Made by a program: the position numbers and the translations under genes. This document shows positions 1 through 64,000 of a stretch of DNA of 64,000 bases, one piece after another. The first letter of the stretch is position 1. Each line of letters opens with the position of its first letter. The stretch spans positions 27,758 through 91,757 of the forward strand of contig PIYN01000001.1 of NCBI GenBank assembly GCA_003601775.1, read 5' to 3'. This DNA is from Candidatus Bathyarchaeota archaeon (GTDB lineage Archaea > Thermoproteota > Bathyarchaeia > TCS64 > PIYN01). The notes beneath the pieces are model-generated. The model saw only the letters and a program-made list of their open reading frames with translations. It was not told the DNA's origin and searched no databases.

Positions 1-198
1 CCTCATGCCGACCTCCCAACCCCTCCAGGACCTCCCACCGCATCACCACGACGATCATAGACCCATACCCTACCTGGCATCGAACTGATATAGGGTTTGC
101 CTGAGATGAAGGAGGCCTTCCACCGAGAAGATCGTCGAGGGACACCTCTCAGGTCATCGCGATAATTTTATCTGGGGTCCCCTCCCCCTTTAGTTGAG

Positions 199-900
199 TT
201 GAGGCACTTGTCCCTTAGGGATGCTGGCTTGATGAGAGAGGTCGAGCGACTGGTCAGGCGTATTAGAGATCGGGAGTTGAGGGGGAAGGTAAGGGACCTG
301 CTGAGGAACCCTGAAGTTATACTTGAGGGCGACCGCCTGCCCCTGGAGGAGTGCCCAGGCGGGTCCTATGTCCACCACTCCTATCCTGGGGGCCTCCTCC
401 AGCACACCGTCTCCGTCGCTCGCATCGCCCTCCTCCTCTGCGACCTCGTCGAGGAGATCTACGGGGGCTCGGTCGACCGAGACACCGTCCTGGCCGGGGC
501 CCTCCTCCACGACCTGATGAAGTGCTACGTCTACAAGGTGGAGGGGGAGGGCTTCGCCTCGACGCCCCTCGGGGAGCGCATCGACCACCTCACCCTCCTC
601 GTTGCTGAGATGTACCGTCGAGGCTTCCCCCTGGAGGTCATCCACGCCGTCGTGGCCCATCACGGCGACAACAGCCCCCTCCCCCCGCGGACCCTGGAGG
701 CCCTCATCGTCTACATAGCCGACTATACAGACGCGGAGCTGAGCCGGAAGGTCCTGAGGGCCGCCGAGGGCTTAGTCCGCAGGGCGACACGAGAGGTTCC
801 AGGGAGGCTCTCCGCCGAGGAAGCACTACGTATCCTGAAGGTGAAGGAACGGGAGGGGTGGGAAGGGGTAAGGCGACTCCTGGAAGGGAGAGAAAGGTAA
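199..900 (+). CDS. HD-domain metal-dependent phosphohydrolase (true start possibly M12 at ~232)
   Basis: The translation carries HD-domain signature residues in the expected order: HHSYPGGLLQHT, LLHDLMK, HHG and YIADYTD. It is a 233-aa ORF with high-GC codon usage. Confidence 0.6.
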   Translation: MRHLSLRDAGLMREVERLVRRIRDRELRGKVRDLLRNPEVILEGDRLPLEECPGGSYVHHSYPGGLLQHTVSVARIALLLCDLVEEIYGGSVDRDTVLAGALLHDLMKCYVYKVEGEGFASTPLGERIDHLTLLVAEMYRRGFPLEVIHAVVAHHGDNSPLPPRTLEALIVYIADYTDAELSRKVLRAAEGLVRRATREVPGRLSAEEALRILKVKEREGWEGVRRLLEGRER

Positions 901-934
901 TTTAATAACCCTTGTGGCTATCTGTTATTGGGGC

Positions 935-1022
935 GCCGCGGTGCCAGAGTGGTTATTGGGCCAGACTCGAGATCTGGTGACCCTTTCGGGTCGCAGGGGT
1001 TCGAATCCTCTCCGCGGCGCCA
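935..1022 (+). tRNA. tRNA-Ser (anticodon CGA), class II with long variable arm, 3' CCA encoded
   Basis: Manual cloverleaf fold. Acceptor stem gccgcgg/ccgcggc with U8. D-stem ccag/ttgg with a GG-containing D-loop. Anticodon stem ccaga/tctgg with loop cuCGAga. A 17-nt variable arm carries its own gaccc/gggtc stem. T-stem agggg/cctct with loop TTCGAAT. Discriminator G followed by CCA. Confidence 0.75.
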
Positions 1023-1061
1023 ACAAAGGTTATCGAGAGTCAGACTCATCCATTTAGATAG

Positions 1062-2225
1062 TTATCTTCTTTCCTCTGGGGGTTTCACGTCCTTGAAGGT
1101 AAAGTAGAGCGTGAGGTCGTAGGCCGCCTTCAGGCCCCCGGCTATGGGGAAGGGGAGGGAGAGTCCAAGGAACTCCATGATGAAACCGGCGAGGCTGGGG
1201 CTGACCGCGAGTGTGAGGCTCCGCGGGAGGTTGATGATCCCGGCGACGCGGCTCCGTTCCTCCGGCTTCACGATGGCCATCACGTAGGACTGCCTCGTCG
1301 GCACGTCCATCTGCGATAGGAGGGCGCGGCTCAGGTAGAGGAGTATCGACGAGGCGAGGTTCGGCATGAAGGGTATCATCATCGTCATCATGTTCGCGGG
1401 GAGGTGGCTGAAGACCATGGTATTGATGAGGCCGATGCGCTCGGCAATGCGGGCGGCGAGGATGAAGGAGAGGGCCGAGAGGAGGCTGGAGGCGGAGAAG
1501 ATGACACCGATGACGTCCATCCCGAGGCCGAAACGGACGAAGAACCAGTAGGATACAAGGCTGGAGGTGATGAGACCTCCTCCGAAGGAGTCCATGCTGA
1601 ACAGCAGAGACAGCTTCAAAATGTTCCTCTTGGTCTCGGGCGATAGGGGAACTACTCGATCCTTCGCTACCACCTCCACCTCGGCCCTGCTGGATAGCTG
1701 GGAATACAGGATGAGGGCCCCGAGGTTGAGGAGGGCGTAGAGGCCGAACATCACCCTGTAGGAGGCGAGCTCTGAGAGGGAGAACCGGCTCTGGAGGAGG
1801 ACGACCATCCCCGTGAAGAGGGAGCCGCCCGAGGTGGCGAGATAGCTCAGGGTGCTCCTTATCGCGTACATCCTCGTCCTCTTCTCATCTGGGCAGGTCT
1901 GAGCCAGAATAACCCTCTCCAACATCTGGATGGGGCCGAAGCCCCCTCTGTACCCCATCGTGGAGATGATGGCCGTGGGGATGAGGATGGCTGGGTTCGA
2001 TATCCCCGCGAAGATCCCACCTGAGAGGGCGGCGATGAGCCCGAAGAGGACCAGCATCTTCCTCCGCCCGACCTGATCGGCGAGGAACCCCGCCACGAGG
2101 TTCAGGAAGGTCGAGAATAGGAGCCCCCCGGTCAACACGAGGCCTATCTGCCAGAGGGGCAGCCCTATGACGCTCAGGAAGACCGCGAAGAAGACGGAGA
2201 CGAAGCTGCTCGCGAAGGACTGCAA
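1062..2225 (-). CDS. MFS-type membrane transporter
   Basis: A 387-aa ORF that is hydrophobic throughout, with about 12 predicted TM segments, a conserved G-rich loop (GRR-like) and the 6+6 architecture typical of the major facilitator superfamily. Confidence 0.55.
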   Translation of the reverse strand: MQSFASSFVSVFFAVFLSVIGLPLWQIGLVLTGGLLFSTFLNLVAGFLADQVGRRKMLVLFGLIAALSGGIFAGISNPAILIPTAIISTMGYRGGFGPIQMLERVILAQTCPDEKRTRMYAIRSTLSYLATSGGSLFTGMVVLLQSRFSLSELASYRVMFGLYALLNLGALILYSQLSSRAEVEVVAKDRVVPLSPETKRNILKLSLLFSMDSFGGGLITSSLVSYWFFVRFGLGMDVIGVIFSASSLLSALSFILAARIAERIGLINTMVFSHLPANMMTMMIPFMPNLASSILLYLSRALLSQMDVPTRQSYVMAIVKPEERSRVAGIINLPRSLTLAVSPSLAGFIMEFLGLSLPFPIAGGLKAAYDLTLYFTFKDVKPPEERR

Positions 2226-2406
2226 GGGCCTAACGGCGAGGAGGGAGCTTCCCCTCCCTCGAGAGCCAATCCATCAGCAAGGGCTTACATAGCTCCTGTA
2301 TAGAAACTCGCGGTCGTATGGGGCATATAACCTTTATTTCCCCATCTAACCCCTGTTCACCGCCCTCCATGGAAGGGGTAGAAAAAGGCTTTTAATCCGA
2401 TTAGAT

Positions 2407-3450
2407 GTGATCTTCTTGGAGGTTATTCTGATGCCTGAGGTAATTGAGGTTGGAGATGTAGCCGCGAAGAGAGGGGAGTTGAAGAAGGGTATCATCAAGG
2501 GCGTCGAGCTCGTCAATAACGTGAGTATAGATATACCCGTCCTCGTGATGAATGGGGTTAAGGAGGGCCCGACCCTCCTCCTCATGTCGACTCAGCACGG
2601 CATAGAGATCCAGGGCATCGAGGTCATCAGGAGGGTGATGAGGGAGGAGGTCCGTCCGGAAGGCCTCAGGGGGGCGATCATCGGGATACCCGTGGGGAAC
2701 CCCCTCGCCTTCATGCACCACCAGTACCTCTCTTGGATCGATAACCTGGACGTGGGGCGGGTGAGGGCTGACAACCCGAGGGGGAACACGACGGAGAGGC
2801 TGGCCCACGCCCTCTGGACGGAGGCATGGAGCAAGGCGGACCTCATCGTCAACCTACACTGTAACACGAGGCCCGACTCCCTCATCTACCAGTGGATCAA
2901 CGTGGGGAACCCCAAGACGAGGGAGAAGCTGGAGAAGATGGCCGAGGCCTTCGGCGTCACCACCATCGTCTCCGACACGCCGGTCGCCGAGGATGCGCCC
3001 CCGACCCTGGGAAACCTCGCCGCGAGGAAGGGGATCCCGGTCCTCCTCGCGGAGTTGATAGATGGGAGGTGGATCTCGGAGCCCTCCACGAGCGCCGGCG
3101 TCAGGGGGGTCCTCAATATCATGAAGGTCTTCGATATGATCGATGGTGAGCCGGAGCCCCAGAGGGGCTTCCCTATCGTCCCCGGCGTCAACAGGTTCTA
3201 CGGAATCATCAGGGCTAACAGGGGAGGCCTGATACGCTTCTTCAAGAAGCCGGGCGAGTTCATAAAGCAGGGGGAGGTTCTCGCGGAGATCTACGACCTC
3301 TACGGCGACGTCATCGAGGAGGTGAGGATGCCCGTCGACGGCTACGTCTGGGCCTACCCCTGCGGCCAGTCCCTCGGCACCTCCGGTAGCCTACAGGCCG
3401 TCCAGACGGGGGCCAACATCGCCTACGCCTTCACGCATGAGAAGGACTAA
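2407..3450 (+). CDS. succinylglutamate desuccinylase/aspartoacylase (AstE/AspA, M14-like Zn hydrolase) family protein
   Basis: Contains TQHGIEIQG (the HGxE metal-binding motif of the family) and a later LHCN motif. It is about 340 aa, which is typical for this family. Confidence 0.5.
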   Translation: MIFLEVILMPEVIEVGDVAAKRGELKKGIIKGVELVNNVSIDIPVLVMNGVKEGPTLLLMSTQHGIEIQGIEVIRRVMREEVRPEGLRGAIIGIPVGNPLAFMHHQYLSWIDNLDVGRVRADNPRGNTTERLAHALWTEAWSKADLIVNLHCNTRPDSLIYQWINVGNPKTREKLEKMAEAFGVTTIVSDTPVAEDAPPTLGNLAARKGIPVLLAELIDGRWISEPSTSAGVRGVLNIMKVFDMIDGEPEPQRGFPIVPGVNRFYGIIRANRGGLIRFFKKPGEFIKQGEVLAEIYDLYGDVIEEVRMPVDGYVWAYPCGQSLGTSGSLQAVQTGANIAYAFTHEKD

Positions 3451-3510
3451 CGTTCCCCTTCTCCCTTTTTATCCCGTTGGGTCTTCCTACCCCGGATAAG
3501 ATCTATCTTA

Positions 3511-4260
3511 GTGGTCTCTCGGACTCATCTATTTGAGCAAAAGGATTTTTACTATGATACCGATCCCAAGGTTATGGCAGAGGGTCTGCAAGAGACTAAA
3601 AGATCTGGGGTAGTCGCCCTATTCTTGGGATTTTTAAATCTGGCAGCCTTCTCTTTCCTCTCCTACCTTGAACTTCCGCTATTGCGGTTCATTTTTCCCA
3701 TCCTATTCCTCTGGGTCCTGCCCTTTCTCATCTCCTATAGGGTTGAGGGGAGAGATGCGAGCGCCTTAGGTTTAAGCCTTAGATCGGAGAGGTTCTCCCT
3801 TTACCTTCTTTATACCCTCCTTGGCTTTATCCTCACGACGCTTCTCTTATGCATGGAGTTTCACCTCAGGATCTGCTTCGCAGGGGAACCCCTTGGCGAG
3901 GTCCTTAGGGTAGAGGAGGATCTTGTCACGGGGCTGCTTTTCCAGATTGGGGGTATCGGCCTGCCTGAGGAGGTCTTCTTTAGAGGGTTTTTGATGGGGA
4001 GACTTTGTAATTGGCTGGGAGAGGAGGAAGGGTTAGTTCTGAGTAGTCTCCTCTTTGGCATGGGGCATGTAACGTCCAGGCTCTGCCAGATCGGACTGGA
4101 CTACGCCCTCTCAGCGACCATAATCGGCGTATACGCCTCCCTAAACGGTCTGATATTCGGTTATCAGTATCTGAAGACGGGGAGTGTGCTCCCCTCCGCG
4201 GCAACTCATATCTCCCTTAACCTCTTCGGCGCACGGATCGTTAATGCTATCCTTCTCTGA
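3511..4260 (+). CDS. CPBP-family (CAAX-protease-like) intramembrane metalloprotease
   Basis: Multi-TM protein carrying the CPBP motifs EEVFFRGFL (EExxxR) and FGMGH (FxxxH), followed by a later conserved His. Confidence 0.6.
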   Translation: MVSRTHLFEQKDFYYDTDPKVMAEGLQETKRSGVVALFLGFLNLAAFSFLSYLELPLLRFIFPILFLWVLPFLISYRVEGRDASALGLSLRSERFSLYLLYTLLGFILTTLLLCMEFHLRICFAGEPLGEVLRVEEDLVTGLLFQIGGIGLPEEVFFRGFLMGRLCNWLGEEEGLVLSSLLFGMGHVTSRLCQIGLDYALSATIIGVYASLNGLIFGYQYLKTGSVLPSAATHISLNLFGARIVNAILL

Positions 4261-4263
4261 TGG

Positions 4264-5061
4264 CTATCTCCCGCCATCTGTTTCCACGCCCAAGAGGGGG
4301 TCACCCTCACCCGCCTTGAATCCCAGCTCCCATCCACGTTGGTCCATCTCCCGGAGGAAGGAGACGAGGAGCTCCACCAAGGCGTCTCTCATCTTCCTCC
4401 CCTTCTCGGCCGTCGCCTTCGTCGGGTCGCCCGTCACGCCATAGGGCGTGAGTTCCTCGAACCTCCACTTCACCTCGACATGTGCGGGGAGCTTGGGGAT
4501 CACTCCTCGCGCATGGCTCATCTCGACGAGTTCGGGGACCACCGCCAGCATCATCGAGGTCTTGCCCTCTCCTCCGTGTCCCAGCCCGCCCCAGGCCTCG
4601 AAGGTCCCCTCTGGGAGGAGGTCCGCTGCCGTCTTCCACCAGGCCTCGAGGACGGCGATCTTCATCTCGGGGTGCTTAACCCTGAACTCCCTCGTCGCTG
4701 CCTCGATGGCGGGGATGTTCCCGTCATGCCCGTTGATGATGAGGAGCCTCCTTATCCCGTGCCTCAGCAGGGACTCGAAGACCTCCCAGAGGACCCGCAT
4801 AAGGGTCTCCGTGGAGAGGGAGAGGGCGAGGGGGAAGGAGGCGTAGTGGTGGCTCATCCCGAGGGGGAGGGGGGGAAGGACCAGAAGCCCCTCAACCCTC
4901 TCGGCGACGGCCTCGGCGAGGTGCTCCGCCACGAGGGTATCCGTCCCGTAGGGGAGGTGCTCCCCATGGTACTCCGTGGACCCGATGGCAAGGACCGCCT
5001 TATCGAAGCGCCCCAACCGGAAATCACGACCCGTCATCCTAAATAACCGTTTCTCACTCAT
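4264..5061 (-). CDS. creatininase-family amidohydrolase (ArfB-like), paralog 1
   Basis: Carries the creatininase-fold motifs GSTEYHGEHLPYGTD and INGHDGN. It is a paralog of the ORF at 25903-26682. Confidence 0.65.
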   Translation of the reverse strand: MSEKRLFRMTGRDFRLGRFDKAVLAIGSTEYHGEHLPYGTDTLVAEHLAEAVAERVEGLLVLPPLPLGMSHHYASFPLALSLSTETLMRVLWEVFESLLRHGIRRLLIINGHDGNIPAIEAATREFRVKHPEMKIAVLEAWWKTAADLLPEGTFEAWGGLGHGGEGKTSMMLAVVPELVEMSHARGVIPKLPAHVEVKWRFEELTPYGVTGDPTKATAEKGRKMRDALVELLVSFLREMDQRGWELGFKAGEGDPLLGVETDGGR

Positions 5062-5174
5062 AATCCAACCACAGTTAGACCACTAATCTCAGAAATATAT
5101 AAGACGACCCTCATGGTGCCTCCCTAAATGGATTCCCACATCCAAGGGAGAAGCCGAAAAAGAGAGGTTTGAAA

Positions 5175-6428
5175 CTACGTCCCCTTCTTCCATGAGGATA
5201 GGTACTCGCGCTGTTCCTCGGTCAACTCATCTATCTCGACGCCCATCCCCCTCAGCTTCAGCCTCGCCACGAAGCGGTCGATCTCCTCCGGGACCCTGTA
5301 GACCTTGGGCTCCATCCTTGGGTGCTTCGCGAGGTACTCGACGCAGAGGGCCTGGTTGGCGAAGGACATATCCATCACCTCGCTGGGGTGGCCCTCGGCC
5401 GCCGCGAGGTTCACGAGCCTCCCCTCTGCCAGGAGGTAGAGCCTCCGCCCATCCTTGAGCCTGTACTCCTCCAGGTTCGGCCTGATGAGGCGCTTGGAGA
5501 CGGAGAGGGCCTCCAGGTCGGGGAGGCTGATCTCCACGTTAAAGTGGCCGCTGTTCGCCAGGATCGCGCCGTCCTTCATCCTCTCCATGTGTTCCCCCCT
5601 GATGACGTTGATGTCCCCGGTAGCGGTGACGAAGAGGTCGCCGACCTCGGCCGCCTCCCTTAGGGGCATCACCCTGAAGCCGTCCATCACCGCCTCCAGC
5701 GCCCTCAATGGGTCGACCTCCGTGACGATGACGTTGGCGCCCATCCCCCGCGCCCTCAGGGCGATCCCCCTCCCGCACCACCCGTAGCCACAGACGACGA
5801 AGTTCTTCCCCGCCAGGAGGATGGAGGTGGCCCTGAGGATGCCGTCGATGGTGCTCTGCCCTGTCCCATAGCGGTTGTCGAAGAGGTACTTGGTGTAGGC
5901 GTCGTTCACGGCGATGATGGGATACCTCAAGGCCCCATCCCTCGCCATCGCCCTCAGCCGGATGACCCCCGTCGTCGTCTCCTCCGTCCCCCCCTTCACC
6001 TCCCCCAACGCCTCGGTCCTCTTCGAGTGGAGGGTGCTCACGAGGTCCGCCCCATCATCGAGCGTGACCACCGGCACCCCGTCGATGACACGGTCGATGC
6101 ACCAGTAGTACTCCTCCGTCGTCTCCCCCCTCCAGGCGTAGACGCCCACACCCCTCTCCGCGAGGGCCGCCGCGACCTCATCCTGCGTCGAGAGGGGGTT
6201 CGAGCCACAGAGGAAGACCTCCGCCCCACCGGCCATCAGGGTCTCCACGAGGACAGCCGTCTCCTTCGTCACGTGGAGGCAGGCCCCCACCCTCAACCCT
6301 TCCAACGGCCTCTCCTCCCCGAAACGCCCACGGATCTGCCTGAGAACGGGCATATGCATCGAGGCCCACTCGATCATCAGGTCCCCCTTCTCAGCGAGGG
6401 AGATGTCCTTTACCTTGTATCCGACCAT
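5175..6428 (-). CDS. ahcY: S-adenosyl-L-homocysteine hydrolase
   Basis: Begins [12 protein letters not shown], which is the conserved AHCY N-terminus. Also has an NAD-binding GYGWCGRG Rossmann motif and a conserved C-terminal region. The likely start is the internal Met at 6428, not the track start at 6497. Confidence 0.85.
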
Positions 6429-6559
6429 GATAATTCCCGAGTAGGATAGGGACGCTCCATTATTTAAGGCACTTCCCCAGAACCCGACGAGGGACAAAGA
6501 TATGAGACGTCAGGCCTTAAGTTACAGCAGGTACCCTTCAGCTTTAGGGAGGATAGGAG

Positions 6560-6946
6560 ATGAGGTTTGTTAAGGGGAGCGACCTAAGGGCCTTCCCCAT
6601 ATTTGGGGATGTCTTGGGGAGGGTGGTCTTCAGCAGCGAGAGGGTCATGTTCCTCCTCGTGGAGATACCGCCAGGGGGAATTGTGCCGGAGCATAGCCAT
6701 CCTCACGAGCAGATGGGGGTCTGTCTAAAGGGGAGGGCCGAGTTCAGGTCAGGGGGAGAGAGGAGGATAGTCGAGGAGGGGACCTTCTACTGGATAAAGC
6801 CGGGGGAGAAGCACAGCGTCATCTCCCTGTCAGATGGGCCGAGCCTCTTCTTAGACGTCTTCAACCCACCCAGGGAGGACTACCTGGAGAGGATCAGGGA
6901 ACTCGGCGGGGCTAAACGAGACGCGGTCGAGGATGAAGGCTTATAA
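6560..6946 (+). CDS. cupin-domain protein
   Basis: 128 aa. The His/Glu pattern PEHSHPHEQ...G...H matches the two cupin motifs. Confidence 0.55.
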   Translation: MRFVKGSDLRAFPIFGDVLGRVVFSSERVMFLLVEIPPGGIVPEHSHPHEQMGVCLKGRAEFRSGGERRIVEEGTFYWIKPGEKHSVISLSDGPSLFLDVFNPPREDYLERIRELGGAKRDAVEDEGL

Positions 6947-6984
6947 CGAGACTCTCCCTTAACTACCTCTGGGAGGATTCCAGA

Positions 6985-8760
6985 TTGTCCGAGGAGTTTG
7001 ATATTCTCATAAAGAACGCGACTATAGTCGAGGGGACCGGGAAGAAGGCCTACGTCGGCTCCATCGCCATCAAGGGTGACCGCGTTGAGGCCCTTGGGGA
7101 GGTGAAGGGCGACGCGAAGAGGGTGATAGACGCGACGGGGCTGACCGCCCTCCCGGGTTTCGTCGACGCCCACTCCCACCACGACGGCCTACTCCTCTGG
7201 TACCCGAAGTGCGAGAGCTACGTGATGCAGGGCGTCACCACCTTCATCGGGGGCCAGTGCGGCGGATCTCCAGCCCCCTTCGGGGACCACATCCCCGTCT
7301 TCGGCCGCCTCCGGGAGTACCTCTTCGAGTTCGTCCCCTACAAATACTACCCTCCGAAAGTGCTCTACCCCATCGAGCAGGTGAATGAGTGGATGAAGGA
7401 GAAATTCGGGTGGACGATAGACTGGAGGACGATGGGTGAGTACTTCAAGAAGGTTGAGAAGGTCGGCATCTCCATGAACTACGCTCCCCTCGTCGGTCAC
7501 GGGACGATAAGATACTTCGTCATGGGGGAGGACTACAAGCGCCACTGCAACGAGAGGGAGCTGGAGGAGATGAAGGAGCAGATCCACAAGGCGATGGAGG
7601 AGGGCTGCATCGGCATGTCCACGGGCCTTGACTACGACCCCGACGTCTTCGCCTCAAAGGAGGAGATCAACGAGTGCGTCGCCGTGTTGAAGGAGTACGG
7701 CGGGATCTACTGCCCCCACTGGAGGCGGACCGGGAGGAGGAGGGGAATAGCAAGGGGGCATAGGCGGGTTGAGAAGATCGAGGGTATCCTCGAGTGCATC
7801 GAGACCTGCAGGGTCACGGGCGTCCCACTCCACTTCGCCCACCTCGCGACGGGCTGGTACATCGACCCCACCCCACCCGAGGTGTTGGAGGAGGCGAATA
7901 TCAGGGCGACGCTCCAGGTCATAGACAAGGCGAGGGAGGAGGGCCTCGACGTGACCTACGACGCCATCCCCTTCTTCGTCAGAGGAGGCTTCTCCGTCCT
8001 GCCCTACCTCTGCTCCCTCCTCGCACCCTGGCTGAGGGAGCTCGGCTCGAGGGAGGCCCTCGCCAAGTGGCTGAAGGTCCCCGACTTCAGGGAGGAGATA
8101 AAGGACGCCATCGCCAGGGGCAAGTGGTTCTGGCGCATCGCCTACAACCCCAACACAAACCCCCACTGGGCTGAGAATATCACGATACTGAAGAGCAAGA
8201 GCCCAGGCTGCGACGGAAAGACCCTCGCCCAGATAGCAGCGGAGCGGAAGAAGGACCCCATGGACGTATACTTCGACATCATCGCTGAGGACCCGGATAC
8301 GAGGGCCCTCGCAGGGCCGGTGAGGGCGACGGAGAGCTACAGGCTCTTCTACACCCACCCGGCTGGGATGGTGGGCCTCGACGTCGTGGCCCGGGACACC
8401 AAGTGGCAGGGGGAGTACCCGCCCTACTCCCTGCCCGGGATCAACACCTTCAGCGCCTACCCCATCTTCCTCATAAAGTTCGTGAGGGAGGAGAAGGTCT
8501 TCTCCCTGGAGGAGGCGGTCCAGAAGATCTCGACGATGCCGGCGAAGGTCCACGGCCTGGAGGGGAGGGGTGTCATAGCCGAGGGGGGCTACGCGGACAT
8601 AGTGCTCCTCGACCTACCTAACCTCAAGGTGCTTGGGGACCCGCTGGAGCCGAGGAGGTACCCGAAGGGCATCGAATACGTCTTCGTCAACGGGGTCCCC
8701 GTGGTGGAGAAGGGGAAGCACACCGGGGCAACGCCGGGGAGGGTCCTCAAGAGAAGATAG
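6985..8760 (+). CDS. N-acyl-D-amino-acid deacylase (D-aminoacylase) family amidohydrolase
   Basis: Metal-binding motif GFVDAHSHHD near the N-terminus. The 591-aa length and domain order are typical of D-aminoacylase-type amidohydrolases. An oligo-T terminator follows at ~8771. Confidence 0.7.
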   Translation: MSEEFDILIKNATIVEGTGKKAYVGSIAIKGDRVEALGEVKGDAKRVIDATGLTALPGFVDAHSHHDGLLLWYPKCESYVMQGVTTFIGGQCGGSPAPFGDHIPVFGRLREYLFEFVPYKYYPPKVLYPIEQVNEWMKEKFGWTIDWRTMGEYFKKVEKVGISMNYAPLVGHGTIRYFVMGEDYKRHCNERELEEMKEQIHKAMEEGCIGMSTGLDYDPDVFASKEEINECVAVLKEYGGIYCPHWRRTGRRRGIARGHRRVEKIEGILECIETCRVTGVPLHFAHLATGWYIDPTPPEVLEEANIRATLQVIDKAREEGLDVTYDAIPFFVRGGFSVLPYLCSLLAPWLRELGSREALAKWLKVPDFREEIKDAIARGKWFWRIAYNPNTNPHWAENITILKSKSPGCDGKTLAQIAAERKKDPMDVYFDIIAEDPDTRALAGPVRATESYRLFYTHPAGMVGLDVVARDTKWQGEYPPYSLPGINTFSAYPIFLIKFVREEKVFSLEEAVQKISTMPAKVHGLEGRGVIAEGGYADIVLLDLPNLKVLGDPLEPRRYPKGIEYVFVNGVPVVEKGKHTGATPGRVLKRR

Positions 8761-8770
8761 AGAAACCCCC

Positions 8771-8781
8771 AATTTTTTTGA
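8771..8781 (+). terminator. oligo-T archaeal terminator after amidohydrolase gene
   Basis: The sequence caatttttttga lies immediately 3' of the stop codon at 8760. Confidence 0.45.
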
Positions 8782-8826
8782 TCCTTGAGAATACGCTAAA
8801 GGCCGTTCATCTCCAACACGTCTAAA

Positions 8827-10185
8827 TCAACAATCTTCTAAGTCGGCCCCCTCAACCATTAGAGGGTTGCTGGATGTAAGGGATCGGACCACGAGGGGAG
8901 CGACGGTGATGTGGCCGGTCTTCTCCGTTCGGTACCACCCCTCCTCCAGGTTCCCATCCTCGAGGATAAGCCCCCTTATGCTGGCCAGGGCCAGGAAGGG
9001 AGCCGTCGCGGTGAAGGTGAGCGGGAAGAGCACCAGCCCCAGGAGGTTCTCCCTGACCCCCCCAGCGACCCAGGAGGCCGTGAGACCCATGGAGAGGGGT
9101 GCGAGGAGGTCGAAGAGGAAGAGGAGGAGGCCGAGTCTCGTGGACAGGGGGCCGGAGGGGGTGGGGTCGGCTATCAAGGTGCACCCCACGCCCAACAGGA
9201 AGAGGACGGATTGGAGGTAGAAGAGGGAGAGGAGGAGGAACTCCATCTTCTGCCTCAGGGTCATCAGGGGGGAGGTCAGCACCCGTTTGAAGTAGTTCCT
9301 CGCCACACGTATATGACCCTCTGCCCACCTCATCTGCTGCCTGATGTAGTCCCGCAGGGTGCTCGGGCACTCGGCCAGGACCCTGAGCCTCGGGTCGTAG
9401 ACGATCTCATAGCCCTCTAAGTAGAGGCGGAGGGTGAGGTCCCAGTCCTCCGTGAGGCAGTTGGTCGAGAAGCCGAGTCTCCGTATCACCTCCGTCCTGA
9501 GGATCATCGCCCCCCCTGTCAACTGCTTCAGGGTATCGAGGAGGCTCCTCGCGTAGAAATCGACGAGGTACCCACTTATCGTCGAGACCCTGACGACCCG
9601 GGTCACTGGGGTCTCATCCCAGTTCAGGACATGATCCTGGTAGCCCTGGACGGCTGCGACCCTGTCATCCTCGAAGTGCTCCAGGCCTCTCTGAAGGATG
9701 TCGGGCGGCGGGATGAAGTCGGCATCGAGGAAGAGGACGAAGCGGCTCTCAGGGCTGAGGTGCCTGAGGCCCTCGTTGAGGGCACCTCCCTTGAAGCCCT
9801 CCCTCCGATCCCTGTGGATCACCCTCACCCTGGGATGCCTCGCCCACCTCTTGATCCTCCTGAGGGACTCGGGGTCCGTGGAGTCGTCGACGACGATGAT
9901 CTCGTACTCCGGGTAGTCGATGGAGGTGCAGGCCCTGAGGAGCCTATCCACGACCCTTGCCTCGTTGTAGATGGGGAGGATTATGCTGACGAGCCCCCTA
10001 TAGTCGTCGCCTCCCCCCCTCTCAGGGGGCCTCCCCCCGAGTAGCGTGACGAGGGCGTAGAGGTAATACCGCGCCGCGTAGATGGTGAAGGAGATGCAGA
10101 TGAGGAGGCTTAGGATGGTCGGGACCCAGCCGAGGTTCAGCGTCTCCCCTCCCCCCTGGGGGTCGCCAAGGCGAAGAGGAGGCAG
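8827..10185 (-). CDS. GT2-family glycosyltransferase with C-terminal multi-TM domain (cellulose-synthase-like architecture). The open frame extends upstream of the annotated GTG at 9951 to 10185 without a canonical start.
   Basis: The track ORF starts at a GTG (9951), but the same frame stays open for another 78 codons. Those codons encode a TM helix and the GT2 core motif GLVSIILPIYNE. The core also has IIVVDDSTD and DADF(I) DxD-like motifs, and a QxxRW-like QQMRWAEG motif. At least four C-terminal TM helices follow. Confidence 0.6.
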   Translation of the reverse strand: MPPLRLGDPQGGGETLNLGWVPTILSLLICISFTIYAARYYLYALVTLLGGRPPERGGGDDYRGLVSIILPIYNEARVVDRLLRACTSIDYPEYEIIVVDDSTDPESLRRIKRWARHPRVRVIHRDRREGFKGGALNEGLRHLSPESRFVLFLDADFIPPPDILQRGLEHFEDDRVAAVQGYQDHVLNWDETPVTRVVRVSTISGYLVDFYARSLLDTLKQLTGGAMILRTEVIRRLGFSTNCLTEDWDLTLRLYLEGYEIVYDPRLRVLAECPSTLRDYIRQQMRWAEGHIRVARNYFKRVLTSPLMTLRQKMEFLLLSLFYLQSVLFLLGVGCTLIADPTPSGPLSTRLGLLLFLFDLLAPLSMGLTASWVAGGVRENLLGLVLFPLTFTATAPFLALASIRGLILEDGNLEEGWYRTEKTGHITVAPLVVRSLTSSNPLMVEGADLEDC

Positions 10186-11558
10186 TTAAACATGAAGGGC
10201 CCGCAGGTCAGGACCTCGAAGCCGTGTTCCTCCAAGAGACACGCCAACTCAGCCCTGGTGAAGGTGGAGTGGTTCGCCTCCAGCTCCCTCCTCCTTAAAT
10301 TCGTCCATACGGCCTCAACGAGGCCCCAGAGCTTCCCCCTCCTCGGCGTCGTTATCACCAGGAGGCCTCCAGGCCTCAGGAGCCTGCGGAACTGTTCGAG
10401 GGCCTCCCCCGCCTCCCTCTTGAAGTGCTCCAAGACCTCTGAGCAGATGATGGCGTCGAAGGAGGCCTCCGCGAAGGGGAGGCTCCGTGCATCCCCCATT
10501 AGGTAACTTGGCTTGATGGAGTTTATATGTCTCCTCCTCCCCTGGCACCAACGTAGGAAACCCTCCCCGATATCCACCCCGTAGACCTCGTACCCCTCCT
10601 CACCCAGTCTCTCCGTTAAGACCCCTGACCCACACCCGACGTCCAAGACCCTCCTCACACCCCTCCCATATCTCCTCAACGCCTCAAGTATCTGCCCGTT
10701 CTTATGTCGATGCCAGAACCTCCTCGGGAGGAAGAGGCTCCTGGACGCCCTGTAGTATACGTCTCCCGGGAGGGAGTCATAGAACCTCTTCAACTCCCCC
10801 TCATCCTCAAGCGTCCTCCCCCTCCTCTTCGACTCCAGCCATATCCTCACGAGGTCCATCCCCATCTCGAGGGCCTCCCTCCAGGCCCTGACCTTCGACC
10901 CGTCGACGTGGGACCACTCCACGGGCACCTCGACGATCCTGTATCCCCTCATCCAGGCCTTGACGACGAGCTCCGTGTCGAAGGCGAAGCCGTCGGTATC
11001 AACATCGTAGACCAGGTCCAAGAGGACCTCCCTCCTGAAGGCCTTAAAGCCGCACTGGACGTCCCTGACCCCGATTTTGGGGAAGAGGACTTCGAAGAGT
11101 GCTTGGTAGACCCCGCTGAGAAGGGCCCTGTGGATGGGCTGGCCGTTCTTAATCCTCGAATTTGGGAGTCTCCTTGAGCCGAGGGCGATATCGGCACCCC
11201 TCAGGATCGCCTCGGTGAGTCTCTTGATGTAGGGTGGCTCGACGGCGAGGTCCGCGTCCATGAGGATGACGATGTCGTTCTCCGACCTGAGGAGGCCGTG
11301 CTTTATACCGCCCCCCTTCCCCATCTTCTCTGGGAAGTGTACGATCTTCACCCTTCCGTCTCTCTCAGCATATCTCCTCGCGATCTCCAAGGTCCCATCG
11401 GTGCTCCCATCCTCCGCGATGATGACCTCGGCCTTAACCCCTTCCTCCCCGTCGAGGAAGGATAGGACCTTCTCCAGGCAGTCGGAGAGGCGCCTCCCCT
11501 CGTTGTGGGCTGGGATGATGATGGACCAAGTCCCCTTCTGCTTCAACTGTAGCAACAA
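10137..11558 (-). CDS. bifunctional GT2 glycosyltransferase (DPM1-like) / class I SAM-dependent methyltransferase fusion
   Basis: The N-terminal half has GT2 motifs WSIIIPAHNEG, AEDGSTDGT and DADL. The C-terminal half has the SAM-binding motif LDVGCGSGVL and a Methyltransf_11-like core. Confidence 0.7.
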   Translation of the reverse strand: MLLQLKQKGTWSIIIPAHNEGRRLSDCLEKVLSFLDGEEGVKAEVIIAEDGSTDGTLEIARRYAERDGRVKIVHFPEKMGKGGGIKHGLLRSENDIVILMDADLAVEPPYIKRLTEAILRGADIALGSRRLPNSRIKNGQPIHRALLSGVYQALFEVLFPKIGVRDVQCGFKAFRREVLLDLVYDVDTDGFAFDTELVVKAWMRGYRIVEVPVEWSHVDGSKVRAWREALEMGMDLVRIWLESKRRGRTLEDEGELKRFYDSLPGDVYYRASRSLFLPRRFWHRHKNGQILEALRRYGRGVRRVLDVGCGSGVLTERLGEEGYEVYGVDIGEGFLRWCQGRRRHINSIKPSYLMGDARSLPFAEASFDAIICSEVLEHFKREAGEALEQFRRLLRPGGLLVITTPRRGKLWGLVEAVWTNLRRRELEANHSTFTRAELACLLEEHGFEVLTCGPFMFNCLLFALATPRGEGRR

Positions 11559-11750
11559 GTGGGTGCACCAGTGGATCTCGGCTCTGATAGGTATCGGGGT
11601 TAAAACCTTATCTAAGCGTGCTGTAACCGAAAAAAGCCCTATAGGGATACATCTCTCTGATCCATATCTAAAACTGTCACCAGAGAGCCGAATACTCGGT
11701 TAAACAACTCTTATGTCAAATGAGCCTATTACTATACGTCCAGAGGGAAA

Positions 11751-14700
11751 ATGACGAGGACATCTACATACCTTCTCCTACTTTTGATGCTATCAGCAGC
11801 GATGCTACAGCCGATGGCTCTTCCGACGATCGCCCAGTCCCCAACCACCGGGACCATCCAAGGAGTCGTCTATGACCGCGTCACCGGCGAACCCATAGCG
11901 AATGCGAGGGTGGAGTTACGCCTCTCAAACGAATCTTGGACGTGGTTCAACGATACTTGGACCAACGCTGATGGGGAGTACTCCTTCGAGGTCCCGCCTG
12001 GGACCTATCATATCGTGGCGGATAAGTGGCCCAACTACACCGTGCCTCAGGTTGAGAAGTTTGTCGAGGTTGAGGCGGGGTCAACGGTCTCCGTCGACCT
12101 CTTCCTCTGGCCTACGGGCCGGGTCAACGGAACTGTGGCGTATGAGGGCATGACCTCGGAACAAGGCGCCGACGTGCTCTTCGTGAACGCGACCTCGGGA
12201 AATGTCGTGGCGAGGAAGTACGCTGGAGTCTGGGATGGAGGGTACATCCTGGACGTGCCCGTGGGGGACTACGACATCCTCGCCTTCGGCTGGGGCTATG
12301 GCCCCGGGCGGATGACCGACGAGATCTCCACCATCTCCGTCCTCAAGGGCGAGGAGACCCCCGTGGATATAGACCTCCGGGACTCGGGGATGGAGGTCTG
12401 GGTCCATACCCATGGGTGGAGGTGGGAGTACATGCCAGGGGCGTCGATGACCTGCATCGTGGAGGTCCAGAACACCACGACCTGGGAGCCGATCTCCAAC
12501 GCCTCCATCGTCCTCTACTTATTCGGCCCCGTCGATTGGCCCCACAGTGAGCCCTTCACCTACAGCGCAAGCTTCGACGACCTGGTGGAGGTGGAGCCGG
12601 GTAAGTATATCGCCAGGCTGGAGGTCCCATCTGACCTCTCCCCGGGGCAGTACAACATCTTCGCGGCAGTCAGGGAGGGAGGGCGGCTGGGTCTGGGGGA
12701 GATGTGGCTCTCCATCATCCAGTACAGGCTGGAGTGGTGCCACGCGAAGTCGGTCTACTCCCCCTCCGAGGAACTCTCCTTCAGGTTCACCGTCGACGAC
12801 GGCTCGGAGTACGTCACGGACTTGGAGATCTCCTACGCCATAGTGGAGCAGTTCAACGGGACCGAGTGGGTTCATAATGTCCTTGAGACCGGGAAGGCGA
12901 CCTATAATGAGGAGCTGAAGGAGTACGAGGTCACGGCGGAGGGCGTCACTGTCGTCGAGGGACACAAGTATAGGCTCTCCCTCTCCGTCGGCCAGAACAC
13001 CTACGACTGGTGGTTCGAGGCAGGCGACACGCCGGTGGTCCTGAAGGCTCTCTCCGAGTACCCGGTTCACATAGAACTCGGGATCAGGGACTACCCACCC
13101 TTCGTCTTCACCTGCGACAGGAAGGTCGTCATCATCGACGAGGAGGCCTACTACACGAAGATGCGGCTCCCCATCGCTGATGTAGACTGGATCCACCTCT
13201 ACTACGACAACGTATCGACGCCAGCGATGGACATCTTCGAGAGCTGGGAGATGGGACCCAACGCCACAGCCCTAATCGACCTTAACGACACCTTCGTATC
13301 CTTCACCACGGTCCCTGCCGGCGAGATCAGGGGCGTCATCAGGGACGATGAGACCGGTGAGCCGCTGGGGGACGTCGAGGTGCTGGGGATACCCATCAAG
13401 TACGGCGAAGCCGCGAGGTGGGCCTACGCCCGATCAGACTGGGATGGCTCCTACAGGCTCCCGGTCGTGGCGGGGAGGGCCTACCTCCTGAGGTTCTCCT
13501 CCGCCCTCTACGAGGTCTACAAGACGGATAACGAGACCCATGGCTATCGGGTGATGGAGCCCGGGGCGGTGGCGACGGTCGATGTGAACCTGACGAAGGT
13601 GCCGACGGGCGTCCTGACGGGCGTCGTCTTCTGGGACGTCGACGTGGACGGGGTCTACAACAGCTCCATAGATAAGCCCCTCTCCGACGTCTGGATCGGC
13701 TTCCACGACTACTCCTGGAACTGGCTCGGTGGCGTCACCACGGCGGCGAACGGGAGGTACACCTTCACGGTGAGGGCTGACACCTTCCTCCGCATCACGG
13801 CTTGGCTGAATGAGACCTTCCGCTCGAGGCCCATCGAGGGAGTCTCGGTCGCGGAGGGGGAGACGCTGAGACTCGATATACCGCTGGAACGGGCGATCAT
13901 CATCAGGGGCCGGATCGAGGGACCCGGGTGGGTCGACTGTCTACTCCTCGACGGGGACTATAATATCGTGGATAGGATCGGCGAGGGCGGTGGGTGGGAC
14001 TTCCAGTGGAGCGTCCCCGCCTCCGTGGAGACCCTCCTCTTCCGGACCTGGGGGGACTACTACCCGACAGAGGTGTCGCTCCCCAAGGTGAAGACGGAGG
14101 AGGAGTACGACATAGGAGTCATCGAGATGAACGCCACGACCCTGGACACCTGGTCCTACATGAAGGACTGGGACGAGGAACGTCAGCCAGGGGAGTCCGT
14201 CCTCTTCTACGTCGAGGCGGTGAACCGGTCGAGCTGGTCCGATAGGAGCGTGGAGGGGCTGGAGGTCAGCTACATGCTCTGGGACTCGACGGGGCGGTTC
14301 CTCGGCAGCGGCACGGGCGTCTACAAGGACGGGCGATACTTGGTGAATGTCTCCATCCCGCTGGAGGCGAAGCCGGGGCCGATCGAGCTGATCTTCATGG
14401 CGGAGAACGCCTCTCTCAACTACTACGGGGTATGCGGCGGATGGTTCCACATCACGACGCTGAAGATCGTGACCCTGAAGGAGGCGACGCCCTACTCGAC
14501 GGAGGAGTCACCGACCTTCGCCTGGCTCGTCCTCAACGCCTCCAAGCTCCCCGCCAAGGACGTCCACCTCGAGTACGAGGTCTACTCGACCTCTGGCGCC
14601 TGGGAGCAGATAGCCGCTGGGGACATCAGGGGGAGCCCGACCGGCGTCTACAATATCACCCTCCCACCCCAGGAGGAGGGAGGCTACCAGCTCCACGTCG

Positions 14701-17336
14701 TCTTCGACAAGCAGCTTGACCGATGGATATGGTTTGACGTCCTGGAGAACCTAACGAAGGTGAAGGTCTATGGACACGTCACGGACAAGGACGGCAGGCC
14801 CGTGAAGATGGCGGTGGTGGACCTCAGCGGGGGGTTGGAGGACCCCACGGGGAGATATCCGGGGGGCTACTGGGTCCACTACGTCACCATGACGAACGCC
14901 TCCGGCTACTATGAGGCCTTCATCCCCAAGGGAGGCTATGGGGTACACGTGACGAAGGGCTCGATGAGGACGCTCCCTGAGTGGCTCTGGATCGAGGTGC
15001 CTCCAAGGGTCTTCGACTTCACCCTCTACCAAGTCGGCTTCCTGGAGGGGAGGGTCATCGACCCGCCTCTGGGACAGGAGCCTGAACCAAGTCCTGAGGG
15101 GCCGATCTGGGTCGCGGTGACGATCAACGCGACTCTGACCTGGACGAACCTCTGGGACGCCTCCACGCCAGATCAGCACCTACCACCCTCCGGCACGACC
15201 TCCTACCTACCCGGAGTGGAGGTGGGAGACGAGGCCAACTACACCATCATGGTCTTCTTCGAGTCCAACGATCCCTCCGTCATCGAGGAGATGAAGAACC
15301 CGCCGGAGAACGAGACCGGTAGGATGCCGATGAATGGGACGATCACCGTCACGGTCCTCGAGGTCGACGGGAGCAACGTCACCCTCCTCTTCAGGAACTA
15401 CGACGAGAATGACGCCCTCAGGGAGGAGTACCTCTACTGGATCGACGTCGAGACGGGGGACACGATGGAGGAAGGGGAGGGGCCACCTCTCCTGATAGCG
15501 GCGAACCTCACCGCCGGAGACCACCTCTTCAACTTCTCAGAGGCACCGGTGATAGAGGAGACCATCGAGAGGCTGGTGACGGGCAAGTGGAGACTGGCTA
15601 ATCTACTCCACCAGAACGCCACAGAGGAGACACGCCTCCTCCTATGGGACAGGACAACGGGGATCCTCATCGAGGCGACCATATTCTCCAACGAGACCCT
15701 CACCCAGGAGCCGGGACCAGAACCCGGACCAGGACCCGAGCCTGAACCTGGACCAGAGCCGGGACCGGAGCCGGTTCCCGAGGGCGGAGGATACGAGATA
15801 GGGGCACAGGTGCTCTTCTGGAACTCTACCACGGGGAAGTTGGTCACCATGGAGTGGGTCTGGGGCTACTTCACGATCGCCGCCCCGACGGGTACCTACG
15901 ACCTCACCTTCGCGGACTGGGGGCTGATACCCCGGACGATCTACAACGTGACCATAGAGTCCGATGAGACGACGGACGTCGGCGACGTGAAGCTGTACCG
16001 GGTCGACCCGAGGTATGAGATGTGGACGGACTGCAGCCCCTGGCAGACGGTGCCGGGGAGGAACGTCACTATCGAGATCGATCTCTCCCAGAACAACTGG
16101 CAGCTCGAGTTATCGGAGAGCATAACGGGGCTGGTGGAGGAGAACTTCACCATCTACCTCATTGGGTGGAGGTGGCCCCAGCCCCCGACGGGATACGAGA
16201 AGGTACAGTTCGCCGTCGAGGAGGGCCCCGAGGGCGTCTATACCCTGAATATCACCATCCCGGAGGACGCTGAGGCGGGCTTCTGGGACGGGAGGGTCAT
16301 CGTCTCGACGGCTAACGGGACCTATCTGGTGAACTTCGGCTTCAACCTCGTCTCGCTCTACGTCGGCGCGACGCCACAGAAGCGCATCTTCGACCCAGGG
16401 GAGACCGTCTACCTCGTCACCATCGTGACGACACCAGACAACACCCAGGTCACGGGACTCGAGGACGTCGACTTCAGGATCCAGATCTTCGGACCCTACG
16501 GGGAGGTCTCAGGCAACTTCACATCAACCTTCTACGAACTGGGACACGGCGTCTACCTCATGGAGTTCTCCATCCCCAACGGGACGAAGCCCGGAGGATA
16601 CTCGATAGACGTGACGGTCACCGTCCCAGGCGTAGGCTCAGCCACAGACTGGCAGTGGTTCGAGATCGCGGGGAAGAAGGAGGAATACGGGCCCGGACCG
16701 GGTCCCGAGCCAGGTCCAGGACCGGCGCCTCCACCGCCACCTCCGCCTGAGGAGGAGAGGCCCCTCTTCGTGGTCGCGGCCAACCTAACTGAGGGTGACA
16801 CGCTCTTCGATGTCACCGAGGCCCCTGTCATCGACGAAACTCTCGAGGAGTTCTTCGCTGGGACGACCCGGCTGGTCAACTACCTCTACAAGGATGATAT
16901 CACCCCGGATGTGGAGGAGCATCTGACGGTGGGCTGGGATCGATCCACAGGACTGTTGTGCATAGTGGTCCATGAGGTCAACAAGACGAGTCCCGAGGGC
17001 AACACCTACATCTCCACCACCTTAACCCTGACCTGGACAAGCCTCTGGAACGAGACCACGCCACCCCAGAGCCTACCGGCGACCGGTGAGACAGAGTACC
17101 TCCCCGGCGTCTATGTAGGGGCCGAGGCTGAGTACAACTTCACGGTGTACTGGGAGTCGACGGACCCCTACTTCGTCTACGAGGGACCGGCGAATGGTAC
17201 GATAAGCCTGGAGATAACAGATGTCTACGACTCCACCGTCAAGATACATGTCACACAATACGAGGAGGGCATGGACATGCCGGTACGAGACGAGGAGTTC
17301 AACATCGATCTAACAACTGGCGAGATCTTCTATTAA
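11751..17336 (+). CDS. giant secreted cell-surface glycoprotein (1861 aa) with signal peptide, many N-glycosylation sequons, Pro/Glu-rich linkers and an internally duplicated, permuted C-terminal domain pair
   Basis: The N-terminus is a signal peptide (MTRTSTYLLLLLMLSAAMLQPMALPTIAQS). There are dozens of N-x-S/T sequons. Two PGPEPGPGPEPEPGPEP linkers occur at ~15708-15777 and ~16689-16748. Domain pair A1-B1 (15131-15700) recurs as B2-A2 (16762-17333). No C-terminal TM anchor. Confidence 0.7.
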   Translation: MTRTSTYLLLLLMLSAAMLQPMALPTIAQSPTTGTIQGVVYDRVTGEPIANARVELRLSNESWTWFNDTWTNADGEYSFEVPPGTYHIVADKWPNYTVPQVEKFVEVEAGSTVSVDLFLWPTGRVNGTVAYEGMTSEQGADVLFVNATSGNVVARKYAGVWDGGYILDVPVGDYDILAFGWGYGPGRMTDEISTISVLKGEETPVDIDLRDSGMEVWVHTHGWRWEYMPGASMTCIVEVQNTTTWEPISNASIVLYLFGPVDWPHSEPFTYSASFDDLVEVEPGKYIARLEVPSDLSPGQYNIFAAVREGGRLGLGEMWLSIIQYRLEWCHAKSVYSPSEELSFRFTVDDGSEYVTDLEISYAIVEQFNGTEWVHNVLETGKATYNEELKEYEVTAEGVTVVEGHKYRLSLSVGQNTYDWWFEAGDTPVVLKALSEYPVHIELGIRDYPPFVFTCDRKVVIIDEEAYYTKMRLPIADVDWIHLYYDNVSTPAMDIFESWEMGPNATALIDLNDTFVSFTTVPAGEIRGVIRDDETGEPLGDVEVLGIPIKYGEAARWAYARSDWDGSYRLPVVAGRAYLLRFSSALYEVYKTDNETHGYRVMEPGAVATVDVNLTKVPTGVLTGVVFWDVDVDGVYNSSIDKPLSDVWIGFHDYSWNWLGGVTTAANGRYTFTVRADTFLRITAWLNETFRSRPIEGVSVAEGETLRLDIPLERAIIIRGRIEGPGWVDCLLLDGDYNIVDRIGEGGGWDFQWSVPASVETLLFRTWGDYYPTEVSLPKVKTEEEYDIGVIEMNATTLDTWSYMKDWDEERQPGESVLFYVEAVNRSSWSDRSVEGLEVSYMLWDSTGRFLGSGTGVYKDGRYLVNVSIPLEAKPGPIELIFMAENASLNYYGVCGGWFHITTLKIVTLKEATPYSTEESPTFAWLVLNASKLPAKDVHLEYEVYSTSGAWEQIAAGDIRGSPTGVYNITLPPQEEGGYQLHVVFDKQLDRWIWFDVLENLTKVKVYGHVTDKDGRPVKMAVVDLSGGLEDPTGRYPGGYWVHYVTMTNASGYYEAFIPKGGYGVHVTKGSMRTLPEWLWIEVPPRVFDFTLYQVGFLEGRVIDPPLGQEPEPSPEGPIWVAVTINATLTWTNLWDASTPDQHLPPSGTTSYLPGVEVGDEANYTIMVFFESNDPSVIEEMKNPPENETGRMPMNGTITVTVLEVDGSNVTLLFRNYDENDALREEYLYWIDVETGDTMEEGEGPPLLIAANLTAGDHLFNFSEAPVIEETIERLVTGKWRLANLLHQNATEETRLLLWDRTTGILIEATIFSNETLTQEPGPEPGPGPEPEPGPEPGPEPVPEGGGYEIGAQVLFWNSTTGKLVTMEWVWGYFTIAAPTGTYDLTFADWGLIPRTIYNVTIESDETTDVGDVKLYRVDPRYEMWTDCSPWQTVPGRNVTIEIDLSQNNWQLELSESITGLVEENFTIYLIGWRWPQPPTGYEKVQFAVEEGPEGVYTLNITIPEDAEAGFWDGRVIVSTANGTYLVNFGFNLVSLYVGATPQKRIFDPGETVYLVTIVTTPDNTQVTGLEDVDFRIQIFGPYGEVSGNFTSTFYELGHGVYLMEFSIPNGTKPGGYSIDVTVTVPGVGSATDWQWFEIAGKKEEYGPGPGPEPGPGPAPPPPPPPEEERPLFVVAANLTEGDTLFDVTEAPVIDETLEEFFAGTTRLVNYLYKDDITPDVEEHLTVGWDRSTGLLCIVVHEVNKTSPEGNTYISTTLTLTWTSLWNETTPPQSLPATGETEYLPGVYVGAEAEYNFTVYWESTDPYFVYEGPANGTISLEITDVYDSTVKIHVTQYEEGMDMPVRDEEFNIDLTTGEIFY
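15708..15777 (+). repeat. low-complexity Pro-Glu/Pro-Gly coding repeat (linker 1) inside giant glycoprotein gene
   Basis: The protein sequence here is EPGPEPGPGPEPEPGPEPGPEPVPE. The nucleotide string ccgggaccagaacccggaccaggacccgagcctgaacctggaccagagccgggaccggagccg is imperfectly repeated. Confidence 0.7.
16689..16748 (+). repeat. low-complexity Pro-Glu/Pro-Gly/poly-Pro coding repeat (linker 2) inside giant glycoprotein gene
   Basis: The protein sequence is GPGPGPEPGPGPAPPPPPPPEEE. It is a second copy of the linker type at 15708, placed before the duplicated domain pair. Confidence 0.7.
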
Positions 17337-19518
17337 ACCCCTTTCCCCCTTTTTCTGTCCCTTTAACCCTTCTTCTAAGAGTAATCGACCTCCTTCTTAG
17401 TAGATACACTCCCACAGTGACTATTGTGATGAGGGAGACGATATCCCCGCAGGCCTCGGGCGGGGTCCTCGTGAAGATGAGCTCCACCTCCGAGAGGCCT
17501 TGGGGAACCTCGACGGCCATCAGCCCGTTCGGCGTCCTGATCACCGGCGACCATCTCCCATTCACCTTTGCGCGCCACCCTGGGAAGAAGGACTCCTTGA
17601 CCGTGAGGAAGTACCTCCCAGTGGAGGAGGTGGAGTGGACGTTGACGCGGCACCTCATCCTCTCCTCCGAGAACCTCTCCACCGTGACCTCGCACCCCAC
17701 GGCCCCCGAAGTGACGTCCTCAGCTCCGTCGAGGACTTCGAAGAAGGGCCTGGCCTCGGGGTTCCTCAGGACATAGACCCCCCCGAAGCGGCGTTCGATG
17801 ACCGTCCCCTCGTACCTCGAGGCGTTCCTGGTCACGATGTACTTCACAGAGAGGAAGTCAGTCACATTGAGCGGCAGCCCCGATGTGAGTTCCCCAAGGG
17901 CGTGGAACATCAGGTTCGACCCGACGGGCTTCCAGTCGTAGTAGGGCCCGTCGAGGAGGAGGGGATGATGGCCCTCAGATAGGATCGTGTAGTAAGGCGC
18001 CTCCGAGCACCAGACTCGGTACAGGCCCCCCTGCCCGCTCACCCATCTCAGCGCGGCGTCCACATCTCCATCAAGGTGGAGGCCCTCCTCCCATCTGACG
18101 GCCCCGGTGTAGGGGTGCATATCCACCAGGAGGGCGAGGAGCAGGAGGAGGAAGAGGAGACGGCTCAGCCCAGGCCTATCCTCCAATCGTCTATGGAGGG
18201 CTCTCACCGTATATCCGGCGAGGAGGCTTGAGATGAAGGCGAGGAGGGTGAGGAGGCGCCAGGGGAACTGGAGGGGGCTGAGGATGGTCGAGATGGGGGG
18301 GACGTAGACCGGGCGGATGAGCGGTCGGGCGAGAGTTGTGGGCAGGAAGAGGAGGAGGACCCCGGTTGTGTAGAGGGAGAGGAACTCGATGTCTCGCTTC
18401 TCCACGAGGATGAAGGAGGAGAAGGCCGTGAAGAGGATGAGATTCCCCAGGTATAGGGGGAGCCGGGGGGACTCCAGGGGGAACTGGCTCATGGACCACT
18501 GGACCCTTCTCAGGAGCTGAAGGGGGGAGACGAAGTGGTTTAGGAGGCAGAAGTAGCCGGAGAACCCGTAGGCGGAGATGGTGGCATGCCTCAGCTCCAG
18601 GAGGGCGGGGAGGAGGAAGAAGGCTGAGGAGGCGAGGGCGACGGAGAGGAAGTTCCCAAGGACCTTAAGGGTCCAGAAGGTGTCATCGATATCGAATCCT
18701 CCTGTTAAAAGGCGCTTAAGGACCATCGTTATTGCTACGTAGAGGATGAGCCAGAGGATCTCGAGGAGGCCGATTAGGACGTGGGTCAGGATGAGGAGGG
18801 CGAGGAGGAGGCCCCCGAGGACCGACCTTCGATGGTCCCCCTTCCTCAAGGACTCCCTGAGCAGGAGGTAGATGGGGGGGAGCCAGATGAAGGAGGCTGT
18901 CTCCGTCAGGTCTCCGCGGATGAGGGCGTCGAGGAGGTGGTAGCCGAAGAGGGTGTAGCAGAGGGAGGCGTAGGAGGCGGCGGGGCGGTCGCCCAGAACC
19001 GAGAGGGCGACCCAGTACATGAGGACCGCGGAGAGGAAGAAGGAGAGGGCGAGGACCACCTTCACCATCCCCACACCTCTCAGCAGGGGGATGAGGGCTG
19101 AGAGCCAGGGGACGAGGGGCGAGTAGAACCTCAGGCAGGGAACGCCGCACCAGATCTCATGTATCCACCTGGGGGGTCTCCCAAGGGACCATGTTAGGTG
19201 CCTGAGGAGGGGGAGGAAACCCAGGGAGTTCCCCGTGAGGTCGTGGGTCCACATGATCCCCTCCCTGAAGAGGGAGTTCACAGCGAAGAGGGAGGAGAAC
19301 CCGGCGACGAGGAGACTGGCGGGGAGTCTCCACGCCCTTATCGGCTCAGTAGCCCGGCTGGTCCAGGCGAGGTAGAGGACCGTGGCGACGAGGAGGGAGG
19401 GGCGGAGGGGGAGGAGGGGGGGAATGGCGACCGGCTCCGTTGAGGAGAGGAGGGAGAGGAGTAGCACCAGCAGGGTTGCGGAGATGAAGACCAAGGCCAC
19501 GCGGCTGGGGCTCCTCAA
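17299..19518 (-). CDS. polytopic integral membrane protein, GT-C-fold/YfhO-like architecture (putative glycosyltransferase or envelope assembly protein)
   Basis: 739 aa. About 13 N-terminal TM helices are followed by a soluble extracytoplasmic domain and a final C-terminal TM helix with an RRR tail. This is the YfhO/GT-C layout. I found no WWDYG motif, so it is probably not AglB. Its 3' end overlaps the giant gene's 3' end. Confidence 0.45.
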   Translation of the reverse strand: MRSPSRVALVFISATLLVLLLSLLSSTEPVAIPPLLPLRPSLLVATVLYLAWTSRATEPIRAWRLPASLLVAGFSSLFAVNSLFREGIMWTHDLTGNSLGFLPLLRHLTWSLGRPPRWIHEIWCGVPCLRFYSPLVPWLSALIPLLRGVGMVKVVLALSFFLSAVLMYWVALSVLGDRPAASYASLCYTLFGYHLLDALIRGDLTETASFIWLPPIYLLLRESLRKGDHRRSVLGGLLLALLILTHVLIGLLEILWLILYVAITMVLKRLLTGGFDIDDTFWTLKVLGNFLSVALASSAFFLLPALLELRHATISAYGFSGYFCLLNHFVSPLQLLRRVQWSMSQFPLESPRLPLYLGNLILFTAFSSFILVEKRDIEFLSLYTTGVLLLFLPTTLARPLIRPVYVPPISTILSPLQFPWRLLTLLAFISSLLAGYTVRALHRRLEDRPGLSRLLFLLLLLALLVDMHPYTGAVRWEEGLHLDGDVDAALRWVSGQGGLYRVWCSEAPYYTILSEGHHPLLLDGPYYDWKPVGSNLMFHALGELTSGLPLNVTDFLSVKYIVTRNASRYEGTVIERRFGGVYVLRNPEARPFFEVLDGAEDVTSGAVGCEVTVERFSEERMRCRVNVHSTSSTGRYFLTVKESFFPGWRAKVNGRWSPVIRTPNGLMAVEVPQGLSEVELIFTRTPPEACGDIVSLITIVTVGVYLLRRRSITLRRRVKGTEKGGKGFNRRSRQLLDRC

Positions 19519-19599
19519 TTTAATTTGGGGTTTATGCTCCCTCTCTATCTAATGATTGTGTCACCGCCGGGCGACAGGGGGAGGTGACGTTCACCCTAT

Positions 19600-21345
19600 A
19601 TGGATTCTGCGCGTAGAACCCCTCTGAAGATAAGGGGATCCGATATGCGTCGATTCCCCAGAAGGACCTCTTTGATGATCCTCCTGTTTCTCCTCCTGCA
19701 GGTCTTCCCATGGACCATATCGGCGGAGTCCTCCGAGGTCCTCTCGGTGAACGAGATCCAGGTCCCCGAGCTCCTTGTCAGGGGCCTCCCCAACACCATA
19801 CAGTTCAACATCACGAACAACTCCCAGGCGTCTCAGAACTGCACGATACGTCTCACTCTGACCCTCCTCCACGAATGGAACGTCACCGTTCAGCCTGGTG
19901 TCAACCTCTTCAACCTCACCCTCATCCCCCCCGAGGACACCGAGGTCGGGCCAAGGGAGCTCGAGGCCGAGGTCTGGTGCGGGGGGCAACTGATACACGA
20001 TGAGAATCGCTCTGTGAGGGTTGTGGGGCGCCTCCTCCCCACCGTCCGGTTCTCCCCTGGCAGCACCCTCATTCAGGGTCAGACGCTCTCCATCTCAGTC
20101 GAGGTGAGGGACGAGCTGGGGAACAGGGTGGGGAACGCGACGATCTCGGCCGAGGTGTGCGGCAGGGTCTATAACTTCACGGAGAGCCAGCCCGGCTTCC
20201 AGTCCAGCGGACCCCTGGACACGAGCCTCTTCCCCACGGGAAACCTGACGGTCAAGCTGACGATCGAACAGGAGAACTACAGCCGCTACCTGGGGCTCTA
20301 CCCCCTGAGGGTCATGAGGACCCTCCTCCTCGACGACCATAACCAGTTCCCCTCCACCCTCAGACAGGGCGAGCCCACGACGATAAGGATCGATCTAATT
20401 GACGGGTATAGTGGAGAGGTGGTCCCCGGGGGCTATATCTCCCTGACGATCGGGGGGACGACCTTCCCCTTCACCGAGTCAGGGAGCGGCTCCTACACAG
20501 CAACCGTCAACATCACCCTCCCCCTGGGCTCCTATATAGCCGAGGTCAGGGGCTCAAGAGAGGGCTATGTGGACGCCGTGAGGAGCTACGAGGTGGAGGT
20601 CTACGGAAGCCTCGAGATGAGGCTCATGGACCCGGAGGCAGGGGGAAGGGTCATCCTCCTCCAGGGCACCCCCCTCATCGTGATTGTTAACATCACGACG
20701 ACACTGGGTGAGGGGCTCGAGGACGCGTCGCTCTCCGCCTGGATAGGGGATGAGCGCTTCCCCGGGGACCACCTCTCCGGCAGCCTCTACACCGTCGCCA
20801 TCGACACCTCCCCCTTCATGGGGACTTGGAAGGTCACCATCTCCGCCACCCACAGCCGCTGCGTGAACACAGCCACCGGGTCCATCACACTGACGGTCAT
20901 ACCCACCGTCTTGGAGACCGCCAACTCCACCATCCGCTCCATAAAGTCCCAGGGCTACAACGTCTCCCTGGCGGAGAGGACCCTGGAGACGGCCTACGCC
21001 TGCGCCCTCGACGGCGACGCCGCCTCCGCCCTCCAGTACTCCACGGCCGCCGTCACCCTCGCCCAGGGGTCGATGAGGGCGACAGACGCCATAGCCCAGG
21101 CCCGTAGGGCCGTCGAGGAGGCGAGGAGGGAGGGGAGGACGATCGGCCTGAAGAAGGCTCAGACCCTCCTCTCCTCAGCAGAGGAGTACTATACCCTTGG
21201 CCAGTACTCCATGGCCGAGAACTACGCGTTGAGGGCGAGGAAAGCCGCTGAGGTGGCCCTCTCCCCCCATCTGATCGTCATCTCAGTCCTCGCGTTCCTC
21301 ACGGTCGCTGCAGGGTTGTTCTTCCTCAGGTGGAGGAGGCGATAG
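19600..21345 (+). CDS. secreted surface (S-layer-like) glycoprotein with C-terminal TM anchor; real start probably the Met at ~19645
   Basis: Signal peptide (MRRFPRRTSLMILLFLLLQVFPWTISA). Many N-x-S/T sequons, e.g. NITNNSQASQNCT and NVTVQPGVNLFNLT. A predicted beta-rich ectodomain is followed by a helical stalk and a C-terminal TM helix plus basic tail (LIVISVLAFLTVAAGLFFLRWRRR). This end is typical of archaeal surface proteins. Confidence 0.55.
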   Translation: MDSARRTPLKIRGSDMRRFPRRTSLMILLFLLLQVFPWTISAESSEVLSVNEIQVPELLVRGLPNTIQFNITNNSQASQNCTIRLTLTLLHEWNVTVQPGVNLFNLTLIPPEDTEVGPRELEAEVWCGGQLIHDENRSVRVVGRLLPTVRFSPGSTLIQGQTLSISVEVRDELGNRVGNATISAEVCGRVYNFTESQPGFQSSGPLDTSLFPTGNLTVKLTIEQENYSRYLGLYPLRVMRTLLLDDHNQFPSTLRQGEPTTIRIDLIDGYSGEVVPGGYISLTIGGTTFPFTESGSGSYTATVNITLPLGSYIAEVRGSREGYVDAVRSYEVEVYGSLEMRLMDPEAGGRVILLQGTPLIVIVNITTTLGEGLEDASLSAWIGDERFPGDHLSGSLYTVAIDTSPFMGTWKVTISATHSRCVNTATGSITLTVIPTVLETANSTIRSIKSQGYNVSLAERTLETAYACALDGDAASALQYSTAAVTLAQGSMRATDAIAQARRAVEEARREGRTIGLKKAQTLLSSAEEYYTLGQYSMAENYALRARKAAEVALSPHLIVISVLAFLTVAAGLFFLRWRRR

Positions 21346-21351
21346 GGTCCC

Positions 21352-21906
21352 TTAACGTGTTACGAGTCCTTCGCGCTGAGATACGGTCTCAGGCGAGGAT
21401 CCCTCGGTTGTCTCCATCACTTCAGGACGACATGGCACTATCATGACTGAGTCACTACCCTGGAAGCATGTTCCATCGTAGGTATAGCCTGTAAGGGTCG
21501 CCTCGGTGCTCGAGGGCTCCAGCTGGAGATCTCGGATCCTGAAGAAGAGGAGCAGGTCGAGGTCTCCCTCCCTATCAACGTCCAGGAGGCAGCTCCATAG
21601 GGGCGGGGCTCCGGCGAAGAGGACGGTCGTGGTATTGACGTCGCTTGCATCGAAGTCGTCGGTCGTTAGGACCGCCACCAGGACGACTCCGTGGGAACCG
21701 AGGCAGATGATGTTCAGGGGGGACCAGGGGCGGATGTCTATCTCAACCTCCCTGCATAGGGGGCGTATGGTGTAGGAGAACCTCCACTCATACCTGCCTC
21801 CCGGGTGGAGGTGGGAGGACAGGAAGCCCCCTAAGGCAACCGCTGTCAGCAAGAGCACTATGACGTAAAGGTGCCTCCTCAACCCCAGGTCCCGCCGACC
21901 ATTCAA
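21352..21906 (-). CDS. small N-terminally membrane-anchored protein with extracellular Cys-containing domain (hypothetical)
   Basis: N-terminal TM helix (LYVIVLLLTAVALGGFL) followed by a ~150-aa soluble domain. There is a TATA-like element in the upstream spacer. Confidence 0.35.
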   Translation of the reverse strand: MNGRRDLGLRRHLYVIVLLLTAVALGGFLSSHLHPGGRYEWRFSYTIRPLCREVEIDIRPWSPLNIICLGSHGVVLVAVLTTDDFDASDVNTTTVLFAGAPPLWSCLLDVDREGDLDLLLFFRIRDLQLEPSSTEATLTGYTYDGTCFQGSDSVMIVPCRPEVMETTEGSSPETVSQREGLVTR

Positions 21907-21990
21907 GGTTTCAATTAGAGATAGAGGATTTAAAGGTTAACGCCCTCAGGATAGTGAAGACTTCTATGGACCAGGGGTACAGCCCTGAGC

Positions 21991-23205
21991 CTACTCCAAG
22001 AGGGTTACTGTGACCTCCTCCCCCTCTTCGATGACATCGACGTTGAGGGGTATGACGATGTACCCGTCGGCCTCCGACATGCTGGTGATAGCCCCCGACT
22101 CCTTGAAGGCCTGGTAGGCTTTTCCCTCCCTGATCCTCACCGTGAGGAACTGCACCCTCCCCGAGGAGGAGACGAACCTATGCCCCATCCTCACCCGCAC
22201 CTTCCTCGGCTCCTTCTTGGGCAATCTCGCCATCTTCCTCACGGCCGGTGCGAGAAAAAGGTAGGCGTTGCTGAGGCAAGAGGTGGGGTACCCTGGCATG
22301 CCGAGGAGAGGTCTCCCGTCGATGATGCCGAAGAGGGTGGGCTTGCCCGGCTTCACCTGGACCCCGTGGAAGAGGACCTCCCCCACCTCCTCGACGACGC
22401 GGTAGAGCAGGTCCCGTGCCCCCACGGAGCTCCCCCCGGAGAGGACGATCATATCGTCACTTAGGGTCTCCTCGATGGCCGACCTCAGGTCCTCATGGGC
22501 ATCGGGGACGATGCCACGTCTAATGGGCTTCGCCCCGTTGGCCACGACGACGGCCGAGAGGGTGTAGGAGTTGATGTCGTAGACCTCCCCCTCCCCGAGC
22601 TCCGACCCCACCTCCCTCACCTCCCTCCCCGTCGAGAGGATGGAGACCCTGGGCCTCTCATAGGCCTCGACGGCTCTCCTCCCGAGGGCCGCGAGGACGC
22701 CGACCTTAGGCGGCGTGAGGAGGACGCCGGCCTTAAGGACCGTTGTTCCCTCTTCTATGTCTTCACCCCTCGGTGCCACGTTGGCGCCGGGGTAGACGGG
22801 CCTCTGAACCTCGACGATCCCGTCTTCTTCTTTGGTGAACTCGACCATGACGACGGCGTCTGCCCCCTTGGGAATGGGGCAGCCGGTCGCGATCTGGACG
22901 CACTCTCCCTTCCCTATCTCTCCCCTGAAGGGCTCCCCGGGGTAGGCTGAGCCGATGAGTCGCAGCTTCTTCGGCTTGAAGGTCGAGGCCCCGTAGGTGT
23001 CCTCGGCCCTGACGGCGTAGCCGTCCATGGCGGCCCTGTCGAAGGGTGGGATGGAGATCTCCGCTATGATGTCCTCCGCCAGGACCCGCCCATGGGCTTC
23101 TTCGAGTGGAACTTTCTCCGTCCGTTCTATGGGTCTGACGTTCTCCAGGATGATCCTCATCGCCTCCTCGTAGGGGGTGAGCGTCTTGAAGGGCTCCATC
23201 CTCAT
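21991..23205 (-). CDS. moeA: molybdopterin molybdenum/tungsten transferase
   Basis: 404 aa with MoeA domain order: an N-terminal domain containing FDRAAMDGYA, a central MoCF-binding domain with GGSSVG, and a C-terminal beta domain. Confidence 0.85.
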   Translation of the reverse strand: MRMEPFKTLTPYEEAMRIILENVRPIERTEKVPLEEAHGRVLAEDIIAEISIPPFDRAAMDGYAVRAEDTYGASTFKPKKLRLIGSAYPGEPFRGEIGKGECVQIATGCPIPKGADAVVMVEFTKEEDGIVEVQRPVYPGANVAPRGEDIEEGTTVLKAGVLLTPPKVGVLAALGRRAVEAYERPRVSILSTGREVREVGSELGEGEVYDINSYTLSAVVVANGAKPIRRGIVPDAHEDLRSAIEETLSDDMIVLSGGSSVGARDLLYRVVEEVGEVLFHGVQVKPGKPTLFGIIDGRPLLGMPGYPTSCLSNAYLFLAPAVRKMARLPKKEPRKVRVRMGHRFVSSSGRVQFLTVRIREGKAYQAFKESGAITSMSEADGYIVIPLNVDVIEEGEEVTVTLLE

Positions 23206-23699
23206 CTATTCACCTCCCAGAGCATGTGCCCCAGCGCCGGGAGTATGATCCTCTTTAAACCCAGCTCCACGGCGCCCCGGGAGCCGGGGAGGGAGAAGAT
23301 TATCTTCCTCCCCACCGTCCCCGCCATGGCCCTGCTGAGGATCGCCGCCTCCCCGATCTCCTCGTAGCTCAGCCTCCTGAAGAGCTCCCCGAAGCCCTCG
23401 AGCCTCTTCTCCAGGAGCTCCATGACGGCCTCGACTGTCTGGTCCTTGGAGCTTATCCCCGTCCCGCCGCTGGTGATGATCACCTCCACCCTCTCGTCGC
23501 TGAGGAGCCTCCTCAGGGCCTCCTTTATCGCCTCCCTGTCGTTCCCCACGATCTTGTAGGCGTGTACCCTGTGCCCGGCCTCCTCCAAGAGCTGGATGGC
23601 CCTCCTCCCCGTCTCGTCAGTCCTCTCATCCCTCGTGTCGCTCGTCACTAGGACGGCGCAGCCGGCGTGCTCCCTCCTCCTCTCCCTATGCTCCCTCAT
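23202..23699 (-). CDS. moaB: molybdenum cofactor biosynthesis protein MoaB/MogA (MoCF-binding domain)
   Basis: The sequence ITSGGTGISSKD, reverse-translated from 23202-23699, is the MogA/MoaB GGTG motif. I chose the internal Met start (MREHRE...) over the longer Arg/Gly-rich extension in the track ORF. Its stop overlaps the moeA start. Confidence 0.75.
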   Translation of the reverse strand: MREHRERRREHAGCAVLVTSDTRDERTDETGRRAIQLLEEAGHRVHAYKIVGNDREAIKEALRRLLSDERVEVIITSGGTGISSKDQTVEAVMELLEKRLEGFGELFRRLSYEEIGEAAILSRAMAGTVGRKIIFSLPGSRGAVELGLKRIILPALGHMLWEVNR

Positions 23700-23704
23700 C
23701 TCTC

Positions 23705-24166
23705 TCACTCCTTCCTCTTCTCCACCACTCGGACCTCTGTGATCCGGGTCGTTGGGTACTGCCCCTCCTCGTCCTTCTCTAGGTACTTCACCATGTCCCA
23801 GAGGGTGAGGAGGGCGACCGTCACGCCGGTGAGGGCCTCCATCTCCACCCCTGTCTTGTAGTCGGCGACGACCCTGCACCTCGCCTCCACGTGGTCCTCA
23901 CCTATCCTGAATGAGACGTCGACCTTCGTCAGGGGTATGGGGTGGCAGAGGGGTATCAGCTCCGAGACCCTCTTAGCGGCGAGGATCCCCGCGACCTCCG
24001 CGACGGGGAAGGGGTCGCCCTTCTTGATCGTCCCCTTCCTAATGGCCTCGAGGGTCTCCTTCCTCAGGAGGATCCTCCCAGCCGCCTCGGCGGTCCTGTG
24101 GACGACCCTCTTCTCCGAGACGTCCACCATGTCTAGGGGGTTGACCTCCCCGCCCCGCTCACCCAT
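23705..24166 (-). CDS. moaC: cyclic pyranopterin monophosphate synthase accessory protein
   Basis: 153 aa. Conserved MoaC motifs: MVDVSEK, AKRVSELIPLCHP and GVEMEALT. Confidence 0.85.
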   Translation of the reverse strand: MGERGGEVNPLDMVDVSEKRVVHRTAEAAGRILLRKETLEAIRKGTIKKGDPFPVAEVAGILAAKRVSELIPLCHPIPLTKVDVSFRIGEDHVEARCRVVADYKTGVEMEALTGVTVALLTLWDMVKYLEKDEEGQYPTTRITEVRVVEKRKE

Positions 24167-24584
24167 CTTCTTCGCCCTCCACCCAGAGGCCCCCCTCCGG
24201 GGTATACTCCTTCTTCCATATCGGCGCCAATCTCTTCACCTCCTCCAATATGAACCTACAGGCCTCGAAGGCCTCCTTCCTGTGGGCTGAGGCGACGGCG
24301 ATGAGGAGGATGTTCTCCGAGACCTTGAGCGTCCCGATGCGGTGGATGATCACGGCCTCCTCCACCCCAAACCTCTCGAGGACCCTCCTCCTGATCCCCT
24401 CCAGTTCCCTCAGGGCCATCTCCTCGTAGGCCTCCACCTCGAGGCGCTCCACACAGCGGCCCCGGGACTCCCCCCGGACGATGCCGAGGAAGGCAACGAT
24501 AGCCCCCGCATCCCTCCTCCTCAGGCCCTCGAGGACCTCCCCCACAGAGAAGTCCTCCCGAGTGATCCTGATCATCCCACTCAA
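24159..24584 (-). CDS. moaE: molybdopterin synthase catalytic (large) subunit
   Basis: 141-aa MoaE fold (IVAFLGIVRG...IHRIGTLKVSENILLIAVASAHRKEAFEAC). Translationally coupled to moaD and moaC. Confidence 0.8.
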   Translation of the reverse strand: MSGMIRITREDFSVGEVLEGLRRRDAGAIVAFLGIVRGESRGRCVERLEVEAYEEMALRELEGIRRRVLERFGVEEAVIIHRIGTLKVSENILLIAVASAHRKEAFEACRFILEEVKRLAPIWKKEYTPEGGLWVEGEEDG

Positions 24585-24817
24585 CCTCCACTCACAGATG
24601 GGAGGAGCGCCACGATATCCCCCTCCCTCAGCCTCCGCTCAGGGCCTGACCGGACGCCGTTGACGGCGACCAGCAGTTTCCTGCGTCCCCGTAACTCCGG
24701 GCGGGCCTCCCTCAGAGCCTCCAGGAGGTCCCTGACGGTGGAGCCCTCCTGGACCTCGACCTCCTCCCTCTCGAGGCCTACCTCCTCCCTGATGGAGGCG
24801 AAGTACCTGACGGTCAC
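24581..24817 (-). CDS. moaD: molybdopterin synthase sulfur-carrier (small) subunit, ThiS/MoaD fold ending in Gly-Gly
   Basis: The C-terminus is ...LLPSVSGG*, the diglycine typical of MoaD. The VTVRYFASIREE region is beta-grasp-like. The start is probably GTG at 24817 or TTG at 24823, not the long Arg-rich extension in the track ORF. Confidence 0.65.
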   Translation of the reverse strand: MTVRYFASIREEVGLEREEVEVQEGSTVRDLLEALREARPELRGRRKLLVAVNGVRSGPERRLREGDIVALLPSVSGG

Positions 24818-24824
24818 CCTCAAC

Positions 24825-25781
24825 TCAGTCCCTCCAATAGGGCTCTCTCCTGGAGACCGCCTCCTTGAAGGCCTCCACCAGCGCATCCCCTCCGCCTCCT
24901 CTCCTCAATAGGGGTGCTACATCCACGAGGTTATCGTTCCTCATCAGGCAGGGCTTCAGCCTCCCATCTGAGGTCACCCGGAGGCGTGTGCAGTACCTGC
25001 AGAACTCCGTGTTATGCATCGGTCTCACGATCTCCACCACCCCTCCCCCCTTCAGGTAGTACTGCCTCCTCCTCTGGAGCTCTCTCACCCGAACCCTCTG
25101 GGACCTCGCCTTCAGCATCTCCTCTATGTCACGGAGGTCGTGGTGGAGGCTCTCCCAGTAGGGCCCTGTCCCCGCCTGCACGGGCTGGAACTCGATGAGC
25201 TGTAGGATCGCCCCATGCTCCTTGGAGAACTCGATCATCCGGGGGATCTCCCCGTCGTTCAGACCCCTCAGGACCACCATGTTCAGCTTCACGGGCTCCA
25301 GGCCGCTCTCAATGGCTGCCTCCACCCCCTCCACCACCTCGTTGAGCATGTCCCTCCCCGTGATCCTCCTGAAGGTCTCGGGGTCCAGGGAGTGGAGGCT
25401 GATATTCGCCCGTCGCAGCCCCGCTTCGTGGAGGTCTTGAGCGAACTTCCCCAGGAGGGACCCGTTCGTCGTCATGGAGACCTCGTCGACGTGGGGGGCG
25501 ATCCCGGAGACGATCTCCACGATATCCCTCCGGATCAGCGGCTCCCCTCCCGTGAGCTTGACCTTCCTCATCCCCAGGGCCGAGGCGACCTCGACGAGTT
25601 CCACGATCTCCTCCGCAGAGAGTTCCCCATGGGGGTTCAGCTCCCCCTCCCTGTGACAGAAGAAGCACTCGAAGTTACACCTCTGTGTCACCGAGATCCT
25701 GAGGCTGTTCACGGGTCTCCCAAAGGGGTCACGGAGCAGTCCCCCTCCCCCCTCCCGTCCCATCTCCCACCCCTCGTCCAA
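24825..25781 (-). CDS. moaA: GTP 3',8-cyclase, radical SAM
   Basis: Radical-SAM cluster motif CNFECFFCHREG. The C-terminal auxiliary-cluster cysteines CRYCTRLRVTSDGRLKPC are present. The first gene of the moa operon. Confidence 0.85.
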   Translation of the reverse strand: MDEGWEMGREGGGGLLRDPFGRPVNSLRISVTQRCNFECFFCHREGELNPHGELSAEEIVELVEVASALGMRKVKLTGGEPLIRRDIVEIVSGIAPHVDEVSMTTNGSLLGKFAQDLHEAGLRRANISLHSLDPETFRRITGRDMLNEVVEGVEAAIESGLEPVKLNMVVLRGLNDGEIPRMIEFSKEHGAILQLIEFQPVQAGTGPYWESLHHDLRDIEEMLKARSQRVRVRELQRRRQYYLKGGGVVEIVRPMHNTEFCRYCTRLRVTSDGRLKPCLMRNDNLVDVAPLLRRGGGGDALVEAFKEAVSRREPYWRD

Positions 25782-25902
25782 GATGGTTTTATCCTAATAG
25801 TCGAGATTCCCTTAAAACTGTTATGTCGCTTCATGCATATCGAGGTTCTTTGATGGAAAAGGGTAATAACCCAGGGAGGGGAGTAGGTGATGGTGGAGAC
25901 TG

Positions 25903-26682
25903 ATGGTTCAGTTGGCTGAGATCACCTGGACGGATGCCAAGGAGTTCTTCTCGGAGTCGGATGTCGTGATCCTACCCGTGGGGAGCACCGAGCAGCATGG
26001 ACCGCACAACCCCCTGGGGACGGATTACCTGAACGCGGAGGCAGTGAGCCGGGTCGTCGGGGAGAGGACGAAGACCCTCGTCCTCCCCGTCATCCCCGTC
26101 GGGGTCTCCGAGCATCACAGGCAGTTCCCCGGGACCCTCTGGGTCCCGCCCCAGGTCTTCCGGGAGTATGTGGAGGCCGTCGCCCTCTCGGCGGCGAGCC
26201 ATGGGGCGAGGAAGATCGTCATCGTGAACGGCCACGGCGGGAACACGGCGAGCCTCCTGGAGGTCGCCGGTCACCTTAGGAGGGAGTGTGGGGTCTTCGC
26301 CGTCGTCGTCATGGCCTTCCCGCCTGGGATGATGGAGATCGGGGGAGGACATGCCGGGGCGGGGGAGACGAGCGCGAACCTCTACTGGCACCCCCATCTC
26401 GTCAAGATGGAGAGGGCGCCGAGGACGAGGCAGAAGGAGCGACTCGGGGGGCTGAGGATGCAGGGCATGGGTCGAGTCGGGCCGGCTCAGTTCCCCTGGG
26501 ACACCATCGACCTGACGGAGACCGGCCTCCTCGGAGGGGCTGGGCAGGACCTGGACGCTTCCACGGCCTCTGCGGAGAAGATCAAGCCGATGATGGAGAA
26601 GTTCCTCGACAACCTCTGCGAGTTCGTAGAGGCCCTGAAGAAGGAGGATGTCAAGAGTCTCCTGTGCAAGCCCCACAAGTAA
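25903..26682 (+). CDS. creatininase-family amidohydrolase (ArfB-like), paralog 2
   Basis: Motifs GSTEQHGPHNPLGTD and VNGHGGN. Same fold as the ORF at 4264-5061. Confidence 0.65.
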   Translation: MVQLAEITWTDAKEFFSESDVVILPVGSTEQHGPHNPLGTDYLNAEAVSRVVGERTKTLVLPVIPVGVSEHHRQFPGTLWVPPQVFREYVEAVALSAASHGARKIVIVNGHGGNTASLLEVAGHLRRECGVFAVVVMAFPPGMMEIGGGHAGAGETSANLYWHPHLVKMERAPRTRQKERLGGLRMQGMGRVGPAQFPWDTIDLTETGLLGGAGQDLDASTASAEKIKPMMEKFLDNLCEFVEALKKEDVKSLLCKPHK

Positions 26683-26781
26683 TCCCTCTTTTTATACTTA
26701 TGGGGTGGACTCAACGCCTCGCCTGTAGGTCGCTTCATTTATCTATCAAGAGAGGCATCTAACCTCCTTGGAGGAGTCCCC

Positions 26782-27723
26782 TTGAGGCATATCCTCATAG
26801 ACACGGACCCTGGGATCGACGACGCCCTCGCCCTGATCTTCGCCCTCAACTCCCCGGAGGCGGGGGTCGAGGGGGTCACGACCGTCGTGGGGAATGTCAC
26901 CCAGGAGAAGGCCCTCAAGAACGCGCTGAAGATCCTTGAGTTCCTCGGTGTCGAGGGAGTCCCCGTGGCCCCGGGGAGCACAAGGCCCCTCCTCCGGGAG
27001 CCGAGGGTCGCGGAGGAGATCCATGGGAAGACGGGGCTTGGAGGAGCCGTCCTCCCAGAGCCGAGGCTGAGGCCAGATGAGAGGTCCGCCGTGGGGCTCA
27101 TCCTCGATAAGGTGGAGGAGTTTGGGAGGGACCTGACGTTGGTCGCCATAGGTCCGCTCACCAACATCGCCTCGGCCCTCTTGGTCGAACCCCGTTTGGC
27201 GGAGGAGGTGGGGCGCCTCGTCATCATGGGGGGCGCCTTCCATGTGACGCCCTACGGGTTTGGGAACGTCACTCCCGTCGCCGAGTTCAATATCTGGCAT
27301 GACCCCGAGGCCGCGAAGATCGTCTTCGACTCCGGGATCCCCCTCACCGCCGTCGGCCTCGATGTCACCACGGACCCGAGGAACCGCCTCTCACCGGAAG
27401 CCCTCAGGGAGATTGAGGGCTTGGGCACGAGGAGGGCCTGCCTCGTCGCCGACCTCTGCCGGGACCTCGTCCACCGCTTCGGAGGCCTCAACCTCCACGA
27501 CCCCCTCGCCGTCGCCGCCGCCATCGACCCGAGGCTTGTGAGGACCAAGCCCTATGTCGTCGATGTGGAGACGAGGGGGGAGCTGACCCTTGGGATGACC
27601 ATCGCCGACCGGCGGGACCCGAGGCGTGTGTGGAGGCGGAGGGAGCCCAACGTCGACGTCTGCGTCTCCGTCGACGGGGACCGCTTTATGGAGCTATTCA
27701 TGGAGCGGGTCGTCGGGGTATGA
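26782..27723 (+). CDS. iunH: inosine-uridine preferring nucleoside hydrolase
   Basis: N-terminal DTDPGIDDALAL, the Ca-binding DxDxxxDD fingerprint of nucleoside hydrolases. 313 aa. Confidence 0.8.
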   Translation: MRHILIDTDPGIDDALALIFALNSPEAGVEGVTTVVGNVTQEKALKNALKILEFLGVEGVPVAPGSTRPLLREPRVAEEIHGKTGLGGAVLPEPRLRPDERSAVGLILDKVEEFGRDLTLVAIGPLTNIASALLVEPRLAEEVGRLVIMGGAFHVTPYGFGNVTPVAEFNIWHDPEAAKIVFDSGIPLTAVGLDVTTDPRNRLSPEALREIEGLGTRRACLVADLCRDLVHRFGGLNLHDPLAVAAAIDPRLVRTKPYVVDVETRGELTLGMTIADRRDPRRVWRRREPNVDVCVSVDGDRFMELFMERVVGV

Positions 27724-28679
27724 TCGACCTCGTCTGCTGTGGGGCCATAAACTGGGATATAACCCTCTTCGTGGAGAGGCTCCCACGCCCTGGGGAGGAG
27801 GTCCCCGTCCATGAGATCCAGAGAACCTCAGGCGGGACGGCGGCGAACGTCTCAGTGGCAGCAGCCCGCATCCTAGGCCCGGGCAGGGTAGCCTTCATCG
27901 GCGCCCTTGGCGGCGACGAGATCGCCGAGGAGCAGATCGCCATCCTCAGGGCTGAGGGGGTCGACCCATCCGGCGTCCTGAGGGTGCCGGGAAAGGAATC
28001 AGGGCAGGCCTACATCATCGTTGGTCCCGAAGGGGAGAACGAGATCCACACCTACTTCGGGGCAAACCTCCACCTCACCCCCCAATCCCTGAGAGACCAG
28101 GAGAGGCTTCGCCTCATCGAGGAGGCCAAGGTCACCGTCATCATGGACCCGCCCCTCGAGACGGCGAAGGCCCTCGCGGAGCTCTCCAAGGAGGAGGGGA
28201 ACAGGGTGATCTGGGACCCGGGCGTCTACGCGGAGCTCGGCCTCGCCGCTCTCAAGGGCATCCTCCGGAACGTCGACTACTTCATCCTCAACCACTTAGA
28301 GTTCGAGGGCCTCCTCGGGACGAGCGACCCATGGGAGGTCACGGCGAGGCTGGGGGCGGTGAACCCCAGCGTCAAGGCGGTCATTAAGAGGGGTGCGGAG
28401 GGGTGCATCCTCTGCTCCAGCGGTGAGGAGCCCACCTGGGTCAGGGCGGTCCCACTGGAGCGACTCGGGATGAGGGTGGTGAATACCGTGGGGTGTGGCG
28501 ACGCCTTCATCGGGGCCCTCGCCGCCTCCCTCGTAGAGGGCTTCGACGAGGTTGAGGCCTTGAGACGTGGCTGCGCAGCCGGGGCCTTCAAGGCGACGAG
28601 GAAGGAGACCCGAGGCGGACCGACGGCCGAGGAACTCCAGGAGTTGCTGAGGAGATGGGCGGAGCTGGAGGGGGGATAG
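27720..28679 (+). CDS. ribokinase/PfkB-family sugar or nucleoside kinase
   Basis: Has the N-terminal GG motif (VCCGAINWDI...GGTAANV). The C-terminal PfkB signature is VNTVGCGDAFIGAL. The start codon overlaps the iunH stop (ATGA). Confidence 0.75.
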   Translation: MIDLVCCGAINWDITLFVERLPRPGEEVPVHEIQRTSGGTAANVSVAAARILGPGRVAFIGALGGDEIAEEQIAILRAEGVDPSGVLRVPGKESGQAYIIVGPEGENEIHTYFGANLHLTPQSLRDQERLRLIEEAKVTVIMDPPLETAKALAELSKEEGNRVIWDPGVYAELGLAALKGILRNVDYFILNHLEFEGLLGTSDPWEVTARLGAVNPSVKAVIKRGAEGCILCSSGEEPTWVRAVPLERLGMRVVNTVGCGDAFIGALAASLVEGFDEVEALRRGCAAGAFKATRKETRGGPTAEELQELLRRWAELEGG

Positions 28680-28743
28680 CCGCCCCTTAGGGGCTCAATC
28701 AGGGCACCGTCGATTGGGATTTATGGCATGGGGGCGCTGGGCA

Positions 28744-28755
28744 ATTTATTTATAC
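28744..28755 (+). promoter_or_regulatory. TATA box of wtp operon promoter
   Basis: aTTTATTTATAc lies about 45 bp upstream of the wtpA ATG (28799) in an AT-rich spacer. Confidence 0.5.
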
Positions 28756-28765
28756 GCTTTCATCG

Positions 28766-28785
28766 ATATGTTTGTCAAAACATAT
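28766..28785 (+). promoter_or_regulatory. perfect 8-4-8 inverted repeat (ATATGTTT-gtca-AAACATAT), candidate operator for a tungstate/molybdate-responsive regulator
   Basis: Seen directly in the sequence: atatgtttgtcaaaacatat. It sits ~12 bp downstream of the TATA box and overlaps the predicted transcription start of the wtpABC operon. Confidence 0.5.
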
Positions 28786-28798
28786 TGAGGATGGGGCG

Positions 28799-29824
28799 AT
28801 GAGGGGGAAGATCCTCCTGGGGTTGGTCTTGGCCGCCGTGGTGGCCTTGGGGCTCTTCCTCGGCCCCCTGTCGAGGCGGGGGGTCGTCCTGAGGGTCTTC
28901 TGTGCCGGGAGCCTCACCCTGCCCCTGGAGGAGATCAAGGGGGAGTTCGAGCGACAGCATCAGGACGTCAGGGTTGAGATCGAGCCCTCGGGGAGCGTCG
29001 CCTGCGTGAGGAAGGTCGTCGAGGTCGGTAAGGCCGCGGACGTCGTCGCCGTGGCGGACCATAGACTCATCCCCACCATGATGATGCCGGAACACGCCGA
29101 CTGGTACATCGTCTTCGCCACGAATCAGATGGTCCTGGCCTACTCGAATAGCAGCCGGCACGCGGGGGAGGTCAACTCCATCAACTGGTACGAGGTCCTA
29201 CGGGACCCGGAGGTCCGGTGGGGCTTCTCGAACCCCAACATCGACCCCTGCGGCTACAGGGCCCTGATGGTGATCCAGCTCGCGGAGTGGCTGTACAACG
29301 ACTCCAGCATCTTCGACGACCTCATCATCGAGAACACGGCCATCAAGGCCTCGGAGGAGGGTGGCAGGTGCTCCATCCTGGTCCTAAAGGACCTTGAGCC
29401 GAACAGCAAGCGGGTCACTGTCCGAGATAAGTCCGTCGATCTCCTATCCCTCTTGGAGGAGGGGGGGCTGGATTATGCCTTCGAGTACCTCAGCGTCGCC
29501 GTACAGCACAACCTCAACTACGTGGTCCTCCCTCCAGCCATCGACCTCAGCGACCTCAGTAGAGCTGAGGAGTATGGGAGGGTCGTCGTCACCCTCGCCT
29601 CTGGAGAGAACATCATGGGGGCGCCGATAACCTACGGTGTCACGATACCGAAGAATGCTCCGAATAGGGATCTCGCCGAGGAGTTCATTGAGTTCCTGAT
29701 CGGCGACCCCGGGAGGGAGGTCTTCTCAAGGCTCGGGCAGCCCTCTCTCTCACCGGCGGTTGCCAGCGATCTGGAGGCCCTCCCCCCCTCCCTCAGGCCC
29801 TACTGCGAGGAGGCGTCTCCATGA
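28799..29824 (+). CDS. wtpA: tungstate/molybdate ABC transporter substrate-binding protein (WtpA/ModA-like)
   Basis: An N-terminal signal/TM anchor, then FCAGSLTLPLEE...PSGSVACVRKV...VADHRLIP. This is the periplasmic-binding-protein type II fold of the ModA/WtpA family. It is the first gene of a three-gene ABC operon next to Moco biosynthesis. Confidence 0.7.
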   Translation: MRGKILLGLVLAAVVALGLFLGPLSRRGVVLRVFCAGSLTLPLEEIKGEFERQHQDVRVEIEPSGSVACVRKVVEVGKAADVVAVADHRLIPTMMMPEHADWYIVFATNQMVLAYSNSSRHAGEVNSINWYEVLRDPEVRWGFSNPNIDPCGYRALMVIQLAEWLYNDSSIFDDLIIENTAIKASEEGGRCSILVLKDLEPNSKRVTVRDKSVDLLSLLEEGGLDYAFEYLSVAVQHNLNYVVLPPAIDLSDLSRAEEYGRVVVTLASGENIMGAPITYGVTIPKNAPNRDLAEEFIEFLIGDPGREVFSRLGQPSLSPAVASDLEALPPSLRPYCEEASP

Positions 29825-30627
29825 GGGGCTTAGATCTTCTCAGGCGCTACCCCCTCTCCGTGCTCTTCGCCGCCGTCGGCTCCCTGCTCCTCCTCTTCAC
29901 CGTCGTCGTCCTCTTTAACATGGTCTTCAGGCAGGTGGTCCTCAGGCCTGAGGGCCTCCTTGAGGCCGTCCGGGACCCCACAGTGATCCGCTCCATAGGC
30001 CTCACGATGTACGCCTCCCTCATGGCCACCCTCATCGCCGTCTCCCTTGGGACGCCCCTCGCCTACCTCCTCGCGAGGCATAGGTTCCCGGGGAAGAGCC
30101 TGGCGGAGGCCCTCGTCGACGTCCCCGTCGTCATCCCCCACAGCGTCGCGGGGATCGCCCTCTACGCCCTCTTCATGAGACACGGCGCCGTGGGGCGGGC
30201 CTTCTCCAGGCTGGGGGTCGTCTTCGAGGACTCCCTCTGGGGGGTCGTCGTCGCGATGCTCTTCGTCAGCGCTCCCTTCTACATCAACGCCGCCCGAGAA
30301 GGCTTCCGAGGTGTCGATCCGAGGTTGGAGAGGGTGGCGAGGAGCCTCGGCGCCGGGCAGTGGACGACCTTCTACAGGGTGACCCTTCCCCTCTCCCTCA
30401 GGAGCCTCATCTCGGGGGCGGTGATGTCCTGGGCCCGGGGGATCAGCGAGTTCGGCGCCATCATCTTCCTCGCCTACTACCCCATGGTCGCCCCCACCCT
30501 CATCTACTACAGGTTCACTATCCACGGCCTCACCGGCTCCCAGCCCGTCGCCGTCCTCCTCATCCTCCTCTGCCTCGCCATCTTCCTCGCCCTCCGCCTC
30601 TACACACGCCCAAGGAGAGGAAGGTGA
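29821..30627 (+). CDS. wtpB: tungstate/molybdate ABC transporter permease
   Basis: A 6-TM permease with the ABC-2 EAA-like loop (ARSLGAGQWTTFYRVTLP). It overlaps its neighbours at both ends (ATGA). Confidence 0.7.
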   Translation: MRGLDLLRRYPLSVLFAAVGSLLLLFTVVVLFNMVFRQVVLRPEGLLEAVRDPTVIRSIGLTMYASLMATLIAVSLGTPLAYLLARHRFPGKSLAEALVDVPVVIPHSVAGIALYALFMRHGAVGRAFSRLGVVFEDSLWGVVVAMLFVSAPFYINAAREGFRGVDPRLERVARSLGAGQWTTFYRVTLPLSLRSLISGAVMSWARGISEFGAIIFLAYYPMVAPTLIYYRFTIHGLTGSQPVAVLLILLCLAIFLALRLYTRPRRGR

Positions 30628-31676
30628 TGATCGTCCTCGAGGGGGTGAGCCTCACACTCGGCTCCTTCCAACTCAGGAGGATCAGCCTCAGGGTGGAGAG
30701 GGGGGAGTACTTCATCGTTCTCGGGCCGACGGGGGCCGGGAAGACCCTCCTCCTCGAGACCATAGCGGGCTTCCACACCCCGAGGGAGGGGCGGATCCTC
30801 ATAGATGGGGTGGACATGACCTACGCCCCGCCCGAGGAGCGGGGGATCGGCTTCGTCTACCAGGACTACCTCCTCTTCCCCCACTTGACGGTGGAGGAGA
30901 ACATCTCCTTCGGCCTGAGGGCGCGGGGACTCGCAGAGGAGGAGATCAGGGAGAGGGTCGCCCAAGTCATGAAGTCCCTCGGCATCCCACACCTCAGGGG
31001 CAGGTACCCGTCAACGCTCTCAGGGGGGGAGCAGCAGAGGGTCGCCCTCGCCAGAGCCCTGGCCATCTCCCCCAAGGTCCTCCTGCTGGATGAGCCCCTC
31101 AGCGCCCTCGACCCCCAGACGAGAGAGACGTTGAGGAGGGAGTTGAGGAGGGTGCACGAGTCCCTGGGGACGACGACGATCCACGTGACCCATGACAGGG
31201 TGGAGGCCCTCACGCTGGGCGATAGGGTGGCCGTCCTGATGGGGGGTGAGGTCGTTCAGGTGGGGGCGCCCGAGGAGGTCTTCGAGAGGCCTGGGGGGGT
31301 GGAGGTGGCGGAGTTCCTGGGCGTTGAGAACATCCTCAGCGGCGTGGTGAGGGCAAACAGGGGTGGCATAGCCGTCGTGGAGACCGAGGGTTTCCAAGTC
31401 ACCGCCATCTCCCCTATAGAGAGCGGCGAGGTGACCCTCTTCATCAGGCCCGAGAACATCATCCTCTCACGGAGCCGCCTGGAGAGCAGCGCGAGGAACT
31501 GCGTGGAGGGGCGGGTCACGGAGGTCACCCCCCTCGGCCCCACCGTCCTCGTCCACCTCGACAACGGGCTGAAGGCATCGATCACGAGGAGGTCCCTCGA
31601 GGAGATGGGGCTACGCCCCGGGAGGAGGGTCTACGCCTACTTCAAGGCAACCTCTGTCCACGTCGTCCCCAAGTAG
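30627..31676 (+). CDS. wtpC: tungstate/molybdate ABC transporter ATP-binding protein with C-terminal TOBE-like domain
   Basis: Walker A GPTGAGKT, signature LSGGEQQRVALARAL, Walker B LLLDEPLSALD, H-loop, plus a C-terminal MOP/TOBE-like beta domain. I used the internal ATG (MIVLEGV) as the start, not the long Pro/His-rich extension in the track ORF. Confidence 0.75.
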   Translation: MIVLEGVSLTLGSFQLRRISLRVERGEYFIVLGPTGAGKTLLLETIAGFHTPREGRILIDGVDMTYAPPEERGIGFVYQDYLLFPHLTVEENISFGLRARGLAEEEIRERVAQVMKSLGIPHLRGRYPSTLSGGEQQRVALARALAISPKVLLLDEPLSALDPQTRETLRRELRRVHESLGTTTIHVTHDRVEALTLGDRVAVLMGGEVVQVGAPEEVFERPGGVEVAEFLGVENILSGVVRANRGGIAVVETEGFQVTAISPIESGEVTLFIRPENIILSRSRLESSARNCVEGRVTEVTPLGPTVLVHLDNGLKASITRRSLEEMGLRPGRRVYAYFKATSVHVVPK

Positions 31677-31698
31677 GAGGCTAACTGAGGGACGAGGG

Positions 31699-32049
31699 TC
31701 AGACGAGGAAGGAGCGCCTCTCCTCCTTACGCTTCTGGACCTCGGGGATCTTCCCGAACTGCTTCTCATACTGGTTCAGGGTCTGGGTGAGCCAGTTCAG
31801 CAGACCCTTCGCCTGCATCGGCGTCAACACCAGCCTGCACTGCAGCGTCCTCCTGATGTAGACCTTGCTGCTGTCCGGGATGACCGAGGCCAGGGCCTCG
31901 TCGGCGCACATCTCATCCGTGTAGCAGATCATCTCGAAGAGGCCCGAGCGACTCCCCCCGAAGACCCCATCCACGATGACCGTCTTATAGTCCTCAGCCC
32001 TCACCGTCTCAACCCTGAGATCCCTCGGCTGGATCTTCCCCTGGAACAT
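31699..32049 (-). CDS. small conserved hypothetical protein
   Basis: A 116-aa ORF, last in a co-directional four-gene minus-strand cluster (34954 to 31699). No motif I can assign. Confidence 0.35.
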   Translation of the reverse strand: MFQGKIQPRDLRVETVRAEDYKTVIVDGVFGGSRSGLFEMICYTDEMCADEALASVIPDSSKVYIRRTLQCRLVLTPMQAKGLLNWLTQTLNQYEKQFGKIPEVQKRKEERRSFLV

Positions 32050-32124
32050 CTCGGATCATCAGAGAAGAGTGGGGTGCTGGATAAATAAGGTTCTCGCTCT
32101 GGAAGGTCAAAAAGAGGGGGAGGG

Positions 32125-33591
32125 TCACCTCTTCCTCTTCGCCGCCTCGGCGGCGGCCCTCGCCACCTCGAGTGGGGGTCTCACCTCCTCGGGGATAGGC
32201 GACCTGTAGGTCCTACCCTTCAGACGCTCCCTGAACTCCTCCTGCGCTCTCCTCAGCAGTTCCGACCTCGTCAGTAGATCCAGCGCGGCCCCGGCGATGG
32301 TCTTCGCCGCGAAGAGGAGGGACTTGTGCCCGATGCTCATCCCCGCGCAGGCGACCGCCTGCCAGGAGTGCCCCGGGGTGCCGAGGACGAAGGTCGTGGT
32401 CCCGAACTCCATCGTCGGCGCCTTCCAGCTGACGTCTCCGACGTCCGTCGAGGCCGGCATCACCATTCCCTCGTCCCAGGGGTCGATGACCTCCTGGACG
32501 AGGTCCACGTCCATGTACCTCTCCCAGTTGGGGAACCTGATCCTCCTCAGCGCATCCCTCTTCTGCTCCCTCGGGACCGTCTCCCCGATCCTCCGAGCGA
32601 ACTCCAGCTCCTCCTCCGTGTACCTCGGCGGCCCTATCTCCCGCATATTCGCCAGGACCACCTCGCTCAGGGTCCTGTTGGGGAGGAGGTTGTAGCATCC
32701 GCCGAGGAACTCGACCCTATGGGTGGTCCCCGCCATGAGGTCCGCCCCATCCGCGATCCTCAGGACCCATTCGTAGATCTCCTCCACCTGATCCCGCTCA
32801 GGGGCGCGGATGTAGTACCAGCTCCTCGCGTAGTCGGGGACGACGTTGGGCTGGCCGCCCCCCACCTCGATGACGTAGTGTATCCTCGCCTTATCGATGA
32901 TGTGCTCCCGCATGTAGTTGACCCCGATATTCATCAACTCGACCGCGTCGAGGGCGCTCCTCCCCTGCTCCGGGGAGCCGGCGGCGTGGGATGCCTTTCC
33001 ATAGAAGTGGAACTTCACGGAGTTCATGGCGTTGCTACTCCCCAGCCTCGCCGTGTTCACCTGTCCCGGGTGATGGCTCAGGCAGGCATCCACCCCATCG
33101 AAGAGCCCGGCGCGGACCATGAAGACCTTCCCATCATAGTTCTCCTCCGCGGGGCACCCGAAGAACTTCACCGTTCCAGAGATCCCCGCCGCCTCCATCG
33201 CCACCTTGACGGCTATGGCCCCAGCCATCCCCGAGGTCCCATGGATGTTATGGCCGCAGCCGTGGCCGGGAGCCCCCTCCTCCAGCGGCTCCTTGTAGGG
33301 CACCGGCTTCTGCGACAACCCAGGCAGGGCGTCATACTCCCCCATGATCCCGATGACGGGGCGGCCGCTCCCCCAGGTGGCGACGAAGGCCGTCGGCATC
33401 CCCGCGACCCCTCTCTCCACCCTGAAGTCGTGGCGCTCCAGCTCGTCGGCCAGGAGCTTCGAGGACCTATACTCGACGAGGCCGAGCTCCGCGTACCCCC
33501 AGATCCTGTCGCTGATCTCTATAATTCGGTCCCTGTTCTCCTCTATCCACCTCCAAGCCCTCTCCTTCACTTTATTCACCTCCATTTTCAT
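32125..33591 (-). CDS. M20-family metal-dependent amidohydrolase (AbgB/hippuricase subgroup)
   Basis: Has the M20D metal-binding motif HGCGHN, the GTVKFFGCPAEE motif and a dimerisation domain. 488 aa. Confidence 0.7.
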   Translation of the reverse strand: MKMEVNKVKERAWRWIEENRDRIIEISDRIWGYAELGLVEYRSSKLLADELERHDFRVERGVAGMPTAFVATWGSGRPVIGIMGEYDALPGLSQKPVPYKEPLEEGAPGHGCGHNIHGTSGMAGAIAVKVAMEAAGISGTVKFFGCPAEENYDGKVFMVRAGLFDGVDACLSHHPGQVNTARLGSSNAMNSVKFHFYGKASHAAGSPEQGRSALDAVELMNIGVNYMREHIIDKARIHYVIEVGGGQPNVVPDYARSWYYIRAPERDQVEEIYEWVLRIADGADLMAGTTHRVEFLGGCYNLLPNRTLSEVVLANMREIGPPRYTEEELEFARRIGETVPREQKRDALRRIRFPNWERYMDVDLVQEVIDPWDEGMVMPASTDVGDVSWKAPTMEFGTTTFVLGTPGHSWQAVACAGMSIGHKSLLFAAKTIAGAALDLLTRSELLRRAQEEFRERLKGRTYRSPIPEEVRPPLEVARAAAEAAKRKR

Positions 33592-33634
33592 GCCGTCCTA
33601 AAATCTGGTGCATCCATTAAAAAGTGAGGCCATC

Positions 33635-34090
33635 TCACTCCTGGCTGATCTCGTATCGGCACTCCCGGTCCCCCTCTAAGACCCAGCTCCTCCGCTCGAC
33701 CTTTATCCTCGGGTTATACCCTACGTACTTCCAGATATCGACGTCGCAGTAGAGCTTACAGAGGTCTACGGCCCCCTTCTCGAGCCAGACCTCGGCGAAG
33801 GGGCAGTAGGATTCCCGGGTCGGTCCGCTCCAACCGATCTCGGGGAGGTCTGCGGCCTTTCGATAGTTCTCCAGCGTTGGCTCGAGGCCCATCGCCACCA
33901 CCTTCTCCTTGATCTGCTGGGCCCTATCGAGCCCGAAACGCTTCACCGCCTCCCTCACCAGCGCTTTCCCCCTCTCCTCTCCGAGCTCCTCGACGAGGAG
34001 GTTGGCGAAGTGGTAAAACATCAGCCCGAAGAGGCGTCCGAGTCTACGGACCTGCTCGGTCGCCTCCTCCCGGGTATAGACCTCCTTCAA
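33635..34090 (-). CDS. Cys-containing small protein of unknown function
   Basis: 151 aa with conserved-looking cysteines (CPFAEVW...CKLYCDVD). It lies between the nitroreductase and the M20 hydrolase on the same strand, with 7-bp and 44-bp spacers. Confidence 0.35.
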   Translation of the reverse strand: MKEVYTREEATEQVRRLGRLFGLMFYHFANLLVEELGEERGKALVREAVKRFGLDRAQQIKEKVVAMGLEPTLENYRKAADLPEIGWSGPTRESYCPFAEVWLEKGAVDLCKLYCDVDIWKYVGYNPRIKVERRSWVLEGDRECRYEISQE

Positions 34091-34096
34091 CTTCTA

Positions 34097-34954
34097 TCAC
34101 CCCCTCCCTATGATGACCTCGTCGCGACTCATCCGCGCGGACTTGATGGGTGCCTCCGCCGGCCATCCGACGACGATGTGGCACCGGGTCACGAAGGTCT
34201 CGGGGAGGCCGAAGTACTCCCCGATCCTCCTCTGGGTCTCCTCCCCGTGGGTGAGCCAGACCCCGCCGAGGCCGAGGGCGTGGGCCATGAGGAGCATGTG
34301 ATCCGCGGCCGCGGCGGCATCGTAGTAGATGTTCTGGGGCACCCTCTTATCGAAGCCGAGGGCCTGGTAGACATGCATATCTTGGCAGACGAGGATCATG
34401 ACGCCGTTCTCTATGGGTATATCACTGCTGACCAGCCTCTGCTCCTCGGGATCTCGGAGGACGATGAACCTCGTCGACCCGACGTTGCACCCTTGGGGTG
34501 CCATCAACCCCGCGTATAGGATCTTCCTTATCATCTCCTCCGGCACCGGACGAGGCGCCCACTGCCTGATGGATCGGCGGCCGAAGAGGAGCTTCTCCAC
34601 GACCCTCATCTCCTCCTCCGTGAAGGGTTTAGGCAGCTTCGTCTCCAGCTTGACGGTCCCCCCTGACCTGAGGACCTTGGCCAACCGGAGGTAGTTCACC
34701 ACCCACCTTATGTCGGGGGCGTCCATCGGCAACCCCCTCCTCCTCCAGAGGTCGAGTAGAAACTCGACGGTCTCACCGAAGTCCCTTGGGACCTCCATCT
34801 TCCCCGCGAGGATGCGGTAGATGAGGACCTCGATGGTGTGGTGGGTCCGCTCATGGATCAGCGTCCGCAGCACCACCGGGTCCACCCTCGTCAGCTCCTC
34901 CTCAGTGAAGCCGAAGACGCCCTTGGGCTTGCTCACCATACTCACCAAACCCAA
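34097..34954 (-). CDS. nitroreductase-family flavoprotein with ~110-aa N-terminal helical extension
   Basis: The C-terminal 170 aa matches the nitroreductase fold (RRSIRQW...PAPQGCNVGSTRFIVL...). The N-terminal domain has no match I can assign. Confidence 0.6.
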   Translation of the reverse strand: MGLVSMVSKPKGVFGFTEEELTRVDPVVLRTLIHERTHHTIEVLIYRILAGKMEVPRDFGETVEFLLDLWRRRGLPMDAPDIRWVVNYLRLAKVLRSGGTVKLETKLPKPFTEEEMRVVEKLLFGRRSIRQWAPRPVPEEMIRKILYAGLMAPQGCNVGSTRFIVLRDPEEQRLVSSDIPIENGVMILVCQDMHVYQALGFDKRVPQNIYYDAAAAADHMLLMAHALGLGGVWLTHGEETQRRIGEYFGLPETFVTRCHIVVGWPAEAPIKSARMSRDEVIIGRG

Positions 34955-35049
34955 TTAGTCGACAACCTTTAAAGAGCCTATCCATCCCTCGATCATCTGG
35001 GGGAACTAAAAAGCGGGGGAAGGAGATCGCCTGTTCAGAGGGTGAGAGA

Positions 35050-35658
35050 TTGAGGGTCGAGGACCGGCTGAGGGAGCTCCGGAGCTTCCCGGAGGAGCTT
35101 GGGATAGATGTGAGGACCCCTGAGGGGCGGTTCAAGTGGTTCCTCGCCTCTCTTCTCTTCGCGAAGAGGATCTCCGCTGAGATAGCCAAGAGGACCTACC
35201 TGAGGTTCGAGGAGGAGGGGCTGACGACCCCTGAGCGCATCCTGGAGGCCGGCTGGGACAGGCTGGTCGAGGTCCTGGACTCAGGGGGCTACGTGAGATA
35301 CGACTTCTCGACGGCCTCACGCCTCCTCGAGAACATGGAGAAGCTGCTCAAAGTCTACGGCGACCTGGAGGAGCTCCACAGACGCTCCAGAGACCCCAGG
35401 GACTTGGAGAGGCGGCTCAGGGAGTTCAAGGGCCTCGGACCCGTGGGGGTGAACATCTTCCTCAGGGAGCTCAGAGGGATATGGCCCAAGGCCAGGCCAG
35501 AGCCCTCCAAGATCGCCGTGGATATGGGGGAGAGGCTGGGCCTGGAGGATCCCGTGCCCTATGAGTCTGCCCTGGTGAGGGTGAGGCTCGAGTACTGTAA
35601 GAGGCGTCGATGTGGGGAGTGCCCGGTCAGGGACTACTGTAGGGAGCCCTTGGCCTGA
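35050..35658 (+). CDS. HhH-type DNA glycosylase-like protein with C-terminal Cys cluster (tentative)
   Basis: A GLGPVGVNIFLRELRG helix-hairpin-helix-like element and a C-terminal CKRRRCGECPVRDYC motif. The assignment is weak. Confidence 0.35.
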   Translation: MRVEDRLRELRSFPEELGIDVRTPEGRFKWFLASLLFAKRISAEIAKRTYLRFEEEGLTTPERILEAGWDRLVEVLDSGGYVRYDFSTASRLLENMEKLLKVYGDLEELHRRSRDPRDLERRLREFKGLGPVGVNIFLRELRGIWPKARPEPSKIAVDMGERLGLEDPVPYESALVRVRLEYCKRRRCGECPVRDYCREPLA

Positions 35659-35710
35659 CCTCCGAGGATCGCAACTTTCTTACCTTCCCCCTCCCCAGTG
35701 ATCCCTGGGG

Positions 35711-37069
35711 TTGCCGAAGAAGATCGCCAGGAGGATCAAGGCGAGGGACGTCTGGGTGAGGGAGCTCGCCTTAGACGACCCCAGGCTCGCCCAGGAGCTC
35801 GACTATACGAGGGACTACCTCAGGGTGAAGGCACCGGAGGGAAGCCTCTGCGTCGTCTGTAAGGGCTCCAAGCTCCTCTGCGGGAAGCCGAGGTGCCCCG
35901 TGATCACAAGGCTCCTCTCAACGGTGAGGCTCTGGAGGAGGGTGAAGGGGCTTAACATCGAGGGGACCTCCCCTCCCTCCGTCTTCGTCGGGAGGTTCGG
36001 CTACCCCTACGTCTACGCCGGCCCCCTCACACCCCCCACCTACGGGGATACCTCCATCCTCGACGAGCCCGAACGCTGGTTCGGCCGCTCCATAGAGGAG
36101 ATCATAGACTTCAGATCCCAGCTCATCAGGGGGACCTTCAAGGTCCACGTCAAGAGACCTGAGAAGGCTGGAAGGTTAATGGAGCGGACCCTCGAACTCG
36201 CCCTCTCAGAGAACTACGTGGAGACGGAGATGGAGCTGAGGAAGAGGCCCCGGAAGAACTTCTACCTCGACGGGGAGGTCCAGCCGATAGGACCGACAGC
36301 CCCCTTGAAGGACGTGGAGATCGGCTACGTTAGATGGGACCACCGGATGGAGAGGGCCTACTACGACGATGACCTGAAGGCCGCCGAGGCCGTGAGGATG
36401 ATCTATGAGCGAGGCGTGCCCGTCACGAAGATCCAGCGCGCCTTCAGCGTTGGGGCCTTCGGCCTGAAGAGGAACCGGAGGCTCGTCCCCACGAGGTGGA
36501 GCATCACCGCCGTCGACAGCATCCTCTCCCTCGACCTCATCAAGAGGGTGAAGAGGTGCCCCTGGATCAACGAGTTCGAGGTCTACGAGTCCGACTACCT
36601 GGGAAACAGGTTCGAGGTCCTCCTCGTCCCCGACGCCTGGAGCTACGAGGCCTTCGAGGCCTGGTATCCGAGGACCCTCTGGAACCCCGACGCCGAGGAC
36701 ATCGCCCTCATCACCGACTGGGAGGGCTACGGGGGTAGGTGGCGCTACGCCTCCATGGGGGGATGCTACTACGCCGGGAGGCTCGCCGTCGCCGAGCACC
36801 TGGCGGAGAGGAGGCGCCAGGCCCGGGTCTTCATCTTCCGTGAGGCCTACCCAGACTACCTCCTCCCCGTCGGCGTCTGGCAGGTGAGGGAGAACGTGAG
36901 GAACGCGATGAGGCAGAGACCCCTCAAGTTCAACACCCTCGAGGAGGCCCTGGAGAGGATCTCGAGGAGGCTCACGATAGGTCTCAAGCACTGGGTCGGG
37001 GCGAGCACCCTCCTGAGGGAGACCCTGACCCAGAGGAAGATGACCGACTTCCTACGGAGAAAGGGATGA
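35711..37069 (+). CDS. Nre-family protein (archaeal putative DNA-repair protein NreA-like)
   Basis: An N-terminal Zn-ribbon CVVCKGSKLLCGKPRCPV followed by a ~400-aa conserved body, as in archaeal Nre proteins. Confidence 0.5.
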   Translation: MPKKIARRIKARDVWVRELALDDPRLAQELDYTRDYLRVKAPEGSLCVVCKGSKLLCGKPRCPVITRLLSTVRLWRRVKGLNIEGTSPPSVFVGRFGYPYVYAGPLTPPTYGDTSILDEPERWFGRSIEEIIDFRSQLIRGTFKVHVKRPEKAGRLMERTLELALSENYVETEMELRKRPRKNFYLDGEVQPIGPTAPLKDVEIGYVRWDHRMERAYYDDDLKAAEAVRMIYERGVPVTKIQRAFSVGAFGLKRNRRLVPTRWSITAVDSILSLDLIKRVKRCPWINEFEVYESDYLGNRFEVLLVPDAWSYEAFEAWYPRTLWNPDAEDIALITDWEGYGGRWRYASMGGCYYAGRLAVAEHLAERRRQARVFIFREAYPDYLLPVGVWQVRENVRNAMRQRPLKFNTLEEALERISRRLTIGLKHWVGASTLLRETLTQRKMTDFLRRKG

Positions 37070-37093
37070 CCTCTCAGAAGCCGAACGCGGGGG

Positions 37094-37396
37094 TCAGAGG
37101 TGGACTATCTGCGCATGGGGGACCTCCCCCAGGTATAGGACAGCCTCCGGGTGGACGAGCCCAACCCTTACCGCCGCCTCAACGACCCTCTTCCCAACGA
37201 GGTTCACGATCGTCCCCATCTTAATAATCTCCAAAGCCTCCTCCACCTCCATAAGGACGCCCTTGTAAAAGGCCTCGTTAACCTTAAAGGGGACCCTCCC
37301 CCCCTTTAGGGTCCTTCCAAGAAGTTCCGCATCGCAGGCAGCGACGACGAACTCTCGGCCACGCCTGGTGGATTTTACGTAGACCCGGGCCTCCAA
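37094..37396 (-). CDS. small conserved archaeal protein (DUF424-like)
   Basis: 100 aa; the DUF424-like assignment is from recall only. Confidence 0.35.
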   Translation of the reverse strand: MEARVYVKSTRRGREFVVAACDAELLGRTLKGGRVPFKVNEAFYKGVLMEVEEALEIIKMGTIVNLVGKRVVEAAVRVGLVHPEAVLYLGEVPHAQIVHL

Positions 37397-37420
37397 GGTC
37401 TCACACCGAGCGTTCTTTCC

Positions 37421-37837
37421 CTAAAGCCTGTGGGGTATTGAGGATCTCGCACCGCAGGCCTCGCAGACGAGGAAGGCGAGCCTCTTCTCTTTCACGATCC
37501 TCGTATCCGGGCGCTTACAGACGGGGCAGATCACATACCTCTTCGTGTAAGCCTCGATCAGGTTCCTGATGGTATCTTGCCTGAAGACGCCTTGGAAGAT
37601 CGCCCTCGTCCCCTCCATGGAGGCCAGGGTCGCCATCTCCCTCGAGAGATACTTCAGGAGGTGCTTCGGATCCCTGTTAAGGGCGTCACAGATCTCCTTG
37701 AAGTTCAGGAGGATCGTCCTCTTCCCCACCTGAAAGACCTGAGGCCTCGGGACCTCGAACCTCTCATACTTCTCAACCCTACGGGGGAGGCGCCCATAGG
37801 CCCTCTCCAACATCTCCCTGTAACTCATCCCCGCCAT
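37421..37837 (-). CDS. eif2b: translation initiation factor 2 subunit beta
   Basis: 138 aa with a C-terminal Zn-ribbon (CPVCKRPDT...CEACG) and the conserved core FVLCHECG...NFKEICDALNRDPKHLLKYL, which is characteristic of aIF2-beta. Confidence 0.85.
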   Translation of the reverse strand: MAGMSYREMLERAYGRLPRRVEKYERFEVPRPQVFQVGKRTILLNFKEICDALNRDPKHLLKYLSREMATLASMEGTRAIFQGVFRQDTIRNLIEAYTKRYVICPVCKRPDTRIVKEKRLAFLVCEACGARSSIPHRL

Positions 37838-37919
37838 GACCTCTTCAATAAATCATTATCAGAACTCCCTTTTTACCTCTCCGCTTCACATTAAGCATCC
37901 AAGGGACCAGATCCCCCCA

Positions 37920-38447
37920 TCAACTCTGAGAGTCAATCGAGGAGAGGTATTCCATCAGTCTTTCAAAGCGTATATTTGCACCTATCCTGACCGATTTGAA
38001 TCCGAGGGCTCCCCAGAACCCCTCAGCTTCCTCGTTCCCAATGATGTAGTTGAGAGTTACCTCCTCTACATTCTTAGAGGCGAAGAATCGACAGAGTTCT
38101 TCAACCAAGCGCTTCCCTATCCCCCTTCTCCTGAACTCCTCTCGAACATAGAGGATTGAGATCCTCCCGATATTATTTGGCGTGTAGGTGGTCCGGTGGG
38201 AGAACTCACCATAGATGAAGCCCACGATGACTCCATCCTTCACCGCCACCAACATCCGCCCATCCTCCTTCGCGAGCATCTCCTCAGTCTCCTCCCTCAG
38301 ATGGGCCTCCCCCTCCTTTGTGATCCGCCAGACCCGAGGATTGGGCCTCTCCATGTGACGCTGAAAGAGCAATCTAAGCCTCACCAACTCCTCCACATCA
38401 GACCTTTCAGCACTCCGAATGAGCAAATCCCTCAAGACATCCACCAA
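37920..38447 (-). CDS. GNAT-family N-acetyltransferase
   Basis: Acetyl-CoA-binding motif RRRGIGKRLVEE (Q/RxxGxG/A). 175 aa. Confidence 0.7.
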   Translation of the reverse strand: MVDVLRDLLIRSAERSDVEELVRLRLLFQRHMERPNPRVWRITKEGEAHLREETEEMLAKEDGRMLVAVKDGVIVGFIYGEFSHRTTYTPNNIGRISILYVREEFRRRGIGKRLVEELCRFFASKNVEEVTLNYIIGNEEAEGFWGALGFKSVRIGANIRFERLMEYLSSIDSQS

Positions 38448-38596
38448 CCAAAACTATATCTAACACCTTTAGATCCGGACTTCCATATTTAATTCTACCT
38501 GAACCCTTCTCCTGGGAAGCCGATAAAGAGGAGATTTAGCGTCGTCGCCCCTTTTGGGGGAGGGAAGGACCTGTCCTTAGATGCCTTAGAGAGGGA

Positions 38597-39391
38597 CTAT
38601 AGGAGGGCGTCTTTTAAGGCGTGTTGGCAGTCACAGGTCCTCTCCTTCGGGATCCTGGGGATCGCCTCCATGATCAGCTTCTTGAACTTCTCGGCGTTGC
38701 TTCTCATCGTCCTGATCACTTCCTCCGTCGAGACAGGCTTCTCGGCCCAGACGTCGTAGTCCGTGACCATGGCGACCGAGACGTAGCAGAGCTCCGCCTC
38801 CCTCGCCAATACGCACTCCGGGTAGAGGGTCATCCCTATGATATCGGCGCCCCAGGACCTGAAGAGCCGTGACTCGGCCCTCGTCGAGAACCTCGGCCCC
38901 TCGATGCAGACGTAGGTCCCCCGGTCATGGACCTGGAAACCCAGCTCCTTGGTGAGTCCGATGAAGAACTCCCTGAGCTGGGGGCAGAAGGGGTCGGCGG
39001 AGGAGATGTGGCAGAGCTGCCCCCCTTCGTAGAAGGTGTCGAGCCTCTTCCTCGTCCGGTCGATGAACTGATCTGGGATGACGAAGTCCCCGGGCCTGTA
39101 GTCCTCCCTCAGGCTCCCGACGGCCGAGGAGGCTATAACCCGCTTCACTCCCAGCTCCCGCAGGGCCCAGATATTAGCCCTATAATTGACCCTGTGAGGA
39201 GGTATTGTGTGGCCCCTTCCATGGCGGGGTATGAAGGCGACCTTCACGCCCTTATAGGTCCCAAGGGAGATGAGGGAGGAGGGCGCCCCGAAGGGGGTAT
39301 AGACCTTGATCTCCTCCACCTCCTCGAAGAGGCCGGGGTCATATACCCCAGACCCGCCGATGATCCCGATCTCAGCCCTCTTCTCCATCAA
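38597..39391 (-). CDS. mtnP: 5'-methylthioadenosine/purine nucleoside phosphorylase
   Basis: N-terminal [12 protein letters not shown] with downstream PNP-family motifs. 264 aa. Confidence 0.85.
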
Positions 39392-39422
39392 CTCTTCACC
39401 ACATTAACGGTGGAGGGATAGT

Positions 39423-39983
39423 TTATTTGAAGGTTTTCGGACCTTCCTCCTCCCATCTCTTGACGAGCTCGTCCACCTCTGTGACCTCCGCCCCGTAGAA
39501 CTCCTCCATATATCTCAGCCCCTCCCGATACGCCTCCTCCGTGAAGGCCTCCGTCCCATCTCGGGGAACCACGATCCTGTAGCCCCTGAAGAAGGCATCA
39601 GCGGCCGTATGCCTAACACAGAGGTGCGTGTGGATCCCCGTGAGCACCAGGGTATCAACTCCCAACCCCCTCAACAGGGGGTCGAGCCCTGTCTCATAGA
39701 AGCCGCTGTAAGTCCTCTTCTCCAAGACATAGTCCCCCTCCACAGGACCGAGCTCAGGGACCACCTCCGCACCCTCCGTCCCCCTCATCGCATGCTCCCC
39801 CCACCTCCTCAACTCGAAGTCCACGGGGAGATGCGCGTCATTCAAGTAAATAACAGGGATGCCGCATCGCCTGGCCGCTGACAAGAGTTTCAAGAGGTTA
39901 GGGATTATCCTCTCCGCCCTCTCACACTGAAGCCTCCCAGAGACAAAATCCCTCAACATATCTATAACGAGCACCGCCTCCAT
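39423..39983 (-). CDS. isochorismatase-family cysteine hydrolase (nicotinamidase-like)
   Basis: Catalytic-triad context VLVIDMLRDF...TGIHTHLCVRHTA. 186 aa. Confidence 0.7.
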   Translation of the reverse strand: MEAVLVIDMLRDFVSGRLQCERAERIIPNLLKLLSAARRCGIPVIYLNDAHLPVDFELRRWGEHAMRGTEGAEVVPELGPVEGDYVLEKRTYSGFYETGLDPLLRGLGVDTLVLTGIHTHLCVRHTAADAFFRGYRIVVPRDGTEAFTEEAYREGLRYMEEFYGAEVTEVDELVKRWEEEGPKTFK

Positions 39984-40139
39984 GGCTTCTCCCCTTTAAA
40001 GGTCAGTACCCAAATTAAGAAAAATCTTTACTATGATAACTTGAGTAGGCTTCTTCTCTTTATTATCTACAACATTGGCTATAGTTTTCCTTCCTCAAAA
40101 GATAGGTTTGATGAAAGACTTCGAATAGAATGGGGAGGT

Positions 40140-40637
40140 CTATACCCCAACTTCCTTGGGCTTCTTCCCGCTCATGTAATCGATGTCGATCCTTCCTATA
40201 GTGGTTCGGCTCAGTCTCTCAGGGTTGAGTCTCTTTATTAGGGGGTCTGGGTTGTTGTCAAGTTGTCTTATTATGCATTCCATGGCGTGCTGCTTCTCCT
40301 TGGGGTCTTCTGGGAAGGTGACCCTGCCTGAGAAGTGGACGGAGGCGTAGAGGTAGTCGCCTTTGCAGGGGTCCTCTGACCTGGAGTAGCCGTAGTCCAA
40401 GAGGACCTGCCCCCAGACGAGGTTGTTCGCCTTGAGGTAGTCCATCTTCTTTCCCTCCTTGGCGCAGTGGAAGTAGATGCAGTTCTTCTCGTCGTCGTAG
40501 CCGTAGCACAGTGACACCAGATAGGGTTGATCGTTCTTGGACATGGCCAGGGTCATGTATCTCGCGGACCGCAGGATCTCCTTCAGGAGGTCCATGTCCC
40601 TGATCTCCTTATCTGCTCTCCTCATGCGATACTCCAT
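40140..40637 (-). CDS. pyridoxamine-5'-phosphate-oxidase-like FMN-binding (split-barrel) protein
   Basis: The regions YMTLAMSKNDQPYLVSLCYGYDDEKNCIYFHCAKEGKK are typical of the PNPOx-like family. Visibly lower GC and A/T-ending codons than the neighbouring genes. Confidence 0.55.
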   Translation of the reverse strand: MEYRMRRADKEIRDMDLLKEILRSARYMTLAMSKNDQPYLVSLCYGYDDEKNCIYFHCAKEGKKMDYLKANNLVWGQVLLDYGYSRSEDPCKGDYLYASVHFSGRVTFPEDPKEKQHAMECIIRQLDNNPDPLIKRLNPERLSRTTIGRIDIDYMSGKKPKEVGV

Positions 40638-40769
40638 AGTTGTTCAGATCCTCGCTTTGTTTATCACAGGTTTAAATGTTTTCGGATGCCTTGACAGTAA
40701 CTGTTCGACTGAAGGAGGTCTACGTGACGGCCACGGCGAGGTCCAAAGAAATAAGAGCCACGGGTCCCT

Positions 40770-42278
40770 GTGGATAGGGTAGAGGGAGCGTCCCATGTTG
40801 GGCTCCTGACCCCCTGGGAGGGATATGATCTGTCTAAGGATCAGTTCGTGAGGTCCAAGATCATTTGCACCATCGGCCCCTCCTCCAGCGCGCCTGAGAC
40901 CCTGAAGGCGATGATAGAGGCGGGGATGGATGTAGCCCGGATAAACCTCTCCCACGGCGACTACAAGACCCATAGGAGGATCATCAAGACCCTTCGCAGC
41001 CTGGGTGAGGTCTCAGTACTCATCGACCTCCCCGGCCCCAAGATCAGGATTGGAGAGGTGGAGGGACGAGTGATGTTGAAAGATGGAGATGAGGTCCACT
41101 TCACGACGAACCCCGTGGTCGGAGGGCAAGGAGAACTCCCCATAACCTATGAAGAGCTGCCTCGAGAGATCCGGATGGGCGGGCGCCTCTTCCTCGGTGA
41201 CGGTCTCATCGAGGTCGAGATCATATCCATCGACGAGGACCTCCGGGGCTTCCGTGGTCGCGTCATCTCCGGCGGGGAGGTGACCAGCTATCAGGGGGTG
41301 AACGTGCCAGGGGCGTCCCTCTCAGTGAGGCCGCCGACGGGGAGGGATCTGAGAGGCATCGAGTTCGGTGTCGAGGTTGGGGCTGACTGGTTCGCCATCT
41401 CCTTCGTCCGAGATCGGCGGGATGTGGAGGAGACTCGGAGGGCGATAGCGCGGGTGGGGGGAGACCAACCTCTCATCTCGAAGATAGAGCACCGCGACGC
41501 CATAGGGAATATAGACGAGATTATCGATACCTCCGATGGCATCATGGTGGCGCGCGGGGATCTCGGGGTGGAGGTGCCCCCGTGGGAGGTCCCCCTCTAC
41601 CAGAAGATGATCATCGCCAAGTGCAACGAGGCAGGGAAGCCGGTCATCGTGGCGACTCAGATGCTGGGATCGATGGTGGACAATCCTCGGCCTACGAGGG
41701 CCGAGGCGAGTGATGTAGCCAACGCCATCCTCGACGGCGCTGATGCAGTGATGCTCTCCGAGGAGACGGCTATCGGACGCTACCCCGTCGAGGCGGTCAG
41801 GGTGATGAACCGTATCAGTCTCACCGTCGAGCAGCGGGCGCCATATCGAGGGTCCATGCGGCTGGAGGAGGGCGTCCCCATAGCCGATGTCATCGGGAGC
41901 CTCGCCTCCCGGGCGGCGGAGGCAGTGGAGCCCGCAGCGATTATCGTGGTCACCCGTAGCGGCTTCAGCGCCCGCATGGTCTCCAAGCACAGACCCAGAA
42001 CGGGCATCCTTGCCGTCGCGAAGAGCCTGAAGGTCAGGAGGCGGATGCACCTCTACTGGGGCGTCGAGCCCTTGGGCGTCCCCTGGACGGATGACCGTGA
42101 CGAACTTCTCCTCAGGGCTGTGAGCGAGAGCTTGAGAAGGGGGCTTGTAGGGAGGGAAGATGTGGTGATGATAGTCTCGGGCTCGACCCTTGAGGAGCCG
42201 GGGAGGACGAGTACCCTGGAGATTCTCAGGATAGAGGACATCCTCCATAATCTTCGAGGATCCGATCAAAGAAGATAG
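40770..42278 (+). CDS. pyk: pyruvate kinase
   Basis: KIICTIGPSS, MDVARINLSHG and the MVARGDLGVE signature. The true start may lie a few codons into the track ORF. Confidence 0.85.
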   Translation: MDRVEGASHVGLLTPWEGYDLSKDQFVRSKIICTIGPSSSAPETLKAMIEAGMDVARINLSHGDYKTHRRIIKTLRSLGEVSVLIDLPGPKIRIGEVEGRVMLKDGDEVHFTTNPVVGGQGELPITYEELPREIRMGGRLFLGDGLIEVEIISIDEDLRGFRGRVISGGEVTSYQGVNVPGASLSVRPPTGRDLRGIEFGVEVGADWFAISFVRDRRDVEETRRAIARVGGDQPLISKIEHRDAIGNIDEIIDTSDGIMVARGDLGVEVPPWEVPLYQKMIIAKCNEAGKPVIVATQMLGSMVDNPRPTRAEASDVANAILDGADAVMLSEETAIGRYPVEAVRVMNRISLTVEQRAPYRGSMRLEEGVPIADVIGSLASRAAEAVEPAAIIVVTRSGFSARMVSKHRPRTGILAVAKSLKVRRRMHLYWGVEPLGVPWTDDRDELLLRAVSESLRRGLVGREDVVMIVSGSTLEEPGRTSTLEILRIEDILHNLRGSDQRR

Positions 42279-42306
42279 ATAGCTAAAGTCGAGGGGTCTC
42301 ACAGGG

Positions 42307-43773
42307 TCAGGGATGTGCTCCCATAGAGAGGGAGATGAGTATCAAGCCCCAGTAGAAGGCCGCCCCGATGAGGAGCCAGAGGGTGTGGACCCAGCTCGGC
42401 CTCAGCTCCTCGGGTAGTAGCCTTCGGGTCACGTAGGCGAGGATTGGGCAGTAGAAGGCCATGGCGAAGGCCGCGAGCCACGTCGCCATCGTCACAAGCA
42501 CCAGGGGCTTCTCGGCGATGAAGAAGGCGGCACAGGCGGGGAGGAGGGTCCCGTAGAGGAAGATGTAGTACCACTTGCTGAGGTGGATCTTCCTCGCGGC
42601 GGGGAGGTTGTAGTACAGGATATCCGCTTGTCCCCTGGCGTAGCCGTCGTAGACGCCGAAGCCCGAGTTCCAGACCTGGAGGAAGGCGACGATGTAGAAG
42701 AGTTTGGCGGCCCAGGGGCCGATGTACTTCGTGAAGACCTCCCCCATCCCCGAGATGATGGCGAGGGACTTTCCCGTCCGCTCCAGCTCCACGAGGCTTG
42801 GGTCCAGGGCGACCGCCCCCTGGGCGAGGAGGACGTAGAAGAAGGTGAGGAAGATGCTCATGGCCCAGAAGAGGATGAGGGCGTCGAAGGTGCAGTAGCG
42901 CCTCCACCCCCTCCATTTTCCCCTCTCCCCAGGGTCCTTGGGGTCAAAGGTATACCCCGCCTCGGGGATGGACTCCTCCCGGCCGAAGAGGCCCGTGATC
43001 CTCCCCACATAGGCGCCCATCCCCATCCCCCTGTCCCTGCACCAGAGGGTGTACCAGGCCTGCTGCATCCCTGAGGGTCCGGCGTAGGCGATGGCGCCCA
43101 CGACGAAGGGCATGAAGGCCTTCGTTGACATCTCAGGGTGCCAGTAGCCGAAGCTGATGAAGCCCTTCAGGACCCCGAGGATCTGCCCGGGAGTGGAGAC
43201 GGCGAGGGTGACGAGGATGACGAGGATGGAGCTGATGAGGATCGCCGCCGCCATGACCTTCTCGATCACGTTGTAGATGATGGGGCTCGCCGTCAGGATG
43301 ATGAGGATGGCGACGACGCCGAGGACGGCGAAGACCTGCCAGCTCGCCTTCCCGAAGGGCTCTCCCGTCGCGTAGCTGAGGATCTGCCCAGCCGTCCCGA
43401 TCCACCCGGGCCAGAAGTAGATGACGGGGGCGCTGAGGAAGAAGATCCAGGAGAAGAGCTTCCTGAAACCCATACGGGCGGCGGCTTGGAAGAAGCTCTC
43501 CCCAGTCGCCGTGACCCACCTGGACATCTCCATCTGGACGAAGTATTGAATAGTGAAACCGAGGAGGGCGAGCCAGAGGACACCATTTCCCCACATGACG
43601 GTCATCCGGGGCCACATGATCATCTCCCCCATCCCGATCCCCATCGCGGCGAGGACGATGCCTGGCCCTAAGATGTGACTCGCCCTGGGGGGTGGGGGGA
43701 GCTTCGCAATCCTGAGGGGCGGCCCCTCGCCTATCCTTACTCCCTTATCGTCCTCCTGACCCTCCCGAGGCAT
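42307..43773 (-). CDS. LeuT-fold/APC-superfamily membrane transporter (Nramp-like resemblance, substrate unknown)
   Basis: 488 aa, 11-12 TMs. A G-P-G containing TM1 (HILGPGIVLAAMGIGMGE) looks like a discontinuous helix. There is no clear DPGN motif, so the Nramp assignment is tentative. Confidence 0.35.
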   Translation of the reverse strand: MPREGQEDDKGVRIGEGPPLRIAKLPPPPRASHILGPGIVLAAMGIGMGEMIMWPRMTVMWGNGVLWLALLGFTIQYFVQMEMSRWVTATGESFFQAAARMGFRKLFSWIFFLSAPVIYFWPGWIGTAGQILSYATGEPFGKASWQVFAVLGVVAILIILTASPIIYNVIEKVMAAAILISSILVILVTLAVSTPGQILGVLKGFISFGYWHPEMSTKAFMPFVVGAIAYAGPSGMQQAWYTLWCRDRGMGMGAYVGRITGLFGREESIPEAGYTFDPKDPGERGKWRGWRRYCTFDALILFWAMSIFLTFFYVLLAQGAVALDPSLVELERTGKSLAIISGMGEVFTKYIGPWAAKLFYIVAFLQVWNSGFGVYDGYARGQADILYYNLPAARKIHLSKWYYIFLYGTLLPACAAFFIAEKPLVLVTMATWLAAFAMAFYCPILAYVTRRLLPEELRPSWVHTLWLLIGAAFYWGLILISLSMGAHP

Positions 43774-43870
43774 GGTTAATAACCTTCTTCTCCATTATCT
43801 TTTAAAATTTATCACCTCCCAACCGGGTATTTCTTATCCCTTTAATCTACGGCGTCCACCTCCTCTAAAT

Positions 43871-43880
43871 TATTTATATA
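43871..43880 (+). promoter_or_regulatory. TATA box upstream of tandem-paralog cassette
   Basis: aaATTTATATAg lies ~20 bp upstream of the first codon, in a strongly AT-rich spacer. Confidence 0.45.
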
Positions 43881-43898
43881 GTTTGGTTAAAATCTTCT

Positions 43899-44789
43899 TT
43901 GGGTGAGACATTGATTAAGACAAATAAGGACAAGCTTGTCGTACAAGAGGTACTAGGGAAGATCTCTCATCCTGTAATGATTCAGAGTCGGGGCTATGTG
44001 ATCACCTGGGACGGCAAACCCAAGATCGGCTTGGGAATAGGCGGAATAAAATACAACGTTAAGGTGGGCGACCCCATCTTCGGTTGGCCTGAGGCAGAGT
44101 ACCTGGAGCCTGGCGTGGCCCTAGAGGGGATCGATGATCGGGCTAAAGGAGCGCTGCTCAATCTGAGTTGCGTCGGGAACGAAGTTAAGGTGATAAGTGG
44201 GGAAGGAAAGGGCCTTAAAGGCGTAGTGACCGGGAAGGCCGGATACGCTGGGGCGCCGGCGCACGTCCTCGCACATTTCTCGGATGAGGACTTAGAGAAG
44301 CTGGCCATCGGGGACAAGGTCCGTATCAAGGCAGAGGGCGTGGGTCTAGAGATCAAAGGCTTTGAGGGCAAGGTATTCAATGTATCACCCTCCTTCCTAG
44401 AATCCCTTGATCTTGAGCTAGAGGACGGGGAACTCATAGTACCCGTTGTTAAGGAGATCCCCGCGTACGCGATGGGCTCAGGCGTTGGTGGGGGAGCAGC
44501 GATGAGCGGGCACTGGTGTATACAGACCTGCCCACCTGAATTGGTGAAGGAATTGGGCTTAGAGGATCTAAGAATCGGCGATTTAGTGGCATGTAGAGAT
44601 ATCCTCATGTTATACGGTAAAGGTTACTATAAGGGGGCCATAACAGTCGGTATCATCGCGTTCGGTGCAAGCGATCGAGGGGGACATGGAGCAGGCGTCT
44701 TCGCTATCGCCGTATCGAAGGAGGGGAAGATTCGACCGAGGATCGATCCTGAAGCAAATGTAGCGAAGTATCTAGGACTGAAGAGATGA
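43899..44789 (+). CDS. conserved hypothetical protein, paralog A of a tandem pair (possibly a DUF4438-like family, unverified)
   Basis: 296 aa, soluble, Gly-rich motifs (IGLGIGGIKYNV, AMGSGVGGGAAMSGHWC, GASDRGGHGAGV). Collinear along its whole length with the downstream gene. Lower GC than the genome. Confidence 0.45.
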   Translation: MGETLIKTNKDKLVVQEVLGKISHPVMIQSRGYVITWDGKPKIGLGIGGIKYNVKVGDPIFGWPEAEYLEPGVALEGIDDRAKGALLNLSCVGNEVKVISGEGKGLKGVVTGKAGYAGAPAHVLAHFSDEDLEKLAIGDKVRIKAEGVGLEIKGFEGKVFNVSPSFLESLDLELEDGELIVPVVKEIPAYAMGSGVGGGAAMSGHWCIQTCPPELVKELGLEDLRIGDLVACRDILMLYGKGYYKGAITVGIIAFGASDRGGHGAGVFAIAVSKEGKIRPRIDPEANVAKYLGLKR

Positions 44790-45658
44790 GGGTTATGCTG
44801 AAAACGAATAAGGACCGATTGGTCAAGATGGCGGTGATGGGGGAAGTTGTCCACCCCTCATCCAGAGGCTACACCGTTGATTTTGAGGGCAAGCCTAGGA
44901 TGGGCTTGGGAATGTCAGGTATCAAGTACAACGTCACGGTCGGCGATCTATGTTACGGGTGGGCGGAGGAGGAGCATATGGAGCCCGGCCTCAGCATAAG
45001 TAACAGGGATCCAAATGAGAATGCCGCCCTCTCAGTCTTGGCATGTATCGGTAACGAGGTAAAGGTAGTGACAGGGGAGGCGAGAGGCGCGAAGGGGTAT
45101 ATCATCGGGAAACATGGGAACTTCATGGCCTGGCTCAGAGAGGAAGATCAGGAGAAGGTCAACATAGGGGATAAAATCCAGGTGAAGGCCTGGGGGGTTG
45201 GACTTAAGATCGAGGGCTTCGATGATGTTAAGGTGAATAAACTAGACCCAGACCTCTTGGAGAGGATGGGAATCACCGTGGAGAATGGAAGACTCGTGGT
45301 GCCCGTCGTTAACGAGTTCCCCGCTTATATCATGGGCTCGGGTTATGGGATGTGGCCTGTAACCATAGACTATGACATTCAGACCACCTGCCCTGAGGTC
45401 TATGATGAGCTAGGGTTGAAGAAGCTACGTTTCGGAGACATAGTCGCATTAAAGGACCAACTAAACTGGTGGGGACGAGGGTATTACAAGGGAGCCATCA
45501 CTATAGGTGTTGTTATCCATGGTTGGAGTTCCCACGCCGGACATGGACCGGGGGTGACCACCCTTCTGAGCACGAAGTCCGACAGGATCATCACTAAGAC
45601 CGACCCGGATGCGAACATAGCCTATTACCTCGGGATAAGAGAGAAGTCCAAGAAATGA
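44786..45658 (+). CDS. conserved hypothetical protein, paralog B of tandem pair (translationally coupled to paralog A)
   Basis: 290 aa. It shares the motifs GLGMSGIKYNV, VPVVNEFPAYIMGSG and GYYKGAITIG with paralog A. The ATGA overlap at 44786-44789 indicates coupling. Confidence 0.45.
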   Translation: MRVMLKTNKDRLVKMAVMGEVVHPSSRGYTVDFEGKPRMGLGMSGIKYNVTVGDLCYGWAEEEHMEPGLSISNRDPNENAALSVLACIGNEVKVVTGEARGAKGYIIGKHGNFMAWLREEDQEKVNIGDKIQVKAWGVGLKIEGFDDVKVNKLDPDLLERMGITVENGRLVVPVVNEFPAYIMGSGYGMWPVTIDYDIQTTCPEVYDELGLKKLRFGDIVALKDQLNWWGRGYYKGAITIGVVIHGWSSHAGHGPGVTTLLSTKSDRIITKTDPDANIAYYLGIREKSKK

Positions 45659-45704
45659 ATTAAGAGACACATTCCACCAACTAACTAGGCTGGAATCCCC
45701 CCTC

Positions 45705-45720
45705 TTTTGATTTTTTTTAA
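45705..45720 (+). terminator. oligo-T terminator after tandem-paralog cassette
   Basis: ctcttttgattttttttaa lies ~45 nt after the paralog B stop. Confidence 0.5.
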
Positions 45721-45868
45721 CAGGGAGGTAGTTACTGATGTTTCTTCAAGATCTATCAGTGGGCCCCTTGGGGGGCTGAGCCTTTGGGACCCAGCCATTA
45801 GAGAGTGTAGGAGACAGGGACAAGTCTCCAAGGAAAGGGTTATTTATTTCTGAGGAAGTGAAAGATCG

Positions 45869-46450
45869 TTGGCGATTCCCATGAACCTTTGGCGAGATCT
45901 TCCTGCGGGAGACGATCCACCGGACCTCGTGAATATGATCGTGGAGGTGATAAGCGGCTCCAGGGATAAGTACGAGTACCATAGGGAGTGGGAGGTCTTC
46001 GTCTTGGATAGGGTCCTTCACTCTTCTGTGGTCTTCCCCGTCGAGTACGGCTTCATCCCCCGGACCTGGTCAGAGGACGGAGATCCTCTGGATATCATGG
46101 CCCTCTCCTACGAACCCGCGGAGGTCGGGTGCCTCCTAAAGGTGCGCCCCATCGCCCTCCTCGTCATGGAGGATGAGGCCGGCGTGGACCATAAGGTCCT
46201 ATCCGTCCCAGTGAGCGACCCAAGGTTCGACGGCTACACCGACCTTGAGGATGTCCATCCCCACCTCCTCAGGGAGATCAGGGAGTTCTTCGAGATCTAC
46301 AAGAGGCTCGAGCCTGGAAAATGGGTGAAGTTCAGGGGCTGGAGAGGGGCAGAGGAGGCGAAGAGGCTCATCAGTCATGCGATCGACCTCTACCAGAGGG
46401 AGTTCACTGGGCCTTCCAGCACATCTGGTAGAGGTCGGAGAAGTGAATGA
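45869..46450 (+). CDS. ppa: inorganic pyrophosphatase (family I)
   Basis: Conserved PPase core VNMIVEVISGSRDKYEY...DGDPLDIMAL...EDEAGVDHKVLSV. The likely start is the ATG at 45881. A TATA-like ttatttattt lies ~25 bp upstream. Confidence 0.85.
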   Translation: MAIPMNLWRDLPAGDDPPDLVNMIVEVISGSRDKYEYHREWEVFVLDRVLHSSVVFPVEYGFIPRTWSEDGDPLDIMALSYEPAEVGCLLKVRPIALLVMEDEAGVDHKVLSVPVSDPRFDGYTDLEDVHPHLLREIREFFEIYKRLEPGKWVKFRGWRGAEEAKRLISHAIDLYQREFTGPSSTSGRGRRSE

Positions 46451-46765
46451 GATCCCCACCACACTCCTCCTCCAAGAAAGACTTATGCATCTTCTCAAAC
46501 ACCCCAGCAGATTGTGGGATATGAAAAATACGAAGGAACCATACACCTCAGATTAACATAAATCCCATAAAAATTGACGATCTTGGAACGTGAATTTGGC
46601 AGTTCTCTCCTCGCATCATAGAGGAGATCCGAAAGAACTTCGCCTCCCTGGAACTCTTTAACATATATTATGGAATATTATAATTAAATTAATAAATTTT
46701 TAATCAATTTCTTTAAATTTTAAGGCTTTATCGTTTCCTATAGATTATAAAATGGATGTTCCATT

Positions 46766-46819
46766 GTCTGAATTGAATCAGACGATATGCCCCAATGTGA
46801 GACATTGGGGTGTCTGATT
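46766..46819 (+). ncRNA. structured element in AT-rich leader upstream of ftsZ (nested or alternative hairpins); function unknown
   Basis: Seen in sequence: an inner perfect hairpin ccccaatg-tgaga-cattgggg (46790-46810). It is enclosed by the stem aatcagac (46776-83) / gtctgatt (46812-19). An upstream gtctg (46766-70) could alternatively pair with cagac (46779-83). Confidence 0.3.
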
Positions 46820-46849
46820 GGTTAAACGACTTTAACCTCGGTATAGGAG

Positions 46850-47971
46850 GTGGGAAGGATGGTGTTGATGGAGAAGGCGCTGAGGTATACGCGCCATGAG
46901 GTTACTGAGAGGGGGCTGATAGAGCCCGGGCGGTGTCGGATCCTCATCCTGGGGGTAGGCGGAGCAGGGAATAACACCTTGGATAGACTGATGAGGCTGG
47001 GCGTCGGCGGGGCGGAGTGCATCGCCATAAACACGGATATACAGCACCTCGAGATGATCCACGCGGACAAGAAGGTCCTCATAGGGGAGAAGGTGACCAG
47101 GGGTCTCGGCGCCGGGGGGAAGCCCAAGGTGGGCAGGGAGGCGATACTGGAGAGCAGGCGCAAGATCGAGAACCTCGTCGAGGGCGTGGACATCGCCTTC
47201 GTCACGGCGGGGATGGGCGGCGGGACGGGGACGGGCGCGGCGCCGGTGGTGGCGGAGATATGCAAGAGGAAGGGGGCGATCGTCGTCGGCGTCATCACGA
47301 TGCCCTTCAGGCACGAGAAGGGGCGGATAGACTTCGCGGTGCAAGGCCTCACGGAGATGAGGAGGGCGACAGATACCACGGTGATCATAGACAACAACAA
47401 GCTGATGGACCTCGTCCCCCAGCTCCCCATCAACGACGCCTTTACCCTGGCCGACGAGATCTTGGCGAACATGGTCAAGGGGATCGTGGAGACGATCGCC
47501 CTCCCGAGCCTCATAAACCTCGACTTCGCGGACTTCAAGACGATCATGGAGCAGGGGGACGTCGCCATCGTCGGCCTCGGGGAGTCCGACGCGCCGAACA
47601 GGGCCGAGGAGGCGGCGAGGAATGCCATGAGCCACTTCCTCCTCGACGTGGACTACGAGGGCGCCAACGGGGCCCTAATCCACATCTCAGGGGGGAAGGA
47701 CCTGACGCTGGGGGAGGCTGTGAGGACGGCGGAGATCGTGACGGAGATGATGGACGAGAAGGCGATGGTCATCTGGGGTGCGAGGGTCGATCCATCCCTC
47801 GGGGACCTGCTCAGGGTCACCCTCGTCCTGACGGGGATACGTTCACCCCAGATCCTGGGCGGATACCGCTTCCCGAGGACGGAGCTCTTCAACCTCGAGC
47901 CCTACGCAGGACCGGAGGAGCCGCTGAAGATAGACCTCGGCCTCTACCAGATGGAGGGAAAGGTGAAGTAG
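46850..47971 (+). CDS. ftsZ: cell division GTPase FtsZ (tubulin/FtsZ family)
   Basis: Tubulin signature GGGTGTGAAPVVAEI. N-terminal GVGGAGNN, the T7-loop region and an FtsZ C-terminal domain. GTG start. Confidence 0.85.
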   Translation: MGRMVLMEKALRYTRHEVTERGLIEPGRCRILILGVGGAGNNTLDRLMRLGVGGAECIAINTDIQHLEMIHADKKVLIGEKVTRGLGAGGKPKVGREAILESRRKIENLVEGVDIAFVTAGMGGGTGTGAAPVVAEICKRKGAIVVGVITMPFRHEKGRIDFAVQGLTEMRRATDTTVIIDNNKLMDLVPQLPINDAFTLADEILANMVKGIVETIALPSLINLDFADFKTIMEQGDVAIVGLGESDAPNRAEEAARNAMSHFLLDVDYEGANGALIHISGGKDLTLGEAVRTAEIVTEMMDEKAMVIWGARVDPSLGDLLRVTLVLTGIRSPQILGGYRFPRTELFNLEPYAGPEEPLKIDLGLYQMEGKVK

Positions 47972-48633
47972 ACCCTTAGTGGTCTCCTCATTTTGAGGAC
48001 CTTCAGAAGCCTCTCCCTCAGGGTGATACCTCCCCCCAGGGCCTCTGTCCTCCCCTCTCTCACAGCCTCCAATATATCTGAGACACTTCTCGAATCCGAG
48101 TCGATGACAGTATAGGCCCTGCCTATGGCCTGGGGGATATGAGCATCGCTCCCCCCAGTCATGGGGAGGCCGAGTTTCATGGCCAAGGCCCTGTTTATTC
48201 TCGCCATCCATGAATGAGGGAAGGAGGCGGCGTTCACGACCTCCAGGGCATCCGGCCTCGAAGCCCTGAGGACATCGACGTCCAGGAGCGGCCTGAGGAG
48301 GGAGATGGGATGGGCGACCACGGCGAGGCCGCCCAGTTCATGTATCCGCTCGACGGCCTCCACGAAACTGAGGCCCTCTTCAACGGGCCTCTCGACGTTG
48401 AGGGCGAGGATGTGCCCGCTGGGGGTCTCGACCTCCATTCCAGGTATGACGACGATCTCCCTACACCTCTCCGCCGCCCTCCATCCTCCTTCAAGGGTCC
48501 CATGATCCGTCACGGCCAACCCGTCTAAGCCCTCGGCCCGGCAGCGGGGGACAAGGTCCTCGATCTCTATGAGGCTGTCTCGGGAGTAGACCGTATGGAC
48601 GTGGAGGTCTATCCGGAGCCTCAACCCCCGCAC
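47944..48633 (-). CDS. PHP-domain metal-dependent phosphoesterase
   Basis: N-terminal DLHVHTVYSRDS and a later VTDHGT motif, matching the PHP His/Asp pattern. 229 aa. It sits directly downstream of metG. Confidence 0.7.
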   Translation of the reverse strand: MRGLRLRIDLHVHTVYSRDSLIEIEDLVPRCRAEGLDGLAVTDHGTLEGGWRAAERCREIVVIPGMEVETPSGHILALNVERPVEEGLSFVEAVERIHELGGLAVVAHPISLLRPLLDVDVLRASRPDALEVVNAASFPHSWMARINRALAMKLGLPMTGGSDAHIPQAIGRAYTVIDSDSRSVSDILEAVREGRTEALGGGITLRERLLKVLKMRRPLRVYFTFPSIW

Positions 48634-48635
48634 CC

Positions 48636-50345
48636 TCAGGAGCCCTGGGCCTTGGAGATCCGCTCCCTCACCCTCTCTATGAGGGGGGCGATCTCCTCGT
48701 CGGAGGCCCTCTTAAATAGCGGCCTGGGACGACCCAGTCTTCTCCCCGCCATGGGCGGGCTAAGGGCCTCGGCTACCAGGGCCTCCTCTACCTTCCCCTC
48801 CTCCCCGAGCTGCTCCCAGAGTTCCTGAGCCTTCCCAGGCATGAGGGGGGACATCAGGACGGCGAGGGCCCTCGCGATCCAGAGGCAGTTGTAGATGGTC
48901 GCTGAGCAGGCCTCCCTGTCCTCCTTCAGTGTCTTCCAGGGGGTATGGCTCTGGAAGTACCTGTTCCCGAAGGCGGAGAGGGCGAGGACGGAGTCCGCGA
49001 TCTTCTTGAACTCGTACTCGTCGAGGCCCAGGAGGATCTCCTCTATGGTCTCCTCTATGGTCCTCTTCACCTCGTCGTCCTTCAGCCCCTCTGGGATGCC
49101 GCCGAAGTTCCTGTGAGCGAAGAGGAGGACCCTGTAGAGGAAGTTCCCCAACGTCCCAACCAGCTCCTTGTTCACCTTCTCCTGATAGGCCCTCCAGGAG
49201 AAGTCCAGGTCCTTGGTGTGCCCCGTATAGGATAGGATGTAGTACCTCAGTGCATCGGGGTCAAGGCCCTCCTCGAGGTAGTCCTCCTCCACCCAGATGA
49301 CGTAGCCCCTACTCTTGGAGAAGATCTTCCCCTCGACCCTGACCATCCCGGAGGCGACGACGGCCCAGGGGAGGTTGTAGCCGCTCCCCCTGAGCATCGC
49401 CGGCCAGAAGATGCAGTGGTGGTAGACGATGTCCCCTCCTATGAAGTGGATGATGCGCCCCCTCCCCTTCCAGAAGAGCCTCCAGTCCCCCCCGGTCTTC
49501 TCGGCCCACTCCTCCGTCGAGGAGAGGTAGCCTATGGGGGCGTCCACCCAGACGTAGAGGACGAGGTCCTCCTCCCCCGGGAACTTCACCCCCCACTCTA
49601 TGTTCCTGGTGATGCACCAGTCCCTCAGCCCCTTCTCCACCCACTGGAGGGCGTAGTTCCTGGCGATGGAGGTCCCCTCGAGCCCCTGGAGGTACTCCCT
49701 GAGGAAGTCCTCGAAGGCGGATAGCCTCAGGAAGTAATGCTTTGTTCTCCTCATCTCCGCGGCGGTCCCGCAGATGGCGCACCTCGGGTTGAGAAGCTCC
49801 CCCGGCTCAAGGTGTCTCCCACACCCCTGGTCGCACTCGTCCCCTCTCGCCTCGGCGCCGCAGTAGGGGCAGGTCCCCCTCACGTAGCGGTCGGGGAGGA
49901 ATCTCCTACAACGTGGGCAGTAGGGCTGCTCGATCTCCTTAGGATAGACGTAACCCCTCTCCATGAGTGTCCTCACGATCTGCTGAGTCCGGCGGTGATT
50001 CCTGGGGTCGTCGGTGCTGCCGTAGTTGTCGAAGATGATGTTCAGCCTCCTGAAGACCTCCTGGTAATGCCTGTGGTAGCGGGATGCCAGCTCCCTCGGC
50101 GTGATCCCAAGTGCCTCCGCGTTCACGGTGATGGGCGTCCCATGGGTATCGGAGCCACAGACGAAGACGACCTCCTGCCCCAGCTTCCTCAGGTAGCGGA
50201 CGAAGACGTCCCCAGGGACGTAGGTCCTCAGATGGGCTATGTGACATGGACCGTTGGCATAGGGGAGGGCACAGGTGACAAGGATCGGGCGGTCCTGGGG
50301 GAACTTATGTCGGCTCAAAATCCTCTCAGCCTTGAGTTCTATCAC
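48636..50345 (-). CDS. metG: methionyl-tRNA synthetase
   Basis: HIGH-type motif PYANGPCHIAH and KMSKS-type KFSKSRG. Zn knuckles CPRCRR...CPYCG. The anticodon-binding helical domain is present. 569 aa. Confidence 0.9.
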   Translation of the reverse strand: MIELKAERILSRHKFPQDRPILVTCALPYANGPCHIAHLRTYVPGDVFVRYLRKLGQEVVFVCGSDTHGTPITVNAEALGITPRELASRYHRHYQEVFRRLNIIFDNYGSTDDPRNHRRTQQIVRTLMERGYVYPKEIEQPYCPRCRRFLPDRYVRGTCPYCGAEARGDECDQGCGRHLEPGELLNPRCAICGTAAEMRRTKHYFLRLSAFEDFLREYLQGLEGTSIARNYALQWVEKGLRDWCITRNIEWGVKFPGEEDLVLYVWVDAPIGYLSSTEEWAEKTGGDWRLFWKGRGRIIHFIGGDIVYHHCIFWPAMLRGSGYNLPWAVVASGMVRVEGKIFSKSRGYVIWVEEDYLEEGLDPDALRYYILSYTGHTKDLDFSWRAYQEKVNKELVGTLGNFLYRVLLFAHRNFGGIPEGLKDDEVKRTIEETIEEILLGLDEYEFKKIADSVLALSAFGNRYFQSHTPWKTLKEDREACSATIYNCLWIARALAVLMSPLMPGKAQELWEQLGEEGKVEEALVAEALSPPMAGRRLGRPRPLFKRASDEEIAPLIERVRERISKAQGS

Positions 50346-50420
50346 CTAACCAGATACGGTGAGAAGCATTATTTAAACCCAACTGGATGAGCCTGGGGCT
50401 CCTCAAGTAATGAACTCGTC

Positions 50421-51239
50421 CTATTCTTGCCTCTCCTCTTCTTCTGAGAGGAGCCTGAACTCCTCGAAGGTCAGTTTCTCCCCCCTCTCCAGTTTCTCCT
50501 TAATCCTCCTGAGGGCCTCTTCCTTCAATCTCTCCCTCTTCTTCCCTTCTATCTCCGCCCTGAGAGCCCTAAGCCTCCTCTTTAGGTCGAGTTCCTCCTT
50601 CCTGATCTCCCTGAGCCTCTCCCTTGCCTCCAAGACCCTCCTGTGGGCTTCATCGGCCTCCCCCCTCACCTCCTCCATCTTCTTAAAGACCTCGATCATC
50701 TCCTGATGTCTCGCCCGTCCCGCCTTCCTCCTCCTCCCTAATTCACCTTTCAGCTCCCTGACCCTGACCTGCCTTGCCATGATCTCAGCCCTCAGCTCGA
50801 GCCTCCTCGCCTCCAGTCTCTCAGCCTCATCGTAGGCCTCAAGCCTCCTCTTCAGCTCCCCGATCTCCCTGGCTACCTCCTCCTCCCTCCCCAGCATCTC
50901 CTCCGTAGGCGTCGTCATGACCTCCCACTCCAGCCTCCTCATCCTCTCCTCCAGCTCTCTGCGTTCCCCGGTCAGGACCTTCTCGACCTCCACAAGCCTC
51001 TGATCTACCTCTCGGAGTTTCCTCCTCCTCTCAGCTATCTCATCCCTGAGCCTCCGGATCTCCTCGATTAACTCTCGAGTCCGTCTATTCGCCTCGTCCC
51101 TCCTCTCTCTGAGCTCCAGGCCCCGAGACCTCAGTCTCCTCACCTCCTCGTTGAGCCTCTCCCGCTCCTCGACCCAGTGTTCTACCTCAGCCCTCAACGC
51201 CTCCCTCCTCTCTACCAGGGCTGAGAACTCCTCCTCCAA
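50421..51239 (-). CDS. highly charged (Arg/Glu/Leu-rich) coiled-coil protein, function unknown
   Basis: About 270 aa of continuous heptad-like ERRxxLxxE repeats. The track ORF begins at 51383, which is 128 nt inside the upstream MBL gene. An in-frame TTG at 51239, 17 nt after that gene's stop, is the more plausible start. Confidence 0.45.
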   Translation of the reverse strand: MEEEFSALVERREALRAEVEHWVEERERLNEEVRRLRSRGLELRERRDEANRRTRELIEEIRRLRDEIAERRRKLREVDQRLVEVEKVLTGERRELEERMRRLEWEVMTTPTEEMLGREEEVAREIGELKRRLEAYDEAERLEARRLELRAEIMARQVRVRELKGELGRRRKAGRARHQEMIEVFKKMEEVRGEADEAHRRVLEARERLREIRKEELDLKRRLRALRAEIEGKKRERLKEEALRRIKEKLERGEKLTFEEFRLLSEEEERQE

Positions 51240-51255
51240 CCTCCTGGGTTCCTCC

Positions 51256-52131
51256 TCACCCCCCACCCTCCTCCCCCTCCTGTTGGTACAGCTCCCTCCT
51301 CCTCGCCTCCAGCAGGTCTGGCTCCAGGCCCAGGAACTCCGCGGCCGTGACGATGGAGACACCCATCTCCTCCGCCGCCTCATATACTCGGCCGATCTGA
51401 GTCCTGTAGTTGAGATCCCTGGTGAGGTGGTGGTCCACTATGACCCTCCGCACACCCGTCCTCTCCATGATCTCGATGAGGTTCCTGTTCGCAGCCTCGA
51501 GGCACTCCGGAGGGTAGGCCTCCCCCAGCATGTAGGTCATCGGTCCATCTACGTAGAGGGTCCCCGGGTCCTCCTGGATTATGAACTCCACCTGCTCCCT
51601 GAGGGCGGGTCCCTGGACATCTGAGGTGAAGAGGAATCGACTGCTCTCCTCCACGCATACCTGGAGGACAAAGCCCAACATCGGCCCGATGCCATGGTAG
51701 ACGGGCTGGGAGAAGGTAATCTCCGTGGAGCCGATGGAGACCCGCCGCCCATCCACATAGGAGACCTCAACGGCGAGATCTCTGATCTTCCTCAGGAAGT
51801 CTGAGGCCCTCCTTCTCTGGCTCGAGTTTATCCGCTCCCTGGGGTGCTTCGTGTAGAGGACCTTTCCCTCATAGATCTCGGGCTCCTTGGGCTCGAAATG
51901 ATCATAGTGATAATGGGTTATGATGACAGCATCCGAGGTGGAGACCTTCTCCCTTATCTTGCTCCAGAGCTCCTCTCTTCTCTCCTTCTCCTTCCTATGA
52001 GGGGGGAGGCCGAACCTCTTCGGGCATAGGGCCACCCCCGGGTCTATGACGATTTCTACATCTCTCGTCCTGAGGTAGGTGGCCATGGAGCGGGCCCCGA
52101 GGCTCTCAGAGGCCAGAGGTACGATCTCCAT
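51256..52131 (-). CDS. MBL-fold metallo-hydrolase
   Basis: A His/Asp motif HYHYDH (HxHxDH) and further conserved His residues. 291 aa. Confidence 0.6.
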   Translation of the reverse strand: MEIVPLASESLGARSMATYLRTRDVEIVIDPGVALCPKRFGLPPHRKEKERREELWSKIREKVSTSDAVIITHYHYDHFEPKEPEIYEGKVLYTKHPRERINSSQRRRASDFLRKIRDLAVEVSYVDGRRVSIGSTEITFSQPVYHGIGPMLGFVLQVCVEESSRFLFTSDVQGPALREQVEFIIQEDPGTLYVDGPMTYMLGEAYPPECLEAANRNLIEIMERTGVRRVIVDHHLTRDLNYRTQIGRVYEAAEEMGVSIVTAAEFLGLEPDLLEARRRELYQQEGEEGGG

Positions 52132-52187
52132 AACGCCCCAACGCTAAGGGGAGGCGGGAGATATAAAACTTAACGTGTAGACAAACG

Positions 52188-53507
52188 CTATTCTTCCCTC
52201 TTCCTCGGCTCCTTCACGAAGAGGCCGAAGATGACCGCCGCCAAGAGGCCGAGGATCAATGAGATGTTGAAGGGCATCTGAGGTGTGTAGTTATTCCATA
52301 TATAGCCGCCGATCCAGGAGGAAGGTGCCCCAACCACACCGGTGATTGTCCCGATAGTCCCCATGATGGTCCCCCGTTTCTCCCTTGGGATGAGGTCTGC
52401 CACGAGGGCCTGCCAGGCCGGTCCCCCAGCGAACCCCCAGATCCCCCCTCCCAGGGCCGCCCCGACGCTGCCGATGAGCTGTACGGTGAGGTACTGGGGG
52501 AAGTTCTTCACGATGGTGATCCCCCAAGTCGTAAGGGGCGTGATGCACCTCGTGGCCAGGATCATCGGCTTCCTCCCGAACCGGTCTGAGAGCATCCCCC
52601 CGGGCATGGAGAGGAGGGTGGATATGACGCTGCCGAGGGTCTGCACGAGCCCGAGTTGGGTGTTCGTTAGACCTATGATCTCGATGGCGTAGATGCTCAT
52701 AAAGGGCATGACCAACCTCAAGGCGAAGCCCCCGAGGGTGGCGACGACCATCATCACCCATATCGTCCTGGGGACCTCGAAGGCCGAGGTGAACGTCGTC
52801 CTCGCGCTCCGTGATCTGCCTTCTCTTACTAACGTCTCCTCCAGGAACTTCGCCCTGGCGATGATGATTACGATCGAAGCGAAGATCGTGGCGAAGAGGA
52901 AGACCCTGACCCCCTCCTCGTATCCTAACATATCCATGACGATCCCGCCGATGAAGGGCATGAAGATCCTTGGAAGGGAGGTGATCATCCTATAGGCGCC
53001 ATACCCCGCCCCTCTCTGCCTATGGGGGAGCGAGTCCGCTATGATGGCGTTGAAGGCCGGCATGTAGATGCTTGCCATGGCACTTATGAGGAGCGCCGGG
53101 ATGACATGAACCCAGGTCGTGGCCAGGAGATATATGATGGGAGGTATCAGCCTGAAGACCGTCCCATAGACGATGATCCTCCTCCGCCCAAACTTGTCAG
53201 CGAGGATCCCGCCGGGTAGCTGGAAGAGGAGCTGGGAGGAGGATTGGATCATCGAGAGCATCCCCACCACAGGGATGGAGGCCTTCAGCACGTGCTTCAG
53301 GTACAGTGACCAATAGGGGCGCCAGCTCATATTGCAGATGCTCCATAGGGAGGTCGTGATGGAGATGACTAAGATATTCCTGTTGGAGAAGACGTTCCTT
53401 ATGACATCCCTGAAGGAGGAAGACATCGATCTCCCCTGAGCTCTACTCCCCCCAATATCCTCCCCATCCCTATTTATCGTTTGCGATGAAATCAAGGATG
53501 ATATCAT
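52188..53507 (-). CDS. MFS-type membrane transporter
   Basis: 439 aa, 12 TMs, with the MFS loop motif GILADKFGRRRII. Confidence 0.6.
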   Translation of the reverse strand: MISSLISSQTINRDGEDIGGSRAQGRSMSSSFRDVIRNVFSNRNILVISITTSLWSICNMSWRPYWSLYLKHVLKASIPVVGMLSMIQSSSQLLFQLPGGILADKFGRRRIIVYGTVFRLIPPIIYLLATTWVHVIPALLISAMASIYMPAFNAIIADSLPHRQRGAGYGAYRMITSLPRIFMPFIGGIVMDMLGYEEGVRVFLFATIFASIVIIIARAKFLEETLVREGRSRSARTTFTSAFEVPRTIWVMMVVATLGGFALRLVMPFMSIYAIEIIGLTNTQLGLVQTLGSVISTLLSMPGGMLSDRFGRKPMILATRCITPLTTWGITIVKNFPQYLTVQLIGSVGAALGGGIWGFAGGPAWQALVADLIPREKRGTIMGTIGTITGVVGAPSSWIGGYIWNNYTPQMPFNISLILGLLAAVIFGLFVKEPRKREE

Positions 53508-53633
53508 GGTTGACTAATCGACCTAATGTTAGTCGGATTGAACCTCCCTGATGGATTCCAATAAGGAGGACGGGATCAGGTCTGCATCAAATTTATGAGG
53601 GGGTCTTTCCATTAATCAACTCGAGGGTGGGAG

Positions 53634-53957
53634 ATGCCGCAGAAGAAGAGCCTGAAGCAGATGGAGAAGCAGCAGATGCTGAGGGAGCGGAAGGCGAGGG
53701 AGAGGGAGAGAGAGGCCGCCAGGATCGAGAAGACCATCGGTAGGCTCGATATGCCGGACCTGAGCAGCGAGGAGTTCCTGGAGCAGTTGAGGCGGATGAA
53801 GGTCATAACGCCGACACAGCTCGCGTCTCAGCTGAACGTGCGGGTAAGCATAGCGAAGAGGGCCCTCGAGGAACTCAGGAAGAGGAGGATTGTGGACCTC
53901 GTCTCGAGGAGCCACAACCTAAAGATCTATGTGATGAGAACGGGGCCGGGATCTTAG
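53634..53957 (+). CDS. rps25e: ribosomal protein S25e
   Basis: 107 aa. A Lys/Arg/Glu-rich N-terminal tail, then a winged-helix region (ITPTQLASQLNVRVSIAKRALEEL) typical of eS25. Confidence 0.7.
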   Translation: MPQKKSLKQMEKQQMLRERKAREREREAARIEKTIGRLDMPDLSSEEFLEQLRRMKVITPTQLASQLNVRVSIAKRALEELRKRRIVDLVSRSHNLKIYVMRTGPGS

Positions 53958-54328
53958 AGCTTCTCCATCCTGACCTTCGTGCCACTTCTCAGTAGCTTAA
54001 ACGACTCAAGGTTCTTCGTGATCCTTCCTATGATGTTCACAGGGCTGTAGGGGGTGGAGGCGCTATGGAAGACGCAGATGCTGTCGCTCATAGGCCAGTA
54101 GGCGATGGTCCCGGCCTCCACCCTCCTCCTTGACTTCTCCTCCCCCCTCCTGAGGCCGATGATGAAGTAGATGCCGCCGGGGCAGGGGTAGGCCCTCCCT
54201 TCAAGGGGCAGGGCCCTTAGGATGGCCTCCACCGTCAGGGGGGCCGAGATCTTCGTCAGCACCCCCTCGGCTTCTCCCACCCCCTCCAAGATGAACCTCA
54301 CGGGGATCCTCGAGGAGACCTCCGCCAT
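53954..54328 (-). CDS. small archaeal cyclophilin-like-fold protein (tentative)
   Basis: 124 aa. The region GTIAYWPMSDSICVF resembles the archaeal cyclophilin-like family. Low certainty. Confidence 0.35.
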   Translation of the reverse strand: MAEVSSRIPVRFILEGVGEAEGVLTKISAPLTVEAILRALPLEGRAYPCPGGIYFIIGLRRGEEKSRRRVEAGTIAYWPMSDSICVFHSASTPYSPVNIIGRITKNLESFKLLRSGTKVRMEKL

Positions 54329-54345
54329 TCAGACCACTCCCCTGC

Positions 54346-55266
54346 TCAGGATTCCTTACCACTACCTGGGGCGCGGCTATCCCTCACTTGAGGTTTCTGA
54401 GAGCAGATATATTCCACGATCTTCTCCGCGATGTCTACCCCAGATACGCTCTTCAGCGCCTGCCAGCCCGGGGCGCCGTTCACTTCCAGGATGATCGGGC
54501 CCCTCTCTGACTCTATGATATCGACGCCCGCGTAAATGAGGCCCAGGGCCTTGACGGCCTCCACGCCGAGTTTCTCCACCTCCTCCGGGACCTCCTCTGC
54601 GACCATCCTCCCCCCCTGGGCCACATTCGTCTTCCAGGTCCCCCCCGCCCTATACTTGTAGGCCGAGGCCACGGCCTCCTCGCCGACGACGAAGACCCTT
54701 ATATCCCTGCCGGGGTTGGGTATGTACTCCTGGATGACAAGGGGTTGACCGACCCTCGTGAGCATCTTGTAGGCGTCGAAGGCGAGGTCGGGGTCGCTGA
54801 ACTTCAGGGAGCCGTAGCCCCTCGACCCGAGGATGGGCTTATAGACGCTCTCGCCGAACTCCTTCGCCATCTCATAGGCCCTGTAGATGCTCTCCGTCGT
54901 GAAGGTCCTGGCGACGGGTAGTCCCGCCTTGGCGAGGACGTACTGGGTCGCGTACTTGTCCCTCGCCCTCCTGAAGGGGTAACAGGGGTTCACGACGCGT
55001 ATCCCCGCGAACTCCATATGCTCCACCATGCTTATCCTCCTCGTGAGCTCCTCGCAGGACCCAGGCCCGAAGGACCTGAGGAGGCATACGTCGATGTCCG
55101 TGACCTCCCGGGTCCCAAGCCAGAACCTTGACACCTCGGAGTCCACGTAGCTGGACATGTTCAGGATGCTGCCCAGCAGGACCTCGTGGCCGAGCCTCTC
55201 CGCCGCCTCGGCAAGATCCCTGACGTTCAGGCTGAGGGACTGCCCGTAGAGGATCATCACCTTCAA
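54346..55266 (-). CDS. RimK-family ATP-grasp ligase (alpha-L-glutamate/LysX-type)
   Basis: ATP-grasp motifs KPILGSRGYG and LVIQEYIP...D, and the C-terminal GLIYAGVDIIESERGPIILEVNGAPGW. 306 aa. Confidence 0.7.
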   Translation of the reverse strand: MKVMILYGQSLSLNVRDLAEAAERLGHEVLLGSILNMSSYVDSEVSRFWLGTREVTDIDVCLLRSFGPGSCEELTRRISMVEHMEFAGIRVVNPCYPFRRARDKYATQYVLAKAGLPVARTFTTESIYRAYEMAKEFGESVYKPILGSRGYGSLKFSDPDLAFDAYKMLTRVGQPLVIQEYIPNPGRDIRVFVVGEEAVASAYKYRAGGTWKTNVAQGGRMVAEEVPEEVEKLGVEAVKALGLIYAGVDIIESERGPIILEVNGAPGWQALKSVSGVDIAEKIVEYICSQKPQVRDSRAPGSGKES

Positions 55267-55422
55267 GAGAATCCCCTTAGGTTCAATAGAGAAGCGGGTT
55301 AAGAAGTTTACTATCCCCCCTGAAACAGTGGAACTCCTTGGGCGAGAAATATAAATGAGTGGAGGGCTAAACCTTAGAGAGGGCTCTCAGTCTATTTATT
55401 CCCATGCTAAGGGTGGAGGGAT

Positions 55423-55695
55423 ATGTCACAGGGAGAAACATATGGGGTGATCACCAGCTACAGGAGGGGGCCCAAGACCCAGCGTCCGAGGGAGCTGATC
55501 CTCCTCATCCCGGGAGTGAGGTCGAGGAGAGAGGCCTCCAAGTTCATAGGTAGACGCGTGGAGTGTCGTCTCCCTGGGAAGGTGCTGAGGGGGAAGATCG
55601 TGAGGCCGCATGGGAGGACAGGGAAGGTCCTCGTCCGCTTCAAACGTGGGCCGCCGGGGCAGATACTGGGATCGAAGGTTCTCATCTTGGAGTGA
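55423..55695 (+). CDS. rpl35ae: ribosomal protein L35Ae
   Basis: A 90-aa basic beta-barrel protein, GVITSYRRG...IGRRVECR...GKIVRPHGRTGKVLVRF, matching the eL33/L35Ae family. Confidence 0.7.
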   Translation: MSQGETYGVITSYRRGPKTQRPRELILLIPGVRSRREASKFIGRRVECRLPGKVLRGKIVRPHGRTGKVLVRFKRGPPGQILGSKVLILE

Positions 55696-55715
55696 GAGCC
55701 TAAAAACCTTTTAAC

Positions 55716-56492
55716 TTGCACAGATCGAAGTTACTGGAAAGGATGTCTCACGAAGATGGGATTCTACTGTGGAGGGGCTGCACCTACAGGAACCAGCTGC
55801 CGGAAGAGCTGAAGAGCATAGAGAGAGTTCTGCGCAGGGTCGACGTGGCCTTCAGCACCTTGGAGGAAGGTTGCTGCGGATACCCTCTCTTCCTCTCCGG
55901 ATATCAGAGGGAGGCGAGGGACCTAGCAGTTGAGAACATCGATGAGATCGGCTCCTTTAGGCTCATCGTCACGGCGTGCCCGGCGTGTCTCAGGGCCTTC
56001 AAGGAGGTCTACGAGGAACACTTCGGCCTGAGCCTCCCCCCAGTCCTCCACCTCACTCAGTTCCTCGACGAGAAGGTTAAGGAGGGCGTCTTGACCAGGG
56101 ATCGCCTCAGGCCCGTTAAATTGAAGGTGATGTACCACGACCCCTGTGAGCTGGGGAGAGCGATGGGGGTCTACGAGGAGCCGAGGAGGCTGTTGGGCCT
56201 CGTCCCAGGCCTGAGACTCTTCGAGCAGCGCTTCACCAGGGAGGCCTCGGCCTGCTGCGGGGGAGGCGGCCTGCTGCCCGCCTTCTTCCCCTCCCTGGCC
56301 TCGATGGCGGCGGCTCGGAAGCTCACCCAGGAGGATCGGGTGCCGGAGGACCTCGACGCCGTCGTGACGACGTGTCCCCAGTGCATCCTGAACCTGAGGA
56401 AGGGGCTGGAGATGTGGGTCGAGGAGGAGGGCCTCGAGGATCTTCAGGTGCTGGACCTCGCCCAGATCCTGGACATGGCCTTGGGTGGTTGA
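55716..56492 (+). CDS. CCG-domain Fe-S oxidoreductase (LutA/GlpC/HdrD-like)
   Basis: Two cysteine-rich CCG domains: CCGYP...CPAC and CCGGGG...CPQC. Confidence 0.65.
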   Translation: MHRSKLLERMSHEDGILLWRGCTYRNQLPEELKSIERVLRRVDVAFSTLEEGCCGYPLFLSGYQREARDLAVENIDEIGSFRLIVTACPACLRAFKEVYEEHFGLSLPPVLHLTQFLDEKVKEGVLTRDRLRPVKLKVMYHDPCELGRAMGVYEEPRRLLGLVPGLRLFEQRFTREASACCGGGGLLPAFFPSLASMAAARKLTQEDRVPEDLDAVVTTCPQCILNLRKGLEMWVEEEGLEDLQVLDLAQILDMALGG

Positions 56493-57756
56493 GATGGGAG
56501 AGAACTTCGAGAGGTTGGTGGGAGACTACCTCCAGGCCCTCTGGGACGCAGCGATGGACGACCATATCCGGCTGGCCCTCTCCAGGGCCGTGGAGAGCTT
56601 CCGCCGGAACCGCGCGGCGGCCTTCAAGCTCTACCCCTGGGTCGAGGAGAAGGCGGAGAGGCTGAGGGAGGTGAAGGACTACTCGCTGCTCCATGTGGAC
56701 GAGCTGGCGAGGGAGGTGAAGGATCGGGTGGAGGACCTCCATGGCAACTGCATCATAGCGGAGACGGTGGAGGAGGCGATGGAGTACATAGGCGACCAGG
56801 TGAAGCCGGGGGACGTCGTCGTGAAGGCGAAGAGCATCACCTCGGAGGAGCTCCACCTCAACCCGAGGCTCGAGGAGCTCGGGTGTAAGGTCTATGAGAC
56901 CGACTTGGGGGAGTTCATCATCCAGAACCTGGGGTCGAGGCCGATGCACATCCTCTCCCCCGCCATCCATGTCTCTCGGGAGAGGGTGGCGGAGCTCTTC
57001 TCTAAGGTGATGGGGAGGGAGTTCCCGCCGGATATCCCGACCCTGGCGGGGGCTGCGAGGGAGTTCCTGAGGGAGAAGTTCTTAGAGGCGAAGGTGGGGA
57101 TCAGCGGGGCCAACGCCATCGCTGCGGAGACGGGGACGACTTTTCTCATAGGGAATGAGGGGAACACACGCCTCGTCACGGGCCTCCCGGAGAAGCACAT
57201 CGTCATCGCAGGGCTGGAGAAGATCGTCCCGACGCTCCAGGATGGGATGCTCGTCGTCGAGGTCGTGAGCCGCTACGCCAACTACAAGGCCCCCGCCTAC
57301 GTCAGCCTCATCAGCGGCCCGAGCAAGACGGGCGACATAGAGAAGCAGATCGTCTACGGGGCCCACGGGCCGAGGGAGTACCACGTCGTCCTCCTGGACA
57401 ACCATAGGAGGGAGATGATCAAGGACCCGGTCTACCGACAGGCCCTGAGGTGCCTCAGGTGTGGCGCCTGCCTCTACGAGTGCACCATCTACCCCCTCGT
57501 CGCCGGCTACTACGGATACCTCTACATGGGGGGGATAGGGGCCGTCTTCACGAAGTACCTCATCGGGGGGATGGAGAACGCGGCGCCGATAGCCTACACC
57601 TGCACCCTCTGTGGCAGGTGCAAGGAGTACTGTCCCATGAAGATCGACGTCCCGGAGATGATCCTGAAGCTCAGAAGCGAGCTCGCCGAGAGGGGTCTCG
57701 TCCCGGAGAGGGTCAGGGGGAACGTGGAGGAGATCACGGGGAGGAAGTTGGAGTAG
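56485..57756 (+). CDS. LutB-like iron-sulfur protein (LUD/DUF162 domain + two 4Fe-4S ferredoxin motifs)
   Basis: An N-terminal LUD-type domain, then CLRCGACLYEC and CTLCGRCKEYCP ferredoxin clusters. It overlaps the upstream CCG-domain gene by 8 nt. Confidence 0.65.
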   Translation: MVEMGENFERLVGDYLQALWDAAMDDHIRLALSRAVESFRRNRAAAFKLYPWVEEKAERLREVKDYSLLHVDELAREVKDRVEDLHGNCIIAETVEEAMEYIGDQVKPGDVVVKAKSITSEELHLNPRLEELGCKVYETDLGEFIIQNLGSRPMHILSPAIHVSRERVAELFSKVMGREFPPDIPTLAGAAREFLREKFLEAKVGISGANAIAAETGTTFLIGNEGNTRLVTGLPEKHIVIAGLEKIVPTLQDGMLVVEVVSRYANYKAPAYVSLISGPSKTGDIEKQIVYGAHGPREYHVVLLDNHRREMIKDPVYRQALRCLRCGACLYECTIYPLVAGYYGYLYMGGIGAVFTKYLIGGMENAAPIAYTCTLCGRCKEYCPMKIDVPEMILKLRSELAERGLVPERVRGNVEEITGRKLE

Positions 57757-57853
57757 TCCCCGAGGTGAGTGGATTCCCCACTCCGATATCCTTTATTAGA
57801 GGGTTCTTTATTCCCTTTAGGGTTGAACGTGTCCGCTGGAGGGAGAAACCCCG

Positions 57854-59971
57854 TTGGGCCAAGTTCTGGTGATCTGTGAGAAGCCGACGGCCGCACGCAG
57901 GATCGCCGAGGCCTTGGATGACAGGGGGAAGCCCAAGGCCTTCAGGGAGATGGACGTCCCCTACTACATCTCCCGTCGGGGCGACCGGGAGTTCGTCGTG
58001 GTCTCAGCCCTGGGCCACCTGTTCACCCTCGCCCAGAGCAGCGGCTCCTGGACCTACCCCGTCTTCGATATCAAGTGGGTCCCAGCCTACACCGTGGATA
58101 AGAGCTCAAGGACGAGGAACTTCGTCGAGGTGATCGGGAAGCTCTCCATGGGGGTCGAGGAGTACATCAGCGCCTGCGACTACGACATCGAGGGGAGCCT
58201 CATAGCCTACACCATCCTCAGGTACATCTGCGGGGAGGAGAGCATCAAGAGGGCGAGGAGGATGAGGTTCTCCACCCTCACGAGGAGGGACCTCCAGATA
58301 GCCTTCGAGAAGAGGATGCCTACCCTCGACTTCCCCATGATCTACGCCGGGAAGGCCCGCCACGAGGTCGACTTCCTCTTCGGGATCAACCTCAGCAGGG
58401 CCCTCACCCTTTCCGTGAAGCGCGCCACAGGCTACTACAAGACCCTCAGCATAGGTCGCGTCCAGGGCCCGACCCTCAACTTCATCAAGGAGAGGGAGGT
58501 GGAGATCAGGACCTTCGTCCCCGAGCCCTACTGGGTCATAGAGGCCGAGGCGGAGATCGAGGGGAAGCGCTACCCCCTCGAGTACTCGGAGAAGAAGATC
58601 CAGAGGAAGAGGGAGATGGAGAGGGTCCTCGAGGCCTGCAGGGGGGCTGAGGGGGTCATCGCCGAGATCAACTCGAGGAAGATCACCCAGAAGCCCCCGG
58701 CGCCCTTCAACCTCGGAGACCTCCAGCGGGAGGCCTACAGCCTCTTCAGGTACTCCCCCCGCGTCACCCTGAGCGCTGCGGAGCAGCTCTACCTCAACGC
58801 CCTCATCTCCTACCCCAGGACCTCGAGCCAGAGGATCCCCCCCTCCATAGACGTAGAGGGCATCCTTAAGGGCCTCTCCAAGAGGAGGGAATACAGGAAG
58901 CTGGTCGAGAAGCTCCTCTCGAGGCCGAGCCTCAAGCCCCAGCAGGGGAAGAAGGACGACCCGGCGCACCCGGCGATCCACCCCACGGGGAACCTCCCGG
59001 AGAAGAAGCTCACCCGGGTCCAGTCGAGGATCTTCGACCTCGTCGTGAGGCGCTTCATGGCGGCGCTTGGGGACCCCTCCGTGCTGAGGAGTGTCCGTGC
59101 GGACGTGGATGTCAACGGCTTCCTCTTCTACCTCCGTGGGAGGCAGACGGAGAGCCTGGGATGGATGGAGTTCTACGGCCCCTACGTGAGGAGGAAGGAG
59201 GTGATCCTCCCGCCGTTGGAAGTGGGGCAGAGGGTCGTCGTCTCCAGGCTCGAGGGCGTGGAGAAGTTTACCTCTCCTCCCTCGAGGTTCAACCCGAGTT
59301 CCCTGCTGAAGCTCATGGAGGAGGTGGGGATCGGGACGAAGGCGACGAGGACCGATATCATCGAGACCCTCTTCAAGCGGGGCTATATCCTCGGAGAGAG
59401 TATCAACCTCACCGACCTCGGCCTCTCCATCGTCGAGACCATCGGGAGGTACTGCCCCGAGATCCTCTCCGTAGAGATGACGAGGAGGCTTGAGAGGGAC
59501 ATGGAGCTCATCCAACTTGGGAAGAAGACGGCCGAGGAGGTCGTTGCGGAGGCGGTGGAGGCGCTGAGGCCGATCCTGGAGGAGTTCAAGGCGAAGGAGA
59601 GGCTCATAGGGCTGGAGCTGAACGAGGCCCTCAGGGCCAGCAGGGAGAAGGAGAACATCCTCGGCCCCTGCCCCTCCTGTGGGACGGGGGTCATAAGGAT
59701 CATAAGGAGCAGGAGGACGGGGAAGCGCTTCGCCGGGTGCAGCAACTACTTCAACGGGACCTGTAAGATGAGCTACCCCCTGCCGCAGACCGGGAAGATA
59801 CAGCCCACGGGGAAGACCTGCCCCGCCTGTGGGGCTCCTATCATAAAGGTCCTGAGGAGGGGGAAGAGGCCCATGACCATCTGCATCAACTTCGACTGCC
59901 CGGCGAAGAAGAGGAGGGGTGAGAAGGTTGGAGCGGCGGTGTCCCATCTGCAACAGAAAGACAGAGGGTGA
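57854..59971 (+). CDS. topA: type IA DNA topoisomerase (Topo I/III family) with C-terminal Zn ribbons
   Basis: Toprim N-terminus (VLVICEKPTAARRIAEAL...DIEGS). The catalytic Tyr region is SYPRTSS. The C-terminus has CPSCGTG...C and CPACGAP...C zinc ribbons. 705 aa. Confidence 0.85.
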   Translation: MGQVLVICEKPTAARRIAEALDDRGKPKAFREMDVPYYISRRGDREFVVVSALGHLFTLAQSSGSWTYPVFDIKWVPAYTVDKSSRTRNFVEVIGKLSMGVEEYISACDYDIEGSLIAYTILRYICGEESIKRARRMRFSTLTRRDLQIAFEKRMPTLDFPMIYAGKARHEVDFLFGINLSRALTLSVKRATGYYKTLSIGRVQGPTLNFIKEREVEIRTFVPEPYWVIEAEAEIEGKRYPLEYSEKKIQRKREMERVLEACRGAEGVIAEINSRKITQKPPAPFNLGDLQREAYSLFRYSPRVTLSAAEQLYLNALISYPRTSSQRIPPSIDVEGILKGLSKRREYRKLVEKLLSRPSLKPQQGKKDDPAHPAIHPTGNLPEKKLTRVQSRIFDLVVRRFMAALGDPSVLRSVRADVDVNGFLFYLRGRQTESLGWMEFYGPYVRRKEVILPPLEVGQRVVVSRLEGVEKFTSPPSRFNPSSLLKLMEEVGIGTKATRTDIIETLFKRGYILGESINLTDLGLSIVETIGRYCPEILSVEMTRRLERDMELIQLGKKTAEEVVAEAVEALRPILEEFKAKERLIGLELNEALRASREKENILGPCPSCGTGVIRIIRSRRTGKRFAGCSNYFNGTCKMSYPLPQTGKIQPTGKTCPACGAPIIKVLRRGKRPMTICINFDCPAKKRRGEKVGAAVSHLQQKDRG

Positions 59972-60170
59972 CCCCCTCTGCCCCTATCACCAGAGGGCGT
60001 ACCTCAACCTCAGGGAGAGGTATGACCGCTGGAGGGAGGCGATGGAGATCGGTTGGGAGGATTACCTCAGGGAGGTCGCCGAGAATCCGAACACGGGTGA
60101 GTGGGCGAGGGAGGTCGCTCAGCACCTCCTTAAGAACGGAGGCACCCCTGGGCTTAACTCCCCTTCTTGA
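59919..60170 (+). CDS. small Zn-ribbon ORF overlapping topA 3' end (doubtful)
   Basis: 83 aa with CPICNRK...CPYHQ. It overlaps the topA terminus by 53 nt in another frame. It could be a real small protein or an artefact. Confidence 0.25.
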   Translation: MRRLERRCPICNRKTEGDPLCPYHQRAYLNLRERYDRWREAMEIGWEDYLREVAENPNTGEWAREVAQHLLKNGGTPGLNSPS

Positions 60171-60504
60171 TCTCCCAGCGGCTCTCCCGTCCCTCCCTCA
60201 CCCAGACCCCGCCCAGAGACTTCACGGCGTCGTTGATCGGCCCCCAGAGGTCCCCCAGAAACCTCTTCGGCCTTATCACCGTCACCTCCTCCCCCTCAGT
60301 GATCTCGAGAAGGGAGACGTCCACCCCCGCCGCCGCCAGCCTCTCCTTTATGCTGGGGGCAGGCGCCGGGGTAGGCGGTACAGCCTCCCTCACCGCTGTG
60401 GGCTTCTCCTCTACGGGCCCCTTCCCAACTGAGATGATGATCCCGATCTTCGCCCCACACTCGGGGCACCTGATCCAGGTGATCTTGGTCTCCCCCTCCT
60501 CCAA
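60154..60504 (-). CDS. Zn-ribbon-containing small protein, unknown function
   Basis: 116 aa. An N-terminal CPECGAK zinc ribbon, a Pro-rich linker (PPTPAPAPS), then a C-terminal ~60-aa domain. Confidence 0.35.
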   Translation of the reverse strand: MEEGETKITWIRCPECGAKIGIIISVGKGPVEEKPTAVREAVPPTPAPAPSIKERLAAAGVDVSLLEITEGEEVTVIRPKRFLGDLWGPINDAVKSLGGVWVREGRESRWEIKKGS

Positions 60505-60614
60505 ATCGATTCCTCCTCCAAGGAAGAAGGGCGAGCCTCCCCCTTATAAGTTGAGTTCTTCCGTGATGACCGGGCCTCCCAAGAGTTAAATGTGGGGTTG
60601 AGGTTGAGAGAGGA

Positions 60615-61109
60615 TTGGGGTTGGATGTGACGGTCTACGGGACGATCTGCTATATCATGAGGGGGGATAGGGTCCTCCTGATAAGGAAGGTGCAGGGCTT
60701 TGGGAGGGGGAAGCTGAACGCCCCGGGTGGGAAGATGAGGGAGGGGGAGACGCCGGAGGAGTGTGTCCTCCGGGAGGTCTACGAGGAGACGGGACTGAGG
60801 CTGCTCAACCTCAGGAGGCACGGCGTCCTCAACTTCTACTTCGGGGAGAAGGAGGAGCCCGACTGGGTCGTCTACATCTTCTCCTCCACCTCCTTCACAG
60901 GCGAGGTGAAGGGCTCCCCCGAGGGGCCCCTGGAGTGGGTGGAGGTCGATAGGCTGCCCTATGACGAGATGTGGGAGGACGACCGCCACTGGGTCCCCCT
61001 ACTACTCGAGGGCAAGGCCTTCTCAGGAGAGTTCCACTTCGACGAAGCAGGTGAGAGGCTCCTCCACCACTCCCTCTCCGAGATCGATGAGACCTCTCAA
61101 GATTTATAA
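60615..61109 (+). CDS. NUDIX hydrolase
   Basis: Nudix box GGKMREGETPEECVLREVYEETG (Gx5Ex7REVxEEtG). 164 aa. Confidence 0.75.
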   Translation: MGLDVTVYGTICYIMRGDRVLLIRKVQGFGRGKLNAPGGKMREGETPEECVLREVYEETGLRLLNLRRHGVLNFYFGEKEEPDWVVYIFSSTSFTGEVKGSPEGPLEWVEVDRLPYDEMWEDDRHWVPLLLEGKAFSGEFHFDEAGERLLHHSLSEIDETSQDL

Positions 61110-61183
61110 ATCTCAAAGAGGGCAAGGGCAGCCCCTAAGGAGTGAAGGGTATCGCGGCGGGGTCTCTTAGCGGGAGGAGAGAT

Positions 61184-62668
61184 TCAGTTCTCTTTCCTTT
61201 TCAGGTACTCCTCGGGGGTCATCTTGAACTTCTCCTCGACGGCCTGCCTGTGGAGGGTGTTCATGGTGCAGAAGGGTATGATCCTGCCGTCGGGTGTCGC
61301 GTAGTGGATGACGCATCTCTGGACGCGCTGGAGGTCGAAGTTGTAGGGGTCCATGAAGTGCATCGACCCTATCATGATCATGCGCATGTGGATATCCCTC
61401 AGGCTGTCGTAGTTCCCCTTCCAGATGACGGGGAGGATGTACTTCCTCAGCATCCCGAAGTTGATCTTGCTCAGCGCCGCCCTCGCGATGGAGAGCTTCG
61501 CCCTCGTCTTATGCCCCTCCTCAGCCAGCTTCACCGCCTCCTCGACGGCCTTGAAGAAGCCGTCTACGTCCACATACCTCGTTATCGGGGCCACCTTATC
61601 GCCGTCCTCGATGAGGTAGGTCGCCATCCCGCAGTGGGGGTGGGCGCTGAACTCGACGTACTTCCTATCCTTGAGGTGCTCCACGAGCCTCGATAGGGGG
61701 ACGACCGTCGGGACTGGGAACCAGTCCTCCTCCTTTATGAGGCCCTCGGTCTGCTCCTCGCAGAGGCGCATGAGGTCGGGGATCGTGATCCTCATCTTCT
61801 CTCTCTCCTTCCTGTTGATCCTCCCGGTGATGGAGACGGGCTGGAAGTTGACGCACCTCACGATGTCCCTGTGCTCTATTGCGAAGCGGATGATGTCGCC
61901 GATCTCTCCGTCGTTCACCCCCCGGACGAGGGTTGGGACGAGGACGACGCTCCTGAACCCCCCCTTCTTCAGGTTCTCCAGAGCCCTCTTCTTCACCTCG
62001 AAGAGAGGCCTCCCCCGAGCGATGATGTAGGGCTTCTCCGTCACCCCATCGAACTGGAGGTAGACGGTGCTGACCCCCGCCTCCTTCAACGTCCTGCAAT
62101 ACTCGACGCTCTCCGCCATCCTCAGCCCATTCGAGTCCACCTCGACGTGGTCGAAGCCGAGCTCCTTGGCCATCCTCACGAGCTCGGGGAGGTCCTCCCT
62201 CACCGTCGGCTCCCCCCCGGAGAACTGGAGGGCCGGGGGCTTCACGGGGTCGTTGGCCCGGAGGTTCTCCAGCATCGCCCTGATCTGCTCCTTCGTCGGT
62301 TCGTAGACATAGCCCACAGCACCAGCATGGGCGAAGCAGATGGGACAGTTCAGGTTACAGCGGTTCGTCACGTCGATGATGGCGAGGACGGTGTGGGACT
62401 TATGCTCGGGGCAGATGCCGCAGTCGTAGGGGCATCCCCTCACGGTCTTCGTCCTCGGGTTGTTCAGCTTCGTCCCTAGGTGGTCGTACCTCTCAGCCCG
62501 CCTGTACTGCTCATAGCTCCCCCAGTAGAGATCCTTGAAGTAGCCGTGCTCCGGGCAGGTCTTATCGATGTAGACCTTCCCCCCTTCCTCATAGACCCTC
62601 GCGTCGATGACCCTCAGGCACTCTGGACAGAGGCTCTTCGTCTCCTTGATGAGCTCCATACCTCGCAC
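61184..62668 (-). CDS. radical SAM protein with N-terminal rubredoxin-like Zn ribbon, GDGT-MAS/Tes-like architecture (putative tetraether lipid synthase)
   Basis: N-terminal CPECLRV...CPEHG and CPYDCGICPEH cysteine clusters. A radical SAM CNLNCPICF core. A ~250-aa C-terminal extension. At 494 aa, the size and layout resemble the archaeal tetraether synthase family. This identification is from recall only. Confidence 0.45.
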   Translation of the reverse strand: MRGMELIKETKSLCPECLRVIDARVYEEGGKVYIDKTCPEHGYFKDLYWGSYEQYRRAERYDHLGTKLNNPRTKTVRGCPYDCGICPEHKSHTVLAIIDVTNRCNLNCPICFAHAGAVGYVYEPTKEQIRAMLENLRANDPVKPPALQFSGGEPTVREDLPELVRMAKELGFDHVEVDSNGLRMAESVEYCRTLKEAGVSTVYLQFDGVTEKPYIIARGRPLFEVKKRALENLKKGGFRSVVLVPTLVRGVNDGEIGDIIRFAIEHRDIVRCVNFQPVSITGRINRKEREKMRITIPDLMRLCEEQTEGLIKEEDWFPVPTVVPLSRLVEHLKDRKYVEFSAHPHCGMATYLIEDGDKVAPITRYVDVDGFFKAVEEAVKLAEEGHKTRAKLSIARAALSKINFGMLRKYILPVIWKGNYDSLRDIHMRMIMIGSMHFMDPYNFDLQRVQRCVIHYATPDGRIIPFCTMNTLHRQAVEEKFKMTPEEYLKRKEN

Positions 62669-62816
62669 TACACCCCGATGTAAGGGCTATCCCGTTGATC
62701 ACTCCATAGTTATTTTAAAAGTATTCCCAACTCTCACCCTCGGATTGGTGAATCGACATCGGACGAGGAGAAGCCCTTCTCTAAGATGAGAGGTACCTCT
62801 TAACGGAGGCTCTCCT

Positions 62817-63381
62817 GTGAAGAGGGTCGAAGTCATATGCCCCAGGGACTGCTATGACTCCTGCCTTCTCACGGTACTCGTCGATAAGGACCGAGTCGTC
62901 TCCGTGAGAGAGTTCCGAGAACCTTGTGACCCAGGGGTTCACCTGCCCCCGAGGCGCCGGAGATCCGGAGAGGGGTCTGAGCCCCCTGCTGACTCAACTC
63001 CCCTTGAAGGCGGGTCGGGATGAGTTCATCATCCTCAACAGCGCTCTGTCCCAGTACACCCATACACAGTTCCAGGAAGTCTATGGACCCATCGCCCCAG
63101 TAGTCTGGCTGAACCCCAAGGACGCCGAGACTCTCAACATTAAGGACGGGGGAGAGGTCGAGTTCTACAACGAGTTGGGCTACGTAGTGGTGGAGGCCGT
63201 GGTCACTGATCGGGTCCCGAGGGGCGTCCTCTGGTCCCCGAGGCAGTTGACCGGGTTGAGGGGGCGGGCACAGAACCTCTTAGTCCCTCCCACAACCCAG
63301 AGGATCGGAGGTGGCCCCGTCTTCAACTTAACGAGGGTCAGGCTCCGTCCCAGGGGCGATGGTCCTGCTCCAGTCGGCTGA
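62817..63381 (+). pseudogene. remnant of a molybdopterin/tungstopterin (bis-PGD) oxidoreductase: N-terminal Fe-S/Mo-binding start joined to the C-terminal pterin-dinucleotide-binding domain, with a frameshift, ~500 codons missing
   Basis: ORF1 (MKRVEVICPRDCYDSCLLTVLVDKDRVVSV) matches the CxxCxxxC N-terminus of Mo-bisPGD enzymes. The overlapping frame then gives FTCPRGAG...ERGLSPL, which corresponds to the CxKG...RLxxPLxR segment. It passes directly into YTHTQFQEVYGPIAPVVWLNPKDAETLNIKDGGEVEFYNELGYVVVEAVVTDRVPRGVLWSP, a clear Molydop_binding C-terminal domain. Confidence 0.55.
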
Positions 63382-63391
63382 GAGGCGGGGC

Positions 63392-64000
63392 CTAAATCCA
63401 GCCCTGGGCTCTCAGGAGCTCGGCTAAGAGGATGGCGCAACCGGCGGCCCCCCTGATGGTGTTGTGTCCCAGGAGGACGAACTGGAGGGACCTCTCGTCG
63501 ATGCCGGGCCTCAGCCTCCCGACCGTCACGCTCATCCCCGGAACCGATCCCGCCATCCTGTCGAGGCGCGTCTGCGGCCTATCCCTCTCCTCCCTGAGGA
63601 TTATGGGGTTCTCGGGGGCCGTCGGGAGGCCGAGTTCCTGGGGCAGCCCCCTGAAGCCCCTGAGGGCCTCCCTCACCTCCTCCAGGTCCACCTCCTCCTC
63701 GGCCTCGAGGTAGACGGTCTCCAGGTGGCCGTCGAGGGTGGGTACCCTGTTGCAGGAGGCCGCGACGGAGAAGGAGGCCTCCTTCACTTTCTCCCCCTCC
63801 AGCCTCCCCAGGATCTTCAAGGTCTCCCTCTGCATCTTCTCCTCCTCCCTCTCTATGTAGGGGATGACGTTATCTATGATGGATAGGGAGGGGACGCCGG
63901 GGTATCCCGCGCCCGAGACGGCCTGCATCGTCGTCACTATGACCTTCTTGATGGTGAGGAGGTCGTGGAGGGGCTTGAGGGCGAGGACCAGGTTTATGGT
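63392..64000 (-). CDS. asd: aspartate-semialdehyde dehydrogenase (3' part; gene continues beyond window end)
   Basis: Contains the ASADH motif TMQAVSGAG (catalytic QAVSGAG). The in-frame upstream codons run to position 64000 (…TIKKVIVTTMQAVSGAG). Also NRVPTLDGHLETVYLE and a C-terminal LLGHNTIRGAAG. Confidence 0.8.
   Translation of the reverse strand, partial: TINLVLALKPLHDLLTIKKVIVTTMQAVSGAGYPGVPSLSIIDNVIPYIEREEEKMQRETLKILGRLEGEKVKEASFSVAASCNRVPTLDGHLETVYLEAEEEVDLEEVREALRGFRGLPQELGLPTAPENPIILREERDRPQTRLDRMAGSVPGMSVTVGRLRPGIDERSLQFVLLGHNTIRGAAGCAILLAELLRAQGWI

Follow-up and report, generated by a model that had tools for sequence, protein, structure and literature searches.

Two probable, differently permuted copies of one extracellular domain in a giant putative surface protein from a Bathyarchaeota genome

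Results

The window, which is the whole stretch of 64,000 nucleotides analysed here, originates from Candidatus Bathyarchaeota archaeon (GCA_003601775.1, PIYN01000001.1:27758-91757). An archaeal-type topoisomerase I, NreA and WtpA/WtpC support its archaeal placement. Just one public contig is nearly identical to it; this contig bears the label "Thermotogae bacterium B41_G15", probably owing to a binning or naming error. A giant open reading frame is located in the window between two divergently oriented glycosyltransferase genes and a convergent membrane-protein gene, whose stop codon overlaps the 12 final codons of the giant ORF. The encoded protein contains two copies of an uncharacterised domain, composed of two halves (A and B) and two strands (s1 and s2). 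The features were as follows.

8827..11558, minus strand: two glycosyltransferase genes (GT2; GT2-methyltransferase fusion), divergent to the giant gene, syntenic in all four ortholog loci
11751..17336, plus strand: giant ORF of 1,861 aa with a signal peptide, an Ig-like stalk and the uncharacterised domain in two copies
15057..15098, plus strand: spacer L0, IDPPLGQEPEPSPE, upstream of copy 1, a member of DNA repeat family D1
15099..15155, plus strand: copy 1, strand s2, GPIWVAVTINATLTWTNLW, the last strand in the canonical family and the first here (rotated-HMM test)
15156..15209, plus strand: copy 1, s2-to-A connection, DASTPDQHLPPSGTTSYL, the counterpart of the tandem-domain junction, 100% conserved in the ortholog P0147
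15210..15479, plus strand: copy 1, half A (PGVEVGDEANY ... WIDVETG), found by blastp, family HMM, rotated HMM and Smith–Waterman
15480..15698, plus strand: copy 1, half B and strand s1 (AANLTAGD ... LWDRTTGILIEATIFSNET), where the chain would exit in the s1/s2 hairpin loop
15699..15797, plus strand: spacer L1, downstream of copy 1, a PGPEP run based on a tandem repeat of 12 nt in the DNA
15196..15774, plus strand: strain-level divergence tract; contig L001 differs from the window by 52 substitutions, and 44 of them fall here
15798..16688, plus strand: conserved Ig-like block separating the copies, with one CarboxypepD_reg-like and one MG2-like domain (the latter at aa 1544-1621)
16689..16754, plus strand: spacer L2, GPGPGPEPGPGPAPPPPPPPEE, upstream of copy 2
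16755..16985, plus strand: copy 2, half B and strand s1 (AANLTEGD ... GWDRSTGLLCIVVHEVNK), found by blastp, family HMM and rotated HMM
16986..17048, plus strand: copy 2, s1/s2 loop and strand s2, TSPEGNTYISTTLTLTWTSLW, with the P-E-G motif of the family kept in the loop
17049..17102, plus strand: copy 2, s2-to-A connection, NETTPPQSLPATGETEYL, the region of the sole residual DNA similarity to copy 1
17103..17333, plus strand: copy 2, half A (PGVYVGAEAEY ... NIDLTTGEIFY), which terminates the protein (family HMM, rotated HMM)
17299..19518, minus strand: gene of a 739-aa membrane protein with weak YfhO similarity, convergent to the giant gene, syntenic in ortholog loci

The giant protein has a signal peptide at its N-terminus, and its sole hydrophobic stretch is located at aa 6-28. 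Profile searches identified the stalk as a string of CarboxypepD_reg / MG2-type Ig-like domains, while a match to NF052345 (Kustd1514 family) was local, with 43 bits versus a cut-off of 1,400. The mature protein has a pI of 4.25. The giant protein contains 45 N-x-S/T sequons, compared with 9.5 ± 2.9 in shuffled sequences (a 4.8-fold excess), and glycosyltransferase genes are located beside its gene at every ortholog locus. The protein has neither a C-terminal membrane anchor nor a PGF-CTERM signal. The motif LPATG at aa 1775-1779 was rejected as a sortase LPXTG signal, since it lies inside the domain, is not followed by a hydrophobic segment and is not conserved in P0147. Judging by its sequence features, the giant protein is probably a secreted, glycosylated and acidic surface protein of 205 kDa.

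An earlier note on this DNA had described two PE/PG linkers, each immediately upstream of a domain copy. A spacer indeed precedes each copy, but there are three spacers in total, and the long PGPEP run is located downstream of copy 1. The internal copy begins at about 15099 and not at 15131, where the note had started its interval, so that the short upstream spacer fell outside it.

The note had also claimed that a segment A1 followed by a segment B1 recurs at the C-terminus in the opposite order (B2, then A2). All peptides quoted in support were found where they had been placed. Both segment pairs were significantly similar in blastp, with 37% identity over 106 aa for A1/A2 (E = 2e-16) and 46% identity over 71 aa for B1/B2 (E = 7e-20). 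Smith–Waterman scores were compared with 2,000 composition-keeping shuffles. The s2+A pair scored 202 versus 32 ± 6 for the shuffles (z = 26.8) and the B pair 144 versus 24 ± 5 (z = 25.8), whereas the cross-controls A1 versus B2 and B1 versus A2 were at shuffle level (z = -0.4 and 0.2). In a windowed self dot-plot the A and B pairs gave the top off-diagonal signals. They were located on different diagonals (+631 and +426), which means that the order is swapped, as the note had stated. The giant protein has a biased composition, being acidic, rich in N-x-T sequons and repetitive in its spacers, and similarity could arise by chance or from composition in Pro/Glu-rich or sequon-rich stretches. 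However, the z-values of 26-27, with cross-controls at z ~ 0, and the matches of an independent family of 148 proteins to the same segments leave this explanation a negligible probability. We also considered that A and B might be repeats of each other within a pseudo-symmetric fold, as both end in D-x-x-T-G; this was rejected because A-versus-B scores equalled those of shuffles.

The modules were sought in other genomes, as the note had proposed. A word-indexed homolog search with A1B1 gave no match, in contrast to an exhaustive phmmer search of 1.84 billion representatives, which retrieved 67 proteins with A and B mostly matched as a single stretch. The family collected comprised 148 proteins, and 40 domain sequences were used to build the family alignment (alignment A1). 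In this family, A and B together form one extracellular domain of ~190 residues, each contributing one half, and most of the proteins are "hypothetical proteins" of Bathyarchaeia. The canonical order A-B-s1-s2 was present in 126 of the 148 proteins (117 with a single domain and nine with canonical tandems, e.g. P0005, P0006 and P0030). The order B-then-A was limited, in a census of all 148, to the giant proteins and the fragment P0002. Family members carry A-B-s1-s2 directly after the signal peptide, and partner features include C-terminal membrane anchors, which are frequent, as well as dockerin, PKD or PQQ-propeller domains.

No Pfam or NCBIfam match was found on aa 1117-1316 or 1669-1861 of the giant protein, in 10 full-length family proteins or in the 40 sequences of the alignment. 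The best match of the domain in a PDB profile search had an E-value of 0.99, and profile searches revealed no lectin homology. Both copies match the family profile across all of its positions and share its near-invariant residues, PGV, G-D, Y, NGT, D-x-x-T-G, ANL-x-x-GD, G-x-x-R-x-x-N, WD-x-x-G and N-x-W. Each copy retains all nearly invariant residues of the family but one sequon Asn. It is probable that the domain consists largely of beta strands.

The order of the elements in both copies deviates from that usual in the family by a circular permutation. The order is s2-A-B-s1 in the internal copy 1 and B-s1-s2-A in the C-terminal copy 2, which is cut at the A|B loop. According to the family HMM and rotated HMMs, every element is present exactly once per copy. 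The family HMM matched copy 2 with its coordinates 91-196 followed by 4-69. An HMM in the order B-s1-s2-A gave a single match of 109.0 bits to copy 2, whereas the canonical HMM was split into matches of 75.2 and 27.7 bits. Copy 1 was matched once by the rotated HMM (positions 7-188 of 191, 123.2 bits); its match to the canonical HMM (116.5 bits) ended at position 166, and placing s2 ahead of copy 1 yielded a gain of only about 7 bits. Canonical control proteins scored highest on the canonical model, and the rotated-HMM test distinguishes three frames.

Direct coupling analysis (DCA, ~113 effective sequences) revealed couplings between the A and B halves, e.g. 54-131, 10-113 and 51-153. The strongest antiparallel ladder in the coupling map connected model positions 11-17 with 189-183, and it ranked 1-19 among 15,576 windows in eight out of eight subsamples (70% of the sequences each). 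This suggests an antiparallel pairing of s2, the last strand, with the strand that opens A, which would bring the canonical termini next to each other. With adjacent termini, both permutations would be tolerated. As every element is kept once per copy together with the near-invariant residues, both copies should fold alike, and we infer that they share one fold. Single-sequence AlphaFold models reached a pLDDT of 38 and 41, and a Foldseek search of the PDB with the better one gave E-values of at least 0.29 and TM-scores of at most about 0.3, so that its outcome was discarded. The chain of copy 1 would enter and exit through the opened s1/s2 hairpin loop, with both ends on Pro/Glu/Gly spacers, and copy 1 would thus be a side branch of the Ig-like stalk.

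The unity of the domain was weighed against a history of fission and fusion, in which independently folding A and B were joined twice, once in each order. Half-only entries exist in the family, with A in P0010, P0025 and P0137 and B plus tail in P0013, P0031, P0044, P0135 and P0146. However, they are mostly about 150-270 aa long and several begin or end mid-domain (P0010, P0013), so that they look like truncated gene calls. Otherwise A and B always occur together in one order, and the couplings connect the two halves. In copy 2, B is joined to A via s1, s2 and a tandem-type connection, as predicted by permutation by duplication. We therefore regard fission and fusion as quite improbable. The "domain pair" and "domain swapping" of the earlier note do not describe the arrangement either, since A and B covary as parts of a single domain and adjoin each other in 126 of 148 proteins.

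The C-terminal B-s1-s2-A could also represent two half-domains that are completed by another chain or by copy 1, i.e. a 3D domain swap forming a surface lattice or an anchor. The giant protein has no C-terminal anchor, the segment is located at its extreme C-terminus on a long spacer, and one ortholog does without it, as might be expected of an accessory assembly module. Nevertheless, each copy has its own complete set of elements, the inferred adjacency of the termini permits closure within the chain, and no observation requires an exchange between chains; we consider such swapping unlikely. As a whole, the best explanation of these sequence comparisons is that the two segment pairs are paralogous, differently permuted copies of one extracellular domain of ~190 residues, and we think that this is likely to be correct.

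Copies 1 and 2 shared 40-44% identity, depending on the part. At the DNA level, a single stretch of 159 nt with 69% identity was all that remained. Comparison with the orthologs gave higher identities for each copy (57-58% and 45-56%, respectively) than comparison with the paralog. Two orthologs, P0147 (73% identity) and P0148 (55%), contained both copies in the same frames. A third syntenic ortholog, P0001 on a 195-kb contig, has a stop codon right after the stalk with the next gene following after 139 nt, and no remnant of copy 2 was found with tblastn. In a neighbor-joining (NJ) tree, all giant-protein copies were placed in one clade with a bootstrap value of 94.5%, the copies being mutually closest as clades in the family. 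The copy-2 clade had a bootstrap value of 69.5%, and the position of copy 1 of P0148 was not fixed in this tree. Since the giant-protein copies form one clade, an intragenic duplication in the giant-protein lineage is the best reading of the tree.

According to the earlier note, a pair of domains, A and B, had recently been duplicated within the gene and its order swapped. Both the similarity and the swap in order were confirmed, and the single clade agrees with the intragenic part of this proposal. Its other parts, and with them the proposal as a whole, are very unlikely. The identity between the copies is low and each is nearer to its ortholog, little DNA similarity is left, the layout is kept in an ortholog with 55% identity, and in most of the family A and B adjoin each other within one domain. 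The degree of divergence, the scant DNA similarity and the layout shared by the orthologs indicate that the duplication is old. In line with the rapid evolution that the note had ascribed to them, the modules evolve faster than the Ig-like stalk. Compared with P0147, they had 53-61% identity versus 77-78% for the stalk, with the exception of half B of copy 2 (79%). The Ig-like block between the copies had 71-78% identity in the orthologs.

The permutations probably arose by duplication. The presence of head-to-tail arrays in the family and the s2-to-A connection, which matches the tandem junction, argue for this mechanism. In copy 2 the junction consists of s2, an 18-residue connection and PGV, and tandem proteins have the same layout with TNIW, ~10 aa and PGV. 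The s2-first frame is probably older than the giant protein, because the sister clade (P0003, P0004) shares that frame. A later duplication within the giant-protein lineage would have generated the C-terminal copy, with its termini at new positions, before the divergence of orthologs that are now 55% identical. This copy and its spacer would subsequently have been lost in one ortholog. P0004 showed a weak B-tail-like match (10 bits, E = 0.0017) ahead of its s2-A-B-s1 copy; it was rejected as a duplication intermediate since this signal is too weak.

At the strain level, copy 1 of the window differed from contig L001 by 7.6% in nucleotide sequence versus 0.25% in the flanks, although L001 is a single short metagenomic contig of a 98%-identical strain and the mosaic could be an assembly chimera. 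Spacer L1 was 12 codons longer in that strain. In the tract at 15196-15774, dS was 0.129 and dN 0.050, compared with 0.007 and 0.0013 in the flanks, and the substitutions, many of them synonymous, were spread over 579 nt. A diversity-generating retroelement was rejected because of the many synonymous changes and because the 64-kb window has no second copy of the tract. No reverse transcriptase was detected among the genes scanned near the locus.

It is conceivable, if rather doubtful, that copy 1 is a plug-in exchangeable cassette, with the spacer repeats (GAGCCGGGACC-type) on both sides serving as recombination sites. With the chain passing in and out through one hairpin loop, the whole of copy 1 could be exchanged while the stalk stays intact. 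Between the two 98%-identical strains, synonymous and non-synonymous differences are both in 30-fold excess locally, and this, like the altered spacer length, would fit a cassette exchange. Should this hold, archaea would have their own counterpart of the allelic or antigenic variation seen at the tip of a surface adhesin, enabled by circular permutation.

Discussion

The extracellular domain described here is uncurated and occurs in many surface proteins of archaea, predominantly Bathyarchaeia. It is a candidate both for an entry as a new family and for the determination of its structure. The weakest step of our interpretation is its function: it may be an exposed, N-glycosylated binding or adhesion module carried on flexible spacers. 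The absence of copy 2 in one ortholog, the variable spacer length and the divergence hotspot suggest how giant archaeal surface proteins might diversify the modules they expose and yet retain the same stalk. Circular permutation and its mechanism are already well known, and current ideas are not overturned by this case. With three frames of one domain (canonical, s2-first and B-first), two of them in a single polypeptide, it is nevertheless a rich natural example.

The textbook case of permutation by duplication is that of saposin and swaposin, the plant-specific insert of plant aspartic proteases (PMC3320104). As in that case, the A/B domain family also occurs in tandem repeats, a permuted version is inserted in a host protein, and its order corresponds to an internal slice of a tandem array. 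In contrast to saposin with its four helices, the A/B domain is predicted to be mainly beta, and two different permuted frames are present in one polypeptide, with the canonical frame in relatives.

The relation of concanavalin A to favin and other legume lectins, which are extracellular beta domains of a glycan-binding type, resembles the present case in being a circular permutation; adjacent termini make it possible in these lectins and would do so in the A/B domain. However, the permutation of concanavalin A takes place after translation, through cleavage and ligation, and that of the A/B domain lies in the gene. In its signal peptide, string of Ig-like domains, dense sequons and acidic pI, the giant protein resembles S-layer or giant surface glycoproteins of archaea and bacteria that consist of CarboxypepD_reg / Ig-like domains (e.g. 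NF052345), as it does in the glycosyltransferase genes beside its own. It differs from them in having no membrane anchor or PGF-CTERM signal and in its permuted domain, which does not belong to those families. Unlike the canonical members of the domain's own family, both copies in the window are permuted and embedded in a protein of 1,861 aa.

Paired segments in the giant protein

The giant protein carries two copies of a single archaeal surface domain that no curated family describes, each in a different circular permutation. Copy 1 is internal and comprises segments A1 and B1, whereas copy 2 is C-terminal and reads B2 then A2.

Features of the giant gene
11751-17336, +, ORF of 1,861 aa carrying both segment pairs
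15057-15098, +, short spacer L0, preceding copy 1
15699-15797, +, spacer L1, a long PGPEP run, following copy 1
16689-16754, +, spacer L2, preceding copy 2

Every peptide quoted in the earlier note was found at its place. A1 aligned with A2 (37% identity, 106 aa, E = 2e-16) and B1 with B2 (46% identity, 71 aa, E = 7e-20) in blastp, which gave no match between A and B. Smith-Waterman scores of the two pairs were 26.8 and 25.8 SD above the mean of 2,000 composition-preserving shuffles, versus z ~ 0 for the A1/B2 and B1/A2 controls. In a windowed self dot-plot the two pairs were the strongest off-diagonal signals in the protein, and they fell on separate diagonals (+631 and +426), a pattern that marks swapped order. 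The proposed segment similarity and swapped order were thus confirmed. The two PGPEP linkers described before the copies are in fact three Pro/Glu/Gly spacers.

An uncurated domain family

The A and B segments had no match in Pfam, NCBIfam or a word-indexed homolog search. Exhaustive searching of 1.84 billion cluster representatives with phmmer recovered 67 proteins, most of which matched A and B jointly in a single unbroken stretch. A and B are therefore not a domain pair, as had been proposed, but the two halves of one uncharacterised extracellular domain of ~190 residues, joined in canonical order in most homologs. A profile search added 81 proteins, whose named entries were all "hypothetical protein" of Candidatus Bathyarchaeota or Bathyarchaeia, so that the suggested search for the modules in other genomes yielded a family of 148 proteins. 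Among 10 full-length members and 40 domain sequences searched, none had a Pfam match over the A/B domain, and the family profile matched no solved structure.

In a census, 117 of the 148 proteins had a single canonical copy and nine had two in tandem. The typical member is small, with the domain between a signal peptide and a membrane anchor at the C-terminus; in others the domain is accompanied by dockerin, PKD, MG2 or a PQQ propeller. The consensus is PGV-x-x-GDWAKY ... NGT ... D-V-x-T-G for half A and IAANLtAGD ... INxT ... AG-x-x-REVN ... WDRxTG for half B. The tail that follows consists of strands s1 and s2, joined by a loop that bears a P-E/D-G-Y motif; s2 terminates in ETNIW. The sequons NGT, ANLT and INxT are nearly invariant family-wide.

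Many canonical members (P0005, P0006, P0008, P0011, P0073 and P0100) share a second unannotated C-terminal module of ~110 aa (…LNLKSRGKWIT…ELPEGY…DVD-SSI-LNGT…VKFDR…TLT-TG-L-DGT-F-GSD-I). It had no Pfam match and could represent a further archaeal surface domain that has yet to be curated.

Permutation frames

On the canonical HMM (order A-B-s1-s2), copy 1 covered model positions 3-165 and lacked the tail, and copy 2 covered positions 91-196, then 4-69. Models of alternative frames were built by rotating columns of the family alignment.

Scores of the two copies on canonical and rotated models
Copy 1, best model s2-A-B-s1: 123.2 bits, one hit, positions 7-188 of 191
Copy 1, canonical model: 116.5 bits, truncated at 166
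Copy 2, best model B-s1-s2-A: 109.0 bits, one hit
Copy 2, canonical model: 75.2 + 27.7 bits, two pieces

Canonical control proteins scored highest on the canonical model. The rotated-model hits imply that every element is present exactly once per copy. Judged by these profiles, both copies are permuted relative to the family norm; the "domain swapping" of the earlier note is better described as two different circular permutations of one domain. The nearly invariant residues were kept in both copies, except for the INxT Asn, which was replaced by Glu or Asp.

The cut point of copy 1 is the s1/s2 hairpin loop. Since Pro-rich spacers adjoin both its ends, copy 1 looks like a domain inserted via one loop into the stalk of Ig-like and CarboxypepD_reg domains. 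The cut point of copy 2 is the variable A/B loop. The s2-to-A connection of copy 2 contains an LPXTG-like LPATG (17073-17087, aa 1775-1779), and copy 1 an LPPSG (15177-15191). LPXTG-like motifs occurred in both copies of the ortholog P0148 and were not conserved in the ortholog P0147. No hydrophobic tail was found downstream of LPATG, and the motif is probably a coincidence.

Single-sequence structure models had low confidence (pLDDT 38 and 41), and Foldseek with the better one returned nothing informative. Mean-field direct couplings were computed from an alignment of 136 canonical domains, equivalent to about 113 effective sequences. In the whole coupling map, the strongest antiparallel ladder linked the first strand of A (model positions 11-17) to s2 (189-183), ranking 1st to 19th among 15,576 windows in 8/8 subsamples (70% each). 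A second ladder fitted the s1/s2 hairpin, and several couplings connected the A and B halves. This thin alignment suggests that the canonical domain has adjacent termini, a geometry that would permit circular permutation.

Predicted surface protein and gene neighbourhood

The giant protein has a signal peptide, a pI of 4.25 and 45 N-x-S/T sequons, versus 9.5 ± 2.9 in composition-matched shuffles; no membrane anchor was found in it. The CarboxypepD_reg-type domains span roughly aa 35-117, 526-614, 1006-1074 and 1372-1415; aa 1544-1621 form an MG2-like domain. On our reading the giant protein is a secreted surface protein of large size with heavy N-glycosylation, and its context points to the permuted domain as a putative binding or adhesion module.

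Genes flanking the giant gene
8827-11558, -, GT2 and GT2-methyltransferase fusion
17299-19518, -, YfhO-like multi-pass membrane protein
19600-21345, +, unannotated 581-aa ORF without Pfam match

The GT2, fusion and YfhO-like genes flanked the giant gene in 4/4 loci, as part of a conserved cluster that also contained the gene for the ~580-aa protein in 4/4 loci. Together these four genes may serve specifically to glycosylate the giant protein. The giant and YfhO-like genes converge, and their 3' ends share 38 nt (17299-17336), which leaves no room for an intergenic terminator; in the ortholog lacking copy 2, 139 nt separate them.

Rates of change and a divergent tract

Compared with P0147, copy 1 was 53-59% and A2 61% identical, versus 77-78% for the stalk. 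The modules thus diverged faster than the stalk across orthologs, in line with the rapidly evolving surface module previously proposed, with the exception of B2 (79%).

The only near-identical public sequence was a 3.8-kb Guaymas contig (QNAP01000192.1), whose positions 1-3839 aligned to 12697-16499 with about 98% nucleotide identity. Of 52 substitutions, 44 fell within 15196-15774 (copy 1 and the downstream spacer), a divergence of 7.6% versus 0.25% elsewhere. In this tract dS was 0.129 versus 0.007 in the flanks (about 18-fold) and dN 0.050 versus 0.0013 (about 38-fold). With both raised and omega at 0.38, point-mutational positive selection was disfavoured. No DGR-type template repeat was found in the 64-kb window. 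The tract looks like an imported or recombined, or a long-maintained divergent, allele of the cassette; an assembly chimera is also possible, since the comparison draws on one short metagenomic contig. A tandem repeat with a 12-nt unit encodes the PGPEP part of L1 (15707-15774), and the contig carries 36 additional nt there (12 codons, insertion point 15743); spacer length also varied among orthologs.

The contig is filed as "MAG: Thermotogae bacterium isolate B41_G15"; the housekeeping genes encoded in the window, archaeal-type topoisomerase I (topA_arch), NreA and WtpA/WtpC, are archaeal. The contig was probably mis-binned, or its MAG mis-named.

Origin and age of the two copies

Homolog searches and locus look-ups recovered three syntenic orthologs.

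Syntenic orthologs of the giant protein
P0147: 1,822 aa, 73% identity, both copies, frames unchanged
P0001: 1,602 aa, 69% identity, copy 1 only
P0148: 1,854 aa, 55% identity, both copies, frames unchanged

The duplication had been called recent. This did not hold: the copies were 40-44% identical to each other, and both were present in the same frames in P0148. Their remaining DNA similarity was 159 nt at 69% identity, plus spacer repeats. Copy 1 was 57-58% identical to its P0001 counterpart, and copy 2 45-56% identical to P0002, a fragment reading B then A.

P0001, on a 195-kb contig, lacked spacer L2 and the entire C-terminal permuted copy. In this region (10720-10947 of its locus) the stop codon directly followed the Ig-like stalk, ahead of a T-rich stretch, and the next gene lay 139 nt beyond the stop. 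No remnant of copy 2 was found there by tblastn. Because P0148, the most divergent ortholog, has copy 2, a loss on the way to P0001 explains the pattern more simply.

In a neighbour-joining tree of re-ordered domains, all giant-protein copies formed one clade (94.5% bootstrap), which favours an intragenic duplication. This clade was sister to P0003 and P0004 (96.5%), in which the s2-first frame was already present, and the copy-2 sequences clustered (69.5%). Fission and fusion of separate A and B units is less likely, because proteins with one half were solely short, apparently truncated entries in the census of 148. Under the duplication route, tandem arrays of the canonical domain would have given rise to the s2-first frame; duplication inside an ancestor of the giant protein would have followed, the new copy being trimmed to the B-first frame before the lineages split and one lost the C-terminal copy.

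Two features deserve attention: the C-terminal copy is optional, and the inserted copy is hypervariable. Circular permutation itself is a known phenomenon, seen here in an undescribed domain family. The order of events likely corresponds to the classical route of permutation by duplication, for which saposin and swaposin are the nearest textbook parallel (PMC3320104).

Follow-up and report, generated by a model that had tools for sequence, protein, structure and literature searches.

A probable ModE-type operator at the promoter of the wtpABC tungstate/molybdate uptake operon in a Candidatus Bathyarchaeota archaeon

The stretch of DNA analysed here (the window, 64 kb of a Bathyarchaeota metagenome-assembled genome with ~62% GC) carries on its forward strand the three genes of a tungstate/molybdate ABC transporter. 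The first of these, wtpA (28799-29824, +), encodes the substrate-binding protein, which matches the NCBIfam WtpA equivalog NF003196 at 413 bits against a cut-off of 355, and is 100% identical to P0001, an NCBI/JGI entry from a Candidatus Bathyarchaeota archaeon that NCBI has annotated as WtpA. It is followed by the permease gene wtpB (29821-30627, +), whose product has the Pfam domain BPD_transp_1 and finds its best NCBIfam match in WtpB at 312 bits, just below the cut-off of 340, and by the ATPase gene wtpC (30630-31676, +), whose product has the Pfam domains ABC_tran and, at its C-terminus, TOBE, with a best NCBIfam match to WtpC at 424 bits, just below the cut-off of 440. Convergent with wtpC lies an ORF of 116 aa (31699-32049, -) that has a weak match to DUF3467 (29.6 bits) and no match in NCBIfam, and nothing marks it as a regulator. 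Upstream of the transporter, and on the opposite strand, is an operon for molybdenum cofactor (Moco) biosynthesis, moaA-moaD-moaE-moaC-moaB-moeA (21991-25763, -), in which the Pfam domains Radical_SAM with Mob_synth_C, ThiS, MoaE, MoaC, MoCF_biosynth and MoeA_N/C were found. Three genes separate moaA from wtpA (25903-28679), and encode a creatininase family protein, an inosine-uridine nucleoside hydrolase and a PfkB kinase.

Several other features of the window stand apart from this locus. An ORF of 1861 aa (11751-17336) has an N-terminal hydrophobic segment and proline-rich linkers of the PEPGPG type, and so resembles a protein of large size that is secreted or on the surface; a polytopic membrane ORF of 739 aa adjoins it. 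The GC content falls to ~50-54% between 44000 and 47000, a stretch in which two paralogous ORFs lie in tandem (43899-44789 and 44786-45658) and an ORF of 193 aa (45869-46450) is also found. At the edge of this 50%-GC stretch, ~30-70 bp upstream of an FtsZ-like ORF (46850-47971), is a composite nested inverted repeat (46776-46822), AATCAGAC-gatatg-CCCCAATGT-gag-ACATTGGGG-t-GTCTGATT, which had no Rfam match and might act as an operator or terminator or encode a small RNA.

The original prediction concerned a palindrome just upstream of wtpA, and this palindrome, ATATGTTT-gtca-AAACATAT, is indeed there: ATATGTTTGTCAAAACATAT can be read directly at 28766-28785 (no strand assigned), with perfect 8-bp arms around a 4-bp spacer. 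It forms the core of a 24-bp dyad of the ModE type, CGATATGTTTGTCAAAACATATTG (28764-28787, no strand assigned), hereafter the box, which matches 15 of the 16 specified positions of the family consensus CGWTATGY-N8-RCATAWCG and departs from it at position 23, where it has T for C. The palindrome pattern occurs once in the window at three or fewer mismatches, versus 0.02 occurrences expected. Perfect inverted repeats with arms of 8 bp or more and loops no longer than 8 nt number 12 in the window; the wtpA palindrome, at 20% GC, is the sole AT-rich one among them, the other 11 having 53-79% GC. The 24-bp consensus is matched with one mismatch or fewer at two places in the real window, each in a promoter region of Mo/W genes, and at none in 200 simple shuffles of it. 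One further exact copy of the half-site ATATGTTT, at 55436-55443, is isolated, and was treated as chance in view of the 13 near-matches found to 7.1 expected.

The order of elements read from the window is ...GGCAATTTATTTATACGCTTTCAT CGATATGTTTGTCAAAACATATTG AGGATGGGGCG ATG..., where the ATG is the wtpA start codon at 28799 (not 28800). Upstream of the box is a BRE/TATA-like element, AATTTATTTATAC (28743-28755, +), read directly and with a presumed TATA function, within which the TATA-like 8-mer TATTTATA (28747-28754) agrees with TTTWWATA in all but one of its 8 positions and is separated from the box by 9 nt. Downstream is a Shine-Dalgarno (SD) sequence, GAGG (28787-28790, +), which is 8 nt before the ATG, and the box occupies the interval between the TATA-like element, which is conserved, and the SD/ATG. 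The original prediction had described this geometry correctly in outline and somewhat loosely in its distances: the palindrome does lie just downstream of the TATA-like element, but at a gap of 11 nt rather than 12, and it is close upstream of wtpA, but reaches from -33 to -14, counted from the start codon, and not ~15-30 bp. A scan for bacterial promoters and terminators, which is not applicable to archaeal promoters, had no match at the site. The TATA score itself is weakly discriminating, since a score of at least 6/8 was reached as well by 20 of the 31 segments taken as controls from downstream of the box, and for this reason a geometric argument was relied on instead: the box ends 11 nt before the ATG, and the wtpA core promoter must therefore overlap the box or sit immediately upstream of it. 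Transcription is predicted to start at about 28777 (+), inside the palindrome, at a C-A step of the spacer that is ~26 nt downstream of the centre of the TATA element, a placement that follows from the usual archaeal spacing between TATA element and transcription start site (TSS).

Three related Bathyarchaeota loci were found via their WtpA homologues, one with 94% identity (L001) and two with 66% (L002 and L003), and in all of them CGATATGTTT-N4-AAACATATTG lies before wtpA, with both 10-bp arms identical to those of the window. The arms are thus invariant in four loci, down to 66% WtpA identity, and among the same loci the 4-bp spacers vary (GTCA, CGAT, TAAC) and the flanks diverge. It is on account of this pattern, i.e., identical 10-bp arms amid diverged spacers and flanks, that we take the conserved unit to be the 24-bp dyad; the 20-bp element that had been proposed was right in its perfect 8-bp arms, but it fell short of the outer CG/TG dinucleotides. 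Fixed in this lineage are the outer right dinucleotide, TG instead of CG, and an A at position 3. The TATA-like element is conserved as well, AATTTATTTATAC being identical in L001 and L003 and replaced by TTTTTATAC in L002, and its gap to the box is 13 nt in L002 and 8 nt in the other three loci.

A second box of the same type, TGTTATGTCGCTTCATGCATATCG, with one mismatch to the 24-bp consensus, lies at 25819-25842 (no strand assigned) between moaA (-) and the creatininase-family gene (+), making the Moco biosynthesis operon a probable second target. The original prediction had named the lack of any other copy of the motif as a point that would count against it, an objection that fails with this related copy before moaA in the same window. 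The orthologous moaA boxes of L002 (9874) and L003 (5151) match RTTATGT-N8-RCATAAY perfectly, and in L016, a locus of the Methanocellales, a box lies directly upstream of moaA, so that related copies are found at moaA in the window, L002, L003 and L016, where a Mo/W regulon predicts them. A conserved TTTAAA-type element that could serve either of the divergent promoters adjoins the moaA box, on the side that is upstream with respect to moaA. As to the arrangement of these loci, the order of genes in the moa operon is the same in L002 and L003. In L002, moaA and wtpA are directly divergent, and both boxes are found within a single intergenic region of 185 bp (9816-10000); in L003, one gene, of the creatininase family, is inserted between moaA and wtpA (5245-6296); and in L001, as in the window, there are three. 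Each box has been kept with its own promoter across the arrangements of the window, L002 and L003. Near the end of the window is a stand-alone ORF of 151 aa (62926-63381) that has only a Molydop_binding domain (PF01568, 64 bits) and in this is similar to the small subunit, or to the C-terminal domain, of a Mo/W-pterin oxidoreductase; upstream of it, a ModE-type box was not found at up to four mismatches.

The breadth of this arrangement became apparent from a survey of 84 wtpA loci, 80 of them further loci from GTDB species representatives, which were scored for CGWTATGY-N8-RCATAWCG with at most two mismatches. The 200 bp upstream of wtpA (15,485 positions) held 38 matches, versus 9 in the other 1,081,961 positions, an enrichment of ~300-fold over the 84 loci, and a box was present upstream of wtpA in 31 of them. 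The box-bearing loci carry the labels Bathyarchaeia, ANME-1/Methanophagales, Methanomethylicota, Hadarchaeota, Hecatellales, Methanocellales and Archaeoglobales, among others. Typically, an AT-rich TATA-like element is found 0-15 nt upstream of the box, and in most related loci a GGTGA or GAGG Shine-Dalgarno sequence and the start codon follow directly 3' of it. Across the family, position 3 carries A as often as T, which places the window half-site CGATATGT inside the variation of the family. It could be argued that the palindrome is nothing but chance in intergenic DNA that is locally AT-rich within a 62% GC genome, where short palindromes do arise, or that it belongs to a signal that terminates transcription of the pfkB-family gene lying upstream. 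Set against the 0.02 occurrences expected, arms that are exactly conserved at 66% protein identity, the enrichment upstream of wtpA, and the finding of neither a terminator-like site nor a T-run after the stem, such readings have a vanishingly small probability, and we regard both chance and a terminator role as excluded by the conservation, the enrichment and the missing T-run.

The same survey bears on whether the symmetry of the box could be that of an RNA, as a hairpin in the wtpA 5' leader by the SD might control translation or mRNA stability. The segment 28763-28788 would, if transcribed, fold into an 11-bp stem that ends at the first base of the SD, and a stretch of 71 nt folds at -26.5 kcal/mol (z = -3.4 versus shuffles). 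However, across the family the half-sites vary independently of each other, with 12 AA, 9 TT, 8 AT and 6 TA combinations at positions 3/22, and the two positions are complementary in 58% of sites, as are positions 8/17, likewise in 58%. Since the half-sites choose A or T at 3/22 independently, pairing is not maintained and there are no compensatory changes; the arms are conserved as sequence, which is the signature of a site for a dimeric protein and not of a hairpin. In addition, the TATA-like element 9-11 nt upstream puts the predicted TSS inside the palindrome, in which case the left arm would not be transcribed, and an Rfam scan of the window returned one tRNA-Ser only and nothing at the palindrome. 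An RNA hairpin is consequently a most improbable explanation, although one to which we would grant slightly more than to chance.

If the box is a site for a dimeric protein, the precedents point to ModE, and the search for its gene was made across all loci with E. coli ModE as query and then with a profile of the archaeal matches. ModE homologues of 135-211 aa adjoin wtpABC in nine loci (L005, L007, L015, L016, L017, L020, L035, L055 and L065). Three of the nine were run in NCBIfam, where their best match was TIGR00637 (ModE repressor domain) at 77-87 bits, below the cut-off of 98.5, and the Mop domain TIGR00638 was above its cut-off in two of these three. A box is present in all nine loci with an adjoining modE versus 22 of the 75 others (Fisher p = 5.5e-5). 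A metagenome scan with GATATGTTT-N4-AAACATATT was less productive, the pattern being too loose for AT-rich DNA and too strict for other regulon members, and the matches listed were mostly chance in AT-rich contigs, with three that were informative. Two of these are on 60%-GC contigs, L116 (2874-2895) and L189 (1053-1074), where a modE-like gene is followed by CGATATGTTTTTGAAAACATATTG and then a modA-like gene; in the third, L198 (3294-3315) on a 37%-GC contig, the box is followed by a modE-like gene and then a WtpA homologue. Among the matches listed, the half-sites of L116, L189 and L198 are exactly those of the window (GATATGTTT / AAACATATT).

In the window itself, an unfiltered search with the archaeal ModE profile of all six-frame ORFs of at least 50 aa matched the TOBE domain of WtpC only, and the same profile had no match in L001-L003. 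The prediction that the regulator is not encoded in the window was therefore borne out, as neither a ModE nor any other Mop-domain regulator is encoded in the 64 kb, and a TunR-like candidate within them is thereby removed as well. For the 22 other box-bearing loci, a modE is likewise missing from the examined flank, and its absence from a flank is for that reason uninformative. As a separate observation, stand-alone Mop/TOBE ORFs of 74-146 aa, molbindin-like in character, adjoin wtpABC in five loci (L037, L039, L043, L047 and L049), among which L037 and L043 belong to the Methanosarcinales and L049 to the Methanophagales. These five are without an adjoining full-length modE, and a box precedes wtpA in L037 and L039 only.

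It was natural to ask whether a regulator outside the ModE family, e.g., another winged-helix factor that would have adopted the Mo-box in this lineage or a TunR-like fusion of a recombinase-type domain with Mop, could be the reader of the box. In favour of such a regulator are the missing modE in the 64-kb window and in L001-L003, the outer right TG and the A at position 3 that are fixed in the lineage, and a gene for an HTH_20 (HVO_A0261-like) regulator that adjoins moeA in L003. This last candidate was set aside, because the window lacks a homologue of it and the equivalent gene of L002 is unrelated to it. The motif, moreover, is within the variation seen at loci where modE adjoins wtpABC, the 22 other box-bearing loci lack modE in the examined flank too, and WtpC has the sole Mop/TOBE domain of the window. 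TunR, which together with ModE had been suggested as the type of oxyanion-sensing regulator involved, controls Mo/W homeostasis genes in sulfate-reducing bacteria and senses via Mop-like domains. It has a different DNA-binding domain from that of ModE, and that part of the suggestion was not upheld, there being no second Mop-domain protein in the window and the motif being that of ModE. Desulfovibrio mod clusters carry integrase-Mop fusion genes, and the mod-operon motif of delta-proteobacterial (Desulfovibrio) genomes with such fusions, CGGTCACG-N14-CGTGACCG (PMC545781), is unrelated to the window box. A regulator outside the ModE family is accordingly an improbable alternative, if the least improbable of those considered so far. 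The ModE part of the suggestion is supported by the core and register of bound sites, by conservation among orthologs, by the enrichment before wtpA and by the co-occurrence with modE, and we conclude that wtpABC, the tungstate/molybdate uptake operon, very probably has a ModE-type operator (Mo-box) with the palindrome at its core.

How such an operator might work can be proposed in some detail. A dimer of a ModE-family protein, with a winged-helix N-terminal domain and a Mop/TOBE oxyanion-binding domain, and encoded outside the window, would read the site, each subunit recognizing one of the half-sites CGATATGT and ACATATTG. As the 24-bp site fills the space between TATA and SD/ATG, the bound dimer would cover the TSS region and block the recruitment of RNAP by TBP/TFB. 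Assembly of the pre-initiation complex would thereby be prevented by ModE, probably in a form loaded with tungstate or molybdate, such that uptake would be off when these oxyanions are sufficient and on only when they are scarce, and the box at the moaA promoter would place Moco biosynthesis under the same regulator. In this proposal we infer the presence of a modE in this genome, and take the binding of ModE, the TSS, the direction of regulation and the effector from the precedents of E. coli and Methanosarcina acetivorans. A more speculative version, which we consider possible but rather unlikely, has one ModE acting as a dual-output switch that represses uptake at the wtpA box and activates Moco synthesis at the moaA box, or else has a lineage without modE in which a different protein reads the box. 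Were the dual-output switch true, it would mirror the dual role of ModE in E. coli and be the first archaeal case of activation by ModE.

For a ModE-type operator as proposed, the current understanding of how such operators work is unchanged, and since a ModE operator is a well-known kind of switch, we regard the finding as correct but ordinary. Its value lies elsewhere. It offers a testable regulatory link for tungsten/molybdenum homeostasis in uncultured Bathyarchaeota, in which wtpABC and the moa operon would be under one ModE-type box, and it shows that use of the Mo-box, which had been described in Proteobacteria and lately validated in Methanosarcina, extends to the wtpA promoters of many lineages of archaea. 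Mo/W regulons in metagenome-assembled genomes could also be annotated with the 24-bp consensus obtained in this analysis.

With respect to mechanism, archaeal repressors of the MDR1, LrpA, Phr and TrmB type bind between the TATA element and the TSS. Their operators lie downstream of or abutting TATA and cover the TSS, a placement that is predicted for the box as well, and a block to RNAP recruitment is the mechanism to be expected from it. The proteins and motifs belong to unrelated families, however, and the resemblance is one of mechanism only.

With respect to the motif, the upstream region of modA in E. coli K-12 contains CGTTATATTGTCGCCTACATAACG, which has the same 24-bp register and the outer CG. 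The E. coli modA operator, CGTTATAT-N8-ACATAACG, and the window box, CGATATGT-N8-ACATATTG, are both 24-bp dyads, with 14 of 24 positions identical, and both lie upstream of the gene for an oxyanion-binding uptake protein. The E. coli operator is bound by ModE-molybdate and lies over the TSS of modA, and ModE acts there on moaABCDE too, to which the second box of the window, at moaA, suggests a parallel. The differences are that E. coli has a bacterial sigma-70 promoter and a ModE with two Mop domains, whereas the promoter in the window is an archaeal one with TATA/BRE. The E. coli ModE consensus has also been quoted as ATCGNTATATA-N6-TATATANCGAT (PMC545781).

Also among the closest known systems is that of M. 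acetivorans, whose ModE, composed of an HTH domain and one Mop domain, binds RTTATGT-N8-RCATAAY by EMSA, with binding abolished by mutation or removal of a half-site (PMC12327845). Its sites, e.g., GTTATGTTTGATTAAACATAAC and GTTATGTTTATTTAAACATAAC, are a few tens of bp (24-33 bp for sites such as GTTATGTTTGATTAAACATAAC) before the start codons of tungsten/molybdenum enzyme operons such as fmd (formylmethanofuran dehydrogenase) and of operons for mod/wtp-type molybdate/tungstate transporters, and the original prediction of such archaeal sites is credited to Studholme and Pau in 2003 (PMC12327845). M. acetivorans ModE did not bind molybdate in vitro (PMC12327845), which makes the effector step an uncertain one even for that organism. 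Read as GATATGT-TTGTCAAA-ACATATT, the window site is identical to those of M. acetivorans in its TATGT-N8-ACATA core and its 22-bp register and has the inner TTT/AAA of many of them. Its sole departure from their consensus is a symmetric pair of changes, T>A at position 2 and A>T at position 21. The two also share an archaeal promoter context, and the ModE of M. acetivorans resembles the homologues that adjoin wtpABC in other archaea. In contrast, the site described here comes from a Bathyarchaeota metagenome-assembled genome in which no modE adjoins the transporter, and its targets here would be wtpABC and the moa operon, not nitrogenases.

Follow-up and report, generated by a model that had tools for sequence, protein, structure and literature searches.

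Bathyarchaeia are an uncultured and globally abundant group of archaea, and few cis-regulatory RNAs are known in archaea. Translational leaders that occlude the Shine-Dalgarno sequence (SD), such as ribosomal-protein autoregulatory leaders, RNA thermometers and translational riboswitches, occur in bacteria and archaea, and the translation of ftsZ in E. coli is controlled by the DicF sRNA through trans-acting antisense pairing. We know of no archaeal cis-regulatory RNA that controls cell division; to our knowledge, the control of archaeal ftsZ described so far is transcriptional, via CdrS and CdrL. Archaeal ftsZ genes are under the control of these transcription factors, and in the cdrS-ftsZ2 locus cdrS occupies the slot directly upstream of an ftsZ gene (PMC7439475, PMC8406309). 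In the window (the whole 64,000-nt stretch of Bathyarchaeia DNA analysed) and in 17 leader-type relatives, an RNA structure stands in this slot in place of cdrS. The element resembles the SD-occluding leaders in being a structured 5′ UTR adjoining the ribosome-binding site, with competing helices and a pyrimidine-rich strand that may pair with the SD, but it has no sequence or model similarity to Rfam 15 families and its gene is the archaeal division gene ftsZ. With DicF it would share post-transcriptional control at the ftsZ ribosome-binding site, although the leader structure belongs to the ftsZ mRNA and the host is an archaeon. The likeness to the purine riboswitch is one of architecture only, with a P1 closing two hairpins of 5–9 bp, conserved terminal loops and a position in the 5′ UTR, whereas the junction strands are short and unconserved, the loops are not mutually complementary, a single gene is concerned and the topology is lost in the window.

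The ftsZ gene of the window is preceded by an inorganic pyrophosphatase ORF (PF00719), whose last base is 46450. The non-coding gap between the pyrophosphatase stop and the ftsZ ATG comprises 408 nt (46451–46858). The start codon was placed at the ATG at 46859, instead of the GTG at 46850 given by the mechanical ORF call, because MVLMEKAL is the N-terminus of the homologues and the length of the public protein (P0001) is 370 aa. The preliminary description of an AT-rich gap of about 400 bp before ftsZ was correct, the gap being both the most AT-rich part of the window and its longest ORF-free stretch: GC is 0.378 at 46401–46800 versus 0.607 in the whole window, the 100 nt of minimum GC lie at 46654–46753 (0.15; the runner-up has 0.29), and no longer stretch than 46547–46821 is devoid of any 80-aa ORF in the six frames. 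We consider it probable that this gap is composed of ftsZ promoter or operator DNA followed by a structured 5′ leader, which probably controls translation via alternative pairings. Such a leader would account for an otherwise puzzling 400-nt AT-rich gap in the genome annotation, and it is a caution against the extended ftsZ start codons annotated in some relatives. The features of the region are the following:

46451–46526, + strand: spacer after the pyrophosphatase stop, lineage-specific, with no counterpart in relatives.
46527–46650, no strand assigned: putative upstream control region, with blocks common with relatives (alignment A1).
46651–46730, no strand assigned: extremely AT-rich core, with phased A/T tracts and a TATA-like box.
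46731–46751, + strand: conserved 21-nt block, TCGTTTCCTATAGATTATAAA (family consensus TCGTTCCCCAGATGTTATTAG).
46752–46764, + strand: hairpin 1, ATGGA-TGT-TCCAT, missing from the preliminary description.
46766–46783, + strand: hairpin 2, GTCTGA (46766–71) with TCAGAC (46778–83), rival of P1 for 46778–83.
46776–46819, + strand: P1, AATCAGAC (46776–83) with GTCTGATT (46812–19), 8 bp, perfect, closing P2.
46790–46810, + strand: P2, CCCCAATGT (46790–98) with ACATTGGGG (46802–10), 9 bp, loop GAG.
46820–46837, + strand: P3, GGTTAAA-CGAC-TTTAACC, counterpart of the family's GACAA-loop hairpin, also missing from the preliminary description.
46834–46861, + strand: translation start region, with the candidate anti-SD AACCTC (46834–39), the SD GGAGGTG (46846–52) and the ATG (46859–61).

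Twenty-three related loci were found with FtsZ, nearly all titled Bathyarchaeota or Bathyarchaeia. A long AT-rich gap precedes ftsZ in all 17 relatives with FtsZ 69–84% identical, that is, 16 loci at 69–77% and L144, the nearest relative, at 84%. It measures ~350–450 nt, is low in GC and carries conserved blocks; it contains the 21-nt block and an RNA three-way junction of ~80 nt adjoining the SD. P1 of this junction encloses P2, with the loop GAGACA, and P3, with the loop GACAA, and its 3′ strand abuts the SD. Each of 19 relatives folds alone into the same three-way junction (L118 roughly), and all leader-type sequences carry the motif (A)TG(A)GACA(A)T. The main-group copies score 53–89 bits with the covariance model R1, which gives 18.4 bits (E = 0.009) for L144; in 323 kb of related DNA it detected no second copy that was convincing. 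When metagenomes were scanned with the 21-nt block, 120 stretches came back, of which 12 are true copies (7 of them new sequences), and all 12 stand before ftsZ. The Rfam search proposed in the preliminary description matched nothing to the element: with both gathering and permissive thresholds, Rfam 15 gave no family in the ftsZ leader when run on the window, on the gap, on L005 and on 14 related loci, and the best match of the gap, GA-cis, is noise (17.5 bits versus a gathering threshold of 34.7, E = 0.64). The only family of the window at the gathering threshold is the tRNA-Ser at 935, also the only product of a tRNA/tmRNA scan of the window. Literature searches for a leader, riboswitch or structured RNA of ftsZ in Bathyarchaeia or other archaea found nothing, and the junction is an undescribed RNA with nothing alike in Rfam 15 or the literature.

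The RNA of 46740–46850 folds at −36.0 kcal/mol (z = −4.66, 0/200 shuffles as good). The reverse strand folds about equally well (z = −4.96), so the strand is not given by the folding energy alone. Covariation in homologous regions, which the preliminary description had named as a check, is present in both alignments used. In the model-fitted alignment A4, 86% of the cells are paired and 13 of the 22 pairs changed on both sides, versus 6.4 ± 1.4 in shuffles (0/500) and 4–11 with the partner slid. The unfitted MAFFT alignment A3 has 87.7% of the cells paired versus 30–42% with the partner slid, with both sides changed in 6 pairs (3.5 in shuffles, 6/500) and in 14 cells (4.9 in shuffles, 0/500). 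Stems are exchanged with retention of complementarity, as in CTCAGAT/ATCTGAG versus CCCGGAT/ATCCGGG, or GGAGCG/CGCTTC versus GGGGG/CCCCC versus GAGGGG/CCTCGG. RNAalifold recovered P2, P3 and the inner P1 pairs on a trimmed set; with plain MAFFT alignments, whether of the entire leader or of the region upstream, no consensus emerged, because the variable stems are misaligned. With ~25 G-U cells in A4 and one G-U pair in L145, a contig of the same species, the RNA is assigned to the + (ftsZ) strand. The proposal of a regulatory structured 5′ leader of ftsZ is thereby strengthened, as related Bathyarchaeia have a covarying RNA in the same place and on the ftsZ strand.

The window copy is a diverged, rearranged version of this ftsZ-leader family. 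Its hairpins (46752–46837) lie directly 5′ of the SD at 46846–52 and the ATG at 46859, on the same strand as ftsZ. P2 carries the motif (A)UGAGACA(A)U, whose TGAGACA (46798–46804) is the most conserved motif of the family, and the 21-nt block is found ~45 nt before P1, with a TGTTA-type box 19 nt before the block. A P1 that closes both P2 and P3 and abuts the SD with its 3′ strand is absent from the window: the 5′ strand of P1 matches the family's TCAGATAATACC, its 3′ strand falls in the family's P2–P3 junction, and P3 sits outside P1. Model R1 gave no match at 46731–46861 at E ≤ 10, whether its filters were left at default or switched off, and the family-like inner P1 that could form (46786–91 with 46840–45) reaches −18.5 kcal/mol versus −34.0 for the best fold. 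Both the failure of the family model and this cost of ~15 kcal/mol weigh against the proposed leader. The architecture is also remodelled in L144, L008, L118 and the L012 group, with the gene context unchanged.

The helices described previously in the window all exist. The inner hairpin is P2, slightly better than described with its 9 bp and loop GAG and a predicted base-pair probability of 1.00; in L145 a C-to-T change turns one of its G-C pairs into G-U, which fits an RNA on the + strand. The outer 8-bp stem is P1, and the third GTCTG copy, upstream, is part of hairpin 2. Their nested layout is specific to the lineage of the window, the family consensus being the three-way junction. The mutual exclusion claimed for the hairpins holds in outline, with the hairpin-2 state at −41.5 and the P1 state at −40.4 kcal/mol, a difference of 1.1, and the upstream pairing kept in L144, where one G-C pair has become A-U through a double change and two pairs are G-U. 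In the family, each of the four core pairs of hairpin 2 is formed in 18 to 20 of 20 sequences, and 75% of the cells are paired over all six pairs versus 14–45% with the partner slid; its covariation in the main family is not above that of shuffles, which counts against the proposed leader. Hairpin 1 is not conserved, a G-to-A change disrupting it in L145 and L144 lacking it, and it is probably a chance or local DNA feature.

At the translation start, 46835–39 is predicted to pair with 46847–51, with an unpaired probability of 0.00–0.05 for 46847–50. When the fold extends into the start of the coding region, P3 of the window has a predicted probability of only 0.05, because its 3′ strand favours pairing with the SD. 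In predictions for the family, the SD is in many cases mostly paired, with a mean unpaired probability from 0.04 to 0.91 over the sequences and two start models. In A4 the purine of each of the first four P3 pairs is almost always in the 5′ strand, an orientation that fits a 3′ strand doubling as anti-SD. This strand is able to pair with the SD in ~13 of 21 sequences, and in those 21 the pairing is no better than in shuffled sequence (z ~0), which counts against the model; we keep the anti-SD role only as a hypothesis. An attenuator of the terminator type, another suggestion of the preliminary description, finds no counterpart at 46300–47000, where 0 terminator-like sites occur, including between the structure and the ATG; nor is there any T5 run at 46752–46858. 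The scan for sigma-70 promoters and intrinsic terminators uses bacterial models that are not relevant to an archaeon, and its matches were at chance level. The suggestion of a discrete small RNA gained no support either.

In the model that we favour, the DNA part (46651–46751) would be a promoter region, curved and rich in AT, in which the 21-nt block and two TATA-like boxes lie, probably bound by basal transcription factors and possibly also by a regulator. The last 85–115 nt of the gap would be transcribed as the structured 5′ leader of the ftsZ mRNA. The boxes at 46712–19 and 46744–51 give two promoter positions that fit equally well; with a promoter at 46744–51, hairpins 1 and 2 would lie outside the RNA. 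The leader would set the amount of FtsZ translated via two competitions, hairpin 2 against P1, and P3 against a pairing between the SD and the pyrimidine-rich 3′ strand of P3. A factor would probably shift the balance, most likely a protein recognising the two GACA loops. The conservation, the covariation, the strand, the occurrence before ftsZ alone and the lack of an Rfam match are demonstrated; we infer the transcription start, the operation of the switch, its trigger and its on/off direction. A covarying leader that is found only before ftsZ, in the place of cdrS, suggests that this clade of Bathyarchaeia sets the FtsZ level after transcription. An RNA of ~80 nt with defined variants is an object for in vitro tests even though the organisms cannot be grown.

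Five more distant loci, with FtsZ 59–65% identical (L014, L016, L017, L018 and L023), have a cdrS-like ORF instead of the leader, encoding a ribbon-helix-helix protein directly upstream of ftsZ. No ribbon-helix-helix cdrS ORF lies directly before ftsZ in the window. Five Bathyarchaeia CdrS queries gave no tblastn match at E ≤ 0.01 in the window or the leader-type loci, and at E ≤ 50 only scattered noise in the gaps. A reading of the gap as a degraded cdrS gene was rejected, as no remnant exists in the gap or the fetched flanks of the window and 17 relatives. A bolder version of the model, that an RNA switch in the ftsZ leader took over the cdrS slot in this clade and couples FtsZ translation to a signal (a GACA-loop protein or a small molecule), is tentative and in our estimate has the odds against it. 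If true, it would make the ftsZ leader the first described example from archaea of a cis-acting RNA that regulates cell division.

The leader could also be a constitutive structure without any switch, protecting the mRNA 5′ end from exonucleases, presenting the SD or providing ribosome standby, with incidental alternative pairings. The three-way junction of the relatives is indeed the minimum-energy fold without ligand, and the tests of anti-SD pairing were not significant. The strong conservation of the loop sequences GAGACA and GACAA, the maintained purine/pyrimidine orientation of the P3 strands and the recurrence of complementary TCAGAT and ATCTGA copies argue for more than simple stability, and make this alternative unlikely.

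A metabolite riboswitch, in which the junction would bind a small molecule, e.g., a nucleotide tied to growth or to the FtsZ GTPase cycle, and gate the SD, would have to be a new class, since no known one matched. A covarying three-way junction with conserved bases beside the SD and alternative pairings near in energy are what it would look like. However, across the members no invariant junction or internal-loop bases form a conserved ligand pocket: the junction strands are variable in length as well as in sequence, and the conserved bases are in terminal loops and helices. These unconserved junction bases and the architecture remodelled in the window and L144, as in L008, L118 and the L012 group, in an unchanged gene context, make a riboswitch improbable, and the element is seen before ftsZ only.

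Equally improbable is that the whole region acts as DNA, the palindromes being operators of the ftsZ promoter and the RNA structure having no function. Operators keep their sequence, whereas the stems change while their complementarity stays; G-U is tolerated on the + strand only, and helix lengths vary whereas the upstream blocks are constant. The conserved 21-nt block, TGTTA box and GTAGTCTA block, promoter-like, indel-free and at fixed spacing, are in its favour, as are the equal folding of the reverse strand and the transcription-factor control of archaeal ftsZ by CdrS and CdrL (PMC7439475, PMC8406309). This reading probably holds for 46527–46751 and not for the junction.

Upstream of the junction, alignment A1 shows no conserved block in common between the window and its relatives before ~46527. 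The gene upstream of the gap differs in the relatives, the pyrophosphatase gene is absent from the 23 related loci fetched, and the spacer recurs in the same-species contigs L145 and L146. The blocks in common beyond it, e.g., ATACGAAGGAAC at 46528–39 and TTAACATAAAT at 46553–63, would be DNA-level regulatory sites. In the AT-rich core, the A/T tracts are phased at 11 nt by the tandem repeat TTAATAAATTT (×3.1, 46689–46721), and the TATA-like box TTTAAATT (46712–19) keeps a fixed spacing to the 21-nt block. An AT-rich hexamer, mostly TGTTA[A/T], is found 19 nt before the block in nearly all of 27 aligned leader-type sequences, L022 being the sole named exception. The block, which contains the second TATA-like box ATTATAAA (46744–51), is nearly invariant, with zero indels across 20 sequences. 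The window version has ~7 differences from the family consensus, with the spacing to TTTAAATT as in the family, and was not found by a scan with ≤6 substitutions. Because it is near-invariant, indel-free and without co-evolution with the SD region, the block is read as a putative DNA-level promoter or operator element. The lack of this co-evolution also counts against the favoured model. The reading of the block as an anti-SD was rejected, since pairing a block with the SD of its own species gives duplexes no better than pairing across species, and the C-run is lost in L006.

A replication origin with the AT-rich core as unwinding element, the remaining proposal of the preliminary description, would fit the phased A/T tracts and the 100 nt of minimum GC in the window (0.15) and is nevertheless very improbable indeed, as there is no repetition of an element like an origin recognition box (direct repeats do not exceed 11 nt, the only inverted repeat >17 nt is an AT-rich one of 24 nt, 71% matched, and a perfect 14-nt repeat sits within the pyrophosphatase ORF), no Orc1/Cdc6 among the ten ORFs of 347–473 aa or the immediate neighbours, a cumulative GC-skew minimum elsewhere in the window, near 40,000, and a region that travels with ftsZ regardless of the upstream gene.

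Several other identities were tried and rejected. A conserved upstream ORF or an N-terminal extension of FtsZ has neither frame nor length conserved: ORFs that start at the AUG of the P2 loop fall in any of the three frames and run from 4 to >41 codons, the one in the window being AUG-UGA, and L007 has AUA at this site. A pseudoknot between GTAGTCTA and the GAGACA loop is, by eye, broken in L003, L004, L015 and L080, with one compensatory case, in L007. A hammerhead, K-turn or box C/D reading of GAUGAG...CUGA fails since CUGA is not kept (CCGG in L001) and the motif is in a hairpin loop instead of a junction. The hairpin at 46601–46639 (AGTTCT-TCTCCTC...GAGGAGA...AGAACT), which reaches −18.6 kcal/mol in the window, is lost in L145, ~90% identical, and was rejected as a conserved RNA. 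The first T5 run downstream of the pyrophosphatase gene falls in the AT-rich core (46651–46730), which may for this reason also end the pyrophosphatase transcript. The promoter of the pyrophosphatase gene in the window carries a box, GTTATTTAT, similar to that of the 21-nt block.

The gap upstream of ftsZ is indeed unusually long and AT-rich, as the preliminary description held. Although GTG 46850 is the ftsZ start in the ORF list, the window equivalent of the start MVLMEKAL in all homologues is ATG 46859 and the public entry for the window's own FtsZ has 370 residues, so the gap is placed at 46451-46858 (408 nt). Its GC content is 0.378 (46401-46800) versus 0.607 for the window; 46654-46753 is the window's lowest-GC 100 nt (0.15; runner-up 0.29), and 46547-46821 its longest stretch without any 80-residue ORF in six frames. 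The features are as follows.

43899-44789 and 44786-45658: tandem pair of paralogous DUF4438 genes with a 4-nt overlap, just 5' of the pyrophosphatase gene
45869-46450: inorganic pyrophosphatase gene (PF00719), 5' border of the gap
46752-64 and 46820-37: two additional hairpins
46766-71: third GTCTGA copy, from the inverted-repeat search
46776-83 / 46812-19: 8-bp stem, same search
46790-98 / 46802-10: 9-bp stem, same search
46846-52: Shine-Dalgarno (SD) sequence GGAGGTG
From 46859: ftsZ (PF00091 and PF12327), 3' border of the gap

The inverted repeats match the nested hairpins and third gtctg copy described earlier. The region folds far better than shuffled sequences on either strand (z = -4.66 and -4.96), and Rfam and tRNA scans found no match in it. 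Within its final 70 nt the pyrophosphatase ORF contains a perfect 14-bp inverted repeat, CGACCTCTACCAGA / TCTGGTAGAGGTCG (46384-46397 / 46424-46437, spacing 26 nt), which could be an mRNA 3' stabiliser or a terminator-like hairpin.

The window was assigned to Bathyarchaeia by its FtsZ and compared with 23 species-level loci. Sixteen, with FtsZ identities of 69-77%, have an AT-rich gap of ~350-450 nt before ftsZ, and five, with identities of 59-65% (L014, L016, L017, L018 and L023), carry in its place a small CdrS-like ribbon-helix-helix ORF (MKLITIYLPEPY...), ~150-260 nt upstream of ftsZ. The cdrS-ftsZ2 pair is widely conserved in archaea (PMC7439475, PMC8406309). No remnant of a degraded cdrS was found in the gap. 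The cdrS-like ORF follows three direct AACATATT(T) repeats that overlap a TATA-like box and are a possible regulator site; for comparison, the window carries TTAACATAAAT (46553) and TTAACATATAT (46658). The gene 5' of the gap varies from genome to genome (in the related locus L005 it is divergent and, by eye from its translation, radical-SAM-type) and the pyrophosphatase gene is absent from all related loci fetched; the gap therefore travels with ftsZ. Conserved blocks run along the entire gap in the alignment, and the window shares them from ~46527 on. In the relatives, the gap 5' of the AT-rich core (e.g. L009:3740-3830) contains a hairpin of variable sequence, a T-run and then an inverted repeat, TTTTTCGCC..(17-19 nt)..GGCGAAAAA, with TTCGAAAAnnTCGAAG plus CTTTATAAG near the divergent gene. 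Operator sites or a second small transcript could account for these features; no consensus emerged from RNAalifold for this upstream region.

The most conserved part of the gap is a 21-nt block, TCGTTCCCCAGATGTTATTAG (consensus; window 46731-51), then GTAGTCTA and TTCAGATAATACC. They are followed by two hairpins whose stems vary by species while their loops (GAGACA and GACAA) are constant, and by GGT..ATCTGG, the SD and the ATG. Folded singly, 19/19 relatives form essentially one three-way junction of stems P1, P2 and P3 (L118 only roughly). The stems covary, the check proposed in the preliminary description: in the model-fitted alignment, where 86% of cells are paired, both partners changed in 13 of 22 pairs versus 6.4 +/- 1.4 in shuffles (0/500) and 4-11 when partners were slid. 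A plain MAFFT alignment, not fitted to structure, is 87.7% paired versus 30-42% when slid, with 14 doubly changed cells versus 4.9 in shuffles (0/500). The RNA is placed on the ftsZ strand by some 25 G-U cells; read from the opposite strand, these would become A-C mismatches. Because the stretch from the structure to the ATG has no terminator-like site, the RNA is a leader and not the separate small RNA also envisaged earlier. A covariance model built from 13 of the 19 relatives recovers all main-group copies with scores of 53-89 bits; L008 and L118 score weakly. Across 323 kb of related DNA it gave no convincing second copy. The record of L010 (DATLAV010000070.1), titled 'Patescibacteria group bacterium', has a Bathyarchaeia-type ftsZ and a full leader (88.9 bits), and is probably a binning error. 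When metagenomes were scanned with the 21-nt block, 12 of the 120 stretches retrieved were true copies, 12/12 in front of ftsZ. No Rfam 15 family matches the gap, L005 or 14 related loci, and nothing comparable to this ftsZ leader was found in the literature. The element is a member of an undescribed RNA family, so far restricted to one Bathyarchaeia clade. In leader-type loci, the codons ATGGTTCTCATGGAGAAGGC within the first 20 nt of ftsZ (e.g. L009:4004-4023) are nearly invariant, synonymous sites included, and a UUCUC-AUG-GAGAA hairpin is possible there; the window's first codons deviate (ATGGTGTTGATGGAG).

The window carries a diverged version of this RNA, retaining the 21-nt block, the GTCT element, TCAGAC-GATAT, the TGAGACA motif and a P3-like hairpin. 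Its P1 closes P2 only, because the strand that pairs with TCAGAC lies between these two hairpins, P2 and P3. An inner P1 of the family type (TATGCC 46786-91 / GGTATA 46840-45) is possible, ~15 kcal/mol costlier than the best fold. The family model does not detect the window copy, even with filters off, and gives 18.4 bits (E = 0.009) for the nearest distinct relative, L144 (FtsZ 84% identical), whose leader looks intermediate. In the same-species contig L145, hairpin 1 (46752-64) is broken, one P2 G-C pair is G-U, the P3 loop is altered and a hairpin at 46601-39 is lost. A 12-nt stretch of lineage-specific spacer, TCAAACACCCCA, is 92% complementary to the 3' side of P2 and P1, TGGGGTGTCTGA (46495-46506 / 46806-46817); being absent in L145, this is probably chance. 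Hairpin 2 (46766-71 / 46778-83), which competes with P1, is kept in L144 through a G-C to A-U double change and two G-U pairs. In the main family each of its four core pairs is possible in 18 to 20 of 20 sequences, a pairing not above shuffles because the columns hardly vary. For the window RNA 46742-46873, folding energies of -41.5 and -40.4 kcal/mol are predicted for the hairpin-2 and P1 states, which make up 71% and 29% of the 37 C ensemble, respectively; above ~50 C the P1 state wins. P2 is formed in every predicted state, and P3 is predicted to give way to pairing of AACCUC (46834-39) with the SD.

The element is best classed as a cis-regulatory mRNA leader, and the original core idea, that ftsZ has a structured regulatory leader capable of alternative pairings, is supported by comparative evidence. 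The element is shown to be structured, to lie on the ftsZ strand at the SD and to occur exclusively before ftsZ; a cis-acting leader tuning FtsZ translation is the best-supported reading. Access to the SD would be decided by hairpin 2 competing with P1, and P3 with anti-SD pairing, some factor presumably shifting the balance. The P2 and P3 loops share G-N-GACA-A, a motif suggesting that one protein reads both. In P3, the purine of each of the first four base pairs falls almost invariably on the 5' strand, which would fit a second role of the 3' strand as anti-SD; a direct test of that role was not significant. Across the family the SD is often predicted to be poorly accessible (mean unpaired probability 0.04 to 0.91, sequences x two start models), which is weak evidence. 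ORFs opened by the P2-loop AUG differ in frame and in length (in the window, AUG-UGA), so there is no conserved leader peptide. Eight public FtsZ homologues (P0003, P0005, P0008, P0013, P0014, P0035, P0037, P0050) are 386-394 residues long, 15-24 above the others; gene callers likely began at an in-frame P2-loop AUG, as in L015 and L020, and these starts are probably mis-called. Instead of tuning translation, the junction may be a constitutive stabilising fold.

A purely DNA-level element fails as an explanation of the junction, since its stems covary, and probably holds for 46527-46751. No co-evolution is seen between the 21-nt block and the SD region, and the block is rigidly spaced from an AT-rich box 19 nt upstream and from downstream elements; both observations fit promoter or operator DNA. 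Archaeal promoters have the TATA centre ~26 nt before the start. A TATA-like box at 46712-19 predicts a start near 46742, and another at 46744-51 one near 46775, precisely at the foot of P1. The second is mildly favoured by the promoters of the window's tRNA-Ser and pyrophosphatase genes, which read GAAAGG and then TAATTTAAT or TTATTTAT. The variable junctions and the remodelled topology make a metabolite riboswitch unlikely, though possible. The replication origin also considered earlier is not supported, with no repeated boxes, no Orc1/Cdc6 among the ORFs scanned and the GC-skew minimum elsewhere. An 11-nt phased repeat occurs in the AT-rich core, which contains the first T5 run past the pyrophosphatase gene and may therefore also end that gene's transcript.
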